From Spirochaetia bacterium (lineage in GTDB: Bacteria > Spirochaetota > Spirochaetia > SZUA-6 > Bin103), in NCBI GenBank assembly GCA_965203055.1, contig OZ241863.1:1344001-1408000 (forward strand): DNA of 64,000 nucleotides, given 5' to 3'. The notes under the pieces are model-generated. The model saw nothing but the letters and a program-made list of their open reading frames with translations, had not been told where the DNA came from and did not search any database. A program made the position numbers and the translations under genes. Each line of letters starts with the position of its first letter. Positions within the stretch are counted from its first letter, which is position 1. Below, piece by piece: positions 1-64,000 of this stretch.

Positions 1-1920
1 TTATTCATCATCGGCGGCGATATGCTGGCTGCCCGGCGTCTTGGGGTAGAATCCGTACGCCCTTTGGTGATTGGAGACAACGTTCGCGACTGGACTACGG
101 GTGGTTTGATCGCCGTCTGGCCCTATGGTGAGAATTACAGACTTCGTGACCTGAACGACATGCCTGGTGTAGCCCGGCTCTTTTGGTCATACAGAACGTC
201 GATTTCATCCCGAAAACGATTTGGTACTCCGATGCTTGAGAAGGGCCTGTCGTGGTACGAATACCAAGAATTATATTTCAAGAAGCTTCGTTCCAATCTC
301 TGTGTAGCATTTGCCTTCGTCGCTACTCACAATCACTTCGTACTTGACCGTGGTGGTAAGGTGTTCAACCGTTCCGCGCCGGTCATCAAGCTGCCGGACG
401 ACGCAACCGAAGCAGATCACTTGGCGCTTGTCGGCTTGCTCAACAGTTCCGCGGCGTGCTTTTGGATGAAGCAAGTGTTTCACAATAAGGGAAGCACGGT
501 AGACGTTCGCGGAGCTCGCCAAACGACCGATGAATATGAGAATTTCTATGAATACACCGGTACCGGATTGAAGCAGTTTCCGCTTCCACCGGAGCGGCCA
601 GCGGACATCGCAGAGCAAATAGACCGTCTTGCCGCGGAGCGCCAATCTCATCTGCCGGCGCAACTGGCCGACCGCTTTCCCCTGACGCCGGAGGAACTGG
701 ATGCTCACTGCGACGTTGCAGCTTCTCTGCAGGCGCGCATGATCGCCCTGCAGGAGGAGCTCGACTGGGAGTGCTACCGCCTCTACGGCCTCATCGACGA
801 AGACTGCCGGTACTCCGCCGGCACGGGTGACCGCTCCGAACCCCCGCCGCTGGCGCTGGGCGAGCGCGCCTTCGAGATCGTCATGGCGCGGCGGATGGCG
901 GCCGGCGAACTGCAAACCCGGTGGTTCGAGCGCCACGGTTCCACGCCGATCACCGAGGCGCCGGCCCACTGGCCGGAGGACTACCGCGCCCTGGTCGCGC
1001 GGCGCATCGAGCTGATCGGTTCCGACCGCTTCATCGGCCTGCTGGAAAAGCCGGAGTACAAGCGCCGCTGGAACACCGAACCGTGGGAGGATCAGGAACG
1101 GCGCGCCCTCCGCGCCTGGCTGCTCGACCGGCTGGAGTCGCCCGCCTACTGGCCGGAACCGCGGCTCACCACCGTCGGCGAGCTCGCCGCGCGGGCGGCT
1201 GCGGATGCCGACTTCCAGCAGGCCGCGGTCCGCTTCTCCTATCGCGCCTACGGCTACCTCGACGCGCTGGTCGCCGAGCTGGTGGAGTCCGAAAGCGTGC
1301 CGGCGCTGACGGCGCTGCGCTACAAGCCCTCCGGCCTGGCCAAGCGCGCCGACTGGGAGGCGGTCTGGGCCGCGCAGCGGCGCGAGGACGAAATCGACGC
1401 CGAAACGGCCGCCGCGACCCCTCGACTAGCCGGCGAGACCGAAGATCAGCATGCCGCCCGTCTCAAGGCTGAACAGGACCGCCGCAAGCGGGACGAGCTC
1501 GGCGACCTGGCGGCGCCGCCCAAGTACCGCGCGGCGGACTTTCTGAAAGCCGGCTACTGGCGCCTGCGCGGCGCCCTCGACGTGCCGAAGGAGCGCTTCT
1601 TCAGCTTGCCGGGCGTGAGCGGCGACGACGATCCCACGCTCCTGGTGGGCTGCGCCGGTTGGGATCACTTGACCCTCTGCCAGGCGCTGGCCGCCTACTA
1701 CAACGAGGCCAACGAGCGCGACGGTTGGAACGCGGCCCGGGCCGCCCCGCTGCTGGCGACGATCCGGGAGCACGTACCGTGGCTCAAGCAGTGGCACAAC
1801 GACCTCGACGAGGAATACCAGCAGCGCCTGGGCGACGTCTTCGACAGCTTCGTTCGCTCGCAACTCGCGCGGTTCCGTCTGACCGAGCACGATCTGACTG
1901 CCATCACGCCTGCGCGATAG
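1..1920 (+). CDS. pglX: BREX-2 system adenine-specific DNA methyltransferase PglX, C-terminal part (5' end outside window)
   Basis: Open frame from the window edge to TAG at 1918-1920. Motifs AFAFVATHNHFVLDRGGKVFNRSAPVIKLP, GLLNSSAACFWMKQV, MIALQEELDWECYRLYGL, LEKPEYKRRW and YWRLRGALDVPKERF are typical of type-2 BREX PglX. Confidence 0.85.
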   Translation, partial: LFIIGGDMLAARRLGVESVRPLVIGDNVRDWTTGGLIAVWPYGENYRLRDLNDMPGVARLFWSYRTSISSRKRFGTPMLEKGLSWYEYQELYFKKLRSNLCVAFAFVATHNHFVLDRGGKVFNRSAPVIKLPDDATEADHLALVGLLNSSAACFWMKQVFHNKGSTVDVRGARQTTDEYENFYEYTGTGLKQFPLPPERPADIAEQIDRLAAERQSHLPAQLADRFPLTPEELDAHCDVAASLQARMIALQEELDWECYRLYGLIDEDCRYSAGTGDRSEPPPLALGERAFEIVMARRMAAGELQTRWFERHGSTPITEAPAHWPEDYRALVARRIELIGSDRFIGLLEKPEYKRRWNTEPWEDQERRALRAWLLDRLESPAYWPEPRLTTVGELAARAAADADFQQAAVRFSYRAYGYLDALVAELVESESVPALTALRYKPSGLAKRADWEAVWAAQRREDEIDAETAAATPRLAGETEDQHAARLKAEQDRRKRDELGDLAAPPKYRAADFLKAGYWRLRGALDVPKERFFSLPGVSGDDDPTLLVGCAGWDHLTLCQALAAYYNEANERDGWNAARAAPLLATIREHVPWLKQWHNDLDEEYQQRLGDVFDSFVRSQLARFRLTEHDLTAITPAR

Positions 1921-3016
1921 ACGCTACTCGTGCCAGAAATTGGTCGCCGTCGCCGGACTGCACCAGGCAGTCGCCGACGTCGGCCAGTTGATCCGCTTCC
2001 CTGATATCCGCCATCAGAGCCGCCGCACGCTCGCCGGCCTCCGCACCGAACCGAAACGCTGCCATACGGCGCAACAGCGCTCGTTCGTGTTCAAGTCCCT
2101 GCTCGCGGCCTTCCTCGCGGCCCTGCTCGCGGCCCTGCTCGCGGCCTTGCTCAAGTCCCTGCTCAAGTCCTTGCTCAAGTCCCTGCGCAAGGCCTTGCTC
2201 GCGGCCTTCCCGCATCCACTGCGCCGGCCACTCCTTCACTCGATCTTCCAGCGTCATCCGTACCTCCTCCAGGTTCTTCATCTCCGGCAGCTTCTCCCCC
2301 TTCCGCTTGATCCGCTCCATCGAACTCCGCAGCCAGTCCTCGAACACCCGTCGCAACTCCTCGTGCTCCGACCCCGCCAGCCACTCCGCCAGCGCGTTCG
2401 CTACCCGCAACAAGTCCTCCGGCGACCGACTCTGCTCCAGCCCCACCACCGCCCGCATCAGATTCCCGCGCGGCACCGTGTCCGCCCCGACCCGCTGCTC
2501 GTCCACTACGAAGTAGCGCTGCGCCGGTTGGTACGCCGCCAGCCACTGCCCCACCGGCGCGATCAACTCGCCCACCTCCTGCGGCGCGCCCCACGGGTCC
2601 GTGCCGTTGTAGAGCACTACCGGCAGCACCGCCGGCAAGCGGCGCGCCTCCTGCCCGTCCTGTCCGTCCCGCCTCCTCCGACTCTCGTTGCGCAGCCACT
2701 CCTGGTACATCAGGCTGACGTAGACCAGGATGCGCAACGCCATGTAGTAGTCATCGCGCGACTGGAACTCCAGCAGCACCAGCAGATAGGCCCACTCGTC
2801 TCCCACCCGCAGCCGCCATACGGCGTCCCCGTGGCGCTTCAGCAACTCGTCGCTGACGTACTCCGCCGACAGCTTCTGCAACGTCGAGAAGTCAACGGTA
2901 GCGAGCTGCTCGCTGCTGAAGAAGGCGCGCACGAGGTCTTCGACCATGCGCGGGAAGGCGAACAGCATCTTGTACCGCTCGTCGTAGCGGGGGCGGGACT
3001 CGCGTCCGGGGCTCAT
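1904..3016 (-). CDS. Rpn family recombination-promoting nuclease / YhgA-like putative transposase
   Basis: YDERYKMLF, RHGDAVWRL, LLVLLEFQSRDDYYMALRILVY, LPAVLPVVLYNG and C-terminal EQG(L/R) repeats. The ATG at 3016 lies 6 nt after an extended -10 (TGcTACGAT). Confidence 0.9.
   Translation of the reverse strand: MSPGRESRPRYDERYKMLFAFPRMVEDLVRAFFSSEQLATVDFSTLQKLSAEYVSDELLKRHGDAVWRLRVGDEWAYLLVLLEFQSRDDYYMALRILVYVSLMYQEWLRNESRRRRDGQDGQEARRLPAVLPVVLYNGTDPWGAPQEVGELIAPVGQWLAAYQPAQRYFVVDEQRVGADTVPRGNLMRAVVGLEQSRSPEDLLRVANALAEWLAGSEHEELRRVFEDWLRSSMERIKRKGEKLPEMKNLEEVRMTLEDRVKEWPAQWMREGREQGLAQGLEQGLEQGLEQGREQGREQGREEGREQGLEHERALLRRMAAFRFGAEAGERAAALMADIREADQLADVGDCLVQSGDGDQFLARVASIAQA
2091..2213 (-). 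repeat. 12-nt tandem repeat (~10 units) encoding EQGL/EQGR in the Rpn C-terminus
   Basis: Repeating gctcaagtccct / gctcgcggccct units. Confidence 0.85.
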
Positions 3017-3128
3017 TACCGCATCGTAGCAGTACGATCCGGAGAGCGGCAATCAAGACCAGGCGGGGGCGGGCTATAGCGCTGAGTGCGGCCCGCCGGT
3101 GGGGCAGGACACCCGTAGCGGCCGGCTG

Positions 3129-4679
3129 CTACCACGTGGTGTGCGGGTCGGTGTAGGGGGAACGTTCGAAGCGGCAGTCCGGCTCGGTGACGCGGGGATC
3201 CTGCTGCGCGCGCAACGCCGCCAGCAGGCGGGAGGAAAGCTGCTCCCGGGTGGCGTCGCAGGCCGGGTCGCCGGCGATGTTGGTGAGGTAGTGGGGGTCG
3301 CGCTCCAGGTCGTACAGCTCCTCGGCGGGGAACTTGCCGAACCCCATCTCGAACAGCGCGCGCACCTCCGGCTCGGCGCGGTGATGCACCATCCACGCCT
3401 TCGACGGCGAACCGTCCAGGTCGGCGTAGGCGATCATGGTGTCCTCGCACAGCGACTCGAACGACGGCGGCGCGGCGCCGGGGTCGTCCAGGCCGCGCGG
3501 GTCGCCCATCGGCCAGCGCTCCGGCGCGAAGTTGCGAACGTAGAGATAGCGCCCGGTGCGAATGGCGCGTTGCGGGTAGGGCAGATTGCCGGCGCGCGCC
3601 CGCGCGACGTGGCGCTCGCGGCCGAGCACCACGTGGTCGCGGGCCGGGTCCACCAGCCCGGCGGCGGGCGATTCCAGCACCGGCAGCAGGCTGCGCGCCG
3701 TCATGCCCTCCGGCCGCGCGACCTGCGCCGCGTCGAGGAACGTCGGCGCCAGGTCCATCAGGTTGACGAAGTCGTGCACGATCCTGCCGCCCGGCACGCG
3801 GCCGGGCCAGCGCGCCGCCAGCGCCACCTCGCAGCCAAGGTCGTACAGGTTGCACTTGCCGCGCGGGAAGCCGGGAATGCCGTGGTCGCCGCTCACCACC
3901 AGCAGGGTGTCGTCCAGTTCGCCGATCTCCTCCAGCTTGGCGAGCAGGACGCCCAGGCCGGCGTCGACGGCCTGACACTCGCCGAGGTAGTCGCAGAAAT
4001 CCTCGCGCACGGCGTGCGCGTCGGGCAGGAAGGCGGGCAGACGCCCCTTGAGATCGTCCGGCTCCAGCCCCCAGAGCTGCTTGCCGGAGCCGCGCTGCCA
4101 CTTGCGGTGGGTGTTGGTCGGACCCCACCAGTAGCAGAACGGGCGCCCCGGCTCGCGCGCGTCGAGAAACGCCTGGAAGTTGTCGCGGGTCTCGTCGTAC
4201 AGGACCTGCTTGGCGCCCTCCACGCCGCGCTGCGGCGCAAGCTCGGAGGCGACGAACGAGAACTGGCCGAATCTGGTGCCGGCGGGGGCGTAGCGGGTGC
4301 GGTCGCCGCCGTAGGGGGCGTCGCGCGGGGTGCCCGGCGACCACACCTTGTAGGTGTAGCCAATGTGATAGCCGGCCGCCTCCAGCGCCAGCGGGTAGGA
4401 GGGGATGGAGGCGTCCCACTCGGCGCCCTGCAGGATCGCGCCGCGCCCGGTCTGCCAGAAGTAGCGGCCGCTCAGGATCGAGCTGCGGCAGGGGGTGCAG
4501 GAGGGCGCCGGCACGAACGCGTTGCTGAACAACGCCCCCTCGCGCGCCACCCGGTCGAAGTTGGGCGTGTCGATGACCGCGTTGGGCGTGCCGCCGCCCT
4601 GCAGTTGGCGGTAGGCGCCGGCGTAGCGCCCCCAATCGTCGGCGAACGCGAACACGATGTTGGGCCGGCGCCGCGCCAT
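3129..4679 (-). CDS. Formylglycine-dependent sulfatase
   Basis: RPNIVFAFADDWG, CTPCRSSILSGRY (CxPxR), SGDHG, EELYDLERDP. Confidence 0.92.
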   Translation of the reverse strand: MARRRPNIVFAFADDWGRYAGAYRQLQGGGTPNAVIDTPNFDRVAREGALFSNAFVPAPSCTPCRSSILSGRYFWQTGRGAILQGAEWDASIPSYPLALEAAGYHIGYTYKVWSPGTPRDAPYGGDRTRYAPAGTRFGQFSFVASELAPQRGVEGAKQVLYDETRDNFQAFLDAREPGRPFCYWWGPTNTHRKWQRGSGKQLWGLEPDDLKGRLPAFLPDAHAVREDFCDYLGECQAVDAGLGVLLAKLEEIGELDDTLLVVSGDHGIPGFPRGKCNLYDLGCEVALAARWPGRVPGGRIVHDFVNLMDLAPTFLDAAQVARPEGMTARSLLPVLESPAAGLVDPARDHVVLGRERHVARARAGNLPYPQRAIRTGRYLYVRNFAPERWPMGDPRGLDDPGAAPPSFESLCEDTMIAYADLDGSPSKAWMVHHRAEPEVRALFEMGFGKFPAEELYDLERDPHYLTNIAGDPACDATREQLSSRLLAALRAQQDPRVTEPDCRFERSPYTDPHTTW

Positions 4680-4683
4680 GGGT

Positions 4684-5415
4684 TCAGCGTCCCTGGACGC
4701 GGTGCATCTCCGCAATCAGCTCCGCGGTCGGCGGATAGTAGCGGCCGGGGACCGCTCCCTCGGCGCGAATCTTCTCCTTGGCGTAGTTCTCGGCCGCTTC
4801 GTGCTCCAGCGCCCACTCCAGCGCCGCCGCGGCCATCCACGACGGCACCACCAGGACGCCGTCGTTGTCGCCGACCAGCACGTCGCCGGGCCGCACCAGC
4901 GCGCCGCCGCACTGGATCTGGCCGTTCTCCTCGGCCGGCGCGGCCGCCAGGCCGCCGTGGAAGCTGCGCTGCCGGGCGTACACCGTCAGCCCGTACTCCT
5001 CGTCGACGATCACGTCGAGGTCGCGGATGGCGCCGTCCACCACCACCCCGTCGGCGCGGTTCAGCGCGAGCTGCAGCAGCTTGACGTCGCCGGCGACCAC
5101 GTCCTGGCGGGAGCCCATGATGTCCGCCACCAGCACGTCGCCCGGCCCGCAGCGGCCCATTGCCCGGTACTCCAGCTCGTCTTCCCCGCCGGTCCGCTCG
5201 CTCATCAGGTCGGGGCGCACCGGGAGAAACCTGAGGGTGCGCGCCCGCGCCGCGAACCGCTGCCGGCCCGGCGTGAGGTTGATCACTCCCTCGCAGACGT
5301 TGAGCGGGGAGCCGAAGTGGCACACGGCGCCGTACACCGTCGCGGTCGGAATCGACTTCAGCCCGTCCAGCACGGGCTGCGGCACTTGCGCCGGTCGCAT
5401 GTCGAATGCTGGCAT
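4684..5415 (-). CDS. RraA / HMG-aldolase family protein
   Basis: [53 protein letters not shown] 5415 follows TTGACC-18-TATCAT by 6 nt. Confidence 0.85.
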
Positions 5416-5514
5416 TCCGCGATGATAGGCGGCCCCCGGCGGCGCGGTCAAATCGCGCCGCCGGCGCGCGGCCGCCGCTATCGGCTCCGCCCCGGCCGGC
5501 GCCGGCGGCGTTGC

Positions 5515-5543
5515 TTGACGGCCGCCCGCAACGCTTCTACGAT
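5515..5543 (+). promoter_or_regulatory. Sigma70-type promoter of the sugar ABC operon, back-to-back with the RraA promoter
   Basis: TTGACG-17 nt-TACGAT. Confidence 0.6.
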
Positions 5544-5562
5544 GCCATGCCGTGAGGTAGAA

Positions 5563-6510
5563 ATGATGACGCGGGCTCAAACAACGACGCGAGCTTTCCC
5601 GCAGCGGTCCGCCCTGGCCGCGCACGTCGTCAAGCACCGCTACCTCTATCTGCTGCTGTTGCCGGGCCTGATCTTCTACATTCTGTTCAAGTACCTGCCG
5701 ATGTACGGCGTCATCATCGCCTTCAAGCAGTTTACGCCCGTCAAAGGAATCCTGGGCAGCCCCTGGATCGGGTTGGAGAACTTCCAGCGGCTGGTGACGG
5801 CGCGTGACTTCCCGCTGATCTTTCGCAACACCATGCTGCTCGGGTTCTATCAGCTCGCGTTCGGCTTCCCGGTGCCGATCGTTCTTGCGTTGCTGCTCAA
5901 CGAAGTGAGCTACGCGCCCTTCAAGCGCAGCGTGCAGACGATCATCTACCTGCCCCACTTCATCTCCTGGATCGTCGTGGCCGGACTGGTGTTCCGGCTC
6001 ACGACGGTGGACGGCGGTCCGATCAACGAGGTGATCAAGGCGTTCGGCGGGGACCCGGTGATCTTCCTGGCCAGCAAGCCGCACTTTCGCGGTCTGCTGG
6101 TGATCTCCGACATCTGGAAGAGCTCGGGCTGGCGCACCATCATCTTCCTGGCCGCGCTCAGCACCGTCGATCCTACGCTCTACGAGTCGGCCGTCATCGA
6201 CGGCGCCAACCGCTGGCAGCAGACGTGGCGCATCACCCTGCCGAGCATGGCGGAGGTAATCGCCATAGTGCTGATCCTGCAGGTCGGCGACATACTCCGC
6301 GTCGGCTTCCAGCAGGTAATCGCCATGTACAACCCCGCGGTCTACGAGGTGGCTGACATCTTCCAGACCTACGTCTACCGGACCGGTCTGTTGCAGGGGC
6401 AGTTCGGCTACGCCACCGCGGTCGGGCTGTTCAACTCGATCATCGCGCTGGCGCTGGTGCTGGTCGCCAACTGGGGCGCCAAGCGGCTCGGCACCGACGG
6501 GCTGTTCTAG
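5563..6510 (+). CDS. Carbohydrate ABC transporter permease (LplB-like)
   Basis: GAGGT RBS, multiple TM segments, EAA-like [22 protein letters not shown]. Confidence 0.92.
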
Positions 6511-6535
6511 CGGCGCGAGACTGCGGAGACGCTGC

Positions 6536-7420
6536 ATGGCCCTGAAGAAGAGCCCCTCGCGCATCCTCTTCGAGGTGTTTCTCTACGGCTTCTTCGTGGT
6601 GGCCGCGCTCGGCTGCGTGTACCCGTTCTGGACCGTGGTGGTCACCTCCATTCTGCCCTACGAAGTCTACCTCAAGAATCCGCTGATGCCGATTCCGAGC
6701 GCCTTCAGCATCAACGCCTACCGGCTGGTGTTCCTCCAGGAGGACATCCTGCGAGCCGTCGGCGTGTCCGTATACATCACCGTGTTCGGCACCCTGTTGA
6801 GTCTGCTGGTGACGACCGCCACCGCCTACGTGCTCTCCAAGCGCTACCTGATGGGACAGCGCCTGTTCCTGCTTCTGTTCTTCTTCACCATGCTGTTCGA
6901 GGGCGGCATCATCCCCCTCTACTTCGTGGCGCGCTCACTGGGCATCGTCAACACTCTGTGGGCGCTGATGCTGCCGCTGCTGATCAACACCTTCTTCCTG
7001 CTGATCATGCGCGCCTTCTTCATCTCCTTTCCCGTCAGCCTGGAGGAATCCGCCAAGATCGAGGGCGCCAACGATATCGTCATCCTGCTGCGCATCGTCA
7101 TGCCGCTGTCCAAGGCGGTAATCGCGGTGATCGGTCTGTTCTATGCGGTGGAGCGCTGGAACGACTTCTTCTACGCGTTGATGTTCATCAACCGTGAGCG
7201 GCTGCAGCCGCTGCAGCTTCTGGTCTACAGCCTGATCTCGCCCGGCAGCGGCGCTTCCTTCGCGCAGATTACCGAGACCTATCTGCAATCGCTCGGGGTG
7301 GTGCTGGAAACCATCAAGATGGCGGCCGTGGTGATTGCCGTGGTTCCGATCCTGATCGTCTATCCGTTCATTCAGCGCCACTTCACCAAGGGAATTCTGA
7401 TCGGCTCGATCAAGGGCTGA
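6536..7420 (+). CDS. Carbohydrate ABC transporter permease (LplC-like)
   Basis: [27 protein letters not shown]-terminal [19 protein letters not shown]. Confidence 0.92.
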
Positions 7421-7537
7421 GGAATTATGTGATGTGAGGAGGATACCGGAATGTAGACGAACCAGCGGATCGACGCGGCTGGGTTGCAGCCCGCCGATGG
7501 AGCGCAAGCGAGTGGCGAATATGAAAGGGAGCCTATC

Positions 7538-9067
7538 GTGAAGAAAATACTGGTACTGGTGATGGCCGGGGCGGCCATGATGGTCGTTGCGGCCGGCGCA
7601 TGGGCGGCCGCGGGCGCGGAGAGCGCAGGCGCGGAGAGCGCAGCGACGGAGCGCGTCCACGTGACCGGGTTCTGGTCGGACGGCGTGCCGCCTCCCAAGG
7701 GCCGCATGCTGGACTATATCAACGACCGCTTCAACATCGATTTCGAAATAGTCGTGATCCCGATTGCCGAGTACACCGAGAAGCTGACGCTGGCGATGAC
7801 GGCCGGCGAGCTGGCCGATCTGATCCAGGTGCGCGCACCGACCGGACCCGGCGCCCGGCTGGTGCGGCAGATGATCGACGGCGAGATGGTGATCCCGCTG
7901 GATCCGTTTCTGGACGACTATCCCAATCTGAAGGCGTATCTGGAGATACCGGAGGCGAGCCGGTTCTCGAAGTGGGACGGACAGCACTACGTGGTGCCAA
8001 AGCGCTACTTCTACCACACCACCGGCTTCTACTATCGCAAGGATCTGCTGGACAAGTACAACCAGCAGATCCCGGAGACCATCGACGAATACGGCGAGGT
8101 GCTGAAGGTGGTGGCGCAGGGAGAAGGGATTCCGGGATATATCTCGCTTGGCCTCTACTTCGGCAACCACTACTTCTACGGCGCCTACACCGACGTTGGC
8201 TGGGGGCTGCCCGCGTGGCGCTGGGACGGCGGCAAGTACGTGGACATGTCGATCTCCGACGAGTGGCGCAAAGGCGTCGAGCTGCTGCGCCGGTTCTACG
8301 CCGACGGCGTGCTGGATCCGGAGTTCGTGGTGATGAGCGACTTCGCCAAGTTTCGGGAGAAGTTCACCACCGGCAAGGTGGCGGCGATACCGATTCACGT
8401 GGAGGCGAACTATTTCTACGATGAGATGGTGGGATTGACGGAAGACAGCATTCCGGGCGCCGACGTGTTCGTGACCCCGCCGCCGATGGCGCCGGGGGGA
8501 GCGCACAACGCGCTCACCGGATCGCCGTACGGGACCGTGGACATGCTGATCTCGTCGCAGGCGAAGCACCCCGATCGCATTCTGGCGCTGTGGGACTTCC
8601 TGTTCTCCGAGGATGGTGACTTGTTCAACTTCTACGGTATCGAGGGCGTCCACTGGACGCGCGACGCGGACGGCAACATCGTCCCCAACGAGGAGGAGTT
8701 GGCCAAGGACACGGGCAGTCCCTCCGATCCGATCTCGAAGTGGCGCTGGTTCTCGAACATCATGCCTGACTGGGTGCCGTCCTATTCGATCGAAATCGAG
8801 CGTCAGGAGGAGTTGATCGCCTGGGGCCAGAAACATGGCGTGTCGCCCTACGTGATCGGCTTCGCGTCTCCCACGCTGCAGCGCGCGCAGGCCGATCTGC
8901 AGAAGATACGAGATGAGTTCTACACCGGCTTCATCACCGGCGAGCGCGAGATGTCCGACTGGGACGAGTTCGTCAGCGAGTACCGGCGGGCCGGCTACGA
9001 CGAGCTGGAAGTGGAGGTGCAGGAGTACTGCGCCGACGACGCGTCCGGCAAGTGCCGGCGCCGGTAG
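7538..9067 (+). CDS. Carbohydrate ABC transporter substrate-binding protein
   Basis: GTG start after GGGAG, signal peptide MKKILVLVMAG, YYRKDLLDKY..PETIDEY, YGIEGVHW. Confidence 0.88.
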   Translation: MKKILVLVMAGAAMMVVAAGAWAAAGAESAGAESAATERVHVTGFWSDGVPPPKGRMLDYINDRFNIDFEIVVIPIAEYTEKLTLAMTAGELADLIQVRAPTGPGARLVRQMIDGEMVIPLDPFLDDYPNLKAYLEIPEASRFSKWDGQHYVVPKRYFYHTTGFYYRKDLLDKYNQQIPETIDEYGEVLKVVAQGEGIPGYISLGLYFGNHYFYGAYTDVGWGLPAWRWDGGKYVDMSISDEWRKGVELLRRFYADGVLDPEFVVMSDFAKFREKFTTGKVAAIPIHVEANYFYDEMVGLTEDSIPGADVFVTPPPMAPGGAHNALTGSPYGTVDMLISSQAKHPDRILALWDFLFSEDGDLFNFYGIEGVHWTRDADGNIVPNEEELAKDTGSPSDPISKWRWFSNIMPDWVPSYSIEIERQEELIAWGQKHGVSPYVIGFASPTLQRAQADLQKIRDEFYTGFITGEREMSDWDEFVSEYRRAGYDELEVEVQEYCADDASGKCRRR

Positions 9068-9156
9068 CGCCGGCGTTGGCTTGATTCAGGCGCCGCCGGC
9101 GGGGCGCCCCCCCGGCCGCCCTGCCGTCGGCACCGCGTGAGCAAGGAGGCGCACCG

Positions 9157-10719
9157 ATGCAAGGGGAATTCGATCCGCGGCGCCGGGAGTTGGCCGCCGA
9201 CCCCCACCGGCCGGCGTACCACTACCTGGCGCCGGCCAACTGGATGAACGACCCGAACGGCACGCTGTTCTGGCGCGGCCGTTATCACCTGTTCTATCAA
9301 TACAACCCCTACGGCGCGTACCATGGCGGTGACCGCGGTACCATGCACTGGGGCCACGCGGTGAGCGAAGATCTGGTGCACTGGCGCGACCTGCCGGTGG
9401 CGCTGGCGCCGGAGCCGGGTTCGCCCGACCGGGACGGCTGCTACAGCGGGGCCGCGTTCATTGACCGCAACGGCGTTCCCACGGCCATCTACCATGGCGT
9501 AGCGCCGGGCAGGGAGGGCGGGATCTGCATCGCCAGCAGCGGCGGCGAGCTGCTGGAGCGCTGGACCAAGCATCCCGCCAACCCGGTGATCCCCAACCCG
9601 ACGGCCGCCGACGAGTATCAGGTGGCCGGCGCTCCCTGCGCCTGGGTCGAGGGCGACGCCTACTACGCGGTCACCGGCGGGACCACGCCGCCGCGAGTGC
9701 GCCCGCCGATCACCCCGGGGGACTACCTGGGACGGGCCGACAGCCGCGACGTGGCGTACCTGTTTCGGTCTCGCGACCTGGAGCACTGGGAGTATCTGCA
9801 CCCGTTCTGCGAGGGCGGCCGCTTCACCGAAGGGGGCGAGGATATCGGCTGCCCCGACTTCTTCCCGCTCGGCGACCGCCACGTGCTGCTGTTCACCAGC
9901 CACCTGCGGGGCGCCCAGTATTACGTGGGCCGGTACGCCGGCCGGCGCTTCACGGCGCAGCGGCACAAGCGCTTTACCGTCGCCGAGACCGAACGTCTGG
10001 GGGTGTTCGCCGAGGGTCTCACCCTGCGCGACGAACAGGGCCGGCGGATCCTGTTCGGGCGCGTTCATGAAGGGGTGTACGGTCACGTGCAGCGCGCCTG
10101 GGGTTGGGCCGGCGTCATCACCCTGCCGATGGTGTTGACCCTGGCGGAGCGCGGCCGGGTGCACGTGGCTCCGGTGCCCGAGCTGCGGACCCTGCGCCGC
10201 GAGCATCGGGAGGTGGCCGGCGTGGACCTCGCGGCCGAGGCGGACTTGCCGCTGGAGGCGGTAAGCGGCGACCGGCTGGAGCTCGCGGTGAGCTTCCAGT
10301 GGCAGGACGCCGAGGAGTTTGGCCTCAAGGTGCGCTGCTCGCCGGATGATCGGGAGCAGACCCTGATCCGGATCCGCGCAACCGATTGGACCGCTTGGCG
10401 CGACCCCCGGCAGCCGCGCCGGCGCCAGGCGGAGTTGATTCTCGATGCCAGCCGTTCCAGCGTCAGCCCGCAGGTGGCCGACCGCGGGACGCAGCGTTGT
10501 CCGCTGGAGGTGGGCGGCGACGGGAACGTCGAACTGCGCGTGTTCGTGGACCGAAGCATGGTCGAGGTGTTCGCCGGCGGGGAGCATTACCTGGTGAAGC
10601 GCGTCTACCCGGCCAGCCGCGGCGCCACCGGGGTGCGGCTCTTTGCCCGCGGCGGCGGCGCCAGGGTGCGCCGGCTCGATGCCTGGCAGATGGAGCCGAT
10701 ATGGCCGCTTCAGGCGTGA
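9157..10719 (+). CDS. GH32-family beta-fructofuranosidase-like protein (divergent active site)
   Basis: RPAYHY, WMNDPNG, HWGHAVSEDLVHW, GCYSG, LRVFVDRSMVEVF; AAGGAGG RBS. Confidence 0.88.
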   Translation: MQGEFDPRRRELAADPHRPAYHYLAPANWMNDPNGTLFWRGRYHLFYQYNPYGAYHGGDRGTMHWGHAVSEDLVHWRDLPVALAPEPGSPDRDGCYSGAAFIDRNGVPTAIYHGVAPGREGGICIASSGGELLERWTKHPANPVIPNPTAADEYQVAGAPCAWVEGDAYYAVTGGTTPPRVRPPITPGDYLGRADSRDVAYLFRSRDLEHWEYLHPFCEGGRFTEGGEDIGCPDFFPLGDRHVLLFTSHLRGAQYYVGRYAGRRFTAQRHKRFTVAETERLGVFAEGLTLRDEQGRRILFGRVHEGVYGHVQRAWGWAGVITLPMVLTLAERGRVHVAPVPELRTLRREHREVAGVDLAAEADLPLEAVSGDRLELAVSFQWQDAEEFGLKVRCSPDDREQTLIRIRATDWTAWRDPRQPRRRQAELILDASRSSVSPQVADRGTQRCPLEVGGDGNVELRVFVDRSMVEVFAGGEHYLVKRVYPASRGATGVRLFARGGGARVRRLDAWQMEPIWPLQA

Positions 10720-10741
10720 GGGCGTCTACCATGGAGCGGGC

Positions 10742-11659
10742 ATGAAGGTGCTCGGCTTCGGGGCCGTCCTGTGGGACGACATTGTCGATCCCGCGGCACC
10801 CGCGACCGACTCGGTCGCGGGTGAGGCCAACATCGGCGGCGCAGTGTTCAACGTGGTCGTGCACCTGCAGCGCCTCGGTCATAGCGGCTACATGCTGAGC
10901 GCCATCGGCAATGACGCGCTCGGCGAGCGCACTTGGCGGGAGCTCGACCGGCTCGGTATCCGGCGCGACTTCATCGGCAGCGTGGCCGAGCCCACCTGCC
11001 TGATCGAGGTGACCTTCGACCGTGCCGGCCAGCCCGGCTACCGCATCCCCGGCCTGGTGTCGTGGGATCGGATCGAAGCGCCGGCCAACCTGGCCGCGGA
11101 AGTCGACGCCCTGGCCTTCGACGTACTGGTCTTCGGCACCCTGGAACAGCGTAGCGGCACCTCCCGGGCCACCCTCCGCAGCGTACTGGAGGGTGCCCGC
11201 TTCGGGCAGGTCTTCCTGGACCTGACTCTGCGCGGCGGTTGCTACGACCGCGATCTGCTCGACTATTCCATGCGCCGCGCCGACGTCATCAAGATGAACG
11301 ACCACGAGGCGCGGGTGGTGAATGAGCTGTTCGGCTTCGGGCGGCAGGATCTGCGGCAACTGCTTCCGGTGATCGCCCGCGAGTTCGGCAGCGAGCTGGT
11401 GTGCATTACCCTCGGCGCGGCGGGCGCGTTGGCGGGCGGCCGCGCCGAGGTGATCCATGCCCCGGGTTACCGCGTCGCGGTGCTCGACACGGTGGGCTGC
11501 GGCGACGCCTTCAGCGCCGGTCTGCTCCATCGCCTTGGCGCCGGGGCCTCACTCGCTGACGCGTGCGACTTCGCCAACCGGATGGGAGCGCTGATCTCCA
11601 CGAGGCGCAGCTCGATCCCGGACTATGATCTCGCCGAGATGGACCGCTTCCTGCGCTGA
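10742..11659 (+). CDS. PfkB-family carbohydrate kinase (fructokinase-like)
   Basis: GFGAVLWD, GGAVFNV, DVIKMNDHE, DTVGCGDAFSAG. Confidence 0.9.
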   Translation: MKVLGFGAVLWDDIVDPAAPATDSVAGEANIGGAVFNVVVHLQRLGHSGYMLSAIGNDALGERTWRELDRLGIRRDFIGSVAEPTCLIEVTFDRAGQPGYRIPGLVSWDRIEAPANLAAEVDALAFDVLVFGTLEQRSGTSRATLRSVLEGARFGQVFLDLTLRGGCYDRDLLDYSMRRADVIKMNDHEARVVNELFGFGRQDLRQLLPVIAREFGSELVCITLGAAGALAGGRAEVIHAPGYRVAVLDTVGCGDAFSAGLLHRLGAGASLADACDFANRMGALISTRRSSIPDYDLAEMDRFLR

Positions 11660-11802
11660 GAAGCAGGAAGAAGGAGCGGTCCGTTGCCGACAATCAAGGT
11701 GGCATGGTGTACTATCGGCGCCGTTACGGCGTGGGTCGGGTGGTCAGGAGGATTACCTTCGTCAGCGAAGTTGCGACGGCTACTGAAGGGAAGAAGGCCG
11801 AA

Positions 11803-12376
11803 TTGATAGAGCTTTCGAAGAAGGCGTCGGTCGTGGTCGCCGCGGCGCTGTTCGCGCTGTTGCTGGCAGCGTGCGTCGAAGTGGTAAAGACCGGACCGAA
11901 GGGCGACCCGGGGGAACCCGCCGCCCCTGCTCCGGTATTATCCGTCTGCGTTCCCGGAGACGACCCCATTGCGGTACCCACCACGATCGGCGCGGGCGGT
12001 TTCGTCAGGCGCCCGGGGAGCCCGCACGAGGGTACCTACGAACATCGGTTCACCCTGCCGGCGGACGACGTGCTGCGCGCTCGGGTGTGGATTCAGCGTC
12101 CCGGAGAGACTCACCCCAGCGCTCGCCGCCACATTGTCGGCGGGGACCACGCACGGCACCACCTACACGCTGGAAGTGACTCCCATGACCGGCAAGGTGC
12201 AACTGCATCTCGTTGGCCACGGATACGGCCACGAATTGCCCCCCTCGCCGCCGCCGATAGTGGAGCGGATCGAGCAGCGTCTCGCAAGCTCGCACCCCGG
12301 CGCCGCGGTACTGGATTACGCGGTGGCCGCGCTCGCCGGCGTCAGGGTGTACGTACGCGTCTGTCCCCCCGCATGA
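11803..12376 (+). pseudogene. Probable frameshifted lipoprotein of unknown function
   Basis: Lipobox LLLAAC and GPKGDPGEP in one frame. Protein-like sequence continues in the +1 frame (ERLTPALAATL...VRVCPPA*) after ~12100. Confidence 0.4.
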
Positions 12377-12416
12377 CGGCCACGCCGGCGCGGCGCCTCA
12401 TGCGCGCCGGCGCGGG

Positions 12417-13280
12417 CTACCGCAGTCCGGGCACCCAGTTCAGCGCGATCGGCTCGGCCGCGCCGGCGTAGTCGATCTCGAACGGGCGCAACGCCGCGGC
12501 CAGTTCCGGCGCGGCGCCGGGCGGCAGCCGGTTGCCGCGCTCCACCGACGCCACCGTGGCTTGCGTGCGTTCCGGGAGGTCGGGGAACGCCGGGTAGTAC
12601 CACATGGTGAGGCAGGTGCGGCGCGCGCCGCTGCCATTGGCGTGGGAGGCGTGAAACAGGGTGCCGTACCCGACCACGAAGTCGCCGGCGCGCAGCGGTA
12701 CGTCCACTTCGTCGGCGTAGCGCGCGAACGCCGGATTGGCGCCGGGCGCCCGGTACTTGCGGTTCTCGTCGGTGTGCTGCTCCGGCACCAAGTCATGCAG
12801 CGCGTGGCGTCGCAGGTGGGAGCCGGGGACCACGCGCAGGCAGCCGTTCTCCGGGGTGGTGTCGGTCAGGTAGAACATCAGGAACGCCTGGATCGGGACG
12901 GGGGTGTAGCTCACCGGGTCGTTCCAGAAGCGGCCATCCTCGTGCCAGAACAGCGGCGGGCTGTGCGGCGGCTTGCTGATTACCCGCCCGTGGCCGAACT
13001 TGGGGGCGTGGAACCCCAGCCTCGCCAGCGCCTGCAGGATCGGCGGATAGGCGATGAACTCCGCGAACACCGGGTAGCGTTCGATGAACGGGCCGTTCAC
13101 CAGGATCATGCTGCCGGTAGCCACCTGCTCGGCAAAGTGGCGCTCGTCCTGCTCCGCCAGACTGGCGTCACTGGCCTCCCGGAGGCGGTCCAGGAGCCCC
13201 GCGTCCAACACGTCACGAAAGATGAAGAATCCGTCCCGATCGAACCGAGCCCGTTCCGCGCTCACGGTCGCCGCAGCCAT
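12417..13280 (-). CDS. Phytanoyl-CoA dioxygenase (PhyH) family protein
   Basis: FDRDGFFIFRDVL, LFWHEDG, ENGCLRVVPGSH, LFHASHAN; leaderless promoter TTGATT-17-TATGGT-6-ATG. Confidence 0.9.
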   Translation of the reverse strand: MAAATVSAERARFDRDGFFIFRDVLDAGLLDRLREASDASLAEQDERHFAEQVATGSMILVNGPFIERYPVFAEFIAYPPILQALARLGFHAPKFGHGRVISKPPHSPPLFWHEDGRFWNDPVSYTPVPIQAFLMFYLTDTTPENGCLRVVPGSHLRRHALHDLVPEQHTDENRKYRAPGANPAFARYADEVDVPLRAGDFVVGYGTLFHASHANGSGARRTCLTMWYYPAFPDLPERTQATVASVERGNRLPPGAAPELAAALRPFEIDYAGAAEPIALNWVPGLR

Positions 13281-13311
13281 GGCCACACCATACCGCCCCG
13301 CGCTCTCTCAA

Positions 13312-13955
13312 TCAATGCAGACGTTGCGACGCGGCGGGGATTGAACTTGCGGTATCGCAGGACGCGCTGGCCCCGGCGGCCTCCGGCAGGCGCAGCACGG
13401 TGGTCGGACGGGTGGTGGTGACCAGCCAATCGATCAACTCGACGCGCAGCTCCTCCACCGCGGCGCAGTGCCGCGGCAGCGGGGCCAGGTTCTCCTGCTC
13501 CCACGGGTCTGCCCCCAGGTCGTACAACTCGGCGAAGCCGCGCTCCTCCCACTCGGCGCCGAAGCGGGCGAACATTCCGGCCGGGTAGTGCACGTAGCGG
13601 TAGGGGCCGTTGGGTGCGAACTCGGTCACCGCGATGTGGCGCACGGCGCCGCTCCGCCACGCAGCAGAAGGCCCAGGTCGTGGCCGTCGCCGGTCTCCAG
13701 GGCGTCCACTCCGGCCAGGGCGCTGACGGTGGCGGCGAAGTCGACGCTCTCCACCAGCTCGCCGGCCACGTGACCGGCGGGAAAGCGGCCCGGCCAGCGC
13801 CAGATGAACGGCACCCGGGTAATGGCGTCGGAGCATATCCCGGCGCCTTCTCCATGATCCCGAACTCGGCGGCGTAATCGCCGTGGTCGGACGAGTAGAC
13901 CACGATGGTGTCGTCCGCCAACCCGGCGTCATCCAGGAACTGCAGAAACTCGCCG
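13312..13955 (-). pseudogene. Sulfatase C-terminal remnant, frameshifted and 5'-truncated
   Basis: Consecutive sulfatase segments lie in different frames: DDTIVVYSSDHGDY..MEKAPG / VPFIWRWPGRFPAG..VESVDFAAT / ELYDLGADPWEQENL. No N-terminal CxPxR region is present. Confidence 0.8.
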
Positions 13956-14004
13956 TCAATGGCTATGTTTTACAACGGACAAACCTTACACTTACGTTCT
14001 ACCT

Positions 14005-17000
14005 GTGATAACCACGCATTTCGAGAAGTCCCCTAGCCCGCGTATCGTTCGGTCTGCGGAGGACGAGATCACGGCGATTCAGAGGCTTCTCTCTGATGTT
14101 TACCGGGACACCGGTGATGGGCGAACGCTTCTGCGCGAACTCATGCAGAATGCCGATGACGCGCAGGCGTCGCGGCTGGCGTTTGCCGTGGTCGATCAGG
14201 GGCTGCGTAATCCCCAAAACACTCTGCTTGGGGGGCCAGGGCTGATGGTCGTGAACGACGGCTCGTTTCTCGAGCGAGACCAGCGTGCCCTGCATCAAGC
14301 CATAGGAGACGCCAAGTCCGCCGACACGGAGAAGATCGGCCGGTTCGGGGTGGGTCTCAAGAGCGTGTTCCACGTCTGTGAGGCGTTCGTCTACCTCGGA
14401 GCAGAACCCAGAGAACCCGGACCCCCTACGCTCAGGCCGGGCGCCCTGAATCCATGGGCCGGCACCGGACAGGACGGCGACCAGGACCTGCTCCACCCCG
14501 ACTGGGACACCTTGGAACCCAGCGATGCGCAGGTCCTGTTGGACGCCGCCCGAGCAATCATCGGGTTCTTCACTTGCGGACTGCTGTTGTGGATTCCGCT
14601 GCGACGCCGGGCGCATCTCGACCGAGCCCAAGAGGGAGAGCAGGACGGTTTGGGGACAGACCTCGTCGATCCCAAACATGTTGTTACCTGGTTCAGGCAT
14701 CCAGATTCCCTGGCCCTGGTCCTCGCCCAGTGCGGACACCTGCGCTGTGTGGAGGCATTCCGCGCCGACACGATACCGGCATTGGACCCGCGCACCGCTC
14801 TGGTTCGCATCGACCGGCCCTGTTTCGAGAGGCGTTCGTGGGTAGGACGGTACCGTGATGATGACGTTCGTCGTACACGCACACGCACGTTCAAGGGGAT
14901 TATCCGCGCTGGCGACCAGAAGTGGTCCGTGGCGGGCGTCGATGCCGTTGGTCACAAGCGCCTGCGCGAAATCAGAGTGGCGTCAGATTGGCCAAAAGAT
15001 CGGGTTTATGTCGACGGCCGCCGTGATCGGGTTCCGCGCAAGGCGTTAGCTCACGCAGCTATAACCGTGCTGCACCGGCCGGCGGCTGCAACCGGCGGAG
15101 TACGCCTGCGCTGGGCCGTGTTTCTGCCGCTTGATGATGCTGTTAAACAGCCTTACGGGCCCCTCATTGAGACGGTAGAATGCGCCTCCAGCACGGGTTG
15201 GTGGGACATCATCATGCACGGCTACTTCTGGCCGTCCCACGACCGAAGATCGATCCCAGGCGTCACGGACGACGAATCGAGCGTACGAGGCCGGTGGAAC
15301 CGCGGCATCCGCGACGATCTGATGTTGCCGCTGCTTCCGCAAGCGCTCGAATTTGCGGTCCGCGATGTTCCGCAGGATGTCGCGGGCAGGCTGCTGGGTG
15401 CGGTCGACCGTACGGAGATCGTACGGAGAAACAACGCCGCCATCACGAAGAACCATGTGCTTCTGCCTGTTGTTACGGAATGTGGTATGAGGTGGAAGAC
15501 CTACCGTACCGATGAGGCGCGTGTGGTGGCCATTCCGTGGAAGGACGCTCCGAGCAGCGTGCGCAAGGCGTTCGTACGGCGAATCGACAGAGCCTCCGAC
15601 GTCATCTGCATCGACGACGCCGCACCGAGGATCGGGGGAACCCCGCGCGCTTGGCCCGCGGATTTGCTATGCGGTCTGTTGAGCTGCGTGTCCGTTGACT
15701 TGCTGCGAACGCCGCTGGGGTTAGCCTGGGTAGAGCATTGCATTAAGTCCGTCCTTGAGCGGCAGCACGACGATGACGACGACGCACGCCGTACGTCTGC
15801 GCGGCATCTGCGCCTTGCAGGTGGACGTCAGCGGACCGGGCAGGTTGCGGACTGGCTTGCAGAGAGGATCGGAGAAGGTGCGCTGACCGCTTGCTTCGAC
15901 AGCCCACCGGACACTCGACAGAATCTAAGGAAAACATGGCGGCGAGTGTACGAACGCCTGCCGAAAGAGTGGCTGATACCCGCTCCTGTCGAGAGCCAGC
16001 GCGCGGTTGTCGAACTCGCGGACGCGAAAGCTGTGGGTGCCGGGTTGTTGCCGATTCCGTTTGGGGTTCCGCGGGAGACGGCTGCGGCACACCCTGATCC
16101 GGAGCGACTGGACGGCGCCCTGCGGACCTTGGGGATTCTCTTGAGAAGAGAAGGGCTGCAAAGCGAGCATGACGCCCGGCTGATTCTGGCCGAGACCCTC
16201 CTCGCCATCCGTGATGCCCGGACCCTCGGTAATCAACTCGCCCAGTTGCCGCTGATTCGGGCGCTCTGCCTTCCCGAAGGAAGATACGAAGCGTGGTCCC
16301 AAGGCGATCTGCATCGGCGGGTCGCAGAACATCGTGTGTTCGCCCGCGGAGACGAACCATCGTCCGATCAAGTGGACGCCGGAGGTGGGGACGGTGTCGA
16401 TCCCGCTGGGGTACGGACCGGACGAGCTGGGCGGGCGGCCCGGCAACCCCGGCAGGCCGTCAAAGAACTCGCCGAGGCAGTCTGCAGCAGCTTCTGGCTT
16501 GTCCGTAGCATGCCCGCAACAGCGAAGGTGCGTCCGGTCAGTAATGAGGCTCTGGCCGGCGCACTGCTCCATGCCAAGGCGATCAGCAAGGACCCGGAGC
16601 CGAGAAAATCACTCTTAAGCGCTTTGGCCGCCGGAGCCGTAGGCTCGCTGGTCGGACGTGCCATGCGTGTGCTGCTCACCGGCGTGATGGCGGGTGGCTT
16701 AGAAGAGTGCGACATCTACCACGTTCGCAGCCGGGATAATCGAAGAACGCTGGACATTCTGCTCGGCGTCCGGCGCGAGTCATGGCGCGTCGCAGAGCCG
16801 AAACTGATCGATGCCCTTCCCCAACTGTTCGCCAGTCTGAGAATAAAGGAGATTGATCCGGGGGTGCTGCAAGAATTACTCCGGGAGACGTTGGATAAAT
16901 CCTCCGATGATGACTGGCAGCTCCTTCCGGAACCGGACGTGCTCCATCTGCTAAAGCACTTGTATGGGACAGATCGCGCGTTGTGGCGCGCAATGCCGCT

Positions 17001-20000
17001 GCACAAGAGGATCACGGGCGACCGCGGGCGCCTCGACGACCAGACCGCGCGCGCAACGGGAGGAGGTCGGCTGCCGTCCGAGCTTGAAACGGAAGTTATC
17101 CTATTGGAGCCCGATGATGAAGTCGCGGGCCTGTACCTCGACGTTCCGAAACTCGATGATGACGGCGTCCTGCGCATGATGTTGGAGAACGAGCATCCGC
17201 AGCGGTTCGTCAGATATATTATCGATCGACTCCGGTCGGACGGAGACCAGATCATTCTGCCGAATAACCGGCAGCTGCGCGATCTGCTCAAGAGCTGCCC
17301 GTGGCTCCCCGACCGTGACGCATACCTCGGCATCGCTCCGGGGCGACTCCTGTGTATTCCGCCGGAGCTACTGGCCTTGGTCGCCCCTCTATCCGCGGCG
17401 CTTGACGGGCATCGGCTTTCTTCACATGTTGCCCCCGATTGCTGGTCCGTCGCCAAGGACGTTGTGCACGAGATACTCGGGAGACCTAGCTCCGCGACGC
17501 AGGTTGAACGCTTGGCCGATGGGCTCGATACGGACGCTGTCGCTCAAGTTGAATCAGGAGCCTACCTCATTCTGCCTCACGCCGGCGATGTTGACCAACA
17601 GTTGATCGAGGATGCACTTCGGTCTCCGCTCGTCGAATCTCACCCCGGCTGGAAGATCGTACGAACCGCGGCGAATCTCGCGGGAATTACGGGCGGCCGG
17701 GTGCCTCGCGCCGTTTCGCGCCTGGCATGCGCTCTCTGTGCCCCGGTCCCTTCTGACCGCCAGTTGTCTACGCTGCAGCAAATTGCAGACTCGTGTCCCG
17801 GCAAGGACTCTCCCCCCGGCCGTCTGTTCCGCCGCTTGGTCGAGAAGTACGCCGAGGCCGATAACTTATTCTTCCAGAAAGTATTACCGTGTATCATGTT
17901 GCCGACTCAGGACGGCAAATGGCGGCGGGCTTCGAAAATAGCCCAATCGTCGTTCGGTGTCGCGCGGCACCACCGGATATTGAAGGACCTTCGCCGCGCC
18001 CTTCGACTTGATGACGGCGAGTCGGTCGGGAAGGAAGCCTCCGGTAAAACAGTGGTCAGGTCGGGAGAGACATCGGACTACGTGTTCGATCAGTACTTCA
18101 AGCCGTGGAAGGGGCGTCTCAACCGCGGCGCCGTCGGGGCGCTATTGAGTCTGTTCGGGAATGGCAACAGGATCGAGTTGCGCAGCGCCGACAACGAAGG
18201 CGCTATGCGACGGCTTGCCCAGAGTTGGCTCGGCGAAGTGGACGTTTCAGAAGTGCGGCGAAATTTGACCGGCGCCGATGAAGCTCCTTTTTCTACCGTC
18301 CCCGTGTTCGTTGTAGGGAGCAAGGAAGACGGGCGGGTCACGGCGGTCAATATCCTGGGCAACTCGGTAAGTATGACGGCTGACCGGGACAACAAAACCA
18401 TCTTCGCGACCGCCCCTAAGCGGGACAGGGCGGGTTTCTGGGAGGTCACACTGCGCCACGTGGAGCCCGCGAAGCACAGCGCGCAAAAACTCTACGAGAT
18501 GCTTGGCACGACCATCGAACTATGGGCAGTTAAGTACCTTAAAATCGACCGTCGCCGGATGCTGGAGTGGTGGCGGCGGTGGGGGACAGGCTCGCAGGCT
18601 CAGGTGGAACCGGTGAGAGCCCTGATTCTGGCCAATCTTCCCCTTACGCTCAGGAGGCTCGACGTGCGCGAGTGCCCAGCGTTGCAGGCCGCCGTCACAG
18701 ACGCGGAGCGGGCGCAGAGAAGGCGTGGACAGGCGGCCGGGCAGGAGCCGTATGCCGACCCCGCGAAGCGGGCGCTTGATCGTCTTGCATCGCTCATAGG
18801 CAAGCCCGAGCACAGCGATTTCCTGAGGGGACGAGTCCGGGACCGGATGGAAAGTTCCGGCTACACGGCCGAAAGCACCTTGCTGGAACTGGTGCAGAAT
18901 GCGGATGACGCGCTGGCGCAGGCGCGCGAGATCGCGGGACGCGAGCTATCGAAGGACGCGCGCAGCGTTGTGGTTCGCGTCGATGAACACGTCGGGCAGC
19001 CAACTGTCGACCTCAAGCACTTCGGGCGCCCGATCAACGACACCGGCGACGCCGAGTTTCTCGCCAGGCAGGATCGGGATCGGGAATGGGATCAGGACCT
19101 CTATTTCATGATGCTGATGGATCTAACCGCAAAGCCGGGCGAAGCCTCGGGGTCAGGAGCAGTGGCGTCGACGACCGGATGCTTCGGTCTCGGATTCAAG
19201 TCAGTCCACTTGGTTTCCGACGCTCCATCGGTGGTCAGTGGGTATATCGCCTTCTCCATCGCTGGCGGCCTGCTGCCAAAAGAGGAGCAAATCCCGGACG
19301 ATCCGGACCTGGAGTCGGTGGACGGCCAGCAGGTTACGCGTATCCGTCTGCCCCTGCGCCACGACGATGACTTGATTACCCGGATGTTCTGTCGCTTCTG
19401 CCACACCCGGTTCTTGTTACCCGCCTTTGCTAGAGAACTCCGGGAGATCGTGGTCGAGGGTGGGCCGTGGCCTGGAGTCAGTGTCTTCGACTGCGAACCG
19501 GTCGCAGGAGCACCGGGATGGTCCGTCGCCAGAACACCTGCCGAGCTCCCGAACGGCGGGTCGTGGCGCATCCTGCGCTTCCGGCCCGGCGGCGCGGAAA
19601 CCGGCACCGCGGCGCTCGTCCTGGGCCTCTGCGATGAGATGCCGGCTCCGTTCCCGCCCGACGTGTCGTTCCTCTGGAACGTAACTCCCACCACGGAGCT
19701 CTGGGGCTGCGGGTACGCAGTCAACGGACCATTCAAGCTCGACCACGGCAGGACACACGTCGCGCTGGATCACGAGAACACCCGGCGCGCGGCCATTCAG
19801 CTCGGCGAAGCGCTTGGAAAGGGGCTTGTGGCACTGCACGATGCGCTCGCCAATGATGCGGGGCCGGCATGCGGCCTGCCCGGAAGAGAGGGCGTCGCGA
19901 CCTTTACCGCGGCCCTCTGGAATGTGCTTTCTTCCGGAGTCGACACCGAAGATACCCTCCGCCGCGACTTCCTTGGCTGGCTACAAGGTCTGGGCAGCGG

Positions 20001-21690
20001 AATCTCGGCGTGGATGTTCGCCCGCTCTGTGGTGCCGTCGAAACTCCCGGCACCCTTCGGCAAACAGCTTCCGCCGTTGGCGTCGGTCAGGCGGCTGGAG
20101 GACATGCGGATCGAGTTCGTGGAGAACGGCGACTTGTGGCGCGCTGTCGCCGGTATCGAGGATCTGGCCCAGCTGGCGCGGAACCATCTGGTTGTTTCGG
20201 ATGCGGTAGCGGAGCGTCTGCGCCGGCTGTTGCCGAGGATCGAGATTAACCCGCTACAACCGATGGATCTCTTCAGGGAGCTGGTGGAGAGTTGGAGCCA
20301 CTGCCTTACACCGGAACGGCTGCATGCGCTGCGGCCAATCGAGCCGGAGCATGTCTGGAAGATGATCGGCGCCGAGTGGCCCACGAATCTTGTCGCTCAA
20401 TCGGTCGCCGGGGCGTTCGTTCCTTTGCGCGAGCTGTTGCTTCCACCGGGCCCGGAGACATCGGACGACGAGCCGAAACGCGCGGCGTTCGCTCCCGACG
20501 CGCACGTCCTGGACAGCGCCTACACACCCGAGGACGCGGCGGTGTTCCGCCGGCTGCGGATGCGGCTCCAAATCGATTCCGCCACCATGGCCGCCTGGTT
20601 CACCGACATCGACGACTCCAAGCGTCCCGCTGCGCTGCGATATCTGTTACACGGCAACCTTCAAAACGAAATCCTGGAGAAGCTCGTCCCATCCGAGACC
20701 CGGCCGCCATGGCTGAGCGACCATAGCGACGTAAGCCGTATGGTCGATGGCCTGAGCGACCCCTGGCGATGTGAATCTCTCCTTATCGCTCTGTTCCCTG
20801 ACCACGGGCGAAGCGCACCGGACACCCCAGGCGACCCTGAGACCGACTTCGCGCTCCACACTCACCCGCCGCCCGAGGACTTCTTTGAACGACTCCAGGA
20901 TTGGTGGGACGATTCGAGCAACCGACAAGTCGTCCTCGGCCGTCACGAGACGGAGACTTGGCCCGATTGGCTCAGAAGGGGCCGTATCGACCGTGATCTC
21001 GGTCAGGACTCCCACGACCATTGGCTTGCGCTGCTCGTCTTGGGTGCCTGCCAGGGACTTGGCCGCTCGGGGCTAAAACAGCACCGGGGTTTTCTCGAGG
21101 CTGCCCACCGCAAAGGATGGTGGAAGGTGTTCAAGCGGCCCAGCGAACCCGCAGACTGGATGGAAGTGCTTCGCTCCTGGCATGACAGCGCCGTGGACAC
21201 CTTAGAGTACTCATACTGGATGTCACTCTTTCCGACCATCTACTTGCTCAGTCGCTATCTGCGCAAATACCGGGACTTGTTGCGTACAGCAGATCAACGT
21301 CCGAATCTCGACGATCTGACACGGCTTCTGGCCCCTCGGAGCGATTCAGCGCTGAGCGGCGCCGGCCGCATCTTCGATGCGCCGCCAGCGCCGCTCAACA
21401 TGGGTTTACACTGGATCCTGCGCGAACTCGTACGGCTTGATGTTCTCGGCCGCGTTGAACACCTCTTGCCTTACTGCTGGGTGCCGTCGGACCAGGTACT
21501 CCGCTTCCTCGAGCGTCTTGGTCTTCCGTATCCTGAGAGCAACGCCTCCAACTCCGACAAAGCGCGGGCAGTGTACAACTTTCTTGAGCCGAGATTGAGG
21601 ACGCCACATCTTCATTACGCATTCGACATTCCGCTGCGCTACGTTGCCACCAATAAATACCTGCAGCGAAAGCTCGGTTTGTCGGACTGA
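14005..21690 (+). CDS. Giant protein (2561 aa) with two sacsin-like (Hsp90/GHKL-type) ATPase modules
   Basis: Module 1: TLLRELMQNADDAQA..VVNDGSF..IGRFGVGLKSVFH (~14.1-14.4 kb). Module 2: TLLELVQNADDALAQ..HFGRPIN..TGCFGLGFKSVHLVSD (~18.9-19.25 kb). Uninterrupted 7.7-kb ORF; exact start uncertain. Confidence 0.8.
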   Translation: MITTHFEKSPSPRIVRSAEDEITAIQRLLSDVYRDTGDGRTLLRELMQNADDAQASRLAFAVVDQGLRNPQNTLLGGPGLMVVNDGSFLERDQRALHQAIGDAKSADTEKIGRFGVGLKSVFHVCEAFVYLGAEPREPGPPTLRPGALNPWAGTGQDGDQDLLHPDWDTLEPSDAQVLLDAARAIIGFFTCGLLLWIPLRRRAHLDRAQEGEQDGLGTDLVDPKHVVTWFRHPDSLALVLAQCGHLRCVEAFRADTIPALDPRTALVRIDRPCFERRSWVGRYRDDDVRRTRTRTFKGIIRAGDQKWSVAGVDAVGHKRLREIRVASDWPKDRVYVDGRRDRVPRKALAHAAITVLHRPAAATGGVRLRWAVFLPLDDAVKQPYGPLIETVECASSTGWWDIIMHGYFWPSHDRRSIPGVTDDESSVRGRWNRGIRDDLMLPLLPQALEFAVRDVPQDVAGRLLGAVDRTEIVRRNNAAITKNHVLLPVVTECGMRWKTYRTDEARVVAIPWKDAPSSVRKAFVRRIDRASDVICIDDAAPRIGGTPRAWPADLLCGLLSCVSVDLLRTPLGLAWVEHCIKSVLERQHDDDDDARRTSARHLRLAGGRQRTGQVADWLAERIGEGALTACFDSPPDTRQNLRKTWRRVYERLPKEWLIPAPVESQRAVVELADAKAVGAGLLPIPFGVPRETAAAHPDPERLDGALRTLGILLRREGLQSEHDARLILAETLLAIRDARTLGNQLAQLPLIRALCLPEGRYEAWSQGDLHRRVAEHRVFARGDEPSSDQVDAGGGDGVDPAGVRTGRAGRAARQPRQAVKELAEAVCSSFWLVRSMPATAKVRPVSNEALAGALLHAKAISKDPEPRKSLLSALAAGAVGSLVGRAMRVLLTGVMAGGLEECDIYHVRSRDNRRTLDILLGVRRESWRVAEPKLIDALPQLFASLRIKEIDPGVLQELLRETLDKSSDDDWQLLPEPDVLHLLKHLYGTDRALWRAMPLHKRITGDRGRLDDQTARATGGGRLPSELETEVILLEPDDEVAGLYLDVPKLDDDGVLRMMLENEHPQRFVRYIIDRLRSDGDQIILPNNRQLRDLLKSCPWLPDRDAYLGIAPGRLLCIPPELLALVAPLSAALDGHRLSSHVAPDCWSVAKDVVHEILGRPSSATQVERLADGLDTDAVAQVESGAYLILPHAGDVDQQLIEDALRSPLVESHPGWKIVRTAANLAGITGGRVPRAVSRLACALCAPVPSDRQLSTLQQIADSCPGKDSPPGRLFRRLVEKYAEADNLFFQKVLPCIMLPTQDGKWRRASKIAQSSFGVARHHRILKDLRRALRLDDGESVGKEASGKTVVRSGETSDYVFDQYFKPWKGRLNRGAVGALLSLFGNGNRIELRSADNEGAMRRLAQSWLGEVDVSEVRRNLTGADEAPFSTVPVFVVGSKEDGRVTAVNILGNSVSMTADRDNKTIFATAPKRDRAGFWEVTLRHVEPAKHSAQKLYEMLGTTIELWAVKYLKIDRRRMLEWWRRWGTGSQAQVEPVRALILANLPLTLRRLDVRECPALQAAVTDAERAQRRRGQAAGQEPYADPAKRALDRLASLIGKPEHSDFLRGRVRDRMESSGYTAESTLLELVQNADDALAQAREIAGRELSKDARSVVVRVDEHVGQPTVDLKHFGRPINDTGDAEFLARQDRDREWDQDLYFMMLMDLTAKPGEASGSGAVASTTGCFGLGFKSVHLVSDAPSVVSGYIAFSIAGGLLPKEEQIPDDPDLESVDGQQVTRIRLPLRHDDDLITRMFCRFCHTRFLLPAFARELREIVVEGGPWPGVSVFDCEPVAGAPGWSVARTPAELPNGGSWRILRFRPGGAETGTAALVLGLCDEMPAPFPPDVSFLWNVTPTTELWGCGYAVNGPFKLDHGRTHVALDHENTRRAAIQLGEALGKGLVALHDALANDAGPACGLPGREGVATFTAALWNVLSSGVDTEDTLRRDFLGWLQGLGSGISAWMFARSVVPSKLPAPFGKQLPPLASVRRLEDMRIEFVENGDLWRAVAGIEDLAQLARNHLVVSDAVAERLRRLLPRIEINPLQPMDLFRELVESWSHCLTPERLHALRPIEPEHVWKMIGAEWPTNLVAQSVAGAFVPLRELLLPPGPETSDDEPKRAAFAPDAHVLDSAYTPEDAAVFRRLRMRLQIDSATMAAWFTDIDDSKRPAALRYLLHGNLQNEILEKLVPSETRPPWLSDHSDVSRMVDGLSDPWRCESLLIALFPDHGRSAPDTPGDPETDFALHTHPPPEDFFERLQDWWDDSSNRQVVLGRHETETWPDWLRRGRIDRDLGQDSHDHWLALLVLGACQGLGRSGLKQHRGFLEAAHRKGWWKVFKRPSEPADWMEVLRSWHDSAVDTLEYSYWMSLFPTIYLLSRYLRKYRDLLRTADQRPNLDDLTRLLAPRSDSALSGAGRIFDAPPAPLNMGLHWILRELVRLDVLGRVEHLLPYCWVPSDQVLRFLERLGLPYPESNASNSDKARAVYNFLEPRLRTPHLHYAFDIPLRYVATNKYLQRKLGLSD

Positions 21691-21692
21691 CT

Positions 21693-24368
21693 ATGCGACT
21701 TCCACCGGATTCAGTGGTCCGGCACGCGCGGTTCGGCCGGGGTCAGGTCATTATAGACGATGGCCGGAGCGTGGTGGTCCGTTTCGAACACAGTATCGAG
21801 GATTGCCTTCGGACCGACCTGGAATTGCTGCCCGGCTTATCCGAACGGGCAGCAACTGCCCAATTCGACCCCGCCGTCAACGTGGTAACCCGCATTCTGG
21901 GCAACTGCATCCTGTCGGTGAACGACTCGTGGGGCGTCTTTTCCTGTTCCCGAATTACGCTGCTTCCGCACCAGCTTTGGGTGTGTAAGCGCGTGCTCGA
22001 GTCGTGGCCGACGCGCTGGCTCGTCGCCGACGATGTCGGCCTTGGCAAGACCATCGAGGCAGGCCTGATTCTTACGCCCTTGCTGTCTTCCGGTCGTGTC
22101 CGTCGCCTTCTTATCCTCGCTCCGGCAAGTCTGGTAGAGCAGTGGCAGATGCGTCTGCGGGAGATGTTCGACATCCGCATCCCGATATACGCCGCCGCAG
22201 CCGACACGCCGAGGTCCGACTACTGGAACACGACCGACAAGGTAATAGCTTCTGCGCATACGCTGCGCATGAACACTGGCAACCGCTGGGAGCGGCTCAC
22301 GGAGGCGGCGCCTTGGGACTTGATACTGGTAGACGAGGCGCATCACATGAACGTCGACGAACAGCACGGACGTACGCTGTCCTTTCAGCTCATGGAGCGC
22401 CTCCATCGGCATGCCCGCGTCCGGTCACTGGTCCTGTTCACGGGTACCCCGCATCGCGGCAAAGATTACGGATTTCTCTCTTTGCTCAAGCTGCTGCGCC
22501 CCGCCGAATTCGACCCGCAGAAGCCGCTCGAAGCGCAGTTGGGAAAGCTCCGCAGTGTGATGATCCGCAACAACAAGCAGCGCGTCACGGACATGGAGGG
22601 TCGGTCGGTCTTCCTGCCGGTACGGCCGCGCAGCGAAACCTACTCCTATTCTCCGGAGGAGGAGCGGTTCTACGCGATGCTCACCAATTTCATCCTCAAA
22701 GGAAAGGCATACGCTGCCGGCCTTGGTCAGCGGCAGCGGCGTATGGCGATCTTGGTACTGATCACGATGCAGAAACTGGCCTCTAGCTCGATCGCTGCCG
22801 TGCGGCGTGCCCTCGCCGGGCGCCTGGCGCGACTTCACGGCACCAAATCGAAGTTGGAGAATGCCGTTCGATACCGGCGGCGTATCGAGGAGCTGGAGGC
22901 CGAAGACGACGCCGCCAATCAGGACGAAATATCCTGGCTGGAGGAGCTGTTCCTCGACAGTGTCGGCGATGCGATCAAGCTGAACCCGAACGAAATTCCG
23001 GCGATTGAAGAACTTCTTGCCGCCGCCGACGACGTAGACCAGGAGACAAAGGTAGCGCGCATCCTGAACGTGGTTGACCAGCAATTCCCAGGTCGCTCGG
23101 TGTTGTTCTTTACCGAGTACAAGGCGACCCAGGCACTGCTGATGAGCGCCTTGCATGCCCGATACGGCGACCGCTGCGTCACTTTCATCAACGGCGACGG
23201 ATTTATCGACGGAGTAAAGGATGCGACGGGACGCGAGTCGAAGATAACCGACGATCGACGTGAGGCCGCACGTCGGTTCAACGGTGGAGAGGTCCGCTTC
23301 CTCGTCTCTACCGAGGCAGCGGGCGAGGGTATCGACCTGCAGGAGTGCTGCAGCGCACTGATCCATGTCGATCTGCCCTGGAACCCGACGCGTCTGCATC
23401 AGCGGGTCGGGCGGCTGAGCCGTTACGGGCAGACCGAGCCGGTCGACGTGGTGACGGTACGCAACCCGGAAACTGTTGAGAGCCGGGTCTGGGAGTGCCT
23501 GGACCGGAAGCTCGATCGGATTACGCTAGCCTTTCAGGGAGCGATGGAAGACCCGGAAGACATGCGCCAACTTGTGATCGGCATGGCGTCGCCGAGGATG
23601 TACACGGACGTGTTCGCCAGCGCCCCCGATCTGCGCGGCGAGCGTCTGGAAGAGTGGTTCGATTCGAAGACTGCGACCTTCGGCGGCGAAGATGCGGTGA
23701 AGACCGTCGCCAGCATGTTCGGGAACGTCGCTCGGTTTGATTTCGGGGAGGCGGCCGCCCAGATTCCCAAAGTAGACCTCCCTGACCTGATCCCGTTCTT
23801 CAAATCGCTATGCGCCATGCTGCGTCGGCGGCCGACGCGGATCGACGACGTTCGCCTGGAATTTCATACGCCGCAGGAGTGGACGAAGGACGACTTTACG
23901 ATCGCTGATCACTACGCGCTACTGTTCGCCCGAGAGTCGCGCCCACGGGAGGGGGAAGACATCGCCGGGATCGGGCTTCGGGTGGTGGACCGGGCGCTGC
24001 GTGCGGCCGTTGACGCTACGGAATCGCTGGCGGCCATGCGAGATTTGGCCGGCCCCTTGGTCGTGTTCGCCCTTCGGGATCGGATCACCGGTTCGGAGCG
24101 CACGGTGCGTAAAACTGTCGTTGGCATGCAACGCGCTCACGATGGAGCCTGGGGGTTGCTGAGAGACTGGGAAGTGCTGAAACTCTTGAACCCGGCTGCC
24201 GACAGACCGCGCAGTACCGTGTTCGATGCCAAGCCCTCAGGGCAGGTGGGTGTAGCGGCGCTCCTGACCGAGGCCGAGCAGCACCTGGAGGCGCGGCTCG
24301 ACGACCTGAATTTACCGTTTCAGCTGCCTGTGATGGAGCATCTCGCCTGTCTGATTCCCGGACACTGA
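21693..24368 (+). CDS. SNF2/RapA-type superfamily 2 helicase
   Basis: LLPHQ, WLVADDVGLGKTIEAG, LVDEAHH, FTGTPHRG, STEAAGEGIDLQ, DLPWNPTRLHQRVGRLSRYGQ. Starts 2 nt after the sacsin-like stop. Confidence 0.92.
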   Translation: MRLPPDSVVRHARFGRGQVIIDDGRSVVVRFEHSIEDCLRTDLELLPGLSERAATAQFDPAVNVVTRILGNCILSVNDSWGVFSCSRITLLPHQLWVCKRVLESWPTRWLVADDVGLGKTIEAGLILTPLLSSGRVRRLLILAPASLVEQWQMRLREMFDIRIPIYAAAADTPRSDYWNTTDKVIASAHTLRMNTGNRWERLTEAAPWDLILVDEAHHMNVDEQHGRTLSFQLMERLHRHARVRSLVLFTGTPHRGKDYGFLSLLKLLRPAEFDPQKPLEAQLGKLRSVMIRNNKQRVTDMEGRSVFLPVRPRSETYSYSPEEERFYAMLTNFILKGKAYAAGLGQRQRRMAILVLITMQKLASSSIAAVRRALAGRLARLHGTKSKLENAVRYRRRIEELEAEDDAANQDEISWLEELFLDSVGDAIKLNPNEIPAIEELLAAADDVDQETKVARILNVVDQQFPGRSVLFFTEYKATQALLMSALHARYGDRCVTFINGDGFIDGVKDATGRESKITDDRREAARRFNGGEVRFLVSTEAAGEGIDLQECCSALIHVDLPWNPTRLHQRVGRLSRYGQTEPVDVVTVRNPETVESRVWECLDRKLDRITLAFQGAMEDPEDMRQLVIGMASPRMYTDVFASAPDLRGERLEEWFDSKTATFGGEDAVKTVASMFGNVARFDFGEAAAQIPKVDLPDLIPFFKSLCAMLRRRPTRIDDVRLEFHTPQEWTKDDFTIADHYALLFARESRPREGEDIAGIGLRVVDRALRAAVDATESLAAMRDLAGPLVVFALRDRITGSERTVRKTVVGMQRAHDGAWGLLRDWEVLKLLNPAADRPRSTVFDAKPSGQVGVAALLTEAEQHLEARLDDLNLPFQLPVMEHLACLIPGH

Positions 24369-24450
24369 TCAAGTAATTGGGTCGATGAGCAGAGCGTATC
24401 CGCAGATACCCTACCTTGGCTGCCCCCGTGACGTGGAGGAGTAACCGGTA

Positions 24451-26043
24451 GTGGCGCGTACGTTCAATACCGCAGGTCCGGTGGTGGCCGCGGACCATTA
24501 TTGCATCCCGCCGCTGGAACGGATCGATCTCGCCACCGTGCTCGGCTTGATCCGCGACAAGAAGTACTTCGTGCTGCACGCGCCGCGCCAGACCGGCAAG
24601 ACCTCGGCGCTGCTGGCGCTACGCGATCTGCTGAACGGCGGCGAGCACGGCGATTTTCGCTGCGTGTACGCCAACGTCGAAGCCGGCCAGGCGATGCGCG
24701 AGAACGTGGCGGAAGGCATGCGCACGGTGCTTGCCGAACTGGCGCTCCAGGCCAGCGTGACGCTGGGCGACGAGACGCTCGACGAACTCTGGCCCGGCGT
24801 GTTGGAGCGCGTGGGGCCGGGCGCGGCATTGCGGCACGCGCTGCTGCGCTGGAGCATGGCCGACAGGCGCCCGCTGGTGTTGCTGATCGACGAGATCGAC
24901 GCGCTGGTCGGGGACACCCTGCTGGCGGTCCTGCGCCAGTTGCGCGCCGGCTACGCCGACCGCCCGGCGCGCTTTCCGCACAGCATCATCCTGTGCGGGG
25001 TGCGCGACGTGCGCGACTACCGCATCCATTCAAGCGCCGAGAACCGGGCCGTGCTCGGCGGCAGCGCCTTCAACATCAAATCCGAATCGCTGCGGCTGGG
25101 CGATCTTTCGCCGCAGGAGACGCGGGCGCTGCTGGCGCAGCACACCGCGGCGACCGGGCAGGGGTTCACGGAGGGGGCGCAGGCGCTGGTCGGCGCGCGC
25201 ACCGCCGGCCAGCCGTGGCTGGTGAACGCGCTCTGCTACGACGCCTGCTTCCGCCACCCGCCGGGGTGCGACCGCTCGCGTCCCATCACCGCGGCCGCGG
25301 TCCTGGAGGCGCAGGAGCGGCTGATCCTGCGCCGCGACACCCACATCGACGATCTGGGTCACAAGCTGCGCGAAGAGCGCGTGCGGCGCGTGGTGGAGCC
25401 GATTCTGACCGGCGCCGACCGGCAGGCATGGTCGGCCGAGGATGTCGCCTACGCGCGCGACCTGGGACTGGTGGCGCAGGACGCCGCCGGCACGCCGCGC
25501 ATCGCCAATCCGATCTACGCCGAAGTGGTGCCGCGGCACCTCAACTACGCGGTGCAGGCGGGGCTGACGCAACAGATGGCGTGGTACGTAGGCGCGGACG
25601 GCGCGCTGGACGTGGCAGGCCTGGTCGCGGCGTTCCAGGAGTTCTTCCGCGAGCACTCCGAGCACTGGGTGCAGCGCTTCGAGCGGTACCACGAGGCCGG
25701 GCCGCAGTTGCTGCTGCAGGCGCACCTGCAGCGCATCGTCAACGGCGGCGGGCGGATCGAGCGGGAGTACGCGCTGGGGCGCGGGCGCACCGACCTGCTG
25801 ATCGTGTGGCCGCAGGGCGGGCGCGAACGCCGCTTCGTGGTGGAGTGCAAACTGCTGCGCAAGGACCTGGAACGAACCATCGCCGAGGGGGTGGAGCAGA
25901 CCCGCGGCTACATGGACCGCTGCGGCGCGGAGGCAGGACACCTGATCGTGTTCGACCGCGCCCCGAACCGAACCTGGGCCGACAAGATCTTCCGGCGCGC
26001 GCCGGCGGGCGGCGGCGCTCCGGTCACGGTCTGGGGAATGTAG
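24451..26043 (+). CDS. AAA/P-loop ATPase with C-terminal PD-(D/E)XK-like domain (copy 1)
   Basis: HAPRQTGKTS (Walker A), LLIDEID (Walker B), REYALGRGRTDLLI..VVECK; GGAGGAG RBS. Confidence 0.85.
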   Translation: MARTFNTAGPVVAADHYCIPPLERIDLATVLGLIRDKKYFVLHAPRQTGKTSALLALRDLLNGGEHGDFRCVYANVEAGQAMRENVAEGMRTVLAELALQASVTLGDETLDELWPGVLERVGPGAALRHALLRWSMADRRPLVLLIDEIDALVGDTLLAVLRQLRAGYADRPARFPHSIILCGVRDVRDYRIHSSAENRAVLGGSAFNIKSESLRLGDLSPQETRALLAQHTAATGQGFTEGAQALVGARTAGQPWLVNALCYDACFRHPPGCDRSRPITAAAVLEAQERLILRRDTHIDDLGHKLREERVRRVVEPILTGADRQAWSAEDVAYARDLGLVAQDAAGTPRIANPIYAEVVPRHLNYAVQAGLTQQMAWYVGADGALDVAGLVAAFQEFFREHSEHWVQRFERYHEAGPQLLLQAHLQRIVNGGGRIEREYALGRGRTDLLIVWPQGGRERRFVVECKLLRKDLERTIAEGVEQTRGYMDRCGAEAGHLIVFDRAPNRTWADKIFRRAPAGGGAPVTVWGM

Positions 26044-26048
26044 CGCGA

Positions 26049-26909
26049 ATGGCCCTTGCGGCAACGGAAGCGCTCGGCAAGCGAGATGAGCTGGTAGCGC
26101 GCGGCTACACCTCGATTCCTGGGGTAATGCCGCCGGCGATGGTGGCGGAGTTGCGCGCGTGGTCGGACGCCATCTTCGCCCGCACTCACGTGCGCTACTC
26201 GATCCGCTATCAGGGCAGCGATCTGTTCGCGCACACCGGGCGCGGGTGGGCGGCCATGGCGCCGGAGCGGAGGCGGCAGGCCGAGGCTGATCCGCGCCGG
26301 TTTCGCGATCCCTGGGCGGAACGGATCATCGGCCTGCCGGCGCAGGCGGCCGCCTGCCGCGCGCTCGGACTGGAGGAGCTGCGCGCCGATGAGGTGGTGA
26401 TCATCCTGTCCAAGCCGGCCCACGGCCCGCCGCTCTATTGGCATCAGGATTTCATGCAGTGGCACAGCCCGAGGGCGGCCACGCCGTGGCCGACGCGCAT
26501 CTTCCTTTCCTACTACCTGGTGGACACGACGCGGGAGAACGGCTGCCTGCGGGTCATCCCCGGCAGTCACCGCAAGCGCCACCGACTGCACGATCTCCCT
26601 GACGCCCACGGCGAGGAGCTGCAGGCGCTGGAGGACCTGTCCCATCCGGCGTTCTCCGACGACCCCGACGCGGTGGACGTGCCGTTGCGCGCCGGCGACC
26701 TGCTGATTGCCGATGCCCGCCTGCTGCACGCCGCCTGGCCCAATCGCACCGACCGGCGCCGCACGCTGCTCCTGGCTTGGCACGACGTGTTCTCGTTTCC
26801 GCGCCCGCCGAGCTGGTGGCGCGGCGACGTTCCCGCCGCCGTCCGCAACGCCGATCCCGCCGCGCGCTACGAGAACAGCGTCCGCACCCCCAGCCACTAC
26901 CTCACCTGA
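26049..26909 (+). CDS. Phytanoyl-CoA dioxygenase (PhyH) family protein
   Basis: PPLYWHQDF, ENGCLRVIPGSH, LLHAAWPN. Confidence 0.88.
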   Translation: MALAATEALGKRDELVARGYTSIPGVMPPAMVAELRAWSDAIFARTHVRYSIRYQGSDLFAHTGRGWAAMAPERRRQAEADPRRFRDPWAERIIGLPAQAAACRALGLEELRADEVVIILSKPAHGPPLYWHQDFMQWHSPRAATPWPTRIFLSYYLVDTTRENGCLRVIPGSHRKRHRLHDLPDAHGEELQALEDLSHPAFSDDPDAVDVPLRAGDLLIADARLLHAAWPNRTDRRRTLLLAWHDVFSFPRPPSWWRGDVPAAVRNADPAARYENSVRTPSHYLT

Positions 26910-26922
26910 AAGTCGCTGCATT

Positions 26923-27138
26923 CTACGAGAGCCGTTGGCGTAGCTCCTCGAATACCTGGTCGGCGGGACGATCGGCGGATTCCGGGTCCAGATCGCGCCT
27001 GGCAGCCTCCTCCGCCCAGACTTCCTCGGTTTGCTCCGCCGTAAGCTGATCGAGGCTTTGCAACAGCGTTCCGGCCAACTGCGCGCGTGATCGTGGGCTG
27101 AGTTTGAGTGCTTCCGTTACGATTTCTTCGAGCTGCAT
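26923..27138 (-). CDS. Putative addiction module antitoxin component (TIGR02574-like)
   Basis: 71-aa MQLEEIVTEALKLSPRSRAQLAGTLLQSLD..WAEEAARR..PADQVFEELR; TACACT-6 nt-ATG. Confidence 0.75.
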   Translation of the reverse strand: MQLEEIVTEALKLSPRSRAQLAGTLLQSLDQLTAEQTEEVWAEEAARRDLDPESADRPADQVFEELRQRLS

Positions 27139-27152
27139 CCACCGAGTGTACA

Positions 27153-28811
27153 CTACGGGGCGGCGCGCTGAATGGTGAGCAGGGTGTTGGCGGCGGGGGC
27201 CGGCAGCGTGGAGCGGGCGCCGTCGGGCCAGGTTATCTCCAGGCGCTGCAGTTCGGCGCCTGCCGGGAAGCCGAAGTGGACGCGGTTGGGGTCGCCGGAG
27301 AGGAAGCCGCTGGAGCTGCGGGTCTCGCGCACGTAGCTGCCGGTCGATGCGCGCAGCGTGAGGCGCGCGCCGACGGCGAACGTGTTGCCGCTCGCCGGCC
27401 AGCGCAGGTCCACCTGCAGGCTGGCGCCGCCGCACAGCCGGTTCTCCAGCAGCTCCGCCGGGGCGCGCAGGTTGTTCACCACGACGTCGAGGTCGCCGTC
27501 GCCGTCGAGGTCGGCGCTGCTCATGCCGCGCCCGCCGGCGGCGCTGCCCAGGCCCCACTCCGGCGCGCGGCGGAAGCGGCCGCCCCCCTCGTTGCGGAAC
27601 GCCTGGTTGCGTTCGATCAGCTCGGCGCCGGGAAGGTGGCCAAAGGAGCGCTCGCTGTACATGCCGTTGACGACGTAGAGATCCTGCAGCCCATCGTTGT
27701 CCAGGTCGGCGAACTTGGCCGACCAGCTCCAGCCGCTGGCGTCCACCCCGCGCTCGACGGCCTGGTTCTCGAGGCCCTCGGCGGCGCTCCCCACCAGCAG
27801 CACGTTTTCCTCGATCTGCGGATCGTCCGCCGGCAGCTCGTCGTAGTTGCCGCTCAGCGCCTGCCACGCCGCGCGCGTGGCGGCATCGTCGGCGTAGGGC
27901 TTCATGTCGGCGCTGAACAGCTCGAAGCGGCCGTCGTTGTCGATGTCGGCGGCGTCGAGGCTCATGGTGTTGCGCGGCATGCGCGGCAGCAGGTCGTCGA
28001 GCCGGAAGCCGGCGGGGGTCCACAGAAACAGGTAGTCGGGCAGCTCGAAGTCGTTGCCGACCAGGATGTCGAGCCGTCCGTCGCCGTTGAAGTCGGTCAG
28101 CAGCAGCGCCAGCGCCTGCGCGTGGCGCACCAGCTCGCGCCCGCGCAGCTTGCCGCCGGCGTTCTCGTAGTAGGCGACGCCGCCGCCGATCGCGAAGCCG
28201 TCGTAGAGCTCGGCGATCTCGGCGTCGTAGCTGGCGCCCGCCAGGTCCAGGTCGCCGTCGCGGTCCAGGTCCGCCAGGGCGATGGCGTTCAGGACGTGCC
28301 AGGCGCCGAACCCCTCGGTCCGGCTGAAGGCGCGGGCGGCGCCGCCGCCCGCCCCCGCGCCGGCCGCGGCAGCGCTCAGCCACAGGCTTGGCGGGCTGCC
28401 GGGGTGGGAGAGGATCAGGTCGAGCCAGCCGTCGCCGTCGAAGTCGACGACGTTGACGCCGCGCGCGCTGCCGGCAGCCAGCTCCTCGCGGGCGAACGTG
28501 AGCCCGCCGGTATTCCACAGGATGGTGCTCGGGCCGTCCAGGTTGGCCAGCACGAGGTCCAGGTCGCCGTCGTCGTCCAGGTCGTTGACGCCGAGCGCGG
28601 AGCCTACGCCGGCGAAGATCGGCTTGCGCTGCGGCGAGACGATGGTGGTGTGAGGCAGGGCATGGGACACGAACGCCCCGGTGCACGCCGCCCCCGCGGC
28701 GACCGGCCGCGCCAGATGGCTGATCGCCGGTTCCGCCGGTTCCGCCGGCGCCGGGAGCGCGCCCGCCGCGCCGGCCAACAGCGCCAGCCCGACGATTCGC
28801 GGCCAGGTCAT
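27153..28811 (-). CDS. CRTAC1-like FG-GAP repeat protein with C-terminal ASPIC/UnbV domain, secreted
   Basis: Signal peptide, repeated D(L/F)DxDGxLD motifs, C-terminal GFLSGDPNRVHFGF..LEITWPDG. Confidence 0.85.
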   Translation of the reverse strand: MTWPRIVGLALLAGAAGALPAPAEPAEPAISHLARPVAAGAACTGAFVSHALPHTTIVSPQRKPIFAGVGSALGVNDLDDDGDLDLVLANLDGPSTILWNTGGLTFAREELAAGSARGVNVVDFDGDGWLDLILSHPGSPPSLWLSAAAAGAGAGGGAARAFSRTEGFGAWHVLNAIALADLDRDGDLDLAGASYDAEIAELYDGFAIGGGVAYYENAGGKLRGRELVRHAQALALLLTDFNGDGRLDILVGNDFELPDYLFLWTPAGFRLDDLLPRMPRNTMSLDAADIDNDGRFELFSADMKPYADDAATRAAWQALSGNYDELPADDPQIEENVLLVGSAAEGLENQAVERGVDASGWSWSAKFADLDNDGLQDLYVVNGMYSERSFGHLPGAELIERNQAFRNEGGGRFRRAPEWGLGSAAGGRGMSSADLDGDGDLDVVVNNLRAPAELLENRLCGGASLQVDLRWPASGNTFAVGARLTLRASTGSYVRETRSSSGFLSGDPNRVHFGFPAGAELQRLEITWPDGARSTLPAPAANTLLTIQRAAP

Positions 28812-28821
28812 GGCGGCGCGC

Positions 28822-29952
28822 TCAGCTCTTGTAGGGGTCCGCGGCGTCGCGCAGCCCGTCGCCGACGAAGTTGTAGCACAGCACGGTGACGATCACCAGC
28901 GTGCCGGGGAGCATCAACCAGGGATGGAGCGCGATGGTGCGCACGTTCTGCGCTTCTATGAGCAGCACGCCCCAGCTCACGGTAGGCGGGCGCAGCCCCA
29001 GGCCGAGGAAGCTCAATGCGGTCTCGCCCAGGATCATGCTCGGTATCGACAGCGTCAGGTTGACGATCAGGTAGCTCATGAAGGAGGGCAGCAGGTGGCG
29101 GACGATGATGCGGGGGGAGGTCGAGCCGGCGATCATCGCCGCCATCACGAAGTCCTCCTCGCGCAGTTGCAACAGCTTGCCGCGCACCACCCGGGCCAGC
29201 CCGGTCCATCCCAACAGCGACAGAATGACGGTGATCGAGAGGTACACCTCGAGCGGACCCCACTCGCGCGGCACCGCGGCCGACAGCGCCATCCACAGCG
29301 GGATCGACGGAATCGACTGCATGAACTCGATCAACCGCTGAATCACCATGTCGGCGCTGCCTCCGAAGAAGCCGGAGATGCCGCCGAGCGCGCAGCCGAG
29401 CACGAAGGTCACCACCACCCCGACCAGGCCGATCGACAGCGAGGTGCGCGCGGCGTAGAGCATTCGGGAGTAGTTGTCGCGCCCGAACTTGTCGGCGCCC
29501 AGCAGGAACAGGGTGCCTTCGTCGACCCCGAACAGATGTATGCGGCTCGGAAACAGACTCCACAGCTTGTATTCGTCGCCCTGGGCGAAGAACCGCAGGT
29601 AGGTCTTGCGCGAGGTGTCCGGGGTGTAGCGGTTGCGGAACGTCTCCAGGTCGAGCTCGACCCGCCACGGATACACGAAGGGACGCAGCGAGAGACCATC
29701 TTCGCCGGCGAAGCGGACGCGCTGCGGCGGCGCGTACAGGTGGTCGGAATCGCGCCGGTAGATGTCCTGGGTGGAGAAGAACTCCGCGAACAGGGCCACG
29801 AAGTAGAGCGAGCCCAGCACCGCCAGCCCGACGACTGCGAGCCGATGGCGCTTGAAGCGGCGCCGCATCAGGGTCCACTGCGAGGCGATGAAGTAGCTTT
29901 CGTCGGTTGCGTCGGCCGCGGCCGTGGTGAGTGCCGTCCCGCGGTCGCTCAT
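28822..29952 (-). CDS. Peptide/nickel-type ABC transporter permease (OppC/DppC-like)
   Basis: LLGADKFGRDNYSR, LREEDFVMAA, ETALSFLGLGL, GDGLRDAADP. Confidence 0.92.
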   Translation of the reverse strand: MSDRGTALTTAAADATDESYFIASQWTLMRRRFKRHRLAVVGLAVLGSLYFVALFAEFFSTQDIYRRDSDHLYAPPQRVRFAGEDGLSLRPFVYPWRVELDLETFRNRYTPDTSRKTYLRFFAQGDEYKLWSLFPSRIHLFGVDEGTLFLLGADKFGRDNYSRMLYAARTSLSIGLVGVVVTFVLGCALGGISGFFGGSADMVIQRLIEFMQSIPSIPLWMALSAAVPREWGPLEVYLSITVILSLLGWTGLARVVRGKLLQLREEDFVMAAMIAGSTSPRIIVRHLLPSFMSYLIVNLTLSIPSMILGETALSFLGLGLRPPTVSWGVLLIEAQNVRTIALHPWLMLPGTLVIVTVLCYNFVGDGLRDAADPYKS

Positions 29953-30950
29953 GCGCTGCTCTTTTCCCCTTCGTAGCGAATGCGCGGATCGATCCACAGC
30001 AGCAGCATGTCGGACACGAACACGCCGAAGATGGTGAGCATCGACAGCACCATCACGATGCTCGACGCGAGCTGCATGTCTTCCATGGTGAGCGCCCTGA
30101 GCAGCAGCGGCCCCACGGTCGGCAGGTTGAGCACGATCGCCGTGATGATGGTGCCGGAGACGATCTCCGGGAACACGCCGCCGATGCCGCTGATGATCGG
30201 GTTGATGGCGATGCGCACCGGGTACTTGAAGCGCAGCGTTTGCTCCGGCAGTCCCTTCGAGCGGGCGGTAATGACGTACTGCTTTTGCAGCTCATCCAGC
30301 AGCGAGCCCCGCATCACCCGGATCAGTCCCGCGGTCCCCGCGGTAGCCACCACCAAGATCGCGACCGGCAGGTGCAGCATCATGTCCAGAACCTTGGCCA
30401 CGCTCCACGGCTGATCGAGGTATTCGGAGGAAAACAGACCGGTGATCGGGAAATTGAACCAGGCGAGCGAAATCCACATCAGCAGCAGCGCGAGCATGAA
30501 GTTGGGCGTGGCCAGACCGACGAAGCCGAACACGGTGGCCGTGTAGTCTCCGAACGAGTACTGGTGAGTCGCCGAGTAGATGCCGATCGGGATGGCCAGC
30601 AGGAAGGTGAGGGCGATGGTCAGCACCGACACCAGCACCGTGAGGGGCAGCCGCGCTCCTAACAGCTCCGCGACCGGGATGCGAAACGCATACGACTCGC
30701 CGAGATCGCCGCGCAGGAGATTGCCGACCCACACGAAGTACTGCATGTAGCCCGGTTTATCCAACCCGTAGTAGGCGCGCATTTCCTGCAGTACCGCCTC
30801 GCTCAGGTTGGTTCCGGTGAGCCCGAGCTGCCGCAGGTGGGTTGACAGAAAGTCGCCCGGCGGCAGGGTGATGATGGCGAACCCCACCACCGACACCAGC
30901 GCCAGGGTGATCACCATGTAGAACAATCGGCGCACGATGTACGCGGTCAT
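29949..30950 (-). CDS. Peptide/nickel-type ABC transporter permease (OppB/DppB-like)
   Basis: AYIVRRL, LPPGD, YVITARSKGL, IDPRIRY. Confidence 0.92.
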   Translation of the reverse strand: MTAYIVRRLFYMVITLALVSVVGFAIITLPPGDFLSTHLRQLGLTGTNLSEAVLQEMRAYYGLDKPGYMQYFVWVGNLLRGDLGESYAFRIPVAELLGARLPLTVLVSVLTIALTFLLAIPIGIYSATHQYSFGDYTATVFGFVGLATPNFMLALLLMWISLAWFNFPITGLFSSEYLDQPWSVAKVLDMMLHLPVAILVVATAGTAGLIRVMRGSLLDELQKQYVITARSKGLPEQTLRFKYPVRIAINPIISGIGGVFPEIVSGTIITAIVLNLPTVGPLLLRALTMEDMQLASSIVMVLSMLTIFGVFVSDMLLLWIDPRIRYEGEKSSA

Positions 30951-30977
30951 GCCGGTACTGTCCCGCTATACGTATAC

Positions 30978-31007
30978 GCAAGAGGCCCGCCGGAGCGGGC
31001 CCCTTGC
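30978..31007 (-). terminator. Stem-loop between the substrate-binding and permease genes (partial terminator or mRNA stabiliser)
   Basis: gcaag-a-ggcccgc-cgga-gcgggcc-c-cttgc inverted repeat. Confidence 0.4.
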
Positions 31008-31027
31008 AGCGCTGAGCGCCGGTACCG

Positions 31028-33055
31028 CTACTGCCGGAAGTACCACTGATCGGGTTTGACGTCGCGGAAGAATTGCACGTCGTCGCCGGCGAAGCGGGTG
31101 TCGCGCGGGAAGTTGCCGACCTCGTTGCTCACCACGACCGGCACCGGAGCGTAGCCGACGGTGCCGATCAGCAGCACCTGCTCGGAGGCGAAGTCGAACA
31201 ACTGCGTGGCGATGCGGTCGCGCTCGGTACGGTCGGCGGTGATGTACCACCGGTCGGCCAGCTTGAAGTACTCCTTGAACTCCTCGGGCGGCTCCTCGCC
31301 CTGCTCGCCGCCCGACTCGTGCCACCTCCACCAGGGGAACGCGTAGTTGCCGTCGGCGGAGGTGAACTTGTTCGACGGCAGGTAGCCCTTGCTCTGGTTG
31401 GTGCGGCGCAGGAACCACACCGCTACGTCATACTCGTTGGCGCCCACCCGCTCGAACACCAGGTCGATGTTGTTCGAGCGCGGGTCGGTCTTGATGCCGA
31501 CGTCGTTCCAGTACTCGGCGACCAGTTCGCTGACGGCGACGTGGCTCGGCCACTCCAGCGGGATCGGGATCTGGATATCCAGCGCCTTGCCGTCGGGCCG
31601 CAGGCGAAATCCGTCGGCGCCGCGCTGCAGGCCCAGTTCGTCGAGCAGCCGGTTGGCGGTGTCAGGATCGTACTCCGCGTAGCGGGTGGCCCATTCCTCC
31701 TTGTAGAAGGAGTTCTCCGGGTCCATCGCCGCCTGCCGCGGGACCGCCAGCCCGAAGAACAGCACCTTGTTGATCTCCTCGCGGTTGATGGCCAGCGACA
31801 TCGCCTGCCGGAAGCGCACGTCCTGGAAGATCTCGCGCACCACCGGGTCGGGGTGGGTGAGGTTGAAGGCGTAGAAGCTCTCGGCGCCGGCCGCGCGCGG
31901 CCACATCAGCGTCTCGTAGTTGCCCGCTTCCTCGTTCTCCTTGAACAGCGGGAAGTCGGGCGTCGACAGGCCGATGGCGGCCACCGACAGCTCGCCGGAG
32001 ATCACCTTCAGGTTGAGCGTCTGCTTGTCCGCCACCGTCTCCACCCGCAGGCGGTCGAGGTAGGGGAGCTGATTGCCGGCCGGGTCGATGGCGAAGTGAT
32101 AGGGATTGCGCACGTGGAGCACGTAGGTGGTGGTGATCTCCTCATGGTTCCAGGGCTTGAGGCTGGGGGTATTCGTGTCTTCGACCCGGAAGTCGCCCCC
32201 CCCCCCCCTCTTCTGCCACACTGCGTCCACCCAACTATCGTAGCCCTCTTCCTTGGCCAGGGCGTCGGCGTTCTCGTTGTACTTGGCGTGATACTTCGAC
32301 AGGTAGTGCTTGGGGTAGGCGTGAGGGTGCCAACCGCCCCAGAACTCGTACCAGCCGGGCAGCGTCGGGAACGGGTCGGAGTAGTGCAGCCGCACCGTGT
32401 AGTCGTCCACCTTCTCGGCGTGCGACATCGGGCCCCAGCCGTTGCGCCGCCAGCCGGACGGGAACTCGTCGATCAGCAGCCAGTCCTCGAACGAGAACAT
32501 CACGTCATCGGCGGTGTAGGGGTGGCCGTCGGACCACTTCAGGCCGCGCCGCAGGTACATGGTGACGGTCTTCTGGTCGTCCGACATCTCCCACCCCTTG
32601 TGGATGTAGGGAACGATGTCGATCGGCTTGCCCGGGCCCCGGTTGGCGGTCTGGATCGTGCCCACCAGCCCGCGGATCGGGGTGAGCTCGGTGTATTCGG
32701 TGCCGATCGAGGCCGCCTTGAGGGTGCCGCCGTAGGTGCCGATGCCCTCGAACACGTTGAGCACCAGGGGCTCCTCCGGCAGCCGTTCCGCCACCGGCGG
32801 CAGTTCGCCCGCCTGCACCATCGCCGCCAGCATCGGCGCCTCGCTGAACGAAGTGATCGTGTTGCCGGTGTCGCGTTCGTAGTCGGCCAGCGTGTCCCAC
32901 TGCCACACGTCGCCGTACTCGGCCATCATCATCTCGGCGGCCGCTCCGGTCTGCGCTCCTTCCTCGCCTTCGCCGGCCGCGAACGCCGCCGCGGCGGCGG
33001 TCCCGGCCGCGAGCGCGATGAGCGCCAGTCGTCTCAACCCTTTCATGGGTTCCAT
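31028..33055 (-). CDS. ABC transporter substrate-binding protein, family 5
   Basis: GGAGG RBS, signal peptide, EAPMLAAMVQAGELPPVAERLP, KWSDGHPYTADDV, FRQAMSLAINREEI. Confidence 0.9.
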   Translation of the reverse strand: MEPMKGLRRLALIALAAGTAAAAAFAAGEGEEGAQTGAAAEMMMAEYGDVWQWDTLADYERDTGNTITSFSEAPMLAAMVQAGELPPVAERLPEEPLVLNVFEGIGTYGGTLKAASIGTEYTELTPIRGLVGTIQTANRGPGKPIDIVPYIHKGWEMSDDQKTVTMYLRRGLKWSDGHPYTADDVMFSFEDWLLIDEFPSGWRRNGWGPMSHAEKVDDYTVRLHYSDPFPTLPGWYEFWGGWHPHAYPKHYLSKYHAKYNENADALAKEEGYDSWVDAVWQKRGGGGDFRVEDTNTPSLKPWNHEEITTTYVLHVRNPYHFAIDPAGNQLPYLDRLRVETVADKQTLNLKVISGELSVAAIGLSTPDFPLFKENEEAGNYETLMWPRAAGAESFYAFNLTHPDPVVREIFQDVRFRQAMSLAINREEINKVLFFGLAVPRQAAMDPENSFYKEEWATRYAEYDPDTANRLLDELGLQRGADGFRLRPDGKALDIQIPIPLEWPSHVAVSELVAEYWNDVGIKTDPRSNNIDLVFERVGANEYDVAVWFLRRTNQSKGYLPSNKFTSADGNYAFPWWRWHESGGEQGEEPPEEFKEYFKLADRWYITADRTERDRIATQLFDFASEQVLLIGTVGYAPVPVVVSNEVGNFPRDTRFAGDDVQFFRDVKPDQWYFRQ

Positions 33056-33168
33056 GGGGGTTCCTCCTTCCTTGCGCAAAAGAGAGTTATCGCAGCATGG
33101 TTACCCGGCTCCGCCCCGCTGTCAACCGACCAACGCCCGCCCGCTGCTCGGGTCGGGCGGCGGCGCGT

Positions 33169-36003
33169 TTACCATGACAGCTCGGTCTGGCGCAGCCGCG
33201 CCTCCGTCACGGCGAGCCTGCTGATCTCCGGCCAGCTCTTTACCAGCCCGTTGTAGTCCAGCGCCTCGGCGGGGCGCTTCCGGCGCTCGCTCACCGTGTA
33301 CAGCCGGTAGCACAGCTCGCGGGCGAGGTCGGCGACGCCGCCGAGCCGGCGCAGCAGGCGGGCCGCGGCCATCTCCCCGCCATGCCACACGACGCGGATC
33401 AGATGGTGCACCGCCTCCCAGGTCGTGAGGCGGTCGTCTGCCGCCGGGTCCCAGTCGGCGGGCAACTCCTGCGGACGCAGCAGGCGCACGCTCCCGGCCT
33501 GCGAGTGGATGATGCCGGCCTGCACCATGCCGCTCACGCTGGTGTTCTTGGCCGTGGCCAGGGTCTCCGCGCTGCCATACTCCCCGGCCTCGAAGCCGTG
33601 CTGGTCGAACCACGCCAGCGCCCAGCGGCTATCGGTATCGAAGTCTCCCTCCTGCGCGGCCAGGATCTCGTCGAGCGTCTGATTGATGAGGGCGAGCGCC
33701 TCGCCCACGGTGACGCGGTTGCCGGCGCCGTGCAACACCTTGGCGTAGCGGGTGAAGATCGCCATGCCGGGACCGATGGCGGCCTGCGCGAGGTCGACGG
33801 GGGCGACGTTGCCGCGCTGCAGGTGTACGAGGGCCGGCGGCAGTTCCTCCTTCAGAGCGTCAATGAGCTCGCGGCGCGAGCCGGTCGGAGCATCGTCCGG
33901 CCGCCGCCGGCATACCAGGACGATGCTGGAGGCGAGCGCGTTGACCGCAGCCTTGACCCCGGTTGGTCTTTCGGTGCGCATCGGCCACGTGCCGCTGATC
34001 TCAAACCCTGATCTGATGACGGCATCCAGGAAGGTTTCCCAGCCCGTGCTGGCAAACCCGCGATCGTCCTTGTTTTCGGATTGCTTGAAAGCATAGTACA
34101 GCGTAGTGGGAATGGAGCGCGGGGTCTTCAGCGACAATCGTCCCAGTGCCCGCGCCATACCGGACATGAAGAACGATTCGGCTTGCTCCCTGCCGCCGTG
34201 CCGGTAGGGCGATGCGACAAGTTCTTCCACCTTCGGTACGGCCATGGTCGCGAACAGATCTGGAAAGACCGATCGCAGCGCTCGGCGCAGCCACACGTAG
34301 AAGAAGTCTGAAAGATCAGCGTAGGCGATGTTGTCGTAATAGGGCGGGTCGGTAGAAACGATCGACGACTCCAAACCGGCGTGACTCACGGCATTTTCTT
34401 GTGCCGCCGTACCATGACCGGAAACTTCCAGAGGAAGAAGACGTAGCGTTTCCGGTATCCAGCCGAGTGATCCTGACCAGCCTCCCGTACTGTCGGAAAG
34501 GGGATTGGTCTCGGGATAGTCCCAGGTCATTGGAATCGCCTGCCGAGCAAACACCTGTTCGACCTTTTCTCCGCCCCTGTTCCATACGCAGATCGTTGCG
34601 GATCGGTTGGCGAGACGACTGATGCCGCAGCTCAAGTACAGGCTCACTGCCTCGGCGTAGGCGGTGACGCCGGCGCCGCCGTCCTGCCGGATGCGCTCGC
34701 GCGCTTCGGCTACCAGGTCGGAAAACGTGTTCAACGCCACGAGCTGCCGGGGCGTGAACAGATCGCCGAAGGTGGTGAGACCGTAGGCATAACAGGTACC
34801 ACCAGTGAGCCGTTCAGGAACACTTCCATCTGGCTTCCACTCCGGCTGCGCACGCGATGCCGCGGTTTCATGCTCCTCGGTCGGCGCCAGATACACACGG
34901 CCGCGATCGCCCTCCGCTACGATCGCCAGCAGCCGCGCGCCCATGCGGCCGGCCATGCCTTCGGCCTTGATGTGGTCGGGCGGGATCGGCACCCCCGACA
35001 CCAGGCAGCGGAAGTTGGCGCCGCGCGCCAGCTTGGTGCCGGCCGTGGCCGCGGCCGCGTCGGGCGGCGCGCCGACCTTGACCGTGAACCGGTAGCGGTA
35101 ACCGTCCGCGCCGATCACCGGCTCGACGTACGCTTCCTTGCCCCGCCTGGTGGACAGCATGAAGGTGGAGACCAGCGGCACCTCCACCTGCGCGAACGCC
35201 GGGTTGGGGCTCTTCACCGTGCGCGCCCACAGCCACGCGATCACCGTCAGCTCCCGCCCGGCGTAGGGCTGCAGATCGGGGCGCTCCCGCACCATTTCTC
35301 CGGTCACCGCGACCTTGGGATAGAGATGGCCGATGCGCCGCTCCGCCTCCTCCCGCATCCAGCGCCCGTAGCAGCGCACGTCCTCCGCCAAGCCGCGCGC
35401 CCCGGTCCACTTGGCGCCCAACAGCTCGCCTTCCGACCGCGCTTCCGGGTGTACCGGCGGGCGTCCGGCAAACTTTGGCGGCAGCTCGATCATCGCCTTG
35501 TTGATCAGCACCGCCACCGGGTTCAGGTCGCTGGCGTGCGCCTCCAGGCCGAGCCGCTGCGCTTCCAGCGGCAGCGCGCCACCGCCGGCGAACGGATCGT
35601 GAAACGCCGGCAGGCGCTCCGGGTCGAACAACTCGGCCGCGCGCGGATGATCGGCGTGGTCGGCGCAGGAGCGCCGCCAGCACGCGCGGATCTCGTCGCG
35701 CGCCTGCTGCAGCACCTCCTCGTTGGTAGTGTTCTCCCACTTGACCAGCTCTTCGATCAGGTCGAACAGCCGCTGCCGTTCCCGGTCCTGCGCTTCCTCG
35801 GTCGGGAACAGCTCCGGGAGGCTGGAGGGATCGTCGACGAGCTGCGCGAAGATGACGGCGCGCGCGGCCGCCAGCGGGCGCCGCGCCCACCACAGATGCA
35901 GGGTGCTGGGGTGGCCGTGACGGATCGACTTCTCGCGCGCCGCGGCCGCGTTGATCGCGTCCAGCGGCAGCGCCACCTCGATCAGCTTCTTGCGGACGGT
36001 CAT
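33169..36003 (-). CDS. DUF1156-domain adenine-specific DNA methyltransferase
   Basis: [50 protein letters not shown]. Alternative start at 36021. Confidence 0.9.
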
Positions 36004-36232
36004 GCTCTGGGTGCTCGGCATCGGGCCGGTCAATCAAGACGCCGCGAGCCGCCAACGGTCGAGCCGCTCGGTCACTTCGGGTTGTGGCAGCCTGCAGCGT
36101 GGATGATCGCTGATCGCCTTGAGGGTGGAGTATAGCGTGCCGCGATCGATTACGTTGGCCTCCAGGGCGCGGAGGGGCAAACCTGCCGCAGACCGAGCCT
36201 GCTTGGGCCGGCTATCGATAAAGCCGCGCCAT

Positions 36233-36562
36233 TCAGGCGTTCTCGTTGGCTCTGATTTGTTCCTCAATTTCCTGTTGATGGGAACGGACGTACGCCCAGG
36301 CATTGGTCAAGTCCTCCGCACGGAGCGCGGGGTAAGCCTGCAGGAGTTCCGCCTCGCCGGTGCCCAGCCGTCTCGCCTGCTCCAGAACCCAGACGGTTAT
36401 TTTGGTCCTGACGATACGCGGCTCCCCGCCGCAAACACCGGGCGTGCTTTCGATTCCCGGAACGGCATCACCCAGGTCGCGCGCGACCCATTGCAATACC
36501 TGCGCCTTTTCCGCTCGCGTCATGGTGGTTAACAGCTTCTCCATCTGTGCGAGCGCATTCAT
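36233..36562 (-). CDS. DUF433-family antitoxin
   Basis: IESTPGVCGGEPRIVRTKITVW..ELLQAYPAL; AGGAGGAG RBS. Confidence 0.88.
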   Translation of the reverse strand: MNALAQMEKLLTTMTRAEKAQVLQWVARDLGDAVPGIESTPGVCGGEPRIVRTKITVWVLEQARRLGTGEAELLQAYPALRAEDLTNAWAYVRSHQQEIEEQIRANENA

Positions 36563-36740
36563 GTTCTCCTCCTTTCAGCGGCAGTGCCACTTCGACATCG
36601 GCACCGGCCGCCCGTTAGCGGCGTAGCGTAACCGTCACGACGTCGCAATGTACTCAACGAACGCCCCGGTAGTAAATCCACCCGCCGCGCGCAACGGCTC
36701 CTAGTCGCGCCGGCAGGTGGCATCTTATGGGCCGGATAAC

Positions 36741-36769
36741 TTGACTCAAGTAGTTTACATGATTATACT
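36741..36769 (+). promoter_or_regulatory. Sigma70 promoter for leaderless HNH copy 1
   Basis: TTGACT-17-TATACT, ATG 6 nt downstream; conserved in copy 2. Confidence 0.8.
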
Positions 36770-36775
36770 TATGTC

Positions 36776-38117
36776 ATGTACAATCATGTTTCCGACGGGG
36801 CCGTCACCACTACCGTATCCGCCCTTTCAGACGACCGCTTGCTGGAGCGGACCAAGGAACTTTCCGGCATCGAACACCATCTCGAAGTGGTCGTGATCGA
36901 CCACCTGCGCGAGATTGATAAGCGCCGCCTGTATTTGCGGCGCGGGTTCTCGAGCCTGTTCGATTACGCGGTGCGCGAGTTGGGTTACAGCGACGCCGCG
37001 GCGTGGCGGCGCATCAAGGCGATGCGGCTCTGCGCGGACGTCGACGGCGTGCGTGAGCGCCTGCAGAATGGCACGATGACGCTGAACGCGGCCGCGCAGT
37101 TGCAGCATGCGTTCGACCGGCAGGAGCGCAAGAAGAAACGCGCGGCGCGGAGCGCGCCGGGCGGGACCGGGTGCGGGGCTGCCGCTCAGTCGCAGGAGGG
37201 CTCGGCGCCGGCGCGGTCGGCGGAGCGGAAGCCGGCGCCGGCGCCGGCTTCCGGTGCTGGACCCGGAAGCGCGGCGGGAGCTGGTGGAGCAGGCGTCCGG
37301 CAAGAGCAGCCGGGAGGTGATGCAGATGCTGGCCGAGGTGGACCCGGAGCTGGCGGCGCCGGCGGATCGGGTGCGGCCCCTGGGCGGCGGGCGCTGGGAA
37401 CTCAAGGCGGTGATCGACGATGAGTGCCGGCGGGGCTTGGAGCGGCTCAAGGGCCTCCTGTCCCACGTCGATCCGCACCTGACGTTGGGGCAGCTCATGG
37501 GGCGGCTGATGCGGGAAGGGCTCGACCGCCACGATCCGGCCCGGGCGCCGCGCGGGCGGCGCGCCGCTTCGGCCAAGGGCGCCGAGCAAACTTCGGCGCC
37601 GAAGACGCAGGCGGCCGCGGCTCGCGGCGCTGCCCCGGCAGCGAAGCAGGTGGCCGGCGCGGACAGCGCCGCTCCTTCGGCGGCGAAGGTATCGGCTCAG
37701 GCGGCGGCGTAGCCGGGAGAGGAAGCCGCTGACCGCCTGGACACTTCGGCAGCGAAGCCGGCGACCGACGCCACTTCGGCGCCGAAGACGCGGCGCATCG
37801 GCCGGCCGGCTGCGGCGCAACGGACCCGGACTTCGGCAGCGAAGCCGGGCGTGAGCGGCCGCGCCATCTCGGCGGCGGTCAAGCGCGAGGTGTGGCGGCG
37901 CGACCGGGGCCGCTGCCGCTACGTGGACGGCGCCAGCGGGCGCCGCTGCGGCTCCCAACACTTGCTGCAGATCGATCACGTCGTGCCGTATGCCTGTGGC
38001 GGCGCCGCCGAGCCGAACAATCTCCGGCTGCTGTGCGCCGCCCATCACCGCTACCGCCACGGCGGCGCCGGATTCGGGCGCCCCGGCGAGGATCGTCAGG
38101 CGTCCGTAGACCGGTGC
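36776..38117 (+). pseudogene. HNH endonuclease gene, copy 1 (inactivated)
   Basis: Near-identical to 52555-53949, but with a +1 frameshift near 37250, TAG at 37710-37712 (CAG in copy 2), and TGC where copy 2 has its stop codon. Confidence 0.85.
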
Positions 38118-38180
38118 GCCCACCTGACAAGTGTAGTTGACAGGCGGGGTTGCCGGCCGCAGGGTTGAGAGGTCGTGTAT

Positions 38181-38654
38181 ATGAGCGTGCTCAAAGCGGC
38201 GATGGCAAAGAAGGGGTATCGCCGGTCAGACGTGGCCCGGGCCGCGGGGGTGAGCCGGCAAGCGGTGGCGCTCTGGTTCGCCGGGGAAGGCGACTTCCGC
38301 AACGTGCACGTGGCCAGTCTGCTGAAGCTGAGCGCCGGACTCGGGATCGCACCGGAGGAACTGTTGCGCCCGCTGCCGGGGTTGCAAGATGCAGCCGCCG
38401 AACGACGGCTGCATGCCGAGTTCTGCTGGGATCGGTCCTACCCGGACATCTATCGGTTCCTGGTCGCGTTGGCGGCCGCGCAGCCGCGCGCGGTGGCGCG
38501 CCTCATCGAGAGCCGCGGGATCTACGAAGCGGCGGCCGTAGTCGGCGCGCAGGTGTGGCGCATGTACCCCGGACTCCGCCAGCTCCTGCCTGCGGCGCGG
38601 CGCGCGGTGGTCGATACGGTATGGCAGATTCATCACGATTCGACCCGGCGTTAG
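38181..38654 (+). CDS. XRE-family HTH protein, probable antitoxin/regulator of the downstream AbiEii-like gene
   Basis: RRSDVARAAGVSRQAVALWF..LLKLSAGLGIAPEEL; overlaps the downstream gene. Confidence 0.7.
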   Translation: MSVLKAAMAKKGYRRSDVARAAGVSRQAVALWFAGEGDFRNVHVASLLKLSAGLGIAPEELLRPLPGLQDAAAERRLHAEFCWDRSYPDIYRFLVALAAAQPRAVARLIESRGIYEAAAVVGAQVWRMYPGLRQLLPAARRAVVDTVWQIHHDSTRR

Positions 38655-39370
38655 CGAGCCGCGTGCTGCCGTTCCCGCTACTGCAGGCCCTGCGCCACGT
38701 CTTCGCGCAAGGGCTGAATGACTGCGTCCTGGTCGGCGGCACGGCCCTGGCCGGCTTCTACGCCGGGCATCGGCGGTCGGATGATCTCGACCTGTTTACC
38801 GGCAGTGCGACCGCATTCACGCAGGTCGTGCTGGCAGTCCGTTCACTGCGGACCATCGAAGTCGAACTGGAGGAGCGCAGCCATAGCAACCAGTACTACC
38901 GGGCGGTGTGCTATCACCGGGAGCTCGGCTTCACCGTGGACGTCGTGCTCGACGAGCGTTCCGCCGGTCTGACGGGAACCAATACCGCCGGGGAGGTGGT
39001 GGTAGCAGGGTTGCCGGCGCTGCTGGCGATGAAGGCCGCGGCACTCGTTTCGCGGTGCAGCGAAAAGGACCTGTATGACGTGCTCTGGTTGTTCGGTGCG
39101 TTTCCCGAGCGGAAGCTGACGGATTTGATCGAGCTTGGCCGTACGGTAGATGGCGGGGTGACCGGGGAGACCCTGCTCTACAGCATCGGGAGCGCCGAGC
39201 TGGACCGGGCGGCGTGCGGATTCGCGGTGGAATTCGGCGCCTCCGCCGGCGCGGTATTCTCCCGCCTGCGGACGTTCCGGCGCGAGCTCCTGAGAGCGCT
39301 CGAGCGACACCTCGATAACCGCTCGGCAAGCACTTTGAGCGACGTCATTCGGCGAATCATGACCCTGTAA
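38621..39370 (+). CDS. AbiEii/AbiGii-family nucleotidyltransferase toxin
   Basis: LVGGTALAGFYAGHRRSDDLDLF and MKAAALVSRCSEKDLYDV motifs. Confidence 0.88.
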   Translation: MADSSRFDPALASRVLPFPLLQALRHVFAQGLNDCVLVGGTALAGFYAGHRRSDDLDLFTGSATAFTQVVLAVRSLRTIEVELEERSHSNQYYRAVCYHRELGFTVDVVLDERSAGLTGTNTAGEVVVAGLPALLAMKAAALVSRCSEKDLYDVLWLFGAFPERKLTDLIELGRTVDGGVTGETLLYSIGSAELDRAACGFAVEFGASAGAVFSRLRTFRRELLRALERHLDNRSASTLSDVIRRIMTL

Positions 39371-39408
39371 CGCGGTTGCCTGGCGCGGCGCGGCGTCAGA
39401 GGATGGCG

Positions 39409-40500
39409 TCAAGGGATGCGGTACGGTTCCAGGGCGTCCCAGTCGAGTTCGACGCCGTGGCCGGGGCGGTCGGGCGGGGTCACCGCGCCGGCGGCGAAGC
39501 GCGGCGGCTCGCGCACGAAGCGCTCGGTGGCGAAGCCGTGCACCTCCAGGAACGAGGCGTTGGGCACCGCCGCCAGCAGGTGCACGTGCAGTTCGTGGAC
39601 GCCGTGCGAGGTCACCGGCAGGCCGCGCGCCGCGGCCAGGTTGGCGACCTCGATCCAGGGGCTGACGCCGCCGATGTTGGACACGTCCGGCTCCGGGAAC
39701 GCCACCCCCCCGGCGTCGATCAGGTGCGCGAATTCGCGCACCGTGCGCAGGTTTTCACCGGCGGCCAACGGCACCCCGCCGGCCTCCGCCACGCGGCGGT
39801 GGCCGGCGTAGTCGTCGGGCGCGATCGGCTCCTCCAGCCAGCGCACCCCGAACCGCGCCAGTTCCCGCGCCGCGGCAATCGCCTCCTCTACGCTCCAGCG
39901 CATGTTGGCGTCCACCATCAGCGGCGCCTCGGGGCCCACCAAGTCGCGCATCGCCGCCACCCGCTCCAGGTCCTCGCTCAGGGAGTCGCGCCCCACCTTC
40001 ATCTTGACGGCGCGATGGCCGCGGTCGAGCGCGGCGCGCGTCTGCCGCAGCAGCTCCTCCAGCGGCAGCAGCAGATCGATCCCGCCCAGGTAGGCCGGCA
40101 CCGGCTCCGCCGCGGCGGCGCCGAGCAGCCGCCACAGCGGCTCCTGCCGCGCCAGCCCGCGCAGGTCCCACAGCGCAATGTCGACAGCGGAGATGGCGAA
40201 CGCGGCGAGGCCGCCGCGCCCCACGTAGTGGGTGCGCTGCCACATGCTGCGCCACAACGCCGCTATGTCATCGCCGTCGGCGCCCCGCAGCAGCGGCGCC
40301 AGGTCGTGTTCGATCAGCGCCTGTATCGCCGCGCCGCCGGCATGCACGGTGTAGGTGTAGCCGAGTCCGGTATGCCCCCCTTCGGCCGTCACCAGCGCCA
40401 GCACCAGGTCGTAATGATCGTGCCGCCCGTGGGTGGCGTCGGTGAGCGGCGCGGCGAGTGGAATCCGGTACCAGGCGGCGATGAGGTCGTTGATCTTCAC
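39409..40500 (-). CDS. Mandelate racemase/muconate lactonizing enolase; probable 3,6-anhydrogalactonate cycloisomerase
   Basis: DATHGRHDHYDL, GLGYTYT, HYVGRGG..SAVDIALWDL, KMKVG, VDAN, WLEEP, GEN. The N-terminus resembles characterised anhydrogalactonate cycloisomerases; GH117 context. Confidence 0.75.
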   Translation of the reverse strand: MKINDLIAAWYRIPLAAPLTDATHGRHDHYDLVLALVTAEGGHTGLGYTYTVHAGGAAIQALIEHDLAPLLRGADGDDIAALWRSMWQRTHYVGRGGLAAFAISAVDIALWDLRGLARQEPLWRLLGAAAAEPVPAYLGGIDLLLPLEELLRQTRAALDRGHRAVKMKVGRDSLSEDLERVAAMRDLVGPEAPLMVDANMRWSVEEAIAAARELARFGVRWLEEPIAPDDYAGHRRVAEAGGVPLAAGENLRTVREFAHLIDAGGVAFPEPDVSNIGGVSPWIEVANLAAARGLPVTSHGVHELHVHLLAAVPNASFLEVHGFATERFVREPPRFAAGAVTPPDRPGHGVELDWDALEPYRIP

Positions 40501-40520
40501 CGGCGCTCATCCTATACGAT

Positions 40521-41147
40521 TCATACGATGTTGGCGTGCAGCGCGCGCAGCGCCGCGGCCCGGTCGCGCGCCGCCAGCGCCCGGTAGATGCGCCGGTGCT
40601 CGGCGAAGCTGTCCATCAGGTCGTCGAAGCGGTCGTAGCGCATCAACATGCGCATGATCACGCGCTGCCAGAGCGCCCGCAGGTCGGGGTCGCCGTAGCA
40701 GGTCATGATCTCTTCGTGGAAGTGGACGTCGCCGGCCACCAGGGCGGGCACGTCCTCGCTTTCGCAGGCAAGGCGGATCCGATCCAGAATCCGGCCCAGC
40801 CGCGTCTCCAGCCGGGCGAGCCGCTTCGCGTCGCCGCCGGCGAAGATGCTGGTCAGGGCAAAGCCCTCGATGCGGCGCCGGATGTCGGTGATCAGCGGGC
40901 GAATCGACTCGTTGGGGCGCGCCGCGACCGCGGCGCCGGCGTTGGGCCGGGCGGTGACCAGACCATCCTGGCCGAGCTTGAGCAGCGCGTCGCGGACCGG
41001 GCCGCGGCTGACCCGGAAGCGCGCCGACAGTTCCTGCTCGCGCAAGTGGGTGCCGGCGTCGAGCTGGCCGGTCATGATCTCCAGGCGGAGCTGCTCCACG
41101 ATCTGTTCCGGGATGGAGCGGTACACCGGCGCCCGCAGCTCGCTCAC
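40521..41147 (-). CDS. GntR-family (FCD) transcriptional regulator
   Basis: EQIVEQLRLEIMTGQLDAGTHLREQELSARFRVSRGPVRDALLKL, DVHFHEEI, EHRRIY. Confidence 0.9.
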   Translation of the reverse strand: MSELRAPVYRSIPEQIVEQLRLEIMTGQLDAGTHLREQELSARFRVSRGPVRDALLKLGQDGLVTARPNAGAAVAARPNESIRPLITDIRRRIEGFALTSIFAGGDAKRLARLETRLGRILDRIRLACESEDVPALVAGDVHFHEEIMTCYGDPDLRALWQRVIMRMLMRYDRFDDLMDSFAEHRRIYRALAARDRAAALRALHANIV

Positions 41148-42364
41148 CGCCGGTAGTTGACGGTGGCCGGGGCCGACCTGGCCAGGGCGGCCGCCTCGGC
41201 GCGCTGCGCGTCCCGCAGGGCGAACGCGCCCTGCATGAAGGTATGTTCGTCGCAGCGCACGTTGTTGGCCTTGAACCCGCGCCGCGGCTGGTCGCGGTGC
41301 AGGCCGCAGTCGAAGCGCACCAGGAAGGAGCGCCGGTTGGGGTAGAGCTGCTCCGGGTCGGGGATGTCGGTCACGTGCGACAGGCCCCAGCTTATGCCGC
41401 GCCCGTCGCCATTGCCGGCGAACGCATCGGGGCAGAACGGGCCGCCGGCGATGGGCGGCATCTGCACGTGCGCCTTCACCTCGAAGTTGAGCCCGTCGGG
41501 CGCGTACTGCACGGTGTCCTTTTCCGGACCGTCCATCGCCACCAGGCCGGCCACCCCGCCGCGGTAGGGCCAGTACATCGTCTCGTGGCCGGAGTTGACC
41601 ACCGGGTTCAGCTCCGACTTGACGAACGGCCCCTCCGGCCGCTCGGCGATCGCCGCGCCGCCGGCTCGAATCAGGGTCTTGCCCTCCTCGCGGTAGAGCG
41701 GAGACCCCTTGTAGTAGAGCCAATACTTGCCGCGGTAGACGATCACGAACGGATCGTGGATCGAACGACTGTCCCAGTCGCCGTCCGCGCCGAGCTCCAC
41801 CACCGGCCGGTCCAGCCGCTGCCACGGCCCCTCCGGCGAGTCGGCCCACGCCATGCTCACGTCGCAGTAGTCGCCGCGGTCGCGCCGGAACGGGCCGGTG
41901 AAGGTCTGGAAGTAGAGGTAGTAGCGGCCATTGGCGGCCAGCACGTCGCACGTGGTGGCGGCGCGGTCGCCATATTCGCCGGGCGCGGCGCGGGCGACCG
42001 CCACGCCCCGTTCCTGCCAATGGAAGCCGTCGCTGCTGGTGGCGTACCACAGATCGGCCAGGTCCCAATCCACCGCCGGCAGGTGGTCGGGGCCGTTGCC
42101 GATCCCGACCGGCTCCGATTCGGTCTCGCGGCGGGTGTACCAGACGTAGAACAGATCGCCCACCTTGATCACCGACGACGGATCGCGGCGCGATACCCGG
42201 GCGTCGCGGCCAATGCCGGTGACGCGGGAGTAGCGAAAGCTGGTGAAGAATTCGTTGCCCGGGTCCTGCAGCGGGCTCCACTGATCGTACAGCCGGTGCA
42301 TCGCCGCGGACAGCGGCCGGTCGGTCGGCTTTTGGCGCGGGGGAATCGCCGGAAACGCAGCCAT
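41144..42364 (-). CDS. GH117-like glycoside hydrolase (five-bladed beta-propeller)
   Basis: LSAAMHR, RRDPS, DWDLADLWYATSSDG, IHDP, NSGHE, RFDC. Confidence 0.82.
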   Translation of the reverse strand: MAAFPAIPPRQKPTDRPLSAAMHRLYDQWSPLQDPGNEFFTSFRYSRVTGIGRDARVSRRDPSSVIKVGDLFYVWYTRRETESEPVGIGNGPDHLPAVDWDLADLWYATSSDGFHWQERGVAVARAAPGEYGDRAATTCDVLAANGRYYLYFQTFTGPFRRDRGDYCDVSMAWADSPEGPWQRLDRPVVELGADGDWDSRSIHDPFVIVYRGKYWLYYKGSPLYREEGKTLIRAGGAAIAERPEGPFVKSELNPVVNSGHETMYWPYRGGVAGLVAMDGPEKDTVQYAPDGLNFEVKAHVQMPPIAGGPFCPDAFAGNGDGRGISWGLSHVTDIPDPEQLYPNRRSFLVRFDCGLHRDQPRRGFKANNVRCDEHTFMQGAFALRDAQRAEAAALARSAPATVNYRR

Positions 42365-42400
42365 TTCCGCCAGTGTACGAAACTGCGCGCCTTCGTCAAG

Positions 42401-42417
42401 TTGTCAACAGTTGACAA
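42401..42417. promoter_or_regulatory. Perfect palindrome TTGTCAAC-A-GTTGACAA in the divergent promoter region; probable GntR operator
   Basis: 8-bp inverted repeat containing TTGACA on both strands, between the divergent GH117 genes. A GntR gene lies in the leftward operon. Confidence 0.7.
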
Positions 42418-42447
42418 TCAACGGCCGGGGAGGCTACGCTGCCGCCC

Positions 42448-45093
42448 GTGCGCCTCGTGGACGATCGGCCCCCGCTGCCCGGCGAACCTTCGCGCAGCCT
42501 GCCGCGGGACCGGCCGCTGAGCGCCGCCAGCCGCCGGCTCTACGAGCAGTGGGGCCGGTACGGCGACTCCGCCAACGAGTTCTACACCACCTTCTCCTAT
42601 ACGCTGCTGCCCGGACTGGGGCCGCAGGAGGGGGTGACGCGGCGCGATCCGAGCGCGGTGGTGCGCGCCGGCGGCCGCTACCACGTGTGGTACACGCGCC
42701 GCGCCGGCGGCGAACCTGACCCCGCCAACCGCCCGCCCGCGGGCCGCGGCCAGCGTTGGGACGCGGCGGCCTTCGACTGGGACCTGGCGGAGATCTGGCA
42801 CGCCGCGTCGGCCGACGGGATCACTTGGCAGGAGCAGGGCCGAGCGGTGGCGCCGGGGCCGCGCGGCGCCTTCGACGGGCGCAGCGTGTTCACCCCCGGC
42901 ATCCTGGTGTGGCGCGGGCGCTACTACCTCTATTACCAGGCGGTGGGGCACCCCTACGTGCTGCGCACCCGCAACGTGATCGGTCTGGCCTGGGCGGAGT
43001 CGCCGGCCGGGCCGTGGCGGCGCCACCCGCGCCCGGTGCTGGTTCCGGGCGCGGCCGGCGAGTGGCTCGGCAGCGGCGACGGCAACGCCGTGCGCCGCTA
43101 CGGCGCCTGGGACAGTCACAAGGTGCACGACCCGCAGCCGCTGCTGCGCGCCGGCCAGGTGTGGCTCTACTACAAGGGCCAGCCGATGGGCTGGGGCACC
43201 GGCGGCGACGGCGGCATCGGCTGGGGGGTGGCGACCGCCGGCCGCCCCGAGGGGCCGTTTTGCAAGTCGCCGCTCAACCCGGTCACCAACAGCGGCCACG
43301 AGACGCTGCTGTTCCCCTACCGGGAGGGGGTGGCGGCGATCTGCAACCACGACGGCCCGGAGAAGGATACGGTGCAGTATGCGCCGGACGGCCTCAACTT
43401 CGAGGTGAAGGCGCACGTGGTGCTGCCGCCGCCCGCCGGCGCGCCGTTCGCCCCCGACCTGTTCGCCGGCGACGGCGAGGGGCGCGGCATCACCTGGGGA
43501 CTGGCCCATCTGGCGCGGGAGGAACTGAAGCGGGGCAGCTCCTACCTGATCCGCTTCGACTGCAACTTGGCGCGCGACCGGGAACGGCCCGGCTTTCGCG
43601 GTTCCAACCACCGCTTCCCGGAAGCGGTGTACTTCTCGCCCGACCTGGTGTTCAGCGGCGCCCCCGCGCCGGAAGGGGAGGGGGCGGCGGGGAGCGATGC
43701 GCCGGCGCCGGAGGGGGCGGGGAGCGATGCGCCAGCCGAGGCGGGGCAGGGCGTGCCGGGCCGGCCGTTGCCGGGGGCGCCCCGGGACGGCGCGCCTCCG
43801 CCGGCAGCGCGCGCCGCGCCGCCCGCCCCGCTGAGCGCCGCCGCGCGCCGCGTGCGGCAGGTCTACGGGGCCGCCAAGGATCAGGCCAGCGAATTCTTCT
43901 CGGCGTTCAAGTACGCGCCGGTCACCGGCATCGGCAAGCAACCGGGGGTCAGCCGGCGCGATCCGAGCAAGGTGATACGGGTAGGGGACACTTGGTACGT
44001 GTGGTACACGCGGCGCCGGTCGGCGCCGCCCGCGGGCTTCGAAGGCGCCGGCGACACGGTCCCGGTGTGGGACTGGGATCTGGGCGAAGTGTGGTACGCG
44101 ACCAGCAGCGACGGCTTCCACTGGCAGGAGCGCGGGCGGGCGGTAGCGCGCGGCCCGCGCGGCGCGTTCGACGACCGTTCGGTGCTGACCCCCGACATCC
44201 TGGTGTTCGGCGGCCGCTACTACCTCTACTATCAGGTGCTGCAGGCGCCCTACCGCCAACGCTCGCTCTACCAGCTCGGCATGGCGTGGGCCGCGGCGCC
44301 CGACGGGCCGTGGCGGCGCTGGCCGGAGCCGGTGCTGCGCGTGGGCCGGCCCGCGCCCGAGCTGCTGCCGGGCAGCGACGATCCCGATGCGCTGGCCCGG
44401 TTTGGCGCCTGGGACAGTCACAAGCTGCACGACCCCTACGTGCTGGTGCGCGGCGGCCGCATCTGGCTCTACTACAAGGGGGTCCCGTTCGGGCGCCACT
44501 ACCGGCACGACCTGGGCTGCCAATGGGGCGTGGCCTTTGCCGAGCGGCCGCAGGGGCCGTTCCTCCGCAGCCCGCTCAACCCGGTGACCAACTCCGGCCA
44601 CGAGACCTTTCTCTACCCCTACCGCGAGGGCGTGGCCGCGGTCACCAGCCTGGAGGGGCCGGAGAAGAACACCGTGCAGTACGCCCGCGACGGCCTCAAC
44701 TTCGAGGTGGTGGGCAAGGTGTCGGCGCCGCCGGTGGCCGCCGGCCCCTACGTTCCCGACGCCTTCACCGACACCGCCGACGGCGAAGGCATCACCTGGG
44801 GTCTGGCGCACCTCCATCACGGCGCGCGCGGCACCCTGCCCAACAGCTACCTGGTCCGCTTCGAGTGCAACCTGAGCCGGCGCGCGCGCCGCCGGGGCTT
44901 CTTCCGCGCCTGGAACTTCCGCTTTCCCGCGGCCGCCTACCTGCCGGACGCCCCGCCGCCGCCGGTTCCGGCGCCTCAGCCTGCCTCAGACGCCTCAGAC
45001 CGGAGTTCGTTGCCAACCGCCGCCGCCCGCGATAGAGTGCGCTCCGCAGGGTGCGGGCCGCCGAGCGGGCCGCAGAGCGCGGTCGCTCATTGA
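42448..45093 (+). CDS. Tandem two-domain GH117-like glycoside hydrolase
   Basis: Two complete motif sets (RRDPS, DWDL, HDP, NSGHE, RF(D/E)CNL) joined by a Pro/Ala/Gly-rich linker at ~43650-43830. Confidence 0.82.
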   Translation: MRLVDDRPPLPGEPSRSLPRDRPLSAASRRLYEQWGRYGDSANEFYTTFSYTLLPGLGPQEGVTRRDPSAVVRAGGRYHVWYTRRAGGEPDPANRPPAGRGQRWDAAAFDWDLAEIWHAASADGITWQEQGRAVAPGPRGAFDGRSVFTPGILVWRGRYYLYYQAVGHPYVLRTRNVIGLAWAESPAGPWRRHPRPVLVPGAAGEWLGSGDGNAVRRYGAWDSHKVHDPQPLLRAGQVWLYYKGQPMGWGTGGDGGIGWGVATAGRPEGPFCKSPLNPVTNSGHETLLFPYREGVAAICNHDGPEKDTVQYAPDGLNFEVKAHVVLPPPAGAPFAPDLFAGDGEGRGITWGLAHLAREELKRGSSYLIRFDCNLARDRERPGFRGSNHRFPEAVYFSPDLVFSGAPAPEGEGAAGSDAPAPEGAGSDAPAEAGQGVPGRPLPGAPRDGAPPPAARAAPPAPLSAAARRVRQVYGAAKDQASEFFSAFKYAPVTGIGKQPGVSRRDPSKVIRVGDTWYVWYTRRRSAPPAGFEGAGDTVPVWDWDLGEVWYATSSDGFHWQERGRAVARGPRGAFDDRSVLTPDILVFGGRYYLYYQVLQAPYRQRSLYQLGMAWAAAPDGPWRRWPEPVLRVGRPAPELLPGSDDPDALARFGAWDSHKLHDPYVLVRGGRIWLYYKGVPFGRHYRHDLGCQWGVAFAERPQGPFLRSPLNPVTNSGHETFLYPYREGVAAVTSLEGPEKNTVQYARDGLNFEVVGKVSAPPVAAGPYVPDAFTDTADGEGITWGLAHLHHGARGTLPNSYLVRFECNLSRRARRRGFFRAWNFRFPAAAYLPDAPPPPVPAPQPASDASDRSSLPTAAARDRVRSAGCGPPSGPQSAVAH

Positions 45094-45105
45094 GGCTCGA
45101 CGGCG

Positions 45106-46104
45106 GTGACGGCATACATCATTCGGCGGTTCTGCTCCATGATCCCGACGTTGTTCATCGCCACGATCGTGGTGTTCCTCCTGATCCGGCTGATGCCCGG
45201 CGACGTGATCGACACCATCATCGAGGACCTGCAGAACCGCGGTACCAACGAAGCCGCCATCGCCGCCACGCGCGCCTTCATCGAGGAGGAGCTGGGTCTG
45301 GACGTTCCGGCGCCGCTGCAGTACGCCCGCTGGCTGGGGGTGCTGCCGCAGGCCGACGGCCGGGTGAGCGGCATCCTGCAAGGCGACTTCGGGCGCTCGC
45401 TGTGGTCGAAGAAGCCGGTGCTGCAGCGCATCGGGCCGCGCTGGCCGGTCACCCTGGAGCTGGGCCTGATGGCGCTGGCGGTGAGTCAACTGATCTCGCT
45501 GCCGATCGGCATCTATTCGGCGTTGCGGCAGGACACGCTCGGCGACTACGCGGCGCGCAGCGTGGCCTTCGCGCTGATCGCGGTGCCCAACTTCTGGGTC
45601 GCCACCCTGGTGATCGTGCTGCCGTCGATCTGGTGGGGCTACACGCCGCCCCTCATGCTGGTCCGCTTCGGCGACGATCCGCTGGGCAATCTGCAGATGT
45701 TCATCCTGCCGGCGATCGTGCTGGGCATGGGCATGTCGGGCATGACGATGCGCATGACGCGCACCATGATGCTGGAGGTGCTGCGCCAGGATTACGTGCG
45801 CACGGCCTGGGCCAAGGGCCTGCGCGAGCGCCTCATCGTGGTGCGCCACGCACTCAAGAACGCGTTCATTCCGGTGGTCACCCAGATCGGATTGCTGTTG
45901 CCGCTGCTGGTCGGCGGCACCGTCATCATCGAAAACATCTTCGGTCTGCCGGGCATGGGGCAGCTCACCCTCGACGCGATCAGCAAGCGCGACTACGCCA
46001 CGGTGAGCGGGCTGATGCTGCTGGTGGCCGCGGCGATCATGGTGATCAATCTCGGCGTCGATCTGCTGTACGCCTGGCTGGACCCGAGGATTCACTATCG
46101 ATGA
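45106..46104 (+). CDS. Peptide/nickel-type ABC permease (DppB-like)
   Basis: AYIIRR, MPGD, DYVRTAWAKGL, LDPRIHY. Confidence 0.92.
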   Translation: MTAYIIRRFCSMIPTLFIATIVVFLLIRLMPGDVIDTIIEDLQNRGTNEAAIAATRAFIEEELGLDVPAPLQYARWLGVLPQADGRVSGILQGDFGRSLWSKKPVLQRIGPRWPVTLELGLMALAVSQLISLPIGIYSALRQDTLGDYAARSVAFALIAVPNFWVATLVIVLPSIWWGYTPPLMLVRFGDDPLGNLQMFILPAIVLGMGMSGMTMRMTRTMMLEVLRQDYVRTAWAKGLRERLIVVRHALKNAFIPVVTQIGLLLPLLVGGTVIIENIFGLPGMGQLTLDAISKRDYATVSGLMLLVAAAIMVINLGVDLLYAWLDPRIHYR

Positions 46105-47150
46105 GCGCCGCCGAGCCGAACCCGCTCCGCAAGCGGTCGCTCTGGATCGACGCCGGCCGCCGGCTGCTCACCGAAAAGCCGCTCGGCGCGGCGGGCGCGG
46201 TGGTGACGCTGGGACTGCTGTTCACCGGCCTGTTCGCCGAGCTGCTGGCCCCCTACGGCTTCAACGAGGTGTTCCCGGCGCAGGCGCTGTCGCCGCCGTC
46301 GGCGCAGTTCTGGCTCGGCACCGACCACATAGGGCGCGACATGCTCAGCCGGGTAATCTACGGCGCCCGCATCTCCATGATCGTCGGGCTCGCCGCCGCC
46401 GTCGTTTCCTCCCTGGTGGAGCTGGTACTGGGGATGTCGAGCGGCTATCTCGGCGGTAAGTTCGACTTGATTCTGCAGCGGGTGGTGGACGCGGTGATGG
46501 GGTTCCCCGGCCTCGTGCTGCTGGTGGTGGTGATGTCGCTGGTGGGTCCGGGAATGCTCACCATCATCATCGTGCTCGGGCTGCGCTGGGGCATCAACGG
46601 TTCGCGCATCATCCGCGGCGCGGTAATCTCGATCAAGGGCAACGTCTACGTGGACGCGGCGGTCGCCGCCGGCTGCCGTACTTCGCAGGTGCTGCTGCGC
46701 CACGTGCTGCCGCACGTCGTGGCGCCGCTGATCATCAACTTCAGCACGCGCGTGCCGGGCATCATCCTGACCGAGGCGAGTCTGAGCTTCCTCGGCTACG
46801 GCGTTCCGCCGCCGGCGCCAAGTTGGGGCGGCATGCTGAGCGGTCCCGGCCGCGAGCACATGCTGACCGCCCCCTGGATCGCGATCTGGCCCGGGGTGGC
46901 GCTCAGCATCGTGGTATATGGCATCAACATGTTCGGCGACGCGGTGCGCGACGTGCTCGATCCGCGGCTGCGCGGCGGGAGCGGCCGCTTCGGCGTCGGC
47001 TTGCGGGCGCGGCGGCGGGCGGCGCGCGCGGAAGGGGGCGCCGCACCGGGAAGTCGGGCGTTGCCCGAAAGAGACCGGGCGCTGCCCGAAGGAGACCGGG
47101 CGCTGCCCGACGGCGAGCGGGCGCGCGCCGGAGCGGCCGGACGTGGTTGA
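46101..47150 (+). CDS. Peptide/nickel-type ABC permease (DppC-like)
   Basis: LGTDHIGRDMLSR, EASLSFLGYG, GDAVRDVLDPR; ATGA overlap with the upstream gene. Confidence 0.92.
   Translation: MSAAEPNPLRKRSLWIDAGRRLLTEKPLGAAGAVVTLGLLFTGLFAELLAPYGFNEVFPAQALSPPSAQFWLGTDHIGRDMLSRVIYGARISMIVGLAAAVVSSLVELVLGMSSGYLGGKFDLILQRVVDAVMGFPGLVLLVVVMSLVGPGMLTIIIVLGLRWGINGSRIIRGAVISIKGNVYVDAAVAAGCRTSQVLLRHVLPHVVAPLIINFSTRVPGIILTEASLSFLGYGVPPPAPSWGGMLSGPGREHMLTAPWIAIWPGVALSIVVYGINMFGDAVRDVLDPRLRGGSGRFGVGLRARRRAARAEGGAAPGSRALPERDRALPEGDRALPDGERARAGAAGRG
47055..47123 (+). repeat. 21-nt tandem repeat x3 in the permease C-terminal tail (RALP(E/D)xx)
   Basis: cgggcgttgcccgaaagagac / cgggcgctgcccgaaggagac / cgggcgctgcccgacggcgag. 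Confidence 0.75.
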
Positions 47151-47211
47151 ACGAATCAGGCACTGGACTAGACTGGTATCGCGGGCAGGAGTCTCGCGAA
47201 GGAGGACATTC

Positions 47212-48963
47212 ATGCAGAGTTTGGCATGCAGGCGCATCGCGCGATGCGCGCTGCACGTGATGGCCGCGGCATTGGCCGTACTGGCCGCCGGGCCGGCGTT
47301 CGCCACCGGCGAAGAAGAGGCGGCCGCGGCAACCGGGGACGGCCCGCAGTACGGCGGCACGCTGACCGCCTTTCGCACCGACCTGGAGCCGGTCCAGGCC
47401 GACCAGACCTCGACCGTGGGCCGGGCGCCGGCGCTGGTCTTCAGTGGTCCGATCATGGACTACCTGATGATGACCGACTACGAGGGGTGCGGCCCGCGCG
47501 GCTCGGGGGTGTTTCCGAGCACCTACCCCGGCATCTACCTGACGCCGGAGCAGTGTTGGACCGGAGCCCTGGCCGAGCGCTGGGAAGCGCACGAGGACCG
47601 GATCGTGTTCCACCTGCGGCAGGGAGTGATGTGGCAGGGCAACGACGTGATCGGCTTCGAACCGCGCGAACTGGTCGCCGACGACGTGGTGTTCGCGTTG
47701 ACGCGGGCGTGGAACTCGCGGCCGACGGCGTGGACCTGGGACGGCGGCGCGATCGACAACATCGTCGCCGAGGACCGCTACACCGTCGTGGTGGAGCTGA
47801 GCCGCTTCGACCTGGAGTGGATCGTGTGGACCGCGGCCAACCCCAACGCCATCTACGCGCCGGAGGTGGTCGAGGCGGGAGCCGGCGAGTGGGAGCATCA
47901 GGCCGGGACCGGTCCGTTCCGCTTCGCCGAGTACGTCGAGGGCTCCTTCATGCGCTATGAGCGGCACGACGACTACTGGGGCAGTCCCACCATCATCGAC
48001 GGGGTGGAGTACGAGACGCCGTTCGTCGACGAGATGATCTACCTGATCATCAAGGACCTTTCGACGCGCGTGGCGGCGCTGCGCACCGGCAACCTGGACC
48101 TGTACTACTGGATGCCGGTGAAGCAGGAACAGTCGCTGGCCGAGACCGCGCCGGAGCTGGAGAAGTTCCGCTACCTGAGCTCCGGCACCCACGCGCTGGG
48201 CTTGCGCAGCGACATCGAGCCGTTCGACAACAAGCGCGTGCGCCATGCCATGTCGATGGCCCTGGACGCGAAGCAGATTGCCGATACGGTGCTGCTGGAA
48301 GCCCACACCGAGGGGATCTTCCCGATGATCGAAGGCTACCCCGGCCACATTCCGCCGGAGGAGCTGAGCCCGGAGATCCGGGCGGTCTATGAGTACCATC
48401 CGCAGCGGGCCAAGGAGATTCTGGCCGAGGAGGGCTATCCGAACGGGTTCGAGGTGACCACCATCGTGCGCGCCGCCGACACCAACAGCGTCGCCATCCT
48501 GGAGCTCGCCAAGAGCTACTGGGAGGAGGTGGGCGTCGACCTGGAGATCAACGCCCTGGAGCAGTTGGCCTATCAGACCGAGCGGCGCGCGCGCAACTAC
48601 CACGTGATTCGTTCCACCCTGCAGAATCAACGTGAAGTGGGAGCGTTCAACAAGCACTCGATCAACTTCGCGGGCGGCTGGAACGACGCGATATGGACCG
48701 ATCCGGCCTACTATGATCCACTGTTCGTGGAGACCAGCGCCACGCTCGACCTGGAGGAGCGCAACCGGAAGTGGGCGCAGCTCGCGCGGATCGTGGTGGA
48801 GGAAGCCGCCTACATTCCGCTCGGGATTCAATATGAGCTGTCGTACTGGTGGCCGTGGGTGAAGAACTACTACGGCGAGTCATCGACCACCTTCCGGTCG
48901 AGCAGCATGGTGGAGGCGGGAATCTGGATCGATCAGGCGTTGAAGCAGGAGATGGGCTACTGA
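47212..48963 (+). CDS. ABC transporter substrate-binding protein, family 5
   Basis: AGGAGG RBS, signal peptide, GPQYGGTL, GTGPFRF, PFDNKRVRHAMSMALD. Confidence 0.9.
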   Translation: MQSLACRRIARCALHVMAAALAVLAAGPAFATGEEEAAAATGDGPQYGGTLTAFRTDLEPVQADQTSTVGRAPALVFSGPIMDYLMMTDYEGCGPRGSGVFPSTYPGIYLTPEQCWTGALAERWEAHEDRIVFHLRQGVMWQGNDVIGFEPRELVADDVVFALTRAWNSRPTAWTWDGGAIDNIVAEDRYTVVVELSRFDLEWIVWTAANPNAIYAPEVVEAGAGEWEHQAGTGPFRFAEYVEGSFMRYERHDDYWGSPTIIDGVEYETPFVDEMIYLIIKDLSTRVAALRTGNLDLYYWMPVKQEQSLAETAPELEKFRYLSSGTHALGLRSDIEPFDNKRVRHAMSMALDAKQIADTVLLEAHTEGIFPMIEGYPGHIPPEELSPEIRAVYEYHPQRAKEILAEEGYPNGFEVTTIVRAADTNSVAILELAKSYWEEVGVDLEINALEQLAYQTERRARNYHVIRSTLQNQREVGAFNKHSINFAGGWNDAIWTDPAYYDPLFVETSATLDLEERNRKWAQLARIVVEEAAYIPLGIQYELSYWWPWVKNYYGESSTTFRSSSMVEAGIWIDQALKQEMGY

Positions 48964-49006
48964 GCGCCGCCGGCCGCCGGCGCCGCGCGCGGCAATCGGG
49001 CCCGCG

Positions 49007-49606
49007 ATGAGCGGTAGTCCCCGGTGGCGCGCGTGCGCCGCGGCGGCGGCCGCGGTGTGGCTGGCGGCGTGCGGCGGGCGGCAGGAGGAGCGCGCCGCGG
49101 CTTCCGAGCCGCCCGCGGCGGCCGCGGAAGGGGAGGCGGCGCCGGCCACGGAAGCCGCGCCGGCCGAGCACCCGCGGCTCGCGGTCGGCGCGGCGTACTC
49201 CACCGACGCGTTCATGGTAACGGTGCGCGGCGCCAGCGTGGTCGCCGGCTACGACTACTTCGACAAGGGCGCGGATGCGGACGCGACCAGGCAGGCGGAC
49301 CCCGGCGAGGTGTTCCTGATCGTCGATATCGAGTTCGAGTCGCTCGGCGGCTGGTCGTTGGGCACGAACGGCAACCAGCTCGCGTTGCGCGGACAGTTCA
49401 CGGTAACGGACGGCGCCGGCAACGACTATTCCTACGCGCCCTACTTCGGCGAGAAGGCGCTGGTGCTGGCGCCCCACCTGGACAAGGGGGAGAAGGTGCG
49501 CGGCGAGATCCTCTACGTCGTGCCGGAGGGGGCGGGCGGCTTGACGATCCGCTACCAGGGGCGCAAGTTTCCCCGCCCCACGCTCGCCGAATGGGCGCTC
49601 CAATGA
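49007..49606 (+). CDS. Lipoprotein, DUF4352-like immunoglobulin-fold domain
   Basis: Lipobox WLAAC; FLIVDIEFE, LDKGEKVRGEILYVVP. Confidence 0.6.
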   Translation: MSGSPRWRACAAAAAAVWLAACGGRQEERAAASEPPAAAAEGEAAPATEAAPAEHPRLAVGAAYSTDAFMVTVRGASVVAGYDYFDKGADADATRQADPGEVFLIVDIEFESLGGWSLGTNGNQLALRGQFTVTDGAGNDYSYAPYFGEKALVLAPHLDKGEKVRGEILYVVPEGAGGLTIRYQGRKFPRPTLAEWALQ

Positions 49607-49635
49607 CTACGCTGCGCCGGAGGCGCTAAGGACAG

Positions 49636-50784
49636 ATGGCTACGTTCCCCGCTCGCCTGCCGGCCCGCAAGCCGGCCGGCGTCACGCTCAGCGCGGCGAT
49701 GCACCGGCTCTACGATCTGTGGGACAGCACCGCCGAATACGACAACGAGTTCTACTCCCGGTTCAAGTACAGCGAACTGACCGGATTCCCCGACGACGGC
49801 TTCATCTCGCGGCGCGACCCCTCAAAGATCATCAAGGTGGGGGAGCGCTACTACGTGTATTACACCTGCCGCAACACCGGCACCGCGGTGGTGCCCGCGG
49901 GCGAGGACGACGCGACCCATCCCTCCACCGACTGGGACCTGGCGGATATCTGCGTGGCGGTTTCGCGCGACGGGTTCGCCTGGGACGAGCTGGGGCCGGC
50001 GCTGCGGCGGCCGGCGGGCGGGCGCTTCGGCAACCGCTCGCTGTCGACCCCGGACGTGCTGCCGTGGAACGGCCGCTACTACCTGTTCGCGCAGGTCTAC
50101 AGCGATCTGATTCGCAACGACTCGTGCCCGGTCGGGGTGGCCGTCGCCGAGCATCCCGCGGGCCCGTTCGAGCTGCTGGAGCGGGAGGTGATTCCGCTCG
50201 GCGACGCCGGAAGCTGGGACGGCAACTCGATCCACGATCCCTATCCGCTGCTCTACCGCAACCGCGTCCACCTCTACTACAAGGGGCATCCGATCAGATT
50301 CAAGTCGCCCGATACGATGTATCTCGCGCAGGGCCTGGCGATTGCGGACACCCCCGAAGGCCCGTTCGCCAAGCATCCGGCCAACCCGGTGCTCAACTCC
50401 GGGCACGAAACCATGCTGTGGCCCTACCGCGAGGGGATCGCTTCCCTGCAGATCCGCAACGGCAACGAAGGCAACACGGTGCAGTGGGCGCCGGACGGCG
50501 TGAACTTCCAGCTCAAGGCAATCGTGGACGTGCCGCCCCACGCCGGCGGTCCGTTCATCCCCGACCTGCTGGCGGACGACGGGGACGGGCGCGGCATCCT
50601 CTGGGGGCTGTGCTTCGTGCGCGCGGCGTACGCCGGCAGCTACCGCTCGCGGCTGGTGCGCTTCGACTGCAGCCTGAGCCGCGACCTGGAACGGCCGGGC
50701 TTCAAGGGCGCCCGGCAATACACCGAAGAACAGTACCTGGCGTTTCCGCTCACCGCCGCGGAACGCGCGTTCCTGGCCGGCTAG
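49636..50784 (+). CDS. GH117-like glycoside hydrolase
   Basis: LSAAMHR, RRDPSKIIK, DWDLAD, IHDP, NSGHE, RFDCSL. Confidence 0.82.
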   Translation: MATFPARLPARKPAGVTLSAAMHRLYDLWDSTAEYDNEFYSRFKYSELTGFPDDGFISRRDPSKIIKVGERYYVYYTCRNTGTAVVPAGEDDATHPSTDWDLADICVAVSRDGFAWDELGPALRRPAGGRFGNRSLSTPDVLPWNGRYYLFAQVYSDLIRNDSCPVGVAVAEHPAGPFELLEREVIPLGDAGSWDGNSIHDPYPLLYRNRVHLYYKGHPIRFKSPDTMYLAQGLAIADTPEGPFAKHPANPVLNSGHETMLWPYREGIASLQIRNGNEGNTVQWAPDGVNFQLKAIVDVPPHAGGPFIPDLLADDGDGRGILWGLCFVRAAYAGSYRSRLVRFDCSLSRDLERPGFKGARQYTEEQYLAFPLTAAERAFLAG

Positions 50785-50789
50785 TCAGG

Positions 50790-51737
50790 TCAGGCGGCGG
50801 GGAACGCCGCCCGATACCGGTCCCAGACCTCCGCGCCGAGCGGCGTGCCGGCGGCGCGGACGTTGCGCTCCAGTTGAGCGGCGTCGAGGCTGCCGATCGG
50901 GTTGCCGTGGATGCGGGGCTCCCGCAGGCAGAACTGCAGGGCAAGTTGCAGCAGATCGATCCCTTCGCCGCGGCACCACTGCCGGCGCCGGCGCGCCGCG
51001 GCGACGTCGTCGGCGTGCCGGTAGTTGCCATGCTCGCTGGCGGCGTCGACGTCGACCCCGGTCAGCAGACCGCGCAGGATCGACCAGCCGTTCATCACCC
51101 CGACTCCGGCGGCCGCGGCGGCCGGCAACACCCCGTGCGCGGCGCCCTGGCGGAGCAGATGGTAGTCGTTGAAGCACAGCAGGAAGTCGACGTCGCCGGT
51201 GGCGATGGCCTGGCGGTGAAACTGGTGCGGGCGCATCCCGTAGCCGACGTTGCGCACTAGGCCGCGCGCCTTGAGGCGGAGCAGACCGGCCAGGGTGCCG
51301 TTCGCGGCCAGCGTCGGCTCCATCGTGGGCGGGTCGTGGATCAGCATGCCGTCGAAGTAGTCGGTGCCGAGCATGGCGAGCTGCTCCTCCACGTCGCGCA
51401 GCACCCGCTCCGCCGAATAGTCGGGCGCGCCGTCGCCGTAGCCGCCCCATTGGGCCGCGGAGTGACAGCACAGCCGCCCGGTGATGATCACCTCGCGGCG
51501 CGGAACTTCGCGCAACGCCAGTCCCAGCTTGCGCATCGAGTCGCCGTAGCAACGGGCGCAATCGAAGTGATTTACCCCCAGCGCAACGGCATGCTTGACC
51601 AACGCCACGGCGTCGGCGTCGGCCACGAAGCCGAAGTGGTTGCCGAAACCCTGGGTACCGAACGGAATGACCGGGATCGAGAGCCCGGTCTTGCCGAGCA
51701 CGCGGCGCGGCGGCGGGGAGGGCAATGCCTGATTCAC
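50790..51737 (-). CDS. Aldo/keto reductase family oxidoreductase
   Basis: RRVLGKTGLSI, GVNHFDCARCYG, LGTDYFDGMLIHDP; GTGA overlap with the ThuA-like stop. Confidence 0.85.
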   Translation of the reverse strand: MNQALPSPPPRRVLGKTGLSIPVIPFGTQGFGNHFGFVADADAVALVKHAVALGVNHFDCARCYGDSMRKLGLALREVPRREVIITGRLCCHSAAQWGGYGDGAPDYSAERVLRDVEEQLAMLGTDYFDGMLIHDPPTMEPTLAANGTLAGLLRLKARGLVRNVGYGMRPHQFHRQAIATGDVDFLLCFNDYHLLRQGAAHGVLPAAAAAGVGVMNGWSILRGLLTGVDVDAASEHGNYRHADDVAAARRRRQWCRGEGIDLLQLALQFCLREPRIHGNPIGSLDAAQLERNVRAAGTPLGAEVWDRYRAAFPAA

Positions 51738-52384
51738 TCGGCGGCTCCTTGCCCGGCGTCCGGTCCGCACCACGCCAGGCAGTTGCGCAATATGCATTGA
51801 TACGCCGGGTGTTGCCACACCTCCGGGTTGTGGCCGGGGGTGAGCATACAGACCCGGCCTGCGCCGTGGCGGCGGGTCCAGCCCGCCGGTTGGGTGCCGT
51901 GCTCGGAGGCGGTGCGCAGAAACAGGTCCACCTGGGGATCGTTCATTGCCATCCGATAGTGTTCGTCCCGCAGGGTGAACGCGCTGCTGCCCCGGGTCAG
52001 GGGATGACCCGGCCGCGGCTGGACGGTGACCGGACACTGCGGCGGGTGGCCGGCGAAGACGCCGCCCATGAGCCGGCGCAGTGAAGGCGAGTCGTCGTAC
52101 AATGCCGAGCCGGAGTGCAGCACCAGCAGGCCGTTGCCGCGCGCCACGTAGTCGGCCAGGGCGCGGCCCTCGGTCTCGGTGGCCCACGGCGCCGAATCGG
52201 TCTGCGAGCGGTTGTTGGCCTTGGAGAAGATCACCAGCGGATATTCGGCCATCCGCTCCGCGGACCAGCGGTCAGGGTCTTCGAGCCAGTCGAACCGGAG
52301 GCCGCAGTCGCCAAGGCCAAGCAATCCGGCGCGGGTGAGCGCACCGGGATGGGCGCTGTCATCGCACAACACGAGCGTACGCAT
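51734..52384 (-). CDS. ThuA-like (trehalose utilisation) domain protein
   Basis: GNGLLVLHSG, GGVFAGHP, DEHY, GAGRVCMLTPGH. Confidence 0.8.
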   Translation of the reverse strand: MRTLVLCDDSAHPGALTRAGLLGLGDCGLRFDWLEDPDRWSAERMAEYPLVIFSKANNRSQTDSAPWATETEGRALADYVARGNGLLVLHSGSALYDDSPSLRRLMGGVFAGHPPQCPVTVQPRPGHPLTRGSSAFTLRDEHYRMAMNDPQVDLFLRTASEHGTQPAGWTRRHGAGRVCMLTPGHNPEVWQHPAYQCILRNCLAWCGPDAGQGAAE

Positions 52385-52554
52385 ATCTGTTTCTGTATCG
52401 GCGCCGCGGCGAGTGGAGCGGAGTATGTCGAAGCGCTGGCATCAGATTCCTCCCCCAGCGCGCGAGCCGCGGGCATTGGCCTGACAGGCCATTGCCGCGG
52501 TCGGCGTAGCGCAAATCGGCGGGCGCATTAAGGTGACGTTCTCGGCGATCTTGG

Positions 52555-53949
52555 TCACCGGTGTACCGGCGCCTGACGATCCTCGCCGGGGCGCCCGAAT
52601 CCGGCGCCGGCGTGGCGGTAGCGGTGATGGGCGGCGCACAGCAGGCGGAGATTGTTCGGCTCGGCGGCGCCGCCGCAGGCATACGGCACGACGTGATCGA
52701 TCTGCAGCAGGTGTTGGGAGCCGCAGCGGCGCCCGCTGGTGCGGTCCACGTAGCGGCAGCGGCCCCGGTCGCGCCGCCAGACCTCGCGCTTGACCGCCGC
52801 CGGGATGGCGCGGCCGGGCACGCCCGGCTTCGCTGCCGAAGTCTGGGTCCGCGGCGGCGCAGCCGGCTGCGCGCACGCCGTCGCAGCCTGCCGGCCGAGA
52901 CGCCGCGTCTTCGGCGCCGAAGTTGCGTCGCCCGCCGGCTTCGCTGCCGAAGTGTCCGGGCGGTCCGGGCGGTCCGGGCGGCGGTTCGCCTTCAACGGCG
53001 AAGCGGCTTCGCCTCCCGGCTGCGCCGGCGCCTGAGCCGATACCTTCGCCGCCGAAGGAGCGGCGCTGTCCGCGCTGGCCTCCTGCTTCGCTGCCGGGGC
53101 AGCGCCGCGAGCCGAGGCCGCCTGCGTCTTCGGCGCCGAAGTCTGCTCGGCTCCTTTGGCCGGCGCGGCGCGCCGCCCACGCGGCGGCCGGGCCGGGTCG
53201 TGGCGGTCGAGCCCTTCCCGCACCAGCCGCGCCATGAGCTGTCCCAACTTCAGGTGCGGATCGACGTGGGACAGGAGGCCCTTGAGCCGCTCCAAGCCCC
53301 GCCGGCACTCATCGTCGATCACCGCCTTGAGCTCCCAGCGCCCGCCGCCCAGGGGCCGCACCCGATCCGCCGGCGCCGCCAGCTCCGGGTCCACCTCGGC
53401 CAGCAACTGCATCACCTCTCGGCTGCTCTTGCCGGACGCCTGCTCCACCAGCTCCCGCCGCGCCTCCGGGTCCAGCACCGGCACCGACCCCGGTTTCCGC
53501 TCCGCCGGCCGCGGCGGCGCCGAGCCCTCCTGCGACTGAGCGGCAGCCCCGAACCCGGCCCCGCCCGGCGCGCTACGCGCCGCGCGTTCCTTCTTGCGCT
53601 CCTGCCGGTCGAACGCATGCTGCAACTGCGCGGCCGCGTTCAGCGTCATTGAGCCATTCCGCAGGCGCTCGCGCACGCCGTCGACGTCCGCGCAGAGCCG
53701 CATCGCCTTGATGCGCCGCCACGCCGCGGCGTCGCTGTAACCCAGCTCGCGCACCGCGTAATCGAACAGACTCGAGAACCCGCGCCGCAGGTATAGGCGG
53801 CGCTTCTGAATCTCGCGCAGGTGGTCGATCACGACCACTTCGAGATGGTGTTCGATGCGGGAAAGTTCCTTGGTCCGCTCCAGCAAGCGGTCGTCTGAGA
53901 GGGCGGAAACGGTAGTGGTGACGGCCCCGACGGAAGCATGATTGTTCAT
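52555..53949 (-). CDS. HNH endonuclease with helical N-terminal domain and repetitive Ala/Pro linker (copy 2, intact)
   Basis: RRGFSSLFDYAVRELGYS N-terminal block; C-terminal VWRRDRGRCRYVD..RRCG..LQIDHVVPYACGG..NLRLLCAAHH. Confidence 0.88.
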   Translation of the reverse strand: MNNHASVGAVTTTVSALSDDRLLERTKELSRIEHHLEVVVIDHLREIQKRRLYLRRGFSSLFDYAVRELGYSDAAAWRRIKAMRLCADVDGVRERLRNGSMTLNAAAQLQHAFDRQERKKERAARSAPGGAGFGAAAQSQEGSAPPRPAERKPGSVPVLDPEARRELVEQASGKSSREVMQLLAEVDPELAAPADRVRPLGGGRWELKAVIDDECRRGLERLKGLLSHVDPHLKLGQLMARLVREGLDRHDPARPPRGRRAAPAKGAEQTSAPKTQAASARGAAPAAKQEASADSAAPSAAKVSAQAPAQPGGEAASPLKANRRPDRPDRPDTSAAKPAGDATSAPKTRRLGRQAATACAQPAAPPRTQTSAAKPGVPGRAIPAAVKREVWRRDRGRCRYVDRTSGRRCGSQHLLQIDHVVPYACGGAAEPNNLRLLCAAHHRYRHAGAGFGRPGEDRQAPVHR

Positions 53950-53955
53950 GACATA

Positions 53956-53990
53956 AGTATAGTCATGGAAACTACTTGAGTCAAGTAGTT
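53956..53990 (-). promoter_or_regulatory. Sigma70 promoter (TTGACT-17-TATACT) of HNH copy 2 with a perfect palindrome AACTACTTGA-N-TCAAGTAGTT over the -35
   Basis: -35 at 53984-53979, -10 at 53961-53956, palindrome at 53970-53990, ATG 6 nt after the -10. Confidence 0.8.
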
Positions 53991-54056
53991 CGGGCCCGTA
54001 ATATGCCACCTGTGGGCGTGACTCGGCGGCGCATCTCCAAACGGTTGGACGTTCCA

Positions 54057-54962
54057 TCAGAAGTTACTGCCGAGAATGTCGCCGGCGTCGACAGGGCGCG
54101 ATCTACCGGGTACCGAGGGGGCGGCGGCGGTGCCGGCGCGGGCTTCGGCGGCGGCGCGGTCGGCGTTGAGGGCGAGGAGGCGGGCGAGCACTTCGTCGCG
54201 GACTTCGTCAGGCCAACGCCAGCGGTAGGGCTTCTTCTTGCGGCCCCAGGAGGCCTCATCGATCGCGTAGTCGAGGAGGAGGCCGCAGGCGGTCGGAATG
54301 TCGCTCCAGCCGTAGGCGTCGAGCACGGCGCGGTCCATGGCGGCGTGCAGCTCGCGCAGTTCGGCGATGCGCGGGTCGGTCTCGTAGAGATCGTGAAAGC
54401 GGTTGTAGGTTTGGGTCATGCCTTCGCCGTTGTCCACCATGAGCGCGGCGCGGTGTTCGTAGTATGCCCTGCCGGCGGCTTCGAGGGCGGGATGAGTGTC
54501 CCAGCCGTCCGGGAACGGGAAGGTCTCGAAGCAATCGGAGGGGGTATAGCGGAGGTCGTCCTTCATTGACGAGCCAAGGAAGCGGACCCAGACTTCGTGC
54601 GGGCGGGATTGTAACGCGCAGAGTGCCGAGTACGTCTGGAACGGATAGACATTCAACGTGTGGGCATACACTTTGTTGGAAGGTAAGAAGGCGAACTGGA
54701 GGTTCGCGCTGACCTGAGAGTTGGCCAATACGCGCTCCATTCCCGCGATGGCAGCATAGAGGTCCTTGGCGTGGTGCATGAACTGCCACCACACGGCCGC
54801 CCGATGTCCATGGCCTGACTTGCTTCGTTTGGTCGATGCCAAACGGGCCGGCTTTACTTTCTCCTCCAAGATCGCTAGCAAATCGGGCCAGCGCCGGCGA
54901 CATTCCTCCTCGCTTCGCTCGCCGAGATTGGTGACGTAGCGATGGTGCTCGTGGGTTGGCAA
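54057..54962 (-). pseudogene. C-terminal fragment of the DISARM DrmMI-like / Eco57I-type methyltransferase split by IS21
   Basis: PTHEHHRYV, LQSRPHEVW..SSMKDDLRYTPSDCFETFPFP, LRELHAAMDRAVLDAYGW, RDEVLARLLALN. Confidence 0.85.
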
Positions 54963-55296
54963 GCACGAGAAGCGGCGGCGCAGGAGGCGCCGTCGAGGTC
55001 CCGCTAGAGCGGTCAGATCGGCGCCGGTCGGGAGGGCGTGATGGCGCTTGCGAACGGCTGGTGGCGGCGGGACGGTAGCGCGGGAGCAACTGCCGGCGGG
55101 CGGTCGCCGGCGCCATTCGCAAGCGCCTCCCGCTGGCAGTGAGCGCGGACCCGCGGAGGGGGGCGGGCAGGTGGTCGAGCGAAGCTTGGTACTCGTCCCG
55201 GAGGTCGCGCAGCGCGCGCACCCATCGGCTATTGAGCAGCGTTACGTAACGGCCGCTGACCGGCTGCTGCTGCGCTGCTCGCCGCAGGCGGTTCCG

Positions 55297-55584
55297 TCAG
55301 TCGCGGCCGTAGCCGAGCGGCGGCTCGATGCTCTCCAGGTCAGCCAGATCAAGCTCGCAGATCGCCTCCAGCTTGGCGCCGAGCGCGGATTCGCGGAGCG
55401 GGTCGGGCAGGTTGTCGAGCCAAGCCTGGTACTCGCCCTGGAGGTCGCGCAGGGTGCGCACCGCATCCTGCCAGCGTTGCGGGCGCGACCGGCGGTCGTG
55501 CGGCTTGCGGTACTGTACTTGGCGGGCCTCGGCCTTGCGGCGCGCGCGATAGCGGCGTTGGCGTGCCGCGTTGGTCAACGCCAT
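55297..55584 (-). CDS. Small IS21 passenger protein with basic N-terminus (MALTNAARQRRYRARRK), putative DNA-binding
   Basis: 95-aa ORF starting 3 nt after the istB stop. Confidence 0.6.
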   Translation of the reverse strand: MALTNAARQRRYRARRKAEARQVQYRKPHDRRSRPQRWQDAVRTLRDLQGEYQAWLDNLPDPLRESALGAKLEAICELDLADLESIEPPLGYGRD

Positions 55585-55587
55585 CGG

Positions 55588-58022
<2,435 letters not shown>

Positions 58023-58199
58023 TTACGGGTGAAATCTCGGAGCACCCTATCAACGCCGGGCCGGCCACGATCACCGACTGCGAAGCCCCCACGCGGAGCG
58101 CCGCCGCGGGCCGGTGGCTACGGTCGGGCTACGCCCTCCCGCCGCCACCGGCGGCCCCTCCGATCCTCCTCTGTCGGAGGCCGCCGCCCTACTCGCGCG

Positions 58200-58243
58200 T
58201 TCTCATCTTGATTGTCGCTGCATTCTCATCTTGATTGTCGCTG
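58200..58243. repeat. Two 21-nt direct repeats TTCTCATCTTGATTGTCGCTG at the IS21 left end (IstA-binding sites)
   Basis: Identical copies at 58200-58220 and 58223-58243. Confidence 0.85.
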
Positions 58244-58247
58244 AACA

Positions 58248-61200
58248 GCCGTTGCATGTCGGCGAGCGGTGACGCGACGCCTTTCTTGTCGGTGTCGTCG
58301 AAGGTGAAGCCCATGCCAAGTATGGAGCTCCCAACAAAGCTCTTGCCGGTGTTCGCCGCAAGCCGTACGGGGTCGGCATGACCGCCGCGATGAAACAGGA
58401 ACGCCGTGATGCGGTTCACCGGCGTACCGTCGAGCATCCTTCTGCCCGACGACTTGCCCTTCTCTATGTGTACCACGCTGACGACGACCGCGGCATCGCC
58501 AGGCCATTTGACCCGCTTGGTGGCGCGGTAGATATGACCGCCATGCTCGCAGATCCAGCGCAGACCGCTGGATCGGGTATCTCCTTGGGCAATGGTGTTC
58601 GTAGCGATCAATCCGAGTGCCCCGCCGTTTCGTAGCAAGTCAAAGGCGCGCCGGTAGAAGTGGGCAACCACGTCACACTTGCCGGCGCTTCCGGGATGTT
58701 GGGTGCGGAGCCAGTCGGTGTAATGGCTCACGTTGCCGTCGACTGTTGTAACGTGACCTGCGAACGGCGGGTTGCCCACGAAGCCGTCGAAGCCGGGGTT
58801 CTCCCGCTCGAACACCTCGGGAAACTCGATCTCCCAGTGGAACGGCGCAAAGGGCACCTCGGCGTTACGGCGCGCCTTCAACTCCGCGGCGTAGCGCCGC
58901 GCCTGCCGCGTCAGGATTGCTTCCTGATACGCCTCCAGGCGGGCCGTGCGCTCCTTCGGCTTCGAGCCCTCGAAGAACGCCGCCAGCGTCAGATCGCCGA
59001 ATCGCCGCACCTCGGTCAGCACGTCCCGCGCTGCGCGCCACAGCGTCCGCAGCTGCCGCTCGGTCACGGTGTCGTCCGCTTCCCGAATCCGGCGCCGCAA
59101 CGCGGCGGCCTGTTCCATCGCCTCGCGCACCCCGAAGCCGGCCAGGATCGGCTGCCCGCCCTGCCAGTGCAGCGCTTCGATCTGCCGCCGCGTCAGCCCC
59201 ACCAGCGAGTCGCCGCGGCGGAAGGCGTGGTCCACGAAGGTGAACGGATGGTCGCGCGCCAGCGTGCTCAACCACAGCGACACCTTGGCCAGGTCCACCG
59301 CCATCGGGTTGCGGTCGATGCCGTACAGACACCGCTGCGCCACCAGCCGGCGCGCGAAGGTCACTTGGTCCTCATCCGGCGGAACGTCGGGCGTGGCGCC
59401 GTGCGCGCCCCATGCCTCGATCAGCGCGTCGGCCAACTGGCGGCAGGTCTCCACCAGAAACGCCCCCGAGCCCATCGCCGGATCGCAGATCTTGAGATCG
59501 AGGAGCTCCTCCGGCTCCGGCGGACGGCCGTCCGCCCCGCGCAGCCGCTCCAGCAGCGGCGCCAGGGTGTGGCGCACGATCGGCTCGGTCAGCTCGCGCG
59601 GCGTGTAGTGCGAGCCGGAACGGCGCCGCTCCTCGTTGGGCTGCAGCACCAGCCCGCCGCGCGGCACCAGGTCCGGCGTCGCGGCGTGATCCAGCACCCG
59701 GTCCAGCGCCGCGTGCAGGTCGTTCACCGTCCGCGCGGCGCGCAGCCCCTTGGCGACCGCGGCGCTGACGGGGCGGTCGGCGCGCTCCTGCAGCCAGCGC
59801 CCGCGGCGCGCGGGGGGATGCGCCAGCAGCGCGTCCAGGTCGATGGTGGTGGGCGCGCCCAGCTTCTTCGCCGGCTTGACCGCCAGCGAACGCCCGGTCG
59901 CAGTCTCCAGGCGAAACCCCATGATCGTCTCGTACACCGAGCCGATCTGCTCCACGTCCAGCGTCCGGTAGGAGAGCCGCTCCCCGTCCAGCACCAGCAG
60001 CTTTTCCAGCACCCGGTAGACCACCCCGTCCGACACCCGCGGCGGCTCCAGCCGCGCGTGCCGCTGCCGCGACCCGCCGCCGCTGCGGCCCTCCAGAAAC
60101 CGGTAGCGGTCGGGATCGAACAGCGCCCCGCGGCGCTCCGGCAGACTCACCGCGCCGCCGGTGCGGTCAGCCGGCACCCCGTCGTGGAGCAGGCGAAACA
60201 GCACCACCAACTGCGCCCAGGCGCCATAGCGCTGATCCATGGTGTCCGGGTAGGCCGCAGCGTCCTTGCGCAGCCGCCGGTAGAGGCCGCCCAGCAAGTA
60301 GTGGCGCGCGAAGGTCTCGTCCTTTGGCAGCAGGCCGCGCTCCTCCGCGTACAGCAGAAAGACCAGCCGCAGGATCACGGTGAGCAGCCCGCGGTAGATG
60401 GCGTTGCGGTCCCCGCCGGCCGCCAGCGGCTCGCTCAGCAGCGCCCCGTCGGTGGCGGCATGGGCGTTCTGGAAGCCGCGCACCAGTTCGTACAGCGCGT
60501 GCAGCACCTGCTCGGCCAAGCGTTCGGAGACCTCGTTCTGGTACAGCCGGCTGTCGGCCAGCACGGCGGTGAGGCGTTCATGACGCGGCAGCGCCAGCAG
60601 CCGCTGTTCGGACAGAAGCAGGTGCAGGGCGGAACACAACGGGCGCCCGGCGGTAGTGAGCAGGTCGGCGAAGCGGAAATCGATCCAGCCGGAACTCTCG
60701 CCGTGCGGGGCGGAGATCAGGCGCAGCGCAACGCCGTTGACCAGCACGCCGGCGCGCACCCCGGTGGCGCGCAGCAGGCGTTCGGCGCGCCCCTGGGCGG
60801 ATGCGTCCAGCCCGCCGGGGCCGGGCGCCGGGCGGTCGAACTCCTGGCCGGCGGCCAGCACCTGCACCAGCAGTTGCCACGGCGAGTCGCCGTTCGCCGG
60901 GTCGCGCTCGCGCACCGCGAAGTCGGGGCGCAGGGTCTCGCCGTAATCGGGCAGCGGCAGCGTGAGTTCTTCAGGGATCGGAGTTTCTGCAGTGAAGCCG
61001 GCGTAGCCCCGGGGCGAGAAGCCCCAGCCGAGCACTGCGGCGGCGAACTCGCGGAAGTCGCGGATGCATGCGATAGGCTGCCGGTCGGGAGCGAGCGGAG
61101 CGAGCTCGCGTTCCTCGGCGCAGCCGGCGAGCAGCGCCTGCCGGTGGGCGTCCTGCCGGTTGACGAACGCGCCCGCCTTGAGCAGCGCCGGCGGCGACAC

Positions 61201-61272
61201 CACCAAGCCGTGCGGCTGGATGTAGCCCAGCCATTCCAGGTGCGCGCGCGTGTTCGGATCGGCAGCAGGCAT
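58248..61272 (-). pseudogene. N-terminal part of a DISARM class I DrmMI-like N6-adenine methyltransferase, interrupted by IS21
   Basis: AHLEWLGYIQPHGLVVSPPAL, LSYRTLDVEQIGSVYE, RRRSGSHYTP, DPAMGSGAFL, GNPPF. The frame runs into the IS left end and stops at 58189. Confidence 0.85.
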
Positions 61273-61606
61273 CGTTTTCAGCAGCCCTCATAATAGCCTA
61301 CCCGACGACCAAGGGGACGCAGGTAGCGCCGGCGGCAGAGCGGACAGGAGGCTTCTTGCCAGGGTCTGCCAACAAATTGGAAATGCGCCCTCGGCGCGGT
61401 GGGTTGACACTTGCGGCGCGCTGCTGGCAAGTTGCAGGCGGTTGGTTACCAAGCACGTTACTGGGCCTGGGCTTGGCGTCGTTGACGGGCACCCCGGGTC
61501 GGGCATCGCCTGATGTCCATGCCGACGAAACTTTAATGTTGAGGAGGTAATTGTCAGTTGAGTGAAATACGAGCCCGTGTGAGGTATCGCACGGGCTGAT
61601 CCACCT

Positions 61607-61639
61607 GGGCCGCCCTCCGAAGGGGCGGCCCTTTCTTTT
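61607..61639 (+). terminator. Rho-independent terminator
   Basis: GGGCCGCCC(T)-ccgaa-(G)GGGCGGCCC stem followed by TTTCTTTT. Confidence 0.75.
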
Positions 61640-61704
61640 CCGAACGCGGCCACGGCGCGGTACGGCCGGCAGCGCGGCGCTCGCGGTGGTACACTTGACC
61701 ACCC

Positions 61705-63273
61705 ATGCGTTCGTTCAACACCGCCGGTCCCGTCAAGTCCGACAAGCACTACTGCATCCCGCCGCTGTCGCGGATCGATCTGGACGAAGTGCTCGGTATG
61801 GTGCGGGAGGAGAAGTACTTCGTGCTGCACGCGCCGCGCCAGACCGGCAAGACCTCGGCGTTGCTGGCGCTGGCCGACTTGCTGAATGAACGCGGCTACC
61901 ACTGCGTGTACGTCACCGTGGAAACCGCCCGCACCGCCCGCGGCGACGTGCAGCAGGCGGTGCAGGTGGTGCTCGCCGCGCTGGCGGAGGCGGCGGACGA
62001 CGCGTTGGACGATCGCTTCCTGGCGGGTGTCCGGGCCGAGATTCTCGCCGATTTCGGGCCGAACATGGCGTTGCGCACCGCTTTGCGGCGCTGGGCGCAG
62101 GCGGCGCCGCGCCCGCTGGTGCTGCTGATCGACGAGATCGATACGCTGGTGGGCGACTCGCTGCTGTCGGTGCTGCAGCAACTCCGCGCCGGCTATCCGG
62201 GCCGCCCGGAGCGCTTCCCGCAGAGCGTCGTGCTGTGCGGCCTGCGCGACGTGCGCGACTACCGCATGGGCGCAACCGGCAGTCCGTTCAACATCGCCGC
62301 GGCGTCGCTGCGGCTGGGCGACTTTTCGCGTGACGAGACGCTGGCCCTGCTTGGCCAGCATACCGAGGCTACCGGCCAGCCGTTCGCGCCGGAGGCGCTG
62401 GAAGCGGTGTGGACGCAGACCTGCGGCCAGCCGTGGCTGGTCAACGCGCTGGCCTACGGCGCCTGCTTCAAGGACAAGACGCTGCGCGACGACCGCTCGC
62501 GCCCGGTCACGGCCGCCGCCATCGCCGCAGTTCGGGAGGATCTCATTGTCAACCGGGTGACCCACCTGGACTACCTGGCCGACAAGCTGCGCGAGGAGCG
62601 CGTGCGGCGGGTGATCGAGCCGATGCTGAGCGGCGGCGCGCGCCGCGCCGTGGCGCGCGATGTCGAGTACGCGCGTGACCTGGGGCTGCTCGCCCGCGAC
62701 AAGTCGGTGCGCATCGCCAACCCGATCTACGCGGAGGTGATACCGCGCGAGCTGGCGTGGGCGGTGCAGGAAGAGTTGACTCAGGAGACGGCGCCGTTCG
62801 TGAAGGCCGACGGCAGCCTTGACGCGGCGCTGCTGCTGTCGGAGTTCCAGAGCTTCTTCCGGCGCCACTCCGAGCACTGGCGCGACCGCTTTGCCTACGC
62901 GGAGGCGTGGCCGCAGTTGCTGCTGCAGGCGTACCTGCAGCGGGTGGTGAACGGGGGCGGGCGGATCGAGCGGGAGTACGCGCTGGGCCGCGGACGGGTC
63001 GACCTGCTGATCGTATGGCCGGTGGGGGAGCGGTCGCTGGCGCAGCGGGTGCAGGAGGTGGTGGTGGAGTGCAAGGTGGTGCGGGAGCGGGACGGGCTGG
63101 AGCGGATCATCGCCGAGGGGGTGGAGCAGACGGCGGGGTACGCGGCGCGCTGCGCGGCGGAGGCGGCGCACCTGGTGGTGATCGACTGCCGGGAGGACCG
63201 CACCTGGGAGGAGAAGATATTCCACCACCGGCGCGCCGCCGCGGCGGCCTCGGTGGAGGTGTGGGGCATGTGA
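61705..63273 (+). CDS. AAA/P-loop ATPase with C-terminal PD-(D/E)XK-like domain (copy 2)
   Basis: Paralogue of 24451-26043: FNTAGPV, HAPRQTGKTS, LLIDEID, REYALGRGRVDLLI..VVECK, VWGM*. Confidence 0.85.
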   Translation: MRSFNTAGPVKSDKHYCIPPLSRIDLDEVLGMVREEKYFVLHAPRQTGKTSALLALADLLNERGYHCVYVTVETARTARGDVQQAVQVVLAALAEAADDALDDRFLAGVRAEILADFGPNMALRTALRRWAQAAPRPLVLLIDEIDTLVGDSLLSVLQQLRAGYPGRPERFPQSVVLCGLRDVRDYRMGATGSPFNIAAASLRLGDFSRDETLALLGQHTEATGQPFAPEALEAVWTQTCGQPWLVNALAYGACFKDKTLRDDRSRPVTAAAIAAVREDLIVNRVTHLDYLADKLREERVRRVIEPMLSGGARRAVARDVEYARDLGLLARDKSVRIANPIYAEVIPRELAWAVQEELTQETAPFVKADGSLDAALLLSEFQSFFRRHSEHWRDRFAYAEAWPQLLLQAYLQRVVNGGGRIEREYALGRGRVDLLIVWPVGERSLAQRVQEVVVECKVVRERDGLERIIAEGVEQTAGYAARCAAEAAHLVVIDCREDRTWEEKIFHHRRAAAAASVEVWGM

Positions 63274-63337
63274 CGAGGGCGGCGCGGCTCTTGCTCGGCG
63301 TTGCTCGGCGCGCCCATGGGTGTGTAGATTCAGGTAG

Positions 63338-64000
63338 ATGATGAACTCGGCAGGCTTGGGCGCCGCGGCGGTACGCCGGCGCGTGATCCTCGGTTTGGCG
63401 GCCGCGTCGCTGCTGCTCACCGGCGCGCCGCAGCCGGCGCTGGCGGAGGCCGCCGCGGTCCTGCGGCACGGCGCGGCGGTCAGCGAGAGCAACGCGCTCG
63501 TCGCCGAGGTGCAGGTAGCGCTGGCGCGCGCGGCGCGGGTGTTCGTCGAGTACGACAACCCCCAGGCCGGCCGCTACCGCACGGCAATGACCGAGCTTGG
63601 CGCCGAGCACGCGATCCCGATCGTCCGGCTGCGCGCCGAGACCACCTACGACTACACGATCTTCGTGCTGGACGGCGAGGAGGCGGTCGCCGGGCCGGAG
63701 GGCCGCTTCACCACCGGACCGCTGCCGCCGCCGCTCGCCGCGGTAACCAGGCGCGTGACCGGCCGCAGCTCGCAGCCCCTCATCATGTCCAACTACCGCC
63801 GCAGCGGCGGACCCGGATTCTTCTCCATCTGGGACGAAGTGGGCGCCACCGTCTGGTACCATGACCAGGCGCCCCAGACCGGGCCGATCAAGCCGCTACC
63901 CGGCGGCAACTTCATCCTTCTGACGCGCGGCGCCATCGTCGAGATCACTCCGCCGGGCGAGGTAGTCAACCGCATCGAGCGCGGCCGCCGCTCGGGGAAT
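63338..64000 (+). CDS. Secreted protein, probably aryl-sulfate sulfotransferase-like (N-terminal part; runs off the window)
   Basis: Open frame from ATG 63338 with a signal peptide, Ig-like segment HAIPIVRLRAETTYDY..FTTGPLP, then IWDEVGATVWY. Confidence 0.55.
   Translation, partial: MMNSAGLGAAAVRRRVILGLAAASLLLTGAPQPALAEAAAVLRHGAAVSESNALVAEVQVALARAARVFVEYDNPQAGRYRTAMTELGAEHAIPIVRLRAETTYDYTIFVLDGEEAVAGPEGRFTTGPLPPPLAAVTRRVTGRSSQPLIMSNYRRSGGPGFFSIWDEVGATVWYHDQAPQTGPIKPLPGGNFILLTRGAIVEITPPGEVVNRIERGRRSGN

Follow-up and report, generated by a model that had tools for sequence, protein, structure and literature searches.

A horizontally acquired cassette of a giant double-headed sacsin-type ATPase and an SNF2-family helicase in a Spirochaetia bacterium: a candidate defence against invading DNA

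Introduction

The sacsin clade of ATPases unites a protein of human neurodegeneration, plant NO VEIN and the bacterial defence protein Tiamat; how they work is, to our knowledge, poorly understood. Eukaryotic sacsin (SACS) has three repeated Hsp90-like regions, and J and HEPN domains besides. Two multi-gene bacterial defence systems are also relevant here. DISARM consists of DrmA, DrmB and DrmC, accompanied either by DrmD and DrmMI or by DrmE and DrmMII. Hma consists of the helicase HmaA, which carries a DUF3883 nuclease, the DUF1156 methylase HmaB and the DUF499 ATPase HmaC.

The available part of the preprint on Tiamat presents it as an anti-phage ATPase of the sacsin clade whose relatives are often neighbours of helicases, and describes Tiamat-like proteins in which the C-terminal effector has been swapped, about one-third of them with a helicase neighbour, including Swi/Snf helicases (10.64898/2026.09.30.754977). 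Free-standing glycosylases that belong to the helix-hairpin-helix (HhH) superfamily, termed “Dag”, defend against phages with modified DNA, according to the available part of a further preprint (10.1101/2025.10.29.685425).

In the literature searched, we found no published description of the cassette reported here, a sacsin-type ATPase with an SNF2 protein. The terms “two ATPase”, “glycosylase”, “HhH” and “DrmD” do not appear in the available text of the Tiamat preprint (10.64898/2026.09.30.754977), nor do “ATPase”, “helicase”, “SNF2” and “fused” in that of the Dag preprint (10.1101/2025.10.29.685425). An earlier note on the DNA analysed here had proposed the pair as a candidate undescribed module. 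The word “undescribed” holds in so far as no published description was found, whereas helicase neighbours of Tiamat-like ATPases had already been noted in general terms in the accessible part of the Tiamat preprint (10.64898/2026.09.30.754977).

Organization of the cassette

The window, that is, the whole stretch of DNA analysed, comprises 64,000 nucleotides of contig OZ241863.1 from a Spirochaetia bacterium (GenBank assembly GCA_965203055.1). Its relevant features are as follows.

13312..13959, minus strand: sulfatase remnant, 5′-truncated and frameshifted, left edge of the insertion (three-frame translation, tblastn)
13960..14004, plus strand: AT-rich leader before the giant gene, 40% GC vs 68% for the whole window
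14005-21690, plus strand: gene for the giant double-headed sacsin-type ATPase, GTG start, 2561 aa (ORF list and translation, Pfam SACS)
14095..14394, plus strand: ATPase head 1 (aa 31-130), N-box ELMQNADDA, G2 box GRFGVGLKSV
15412..18771, plus strand: middle region of the giant (aa 470-1589), its least conserved part, with no recognisable domain
18862..19239, plus strand: ATPase head 2 (aa 1620-1745), N-box LELVQNADDA, G2 box GCFGLGFKSV
20902..21687, plus strand: C-terminal tail of the giant, predicted glycosylase fold (AlphaFold2 model and structure comparison)
21693-24368, plus strand: gene for the SNF2-family helicase/translocase, ATG start, 891 aa (Pfam and motifs)

The earlier note had reported an ORF of 2561 aa with two sacsin/GHKL motif sets about 1,600 aa apart, and an 891-aa SNF2 helicase starting 2 nt past its stop. 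Motifs, Pfam and NCBIfam bear out the first of these genes, and the ORFs bear out the second. The junction reads TGA-CT-ATG, so that the stop codon of the giant and the start codon of the helicase are indeed 2 nt apart. In the giant, QNADDA is found at aa 48 and aa 1631 and FGxGxKSV at 114 and 1727, which places the two motif sets 1583 aa apart.

The giant and the helicase form a strict, self-contained two-gene cassette, and they diverge jointly. In searches started from the helicase, the giant gene was directly upstream in 11/11 genome loci. An 11-sequence alignment of the tail domain recovered 25 metagenome loci, and the helicase followed the tail directly in all 24 that could be assessed, the 25th contig stopping 205 bases past the tail match. 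Both genes were likewise present on each of the four plasmid records inspected, of five records. The pair recognised earlier at this single locus is therefore conserved across the neighbourhoods of its homologues. The genes of the pair share 4 nt or sit within about 10 nt of each other in most loci, and no third conserved gene was found in the 39 genome and metagenome loci. Pairwise identities of the giants and the helicases are correlated at r = 0.97 (325 pairs from 26 loci), a value that none of 999 permutations reached.

The giant ATPase

Both ATPase heads carry intact ATP-binding motifs. Pfam SACS matches the giant in two stretches (E 2.5e-26), as does NCBIfam P_loop_sacsin (103 bits vs a cut-off of 50). 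Across 37 full-length family members, residues E45, N49, D51, D52, N84, G112, G115 and G117 of head 1 are at least 90% conserved, and E1628, N1632, D1635, G1725, G1728, G1730 and K1732 of head 2 are invariant. The coding DNA of the two N-boxes is 84% identical; in a profile comparison of the heads, only 88 columns align, corresponding to the ATP-binding half (probability 95.6%). Homologues of the giant include nine from other phyla that are conserved end to end at 25-52% identity. Conservation is lowest in the middle region, both in a 10-sequence alignment and against the copy in the congener G001; this region (aa 470-1589) has no Pfam match at E up to 5, and a search of the ESM Atlas gave none that was usable. 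Natural variants, including those of Trichormus and Sphingomonas, have the giant divided between two genes with one head on each.

Among solved structures, head 1 is matched best by the SR1 domain of sacsin (5v44-5v47, E about 3e-17), and the giant resembles the eukaryotic protein in carrying several such heads in one very long chain. Unlike sacsin, it has no J, HEPN or ubiquitin-like domain by Pfam, the similarity between its own heads is confined to the 88 columns mentioned above, and it combines them with a DNA-acting partner and tail.

The likeness to Tiamat (TmtA) lies in the N-terminal ATPase, which is of the sacsin/Tiamat clade with the catalytic glutamate and is present twice (E45 and E1628). 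PADLOC TmtA models match both heads, with a best E of 3.4e-22. However, these models align to the giant over only the first ~100-150 of their 1300-1650 positions. Pfam detects no DUF3684 core in the giant at E up to 0.1, a level at which a very remote relative could escape HMMER, and no DUF3883/NOV_C PD-(D/E)xK nuclease, the C-terminus having a predicted HhH glycosylase fold instead. Tiamat is a single-gene system, whereas the giant has an obligate SNF2 partner, two heads per chain and a tail of predicted glycosylase fold.

The tail domain

The AlphaFold2 model of the last 262 residues of the giant (pLDDT 91.5, pTM 0.91) is a two-lobed, all-helical structure with a helix-hairpin-helix. When the model was compared with 48,161 solved chains, the best 23 matches were 21 HhH-superfamily glycosylases and two entries of DUF2419, the queuine-salvage enzyme related to HhH glycosylases. 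These 23 matches cover the whole domain with Z from 10.5 to 5.4, and the match just below them drops to Z 4.6 and aligns no more than 93 residues. Ogg of Thermotoga is the closest (Z 10.5, rmsd 3.6, 188 residues aligned), with endonuclease III (Z 8.4), MagIII (8.3) and OGG1 (8.0) also scoring well, and MutY, AlkA and TAG are among the matches too. A language-model search with the tail independently pointed, though weakly, to AGOG and DUF2400 clusters. The tail domain was found in 855 cluster representatives, and in all 150 of the matches listed its position is C-terminal or close to it.

The tail is thus predicted to adopt the fold of an HhH DNA glycosylase, in keeping with the earlier guess that the last ~250 aa might hide a DNA-recognition fold. 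The AlphaFold model is of high confidence, but its Foldseek E-values are non-significant. Ogg of Thermotoga came out on top against the PDB at E 0.44 and 1.1, and nothing was found among viral models. Sequence comparison lends the fold no support: Pfam PF00730 matched the tail in none of 33 members at E up to 10, hhalign against 19 endonuclease III-like proteins gave a probability of 0.1, and the tail profile had no match among PDB sequences at E up to 10.

In contrast to HhH-GPD glycosylases, the tail has neither a sequence-level match nor an evident conserved aspartate. D2496 (in VPSDQ) is acidic in eight of ten close homologues and variable in the wider family, and in the alignments, read by eye and with tentative residue equivalences, that family shows no conserved acidic residue where the catalytic one would be expected. 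The tail may consequently only bind DNA. Invariant in 37 members are R2473, E2474, R2477 and several tryptophans. The predicted fold is what the tail shares with Dag; as far as the available text on Dag describes them, those proteins stand alone, whereas the glycosylase-fold domain here is the tail of a 2561-aa ATPase. Brig1 is reportedly an analogous case of a free-standing defence glycosylase.

The helicase

Pfam recognises SNF2-rel_dom and Helicase_C in the helicase, and its motifs are GLGKT at 116, DEAH at 214, TGTP at 250 and QRxGR at 570. Mean column identity is 76% across 12 homologues. Its closest solved relative is RapA (E 1e-40), over the motor lobes only. These lobes are shared with RapA, BrxH, HmaA, DpdE and ZorD, but the match to RapA and the bacterial SNF2 defence helicases leaves outside it the 85 N-terminal (aa 1-85) and 277 C-terminal residues (aa 615-891). 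These end domains are the helicase’s own: they are conserved within its family, have no Pfam match at E up to 5 and gave nothing usable in the ESM Atlas. No nuclease domain was detected by Pfam in either the giant or the helicase.

Among the defence models, the PADLOC DrmD model PDLC02634 matches the helicase end to end at 948 bits. By contrast, the NCBIfam models DISARM_DrmD (270 bits vs a cut-off of 610) and DrmD_b (148 vs 950) match the motor only. PADLOC also gave 242 bits for BrxHI and 214 bits for HmaA, the latter match spanning only the motor (positions 100-649 of 1176).

Acquisition and insertion site

The cassette was acquired by horizontal transfer. As the earlier note had seen by eye, it is a foreign-looking block of lower GC than its surroundings with an AT-rich start: the pair has 62.3% GC vs 69.8% in the left flank and 71.2% in the right, and the third-position GC of its genes is 0.71 and 0.75 vs 0.84-0.95 in most neighbouring genes. 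Its distribution is sparse, with copies in 2/401 sampled genomes of the phylum and 5/11 genomes of the genus, and related loci occur in at least eight phyla and on plasmids. The congener G001 carries it at a different site, where the giant gene is broken, which indicates that the cassette can also be lost. In genome G014, the PfkB, PhyH and AAA_22 genes lie together, with a gap of 1455 bp between PhyH and AAA_22 vs 11.1 kb in the window.

The sulfatase gene that had been described as cut off beside the pair was confirmed as a remnant whose missing 5′ end abuts the cassette. What is left is a C-terminal half with the pieces DDTIVVYSSDHGD ... LYDLGADPWEQENLA in three different frames, which implies at least two frameshifts. 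In tblastn it aligns with the sulfatase of 528 aa encoded at 3129-4715 (residues 255-352), and its DNA shares 92% identity with a paralogue elsewhere in this genome, at 4.276 Mb. No tRNA was found at the cassette, nor a flanking direct repeat of at least 14 nt. A consensus scan found no sigma-70-like promoter in the leader, and neither cassette edge has a promoter- or terminator-like site. None of the viral contigs and phage records searched contained a copy of the cassette.

Genomic neighbours

Most genes flanking the pair in related loci are housekeeping genes. Across 132 flank ORFs of 28 such loci, PADLOC at E 1e-8 or better gave matches in the flanks of seven loci and found no DrmA, DrmB or DrmC; Pfam found no DUF1156 or other DNA methylase in 68 flank ORFs of 11 genome loci. 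On one plasmid, the pair lies within an IS3-flanked island together with HEPN, HicB and WYL genes.

The likeness to DISARM consists of the end-to-end DrmD match and of one plasmid lineage, the only copy with drmABC and a C5 methylase beside it. This copy is on plasmid C of Trichormus variabilis, where the neighbours of the pair are a C5 methylase, drmC, a DUF1998 gene and drmA. In the Spirochaetia genome, however, the pair has neither DrmA, DrmB and DrmC nor an adjoining methylase. The positive PADLOC call thus concerns the helicase, and the DISARM core is absent here. The four DUF1998 genes of this genome lie at 2.03, 2.57, 2.62 and 4.45 Mb, at least 660 kb from the pair at 1.36 Mb. Canonical DISARM was rejected on the distance of these genes and on the NCBIfam DrmD scores below cut-off.

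Also encoded in the window are a PglX-like protein and an orphan HmaB methylase. This HmaB/DUF1156 gene (33169-36033) is on the opposite strand to the pair, with genes for an ATPase, an FG-GAP protein and ABC transporters in between, and the DUF499 genes of the genome are at least 128 kb from the pair. The cassette helicase shares only its motor with HmaA, and HmaB is unlinked. A DUF1156/DUF499 (Hma) system over 14-36 kb was accordingly rejected (strand, intervening genes, distant DUF499, no linked methylase). The earlier suggestion that the pair is the effector half of a system with the methylase at 33-36 kb is not supported, given the same strand and intervening genes and the lack of a linked methylase in the related genome loci scanned.

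Discussion

We interpret the locus, with moderate confidence, as an autonomous, horizontally acquired two-gene cassette that most likely protects against invading DNA without a methylase. The earlier proposal of an anti-phage or restriction module retains its footing in the conserved mobile pair, the DNA-acting parts and the copies in defence islands and on plasmids, but loses its link to the DUF1156 methylase. The SNF2 protein would act as the DNA motor and the giant as an ATP-operated clamp or sensor. In GHKL dimers of other families, two heads close on each other, and by analogy the two different heads of the giant could do so within one chain. The glycosylase-fold tail would attach to DNA and test it for unusual bases, which it might also remove, and the poorly conserved middle region might be a scaffold or sensor. 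We infer a physical complex of the giant and the helicase, as we do the head-head pairing and any glycosylase activity. A more specific reading is a new kind of type IV-like, modification-sensing immunity, in which the SNF2 protein loads the single-chain, ATP-gated double-GHKL clamp onto DNA or drives it along, and the repurposed HhH tail flips out, and possibly excises, hypermodified bases of the invader. Sensing modification on the invading DNA would remove the need for a methylase to mark self. We put this reading forward tentatively, as possible rather than likely.

The whole-length match to the PADLOC DrmD model and the Trichormus variabilis plasmid would suit a pair that is an add-on of larger YprA-helicase systems of the DISARM/ARMADA type, stranded here and possibly a non-functional remnant. 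Yet no neighbour is conserved across the 39 loci from genomes and metagenomes, the 132 flank ORFs scanned with PADLOC contain no DrmA, DrmB or DrmC, and the DUF1998 genes of this genome are far away. In addition, the NCBIfam DISARM_DrmD score is less than half its cut-off, and neither gene is damaged or lacks a motif here, so that we consider an add-on unlikely. The pair could also serve genome maintenance, as a repair or transcription-coupled surveillance device in which a glycosylase-like domain senses lesions and a RapA-like protein is the motor. The predicted DNA-repair fold of the tail, the relationship of the helicase to RNA-polymerase-associated RapA, the mostly housekeeping neighbours and the lack of copies in viral contigs and phage records would fit such a role. 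Housekeeping repair genes, however, are not patchy, mobile or decaying, whereas the cassette is sparsely spread (2/401 genomes of the phylum), foreign in composition, inserted at differing sites within one genus, carried between insertion sequences on plasmids and decaying in a congener; genome maintenance is in our view quite unlikely.

A third possibility concerns the mode of action, namely that the pair works without cutting DNA, by MORC/SMC-like compaction, trapping or protein stripping, with the tail as a catalytically dead DNA anchor. MORC-type GHKL clamps act by topological entrapment, Pfam detects no nuclease domain in either protein, and in the alignments read by eye the family as a whole does not conserve the canonical catalytic aspartate. 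On the other hand, there are HhH glycosylases, TAG among them, that function in the absence of that aspartate, and the invariant R2473, E2474, R2477 and tryptophans fit a working pocket as well as an anchor. We regard a purely non-cutting mode as improbable.

The cassette joins two non-identical ATPase heads per chain, a predicted DNA-glycosylase fold and a dedicated SNF2 motor in a compact form of sacsin-clade ATPase that is widespread in bacteria, judging by the 855 cluster representatives of the tail. If the cassette is anti-phage, it would unite glycosylase-based sensing of modified DNA with ATP-driven clamps and translocases, and it would explain end-to-end “DrmD” matches at loci that, as here, have no DISARM core genes. 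Should the type IV-like reading be true, no prokaryotic system would come closer than this cassette to the multi-headed architecture that eukaryotic sacsin has.

The cassette and its phylogenetic distribution

The window carries a horizontally acquired, strictly two-gene cassette, in which a double-headed sacsin-clade ATPase with a tail of predicted helix-hairpin-helix (HhH) DNA glycosylase fold is paired with a dedicated SNF2 motor. The finding is real and goes beyond chance. An earlier note on this DNA had described a double-ATPase ORF, an adjoining SNF2 gene, a low GC content, an AT-rich start and a cut sulfatase gene, and every one of these elements was confirmed:

13312-13959, minus strand: sulfatase remnant, C-terminal half, in three reading frames and with the 5′ half missing, directly left of the pair
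14005-21690, plus strand: giant sacsin-type ATPase ORF, 2561 aa, TGA stop
21693-24368, plus strand: SNF2-family helicase ORF, 891 aa, 2 nt after the TGA of the giant gene

The same note had proposed looking for a conserved sacsin and SNF2 pair among homologue neighbourhoods, and the pair is indeed kept. A helicase-based scan of genomes, one per species, gave 11 loci with 48-76% identity, from taxa that include Opitutales, Acidimicrobiia, Gammaproteobacteria, Gemmatimonadota, Desulfobulbia and Desulfovibrionaceae. The giant gene lies directly upstream of the helicase in 11/11 of them, one of which (L003) is cut by a contig end that leaves only the last ~160 giant-protein residues visible. In a tail-based metagenome scan, the helicase is directly downstream in 24 of 25 loci, and the 25th contig stops 205 bases past the match. 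The tail domain also occurs in five plasmid records, and the helicase follows in all four plasmids inspected; in two Deinococcus plasmids its gene overlaps the giant gene by 4 nt. No third common gene was found in 39 loci, except in near-identical elements and for one HNH gene in two loci. Pairwise identities of the last 700 residues of the giant protein and of the helicase are correlated (r = 0.97, inflated by relatedness among loci; 325 pairs, 26 loci; reached in 0/999 label permutations), which shows joint inheritance of the two genes. The helicase evolves more slowly than the giant protein, with a mean pairwise identity of 60% vs 41% for the last 700 residues of the latter.

In two loci (L002:12817-14076 and L078:9797-11071) the helicase is followed directly by a homologous ~420-aa gene, whose L002 copy carries an HNH endonuclease domain and which may be an optional nuclease accessory. 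In two Desulfovibrionaceae loci (L010 and L011) the cassette is directly downstream of type I-G (I-U) cas7 and cas5/6 genes; in L010 there is a NERD-UvrD gene as well, and in L011 there are relaxase/MobC genes.

Architecture of the two proteins

Sacsin-type ATP-binding motifs occur in the giant protein as two sets: by motif scan, QNADDA is at residues 48 and 1631, FGxGxKSV at 114 and 1727. Pfam SACS and NCBIfam P_loop_sacsin each match the protein in two stretches. In a profile comparison, the N-terminal module aligned with the second over 88 columns only (probability 95.6%), covering the ATP-binding half of the Bergerat fold; just 88 aligned columns indicate a protein of two heads without a long duplicated repeat. 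Among 37 diverse full-length members, the motif residues are invariant in head 2 and at least 90% conserved in head 1; both heads are under strong constraint. The stretch between them has no recognisable domain by Pfam or ESM Atlas search, and is the least conserved part of the protein, both in the homologue alignment and in comparison with the congener G001. The giant protein is naturally split into two genes with one head each in Trichormus variabilis plasmid C (828 and 1853 aa) and in Sphingomonas pC33 (1607 and 799 aa). These splits agree with two cooperating modules.

The helicase contains all the motor motifs (Pfam and motif scan), and among solved structures RapA is the nearest relative of this motor. 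Homologues conserve the helicase's N-terminal 85 and its C-terminal 277 residues, neither of which matched any Pfam family.

The tail domain

Searched as a profile against 1.84 billion proteins, the giant protein's last 262 residues matched 855 cluster representatives, and for 750 the E-value is 1e-10 or better. All 150 representatives listed have the match at their C-terminus or no more than about 60 residues from it; many of the listed proteins are 2,400-2,800 aa long, and source names for the family include “hypothetical protein” and “Sacsin/Nov domain-containing”.

It had been suggested that the last ~250 aa might hide a DNA-recognition fold, which is borne out by an HhH glycosylase fold predicted with AlphaFold2 and structural searching. 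A first model (11 sequences) was moderate, with a pLDDT of 75.5, and already suggested HhH DNA glycosylases; a second (33 sequences) was confident (pLDDT 91.5, pTM 0.91, all five models at least 89.6). Its best 23 structural matches among 48,161 solved chains comprise 21 HhH-superfamily glycosylases and two entries of DUF2419, a queuine-salvage enzyme. Thermotoga Ogg is the top match (Z 10.5, rmsd 3.6, 188 residues aligned), with endonuclease III (Z 8.4), MagIII (Z 8.3), OGG1 (Z 8.0), NTHL1, Mag1, MutY, AGOG, ROS1, AlkA and TAG also among the best 23; these Z values by themselves are middling for a helical protein. All 23 cover the whole domain and the next row falls to Z 4.6 over 93 residues; the predicted fold owes its credibility to this gap, to the full coverage and to the uniformity of family among the matches. 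AGOG (10% of members) and DUF2400 (33%) were found in clusters listed by a separate language-model search with the tail. Pfam on 33 members, a profile comparison with endonuclease III and a PDB profile search gave no sequence-level support for the fold, and Foldseek E-values were not significant.

Twelve tail residues are invariant among the 37 full-length members (W2300, W2301, W2340, F2363, W2385, W2405, G2467, R2473, E2474, R2477, P2494 and P2543), and H2360, Y2422, G2452, G2454 and D2541 nearly so. Read from the alignments, the segment LGxGxxF[VI]LRELxR resembles a hairpin-helix. The expected position of the catalytic aspartate (VPSDQ, D2496), placed by alignment reading, is acidic in eight of ten close homologues and not in the wider family. 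The domain may be an enzyme or purely a reader of DNA; the glycosylase TAG works without a canonical catalytic aspartate.

Mobility and insertion site

The GC content of the pair is 62.3%, vs 69.8% and 71.2% in its flanks, and that of the leader ahead of the giant gene is 40%. Third-position GC is 0.71 and 0.75 in the two genes vs 0.84-0.95 in most neighbouring genes. The tail domain was found in two of 401 sampled genomes of the phylum, the window's genome included, and a helicase homologue (E 1e-100 or better) in 5/11 genomes of the genus. In G001, an intact helicase 85% identical to that of the window is found at another chromosomal site (L047, G001:C1:5347000-5366999), next to a giant gene broken by a frame change near residue 1851-1863 and by one stop in the second piece. 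In two other congeners (G008 and G014) the pair is present as a divergent variant, with helicases 45-48% identical by tblastn, and G003 has helicase pieces only. The genes flanking the cassette are together in G014, where PfkB and PhyH face an AAA_22 ATPase across a short gap; from PhyH to AAA_22 it measures 1455 bp there vs 11.1 kb in the window, which places the right insertion edge just before 24453. No tRNA, bounding repeats or integrase were found at the cassette, and searches of viral contigs and of phage records gave no copy of it.

Between PfkB and PhyH the window has a 255-aa ORF (11704-12471) that Pfam does not match, where G014 has just 42 bp between the corresponding matches. The AAA_22 ATPase right of the cassette (24451-26043) belongs to a multicopy family with a second copy in the window (61705-63273) and dozens of ~1.6-kb copies per genome of the genus, at about 70-89% DNA identity and sometimes in tandem; it may be a mobile element or a set of expanded paralogues. 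After this gene, at 26044-26921, the coding phase judged by third-position GC switches; the single long ORF of this stretch (25908-26921, minus strand, 337 aa) is matched by neither Pfam nor PADLOC.

Comparison with known defence systems

We consider methylase-free defence against foreign DNA the most likely role of the cassette, a reading held with moderate confidence; it may act by base excision, by clamping or through the recruitment of other nucleases. PADLOC labels the window helicase DrmD, its model PDLC02634 matching end to end (948 bits). The curated NCBIfam DrmD models score no more than 270 bits (cut-off 610) and 148 bits (cut-off 950), and cover the motor alone. No drmA, drmB, drmC or methylase gene is beside the pair here or is a conserved neighbour across related loci. 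The Trichormus plasmid alone departs from this: next to its pair, whose helicase is 49% identical to that of the window over its full length, are a C5 methylase and drmC, a DUF1998 gene and drmA.

Tiamat is reported to be an ATPase and DNase, and Tiamat-like proteins to have swapped C-terminal effectors and often adjoining helicases, Swi/Snf types included (10.64898/2026.09.30.754977). PADLOC TmtA models match the giant protein in the ATP-binding ~100 residues only. The cassette is placed with helicase-partnered Tiamat-like ATPases, and outside Tiamat, DISARM and Hma themselves. The main text of the Tiamat preprint mentions no prokaryotic two-headed protein, glycosylase fold or DrmD (10.64898/2026.09.30.754977), and the terms sacsin, GHKL, Hsp90, MORC and glycosylase are absent from the part of the ARMADA preprint covered by a term search (PMC12458937). 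Free-standing HhH-superfamily glycosylases are reported to protect against phages (10.1101/2025.10.29.685425). Our literature search found no description of the two-gene cassette.

The DUF1156 gene at 33-36 kb, named in the earlier note as a possible methylase partner, proved not to be linked to the pair. This adenine methyltransferase gene (33169-36033, minus strand) is a strong HmaB match (PADLOC, 1429 bits) and an orphan, with no HmaA or HmaC nearby; its neighbours are a DUF433 gene (36233-36562) and an HTH gene (38175-38654), and the DUF499 genes of the window's genome are all far from it.

A full-length, 1213-aa PglX/type IIG-like methyltransferase gene (PADLOC PglX, 1627 bits) occupies 22-1920 of the window and extends upstream to G000:C1:1342279 in the window's own genome (L102:16279-19920). 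Farther upstream, over 16 kb, 11 ORFs were scanned and none matched a PADLOC model, so no further BREX gene was found there. The PglX-like gene is followed by a YhgA-like transposase gene (1904-3052).
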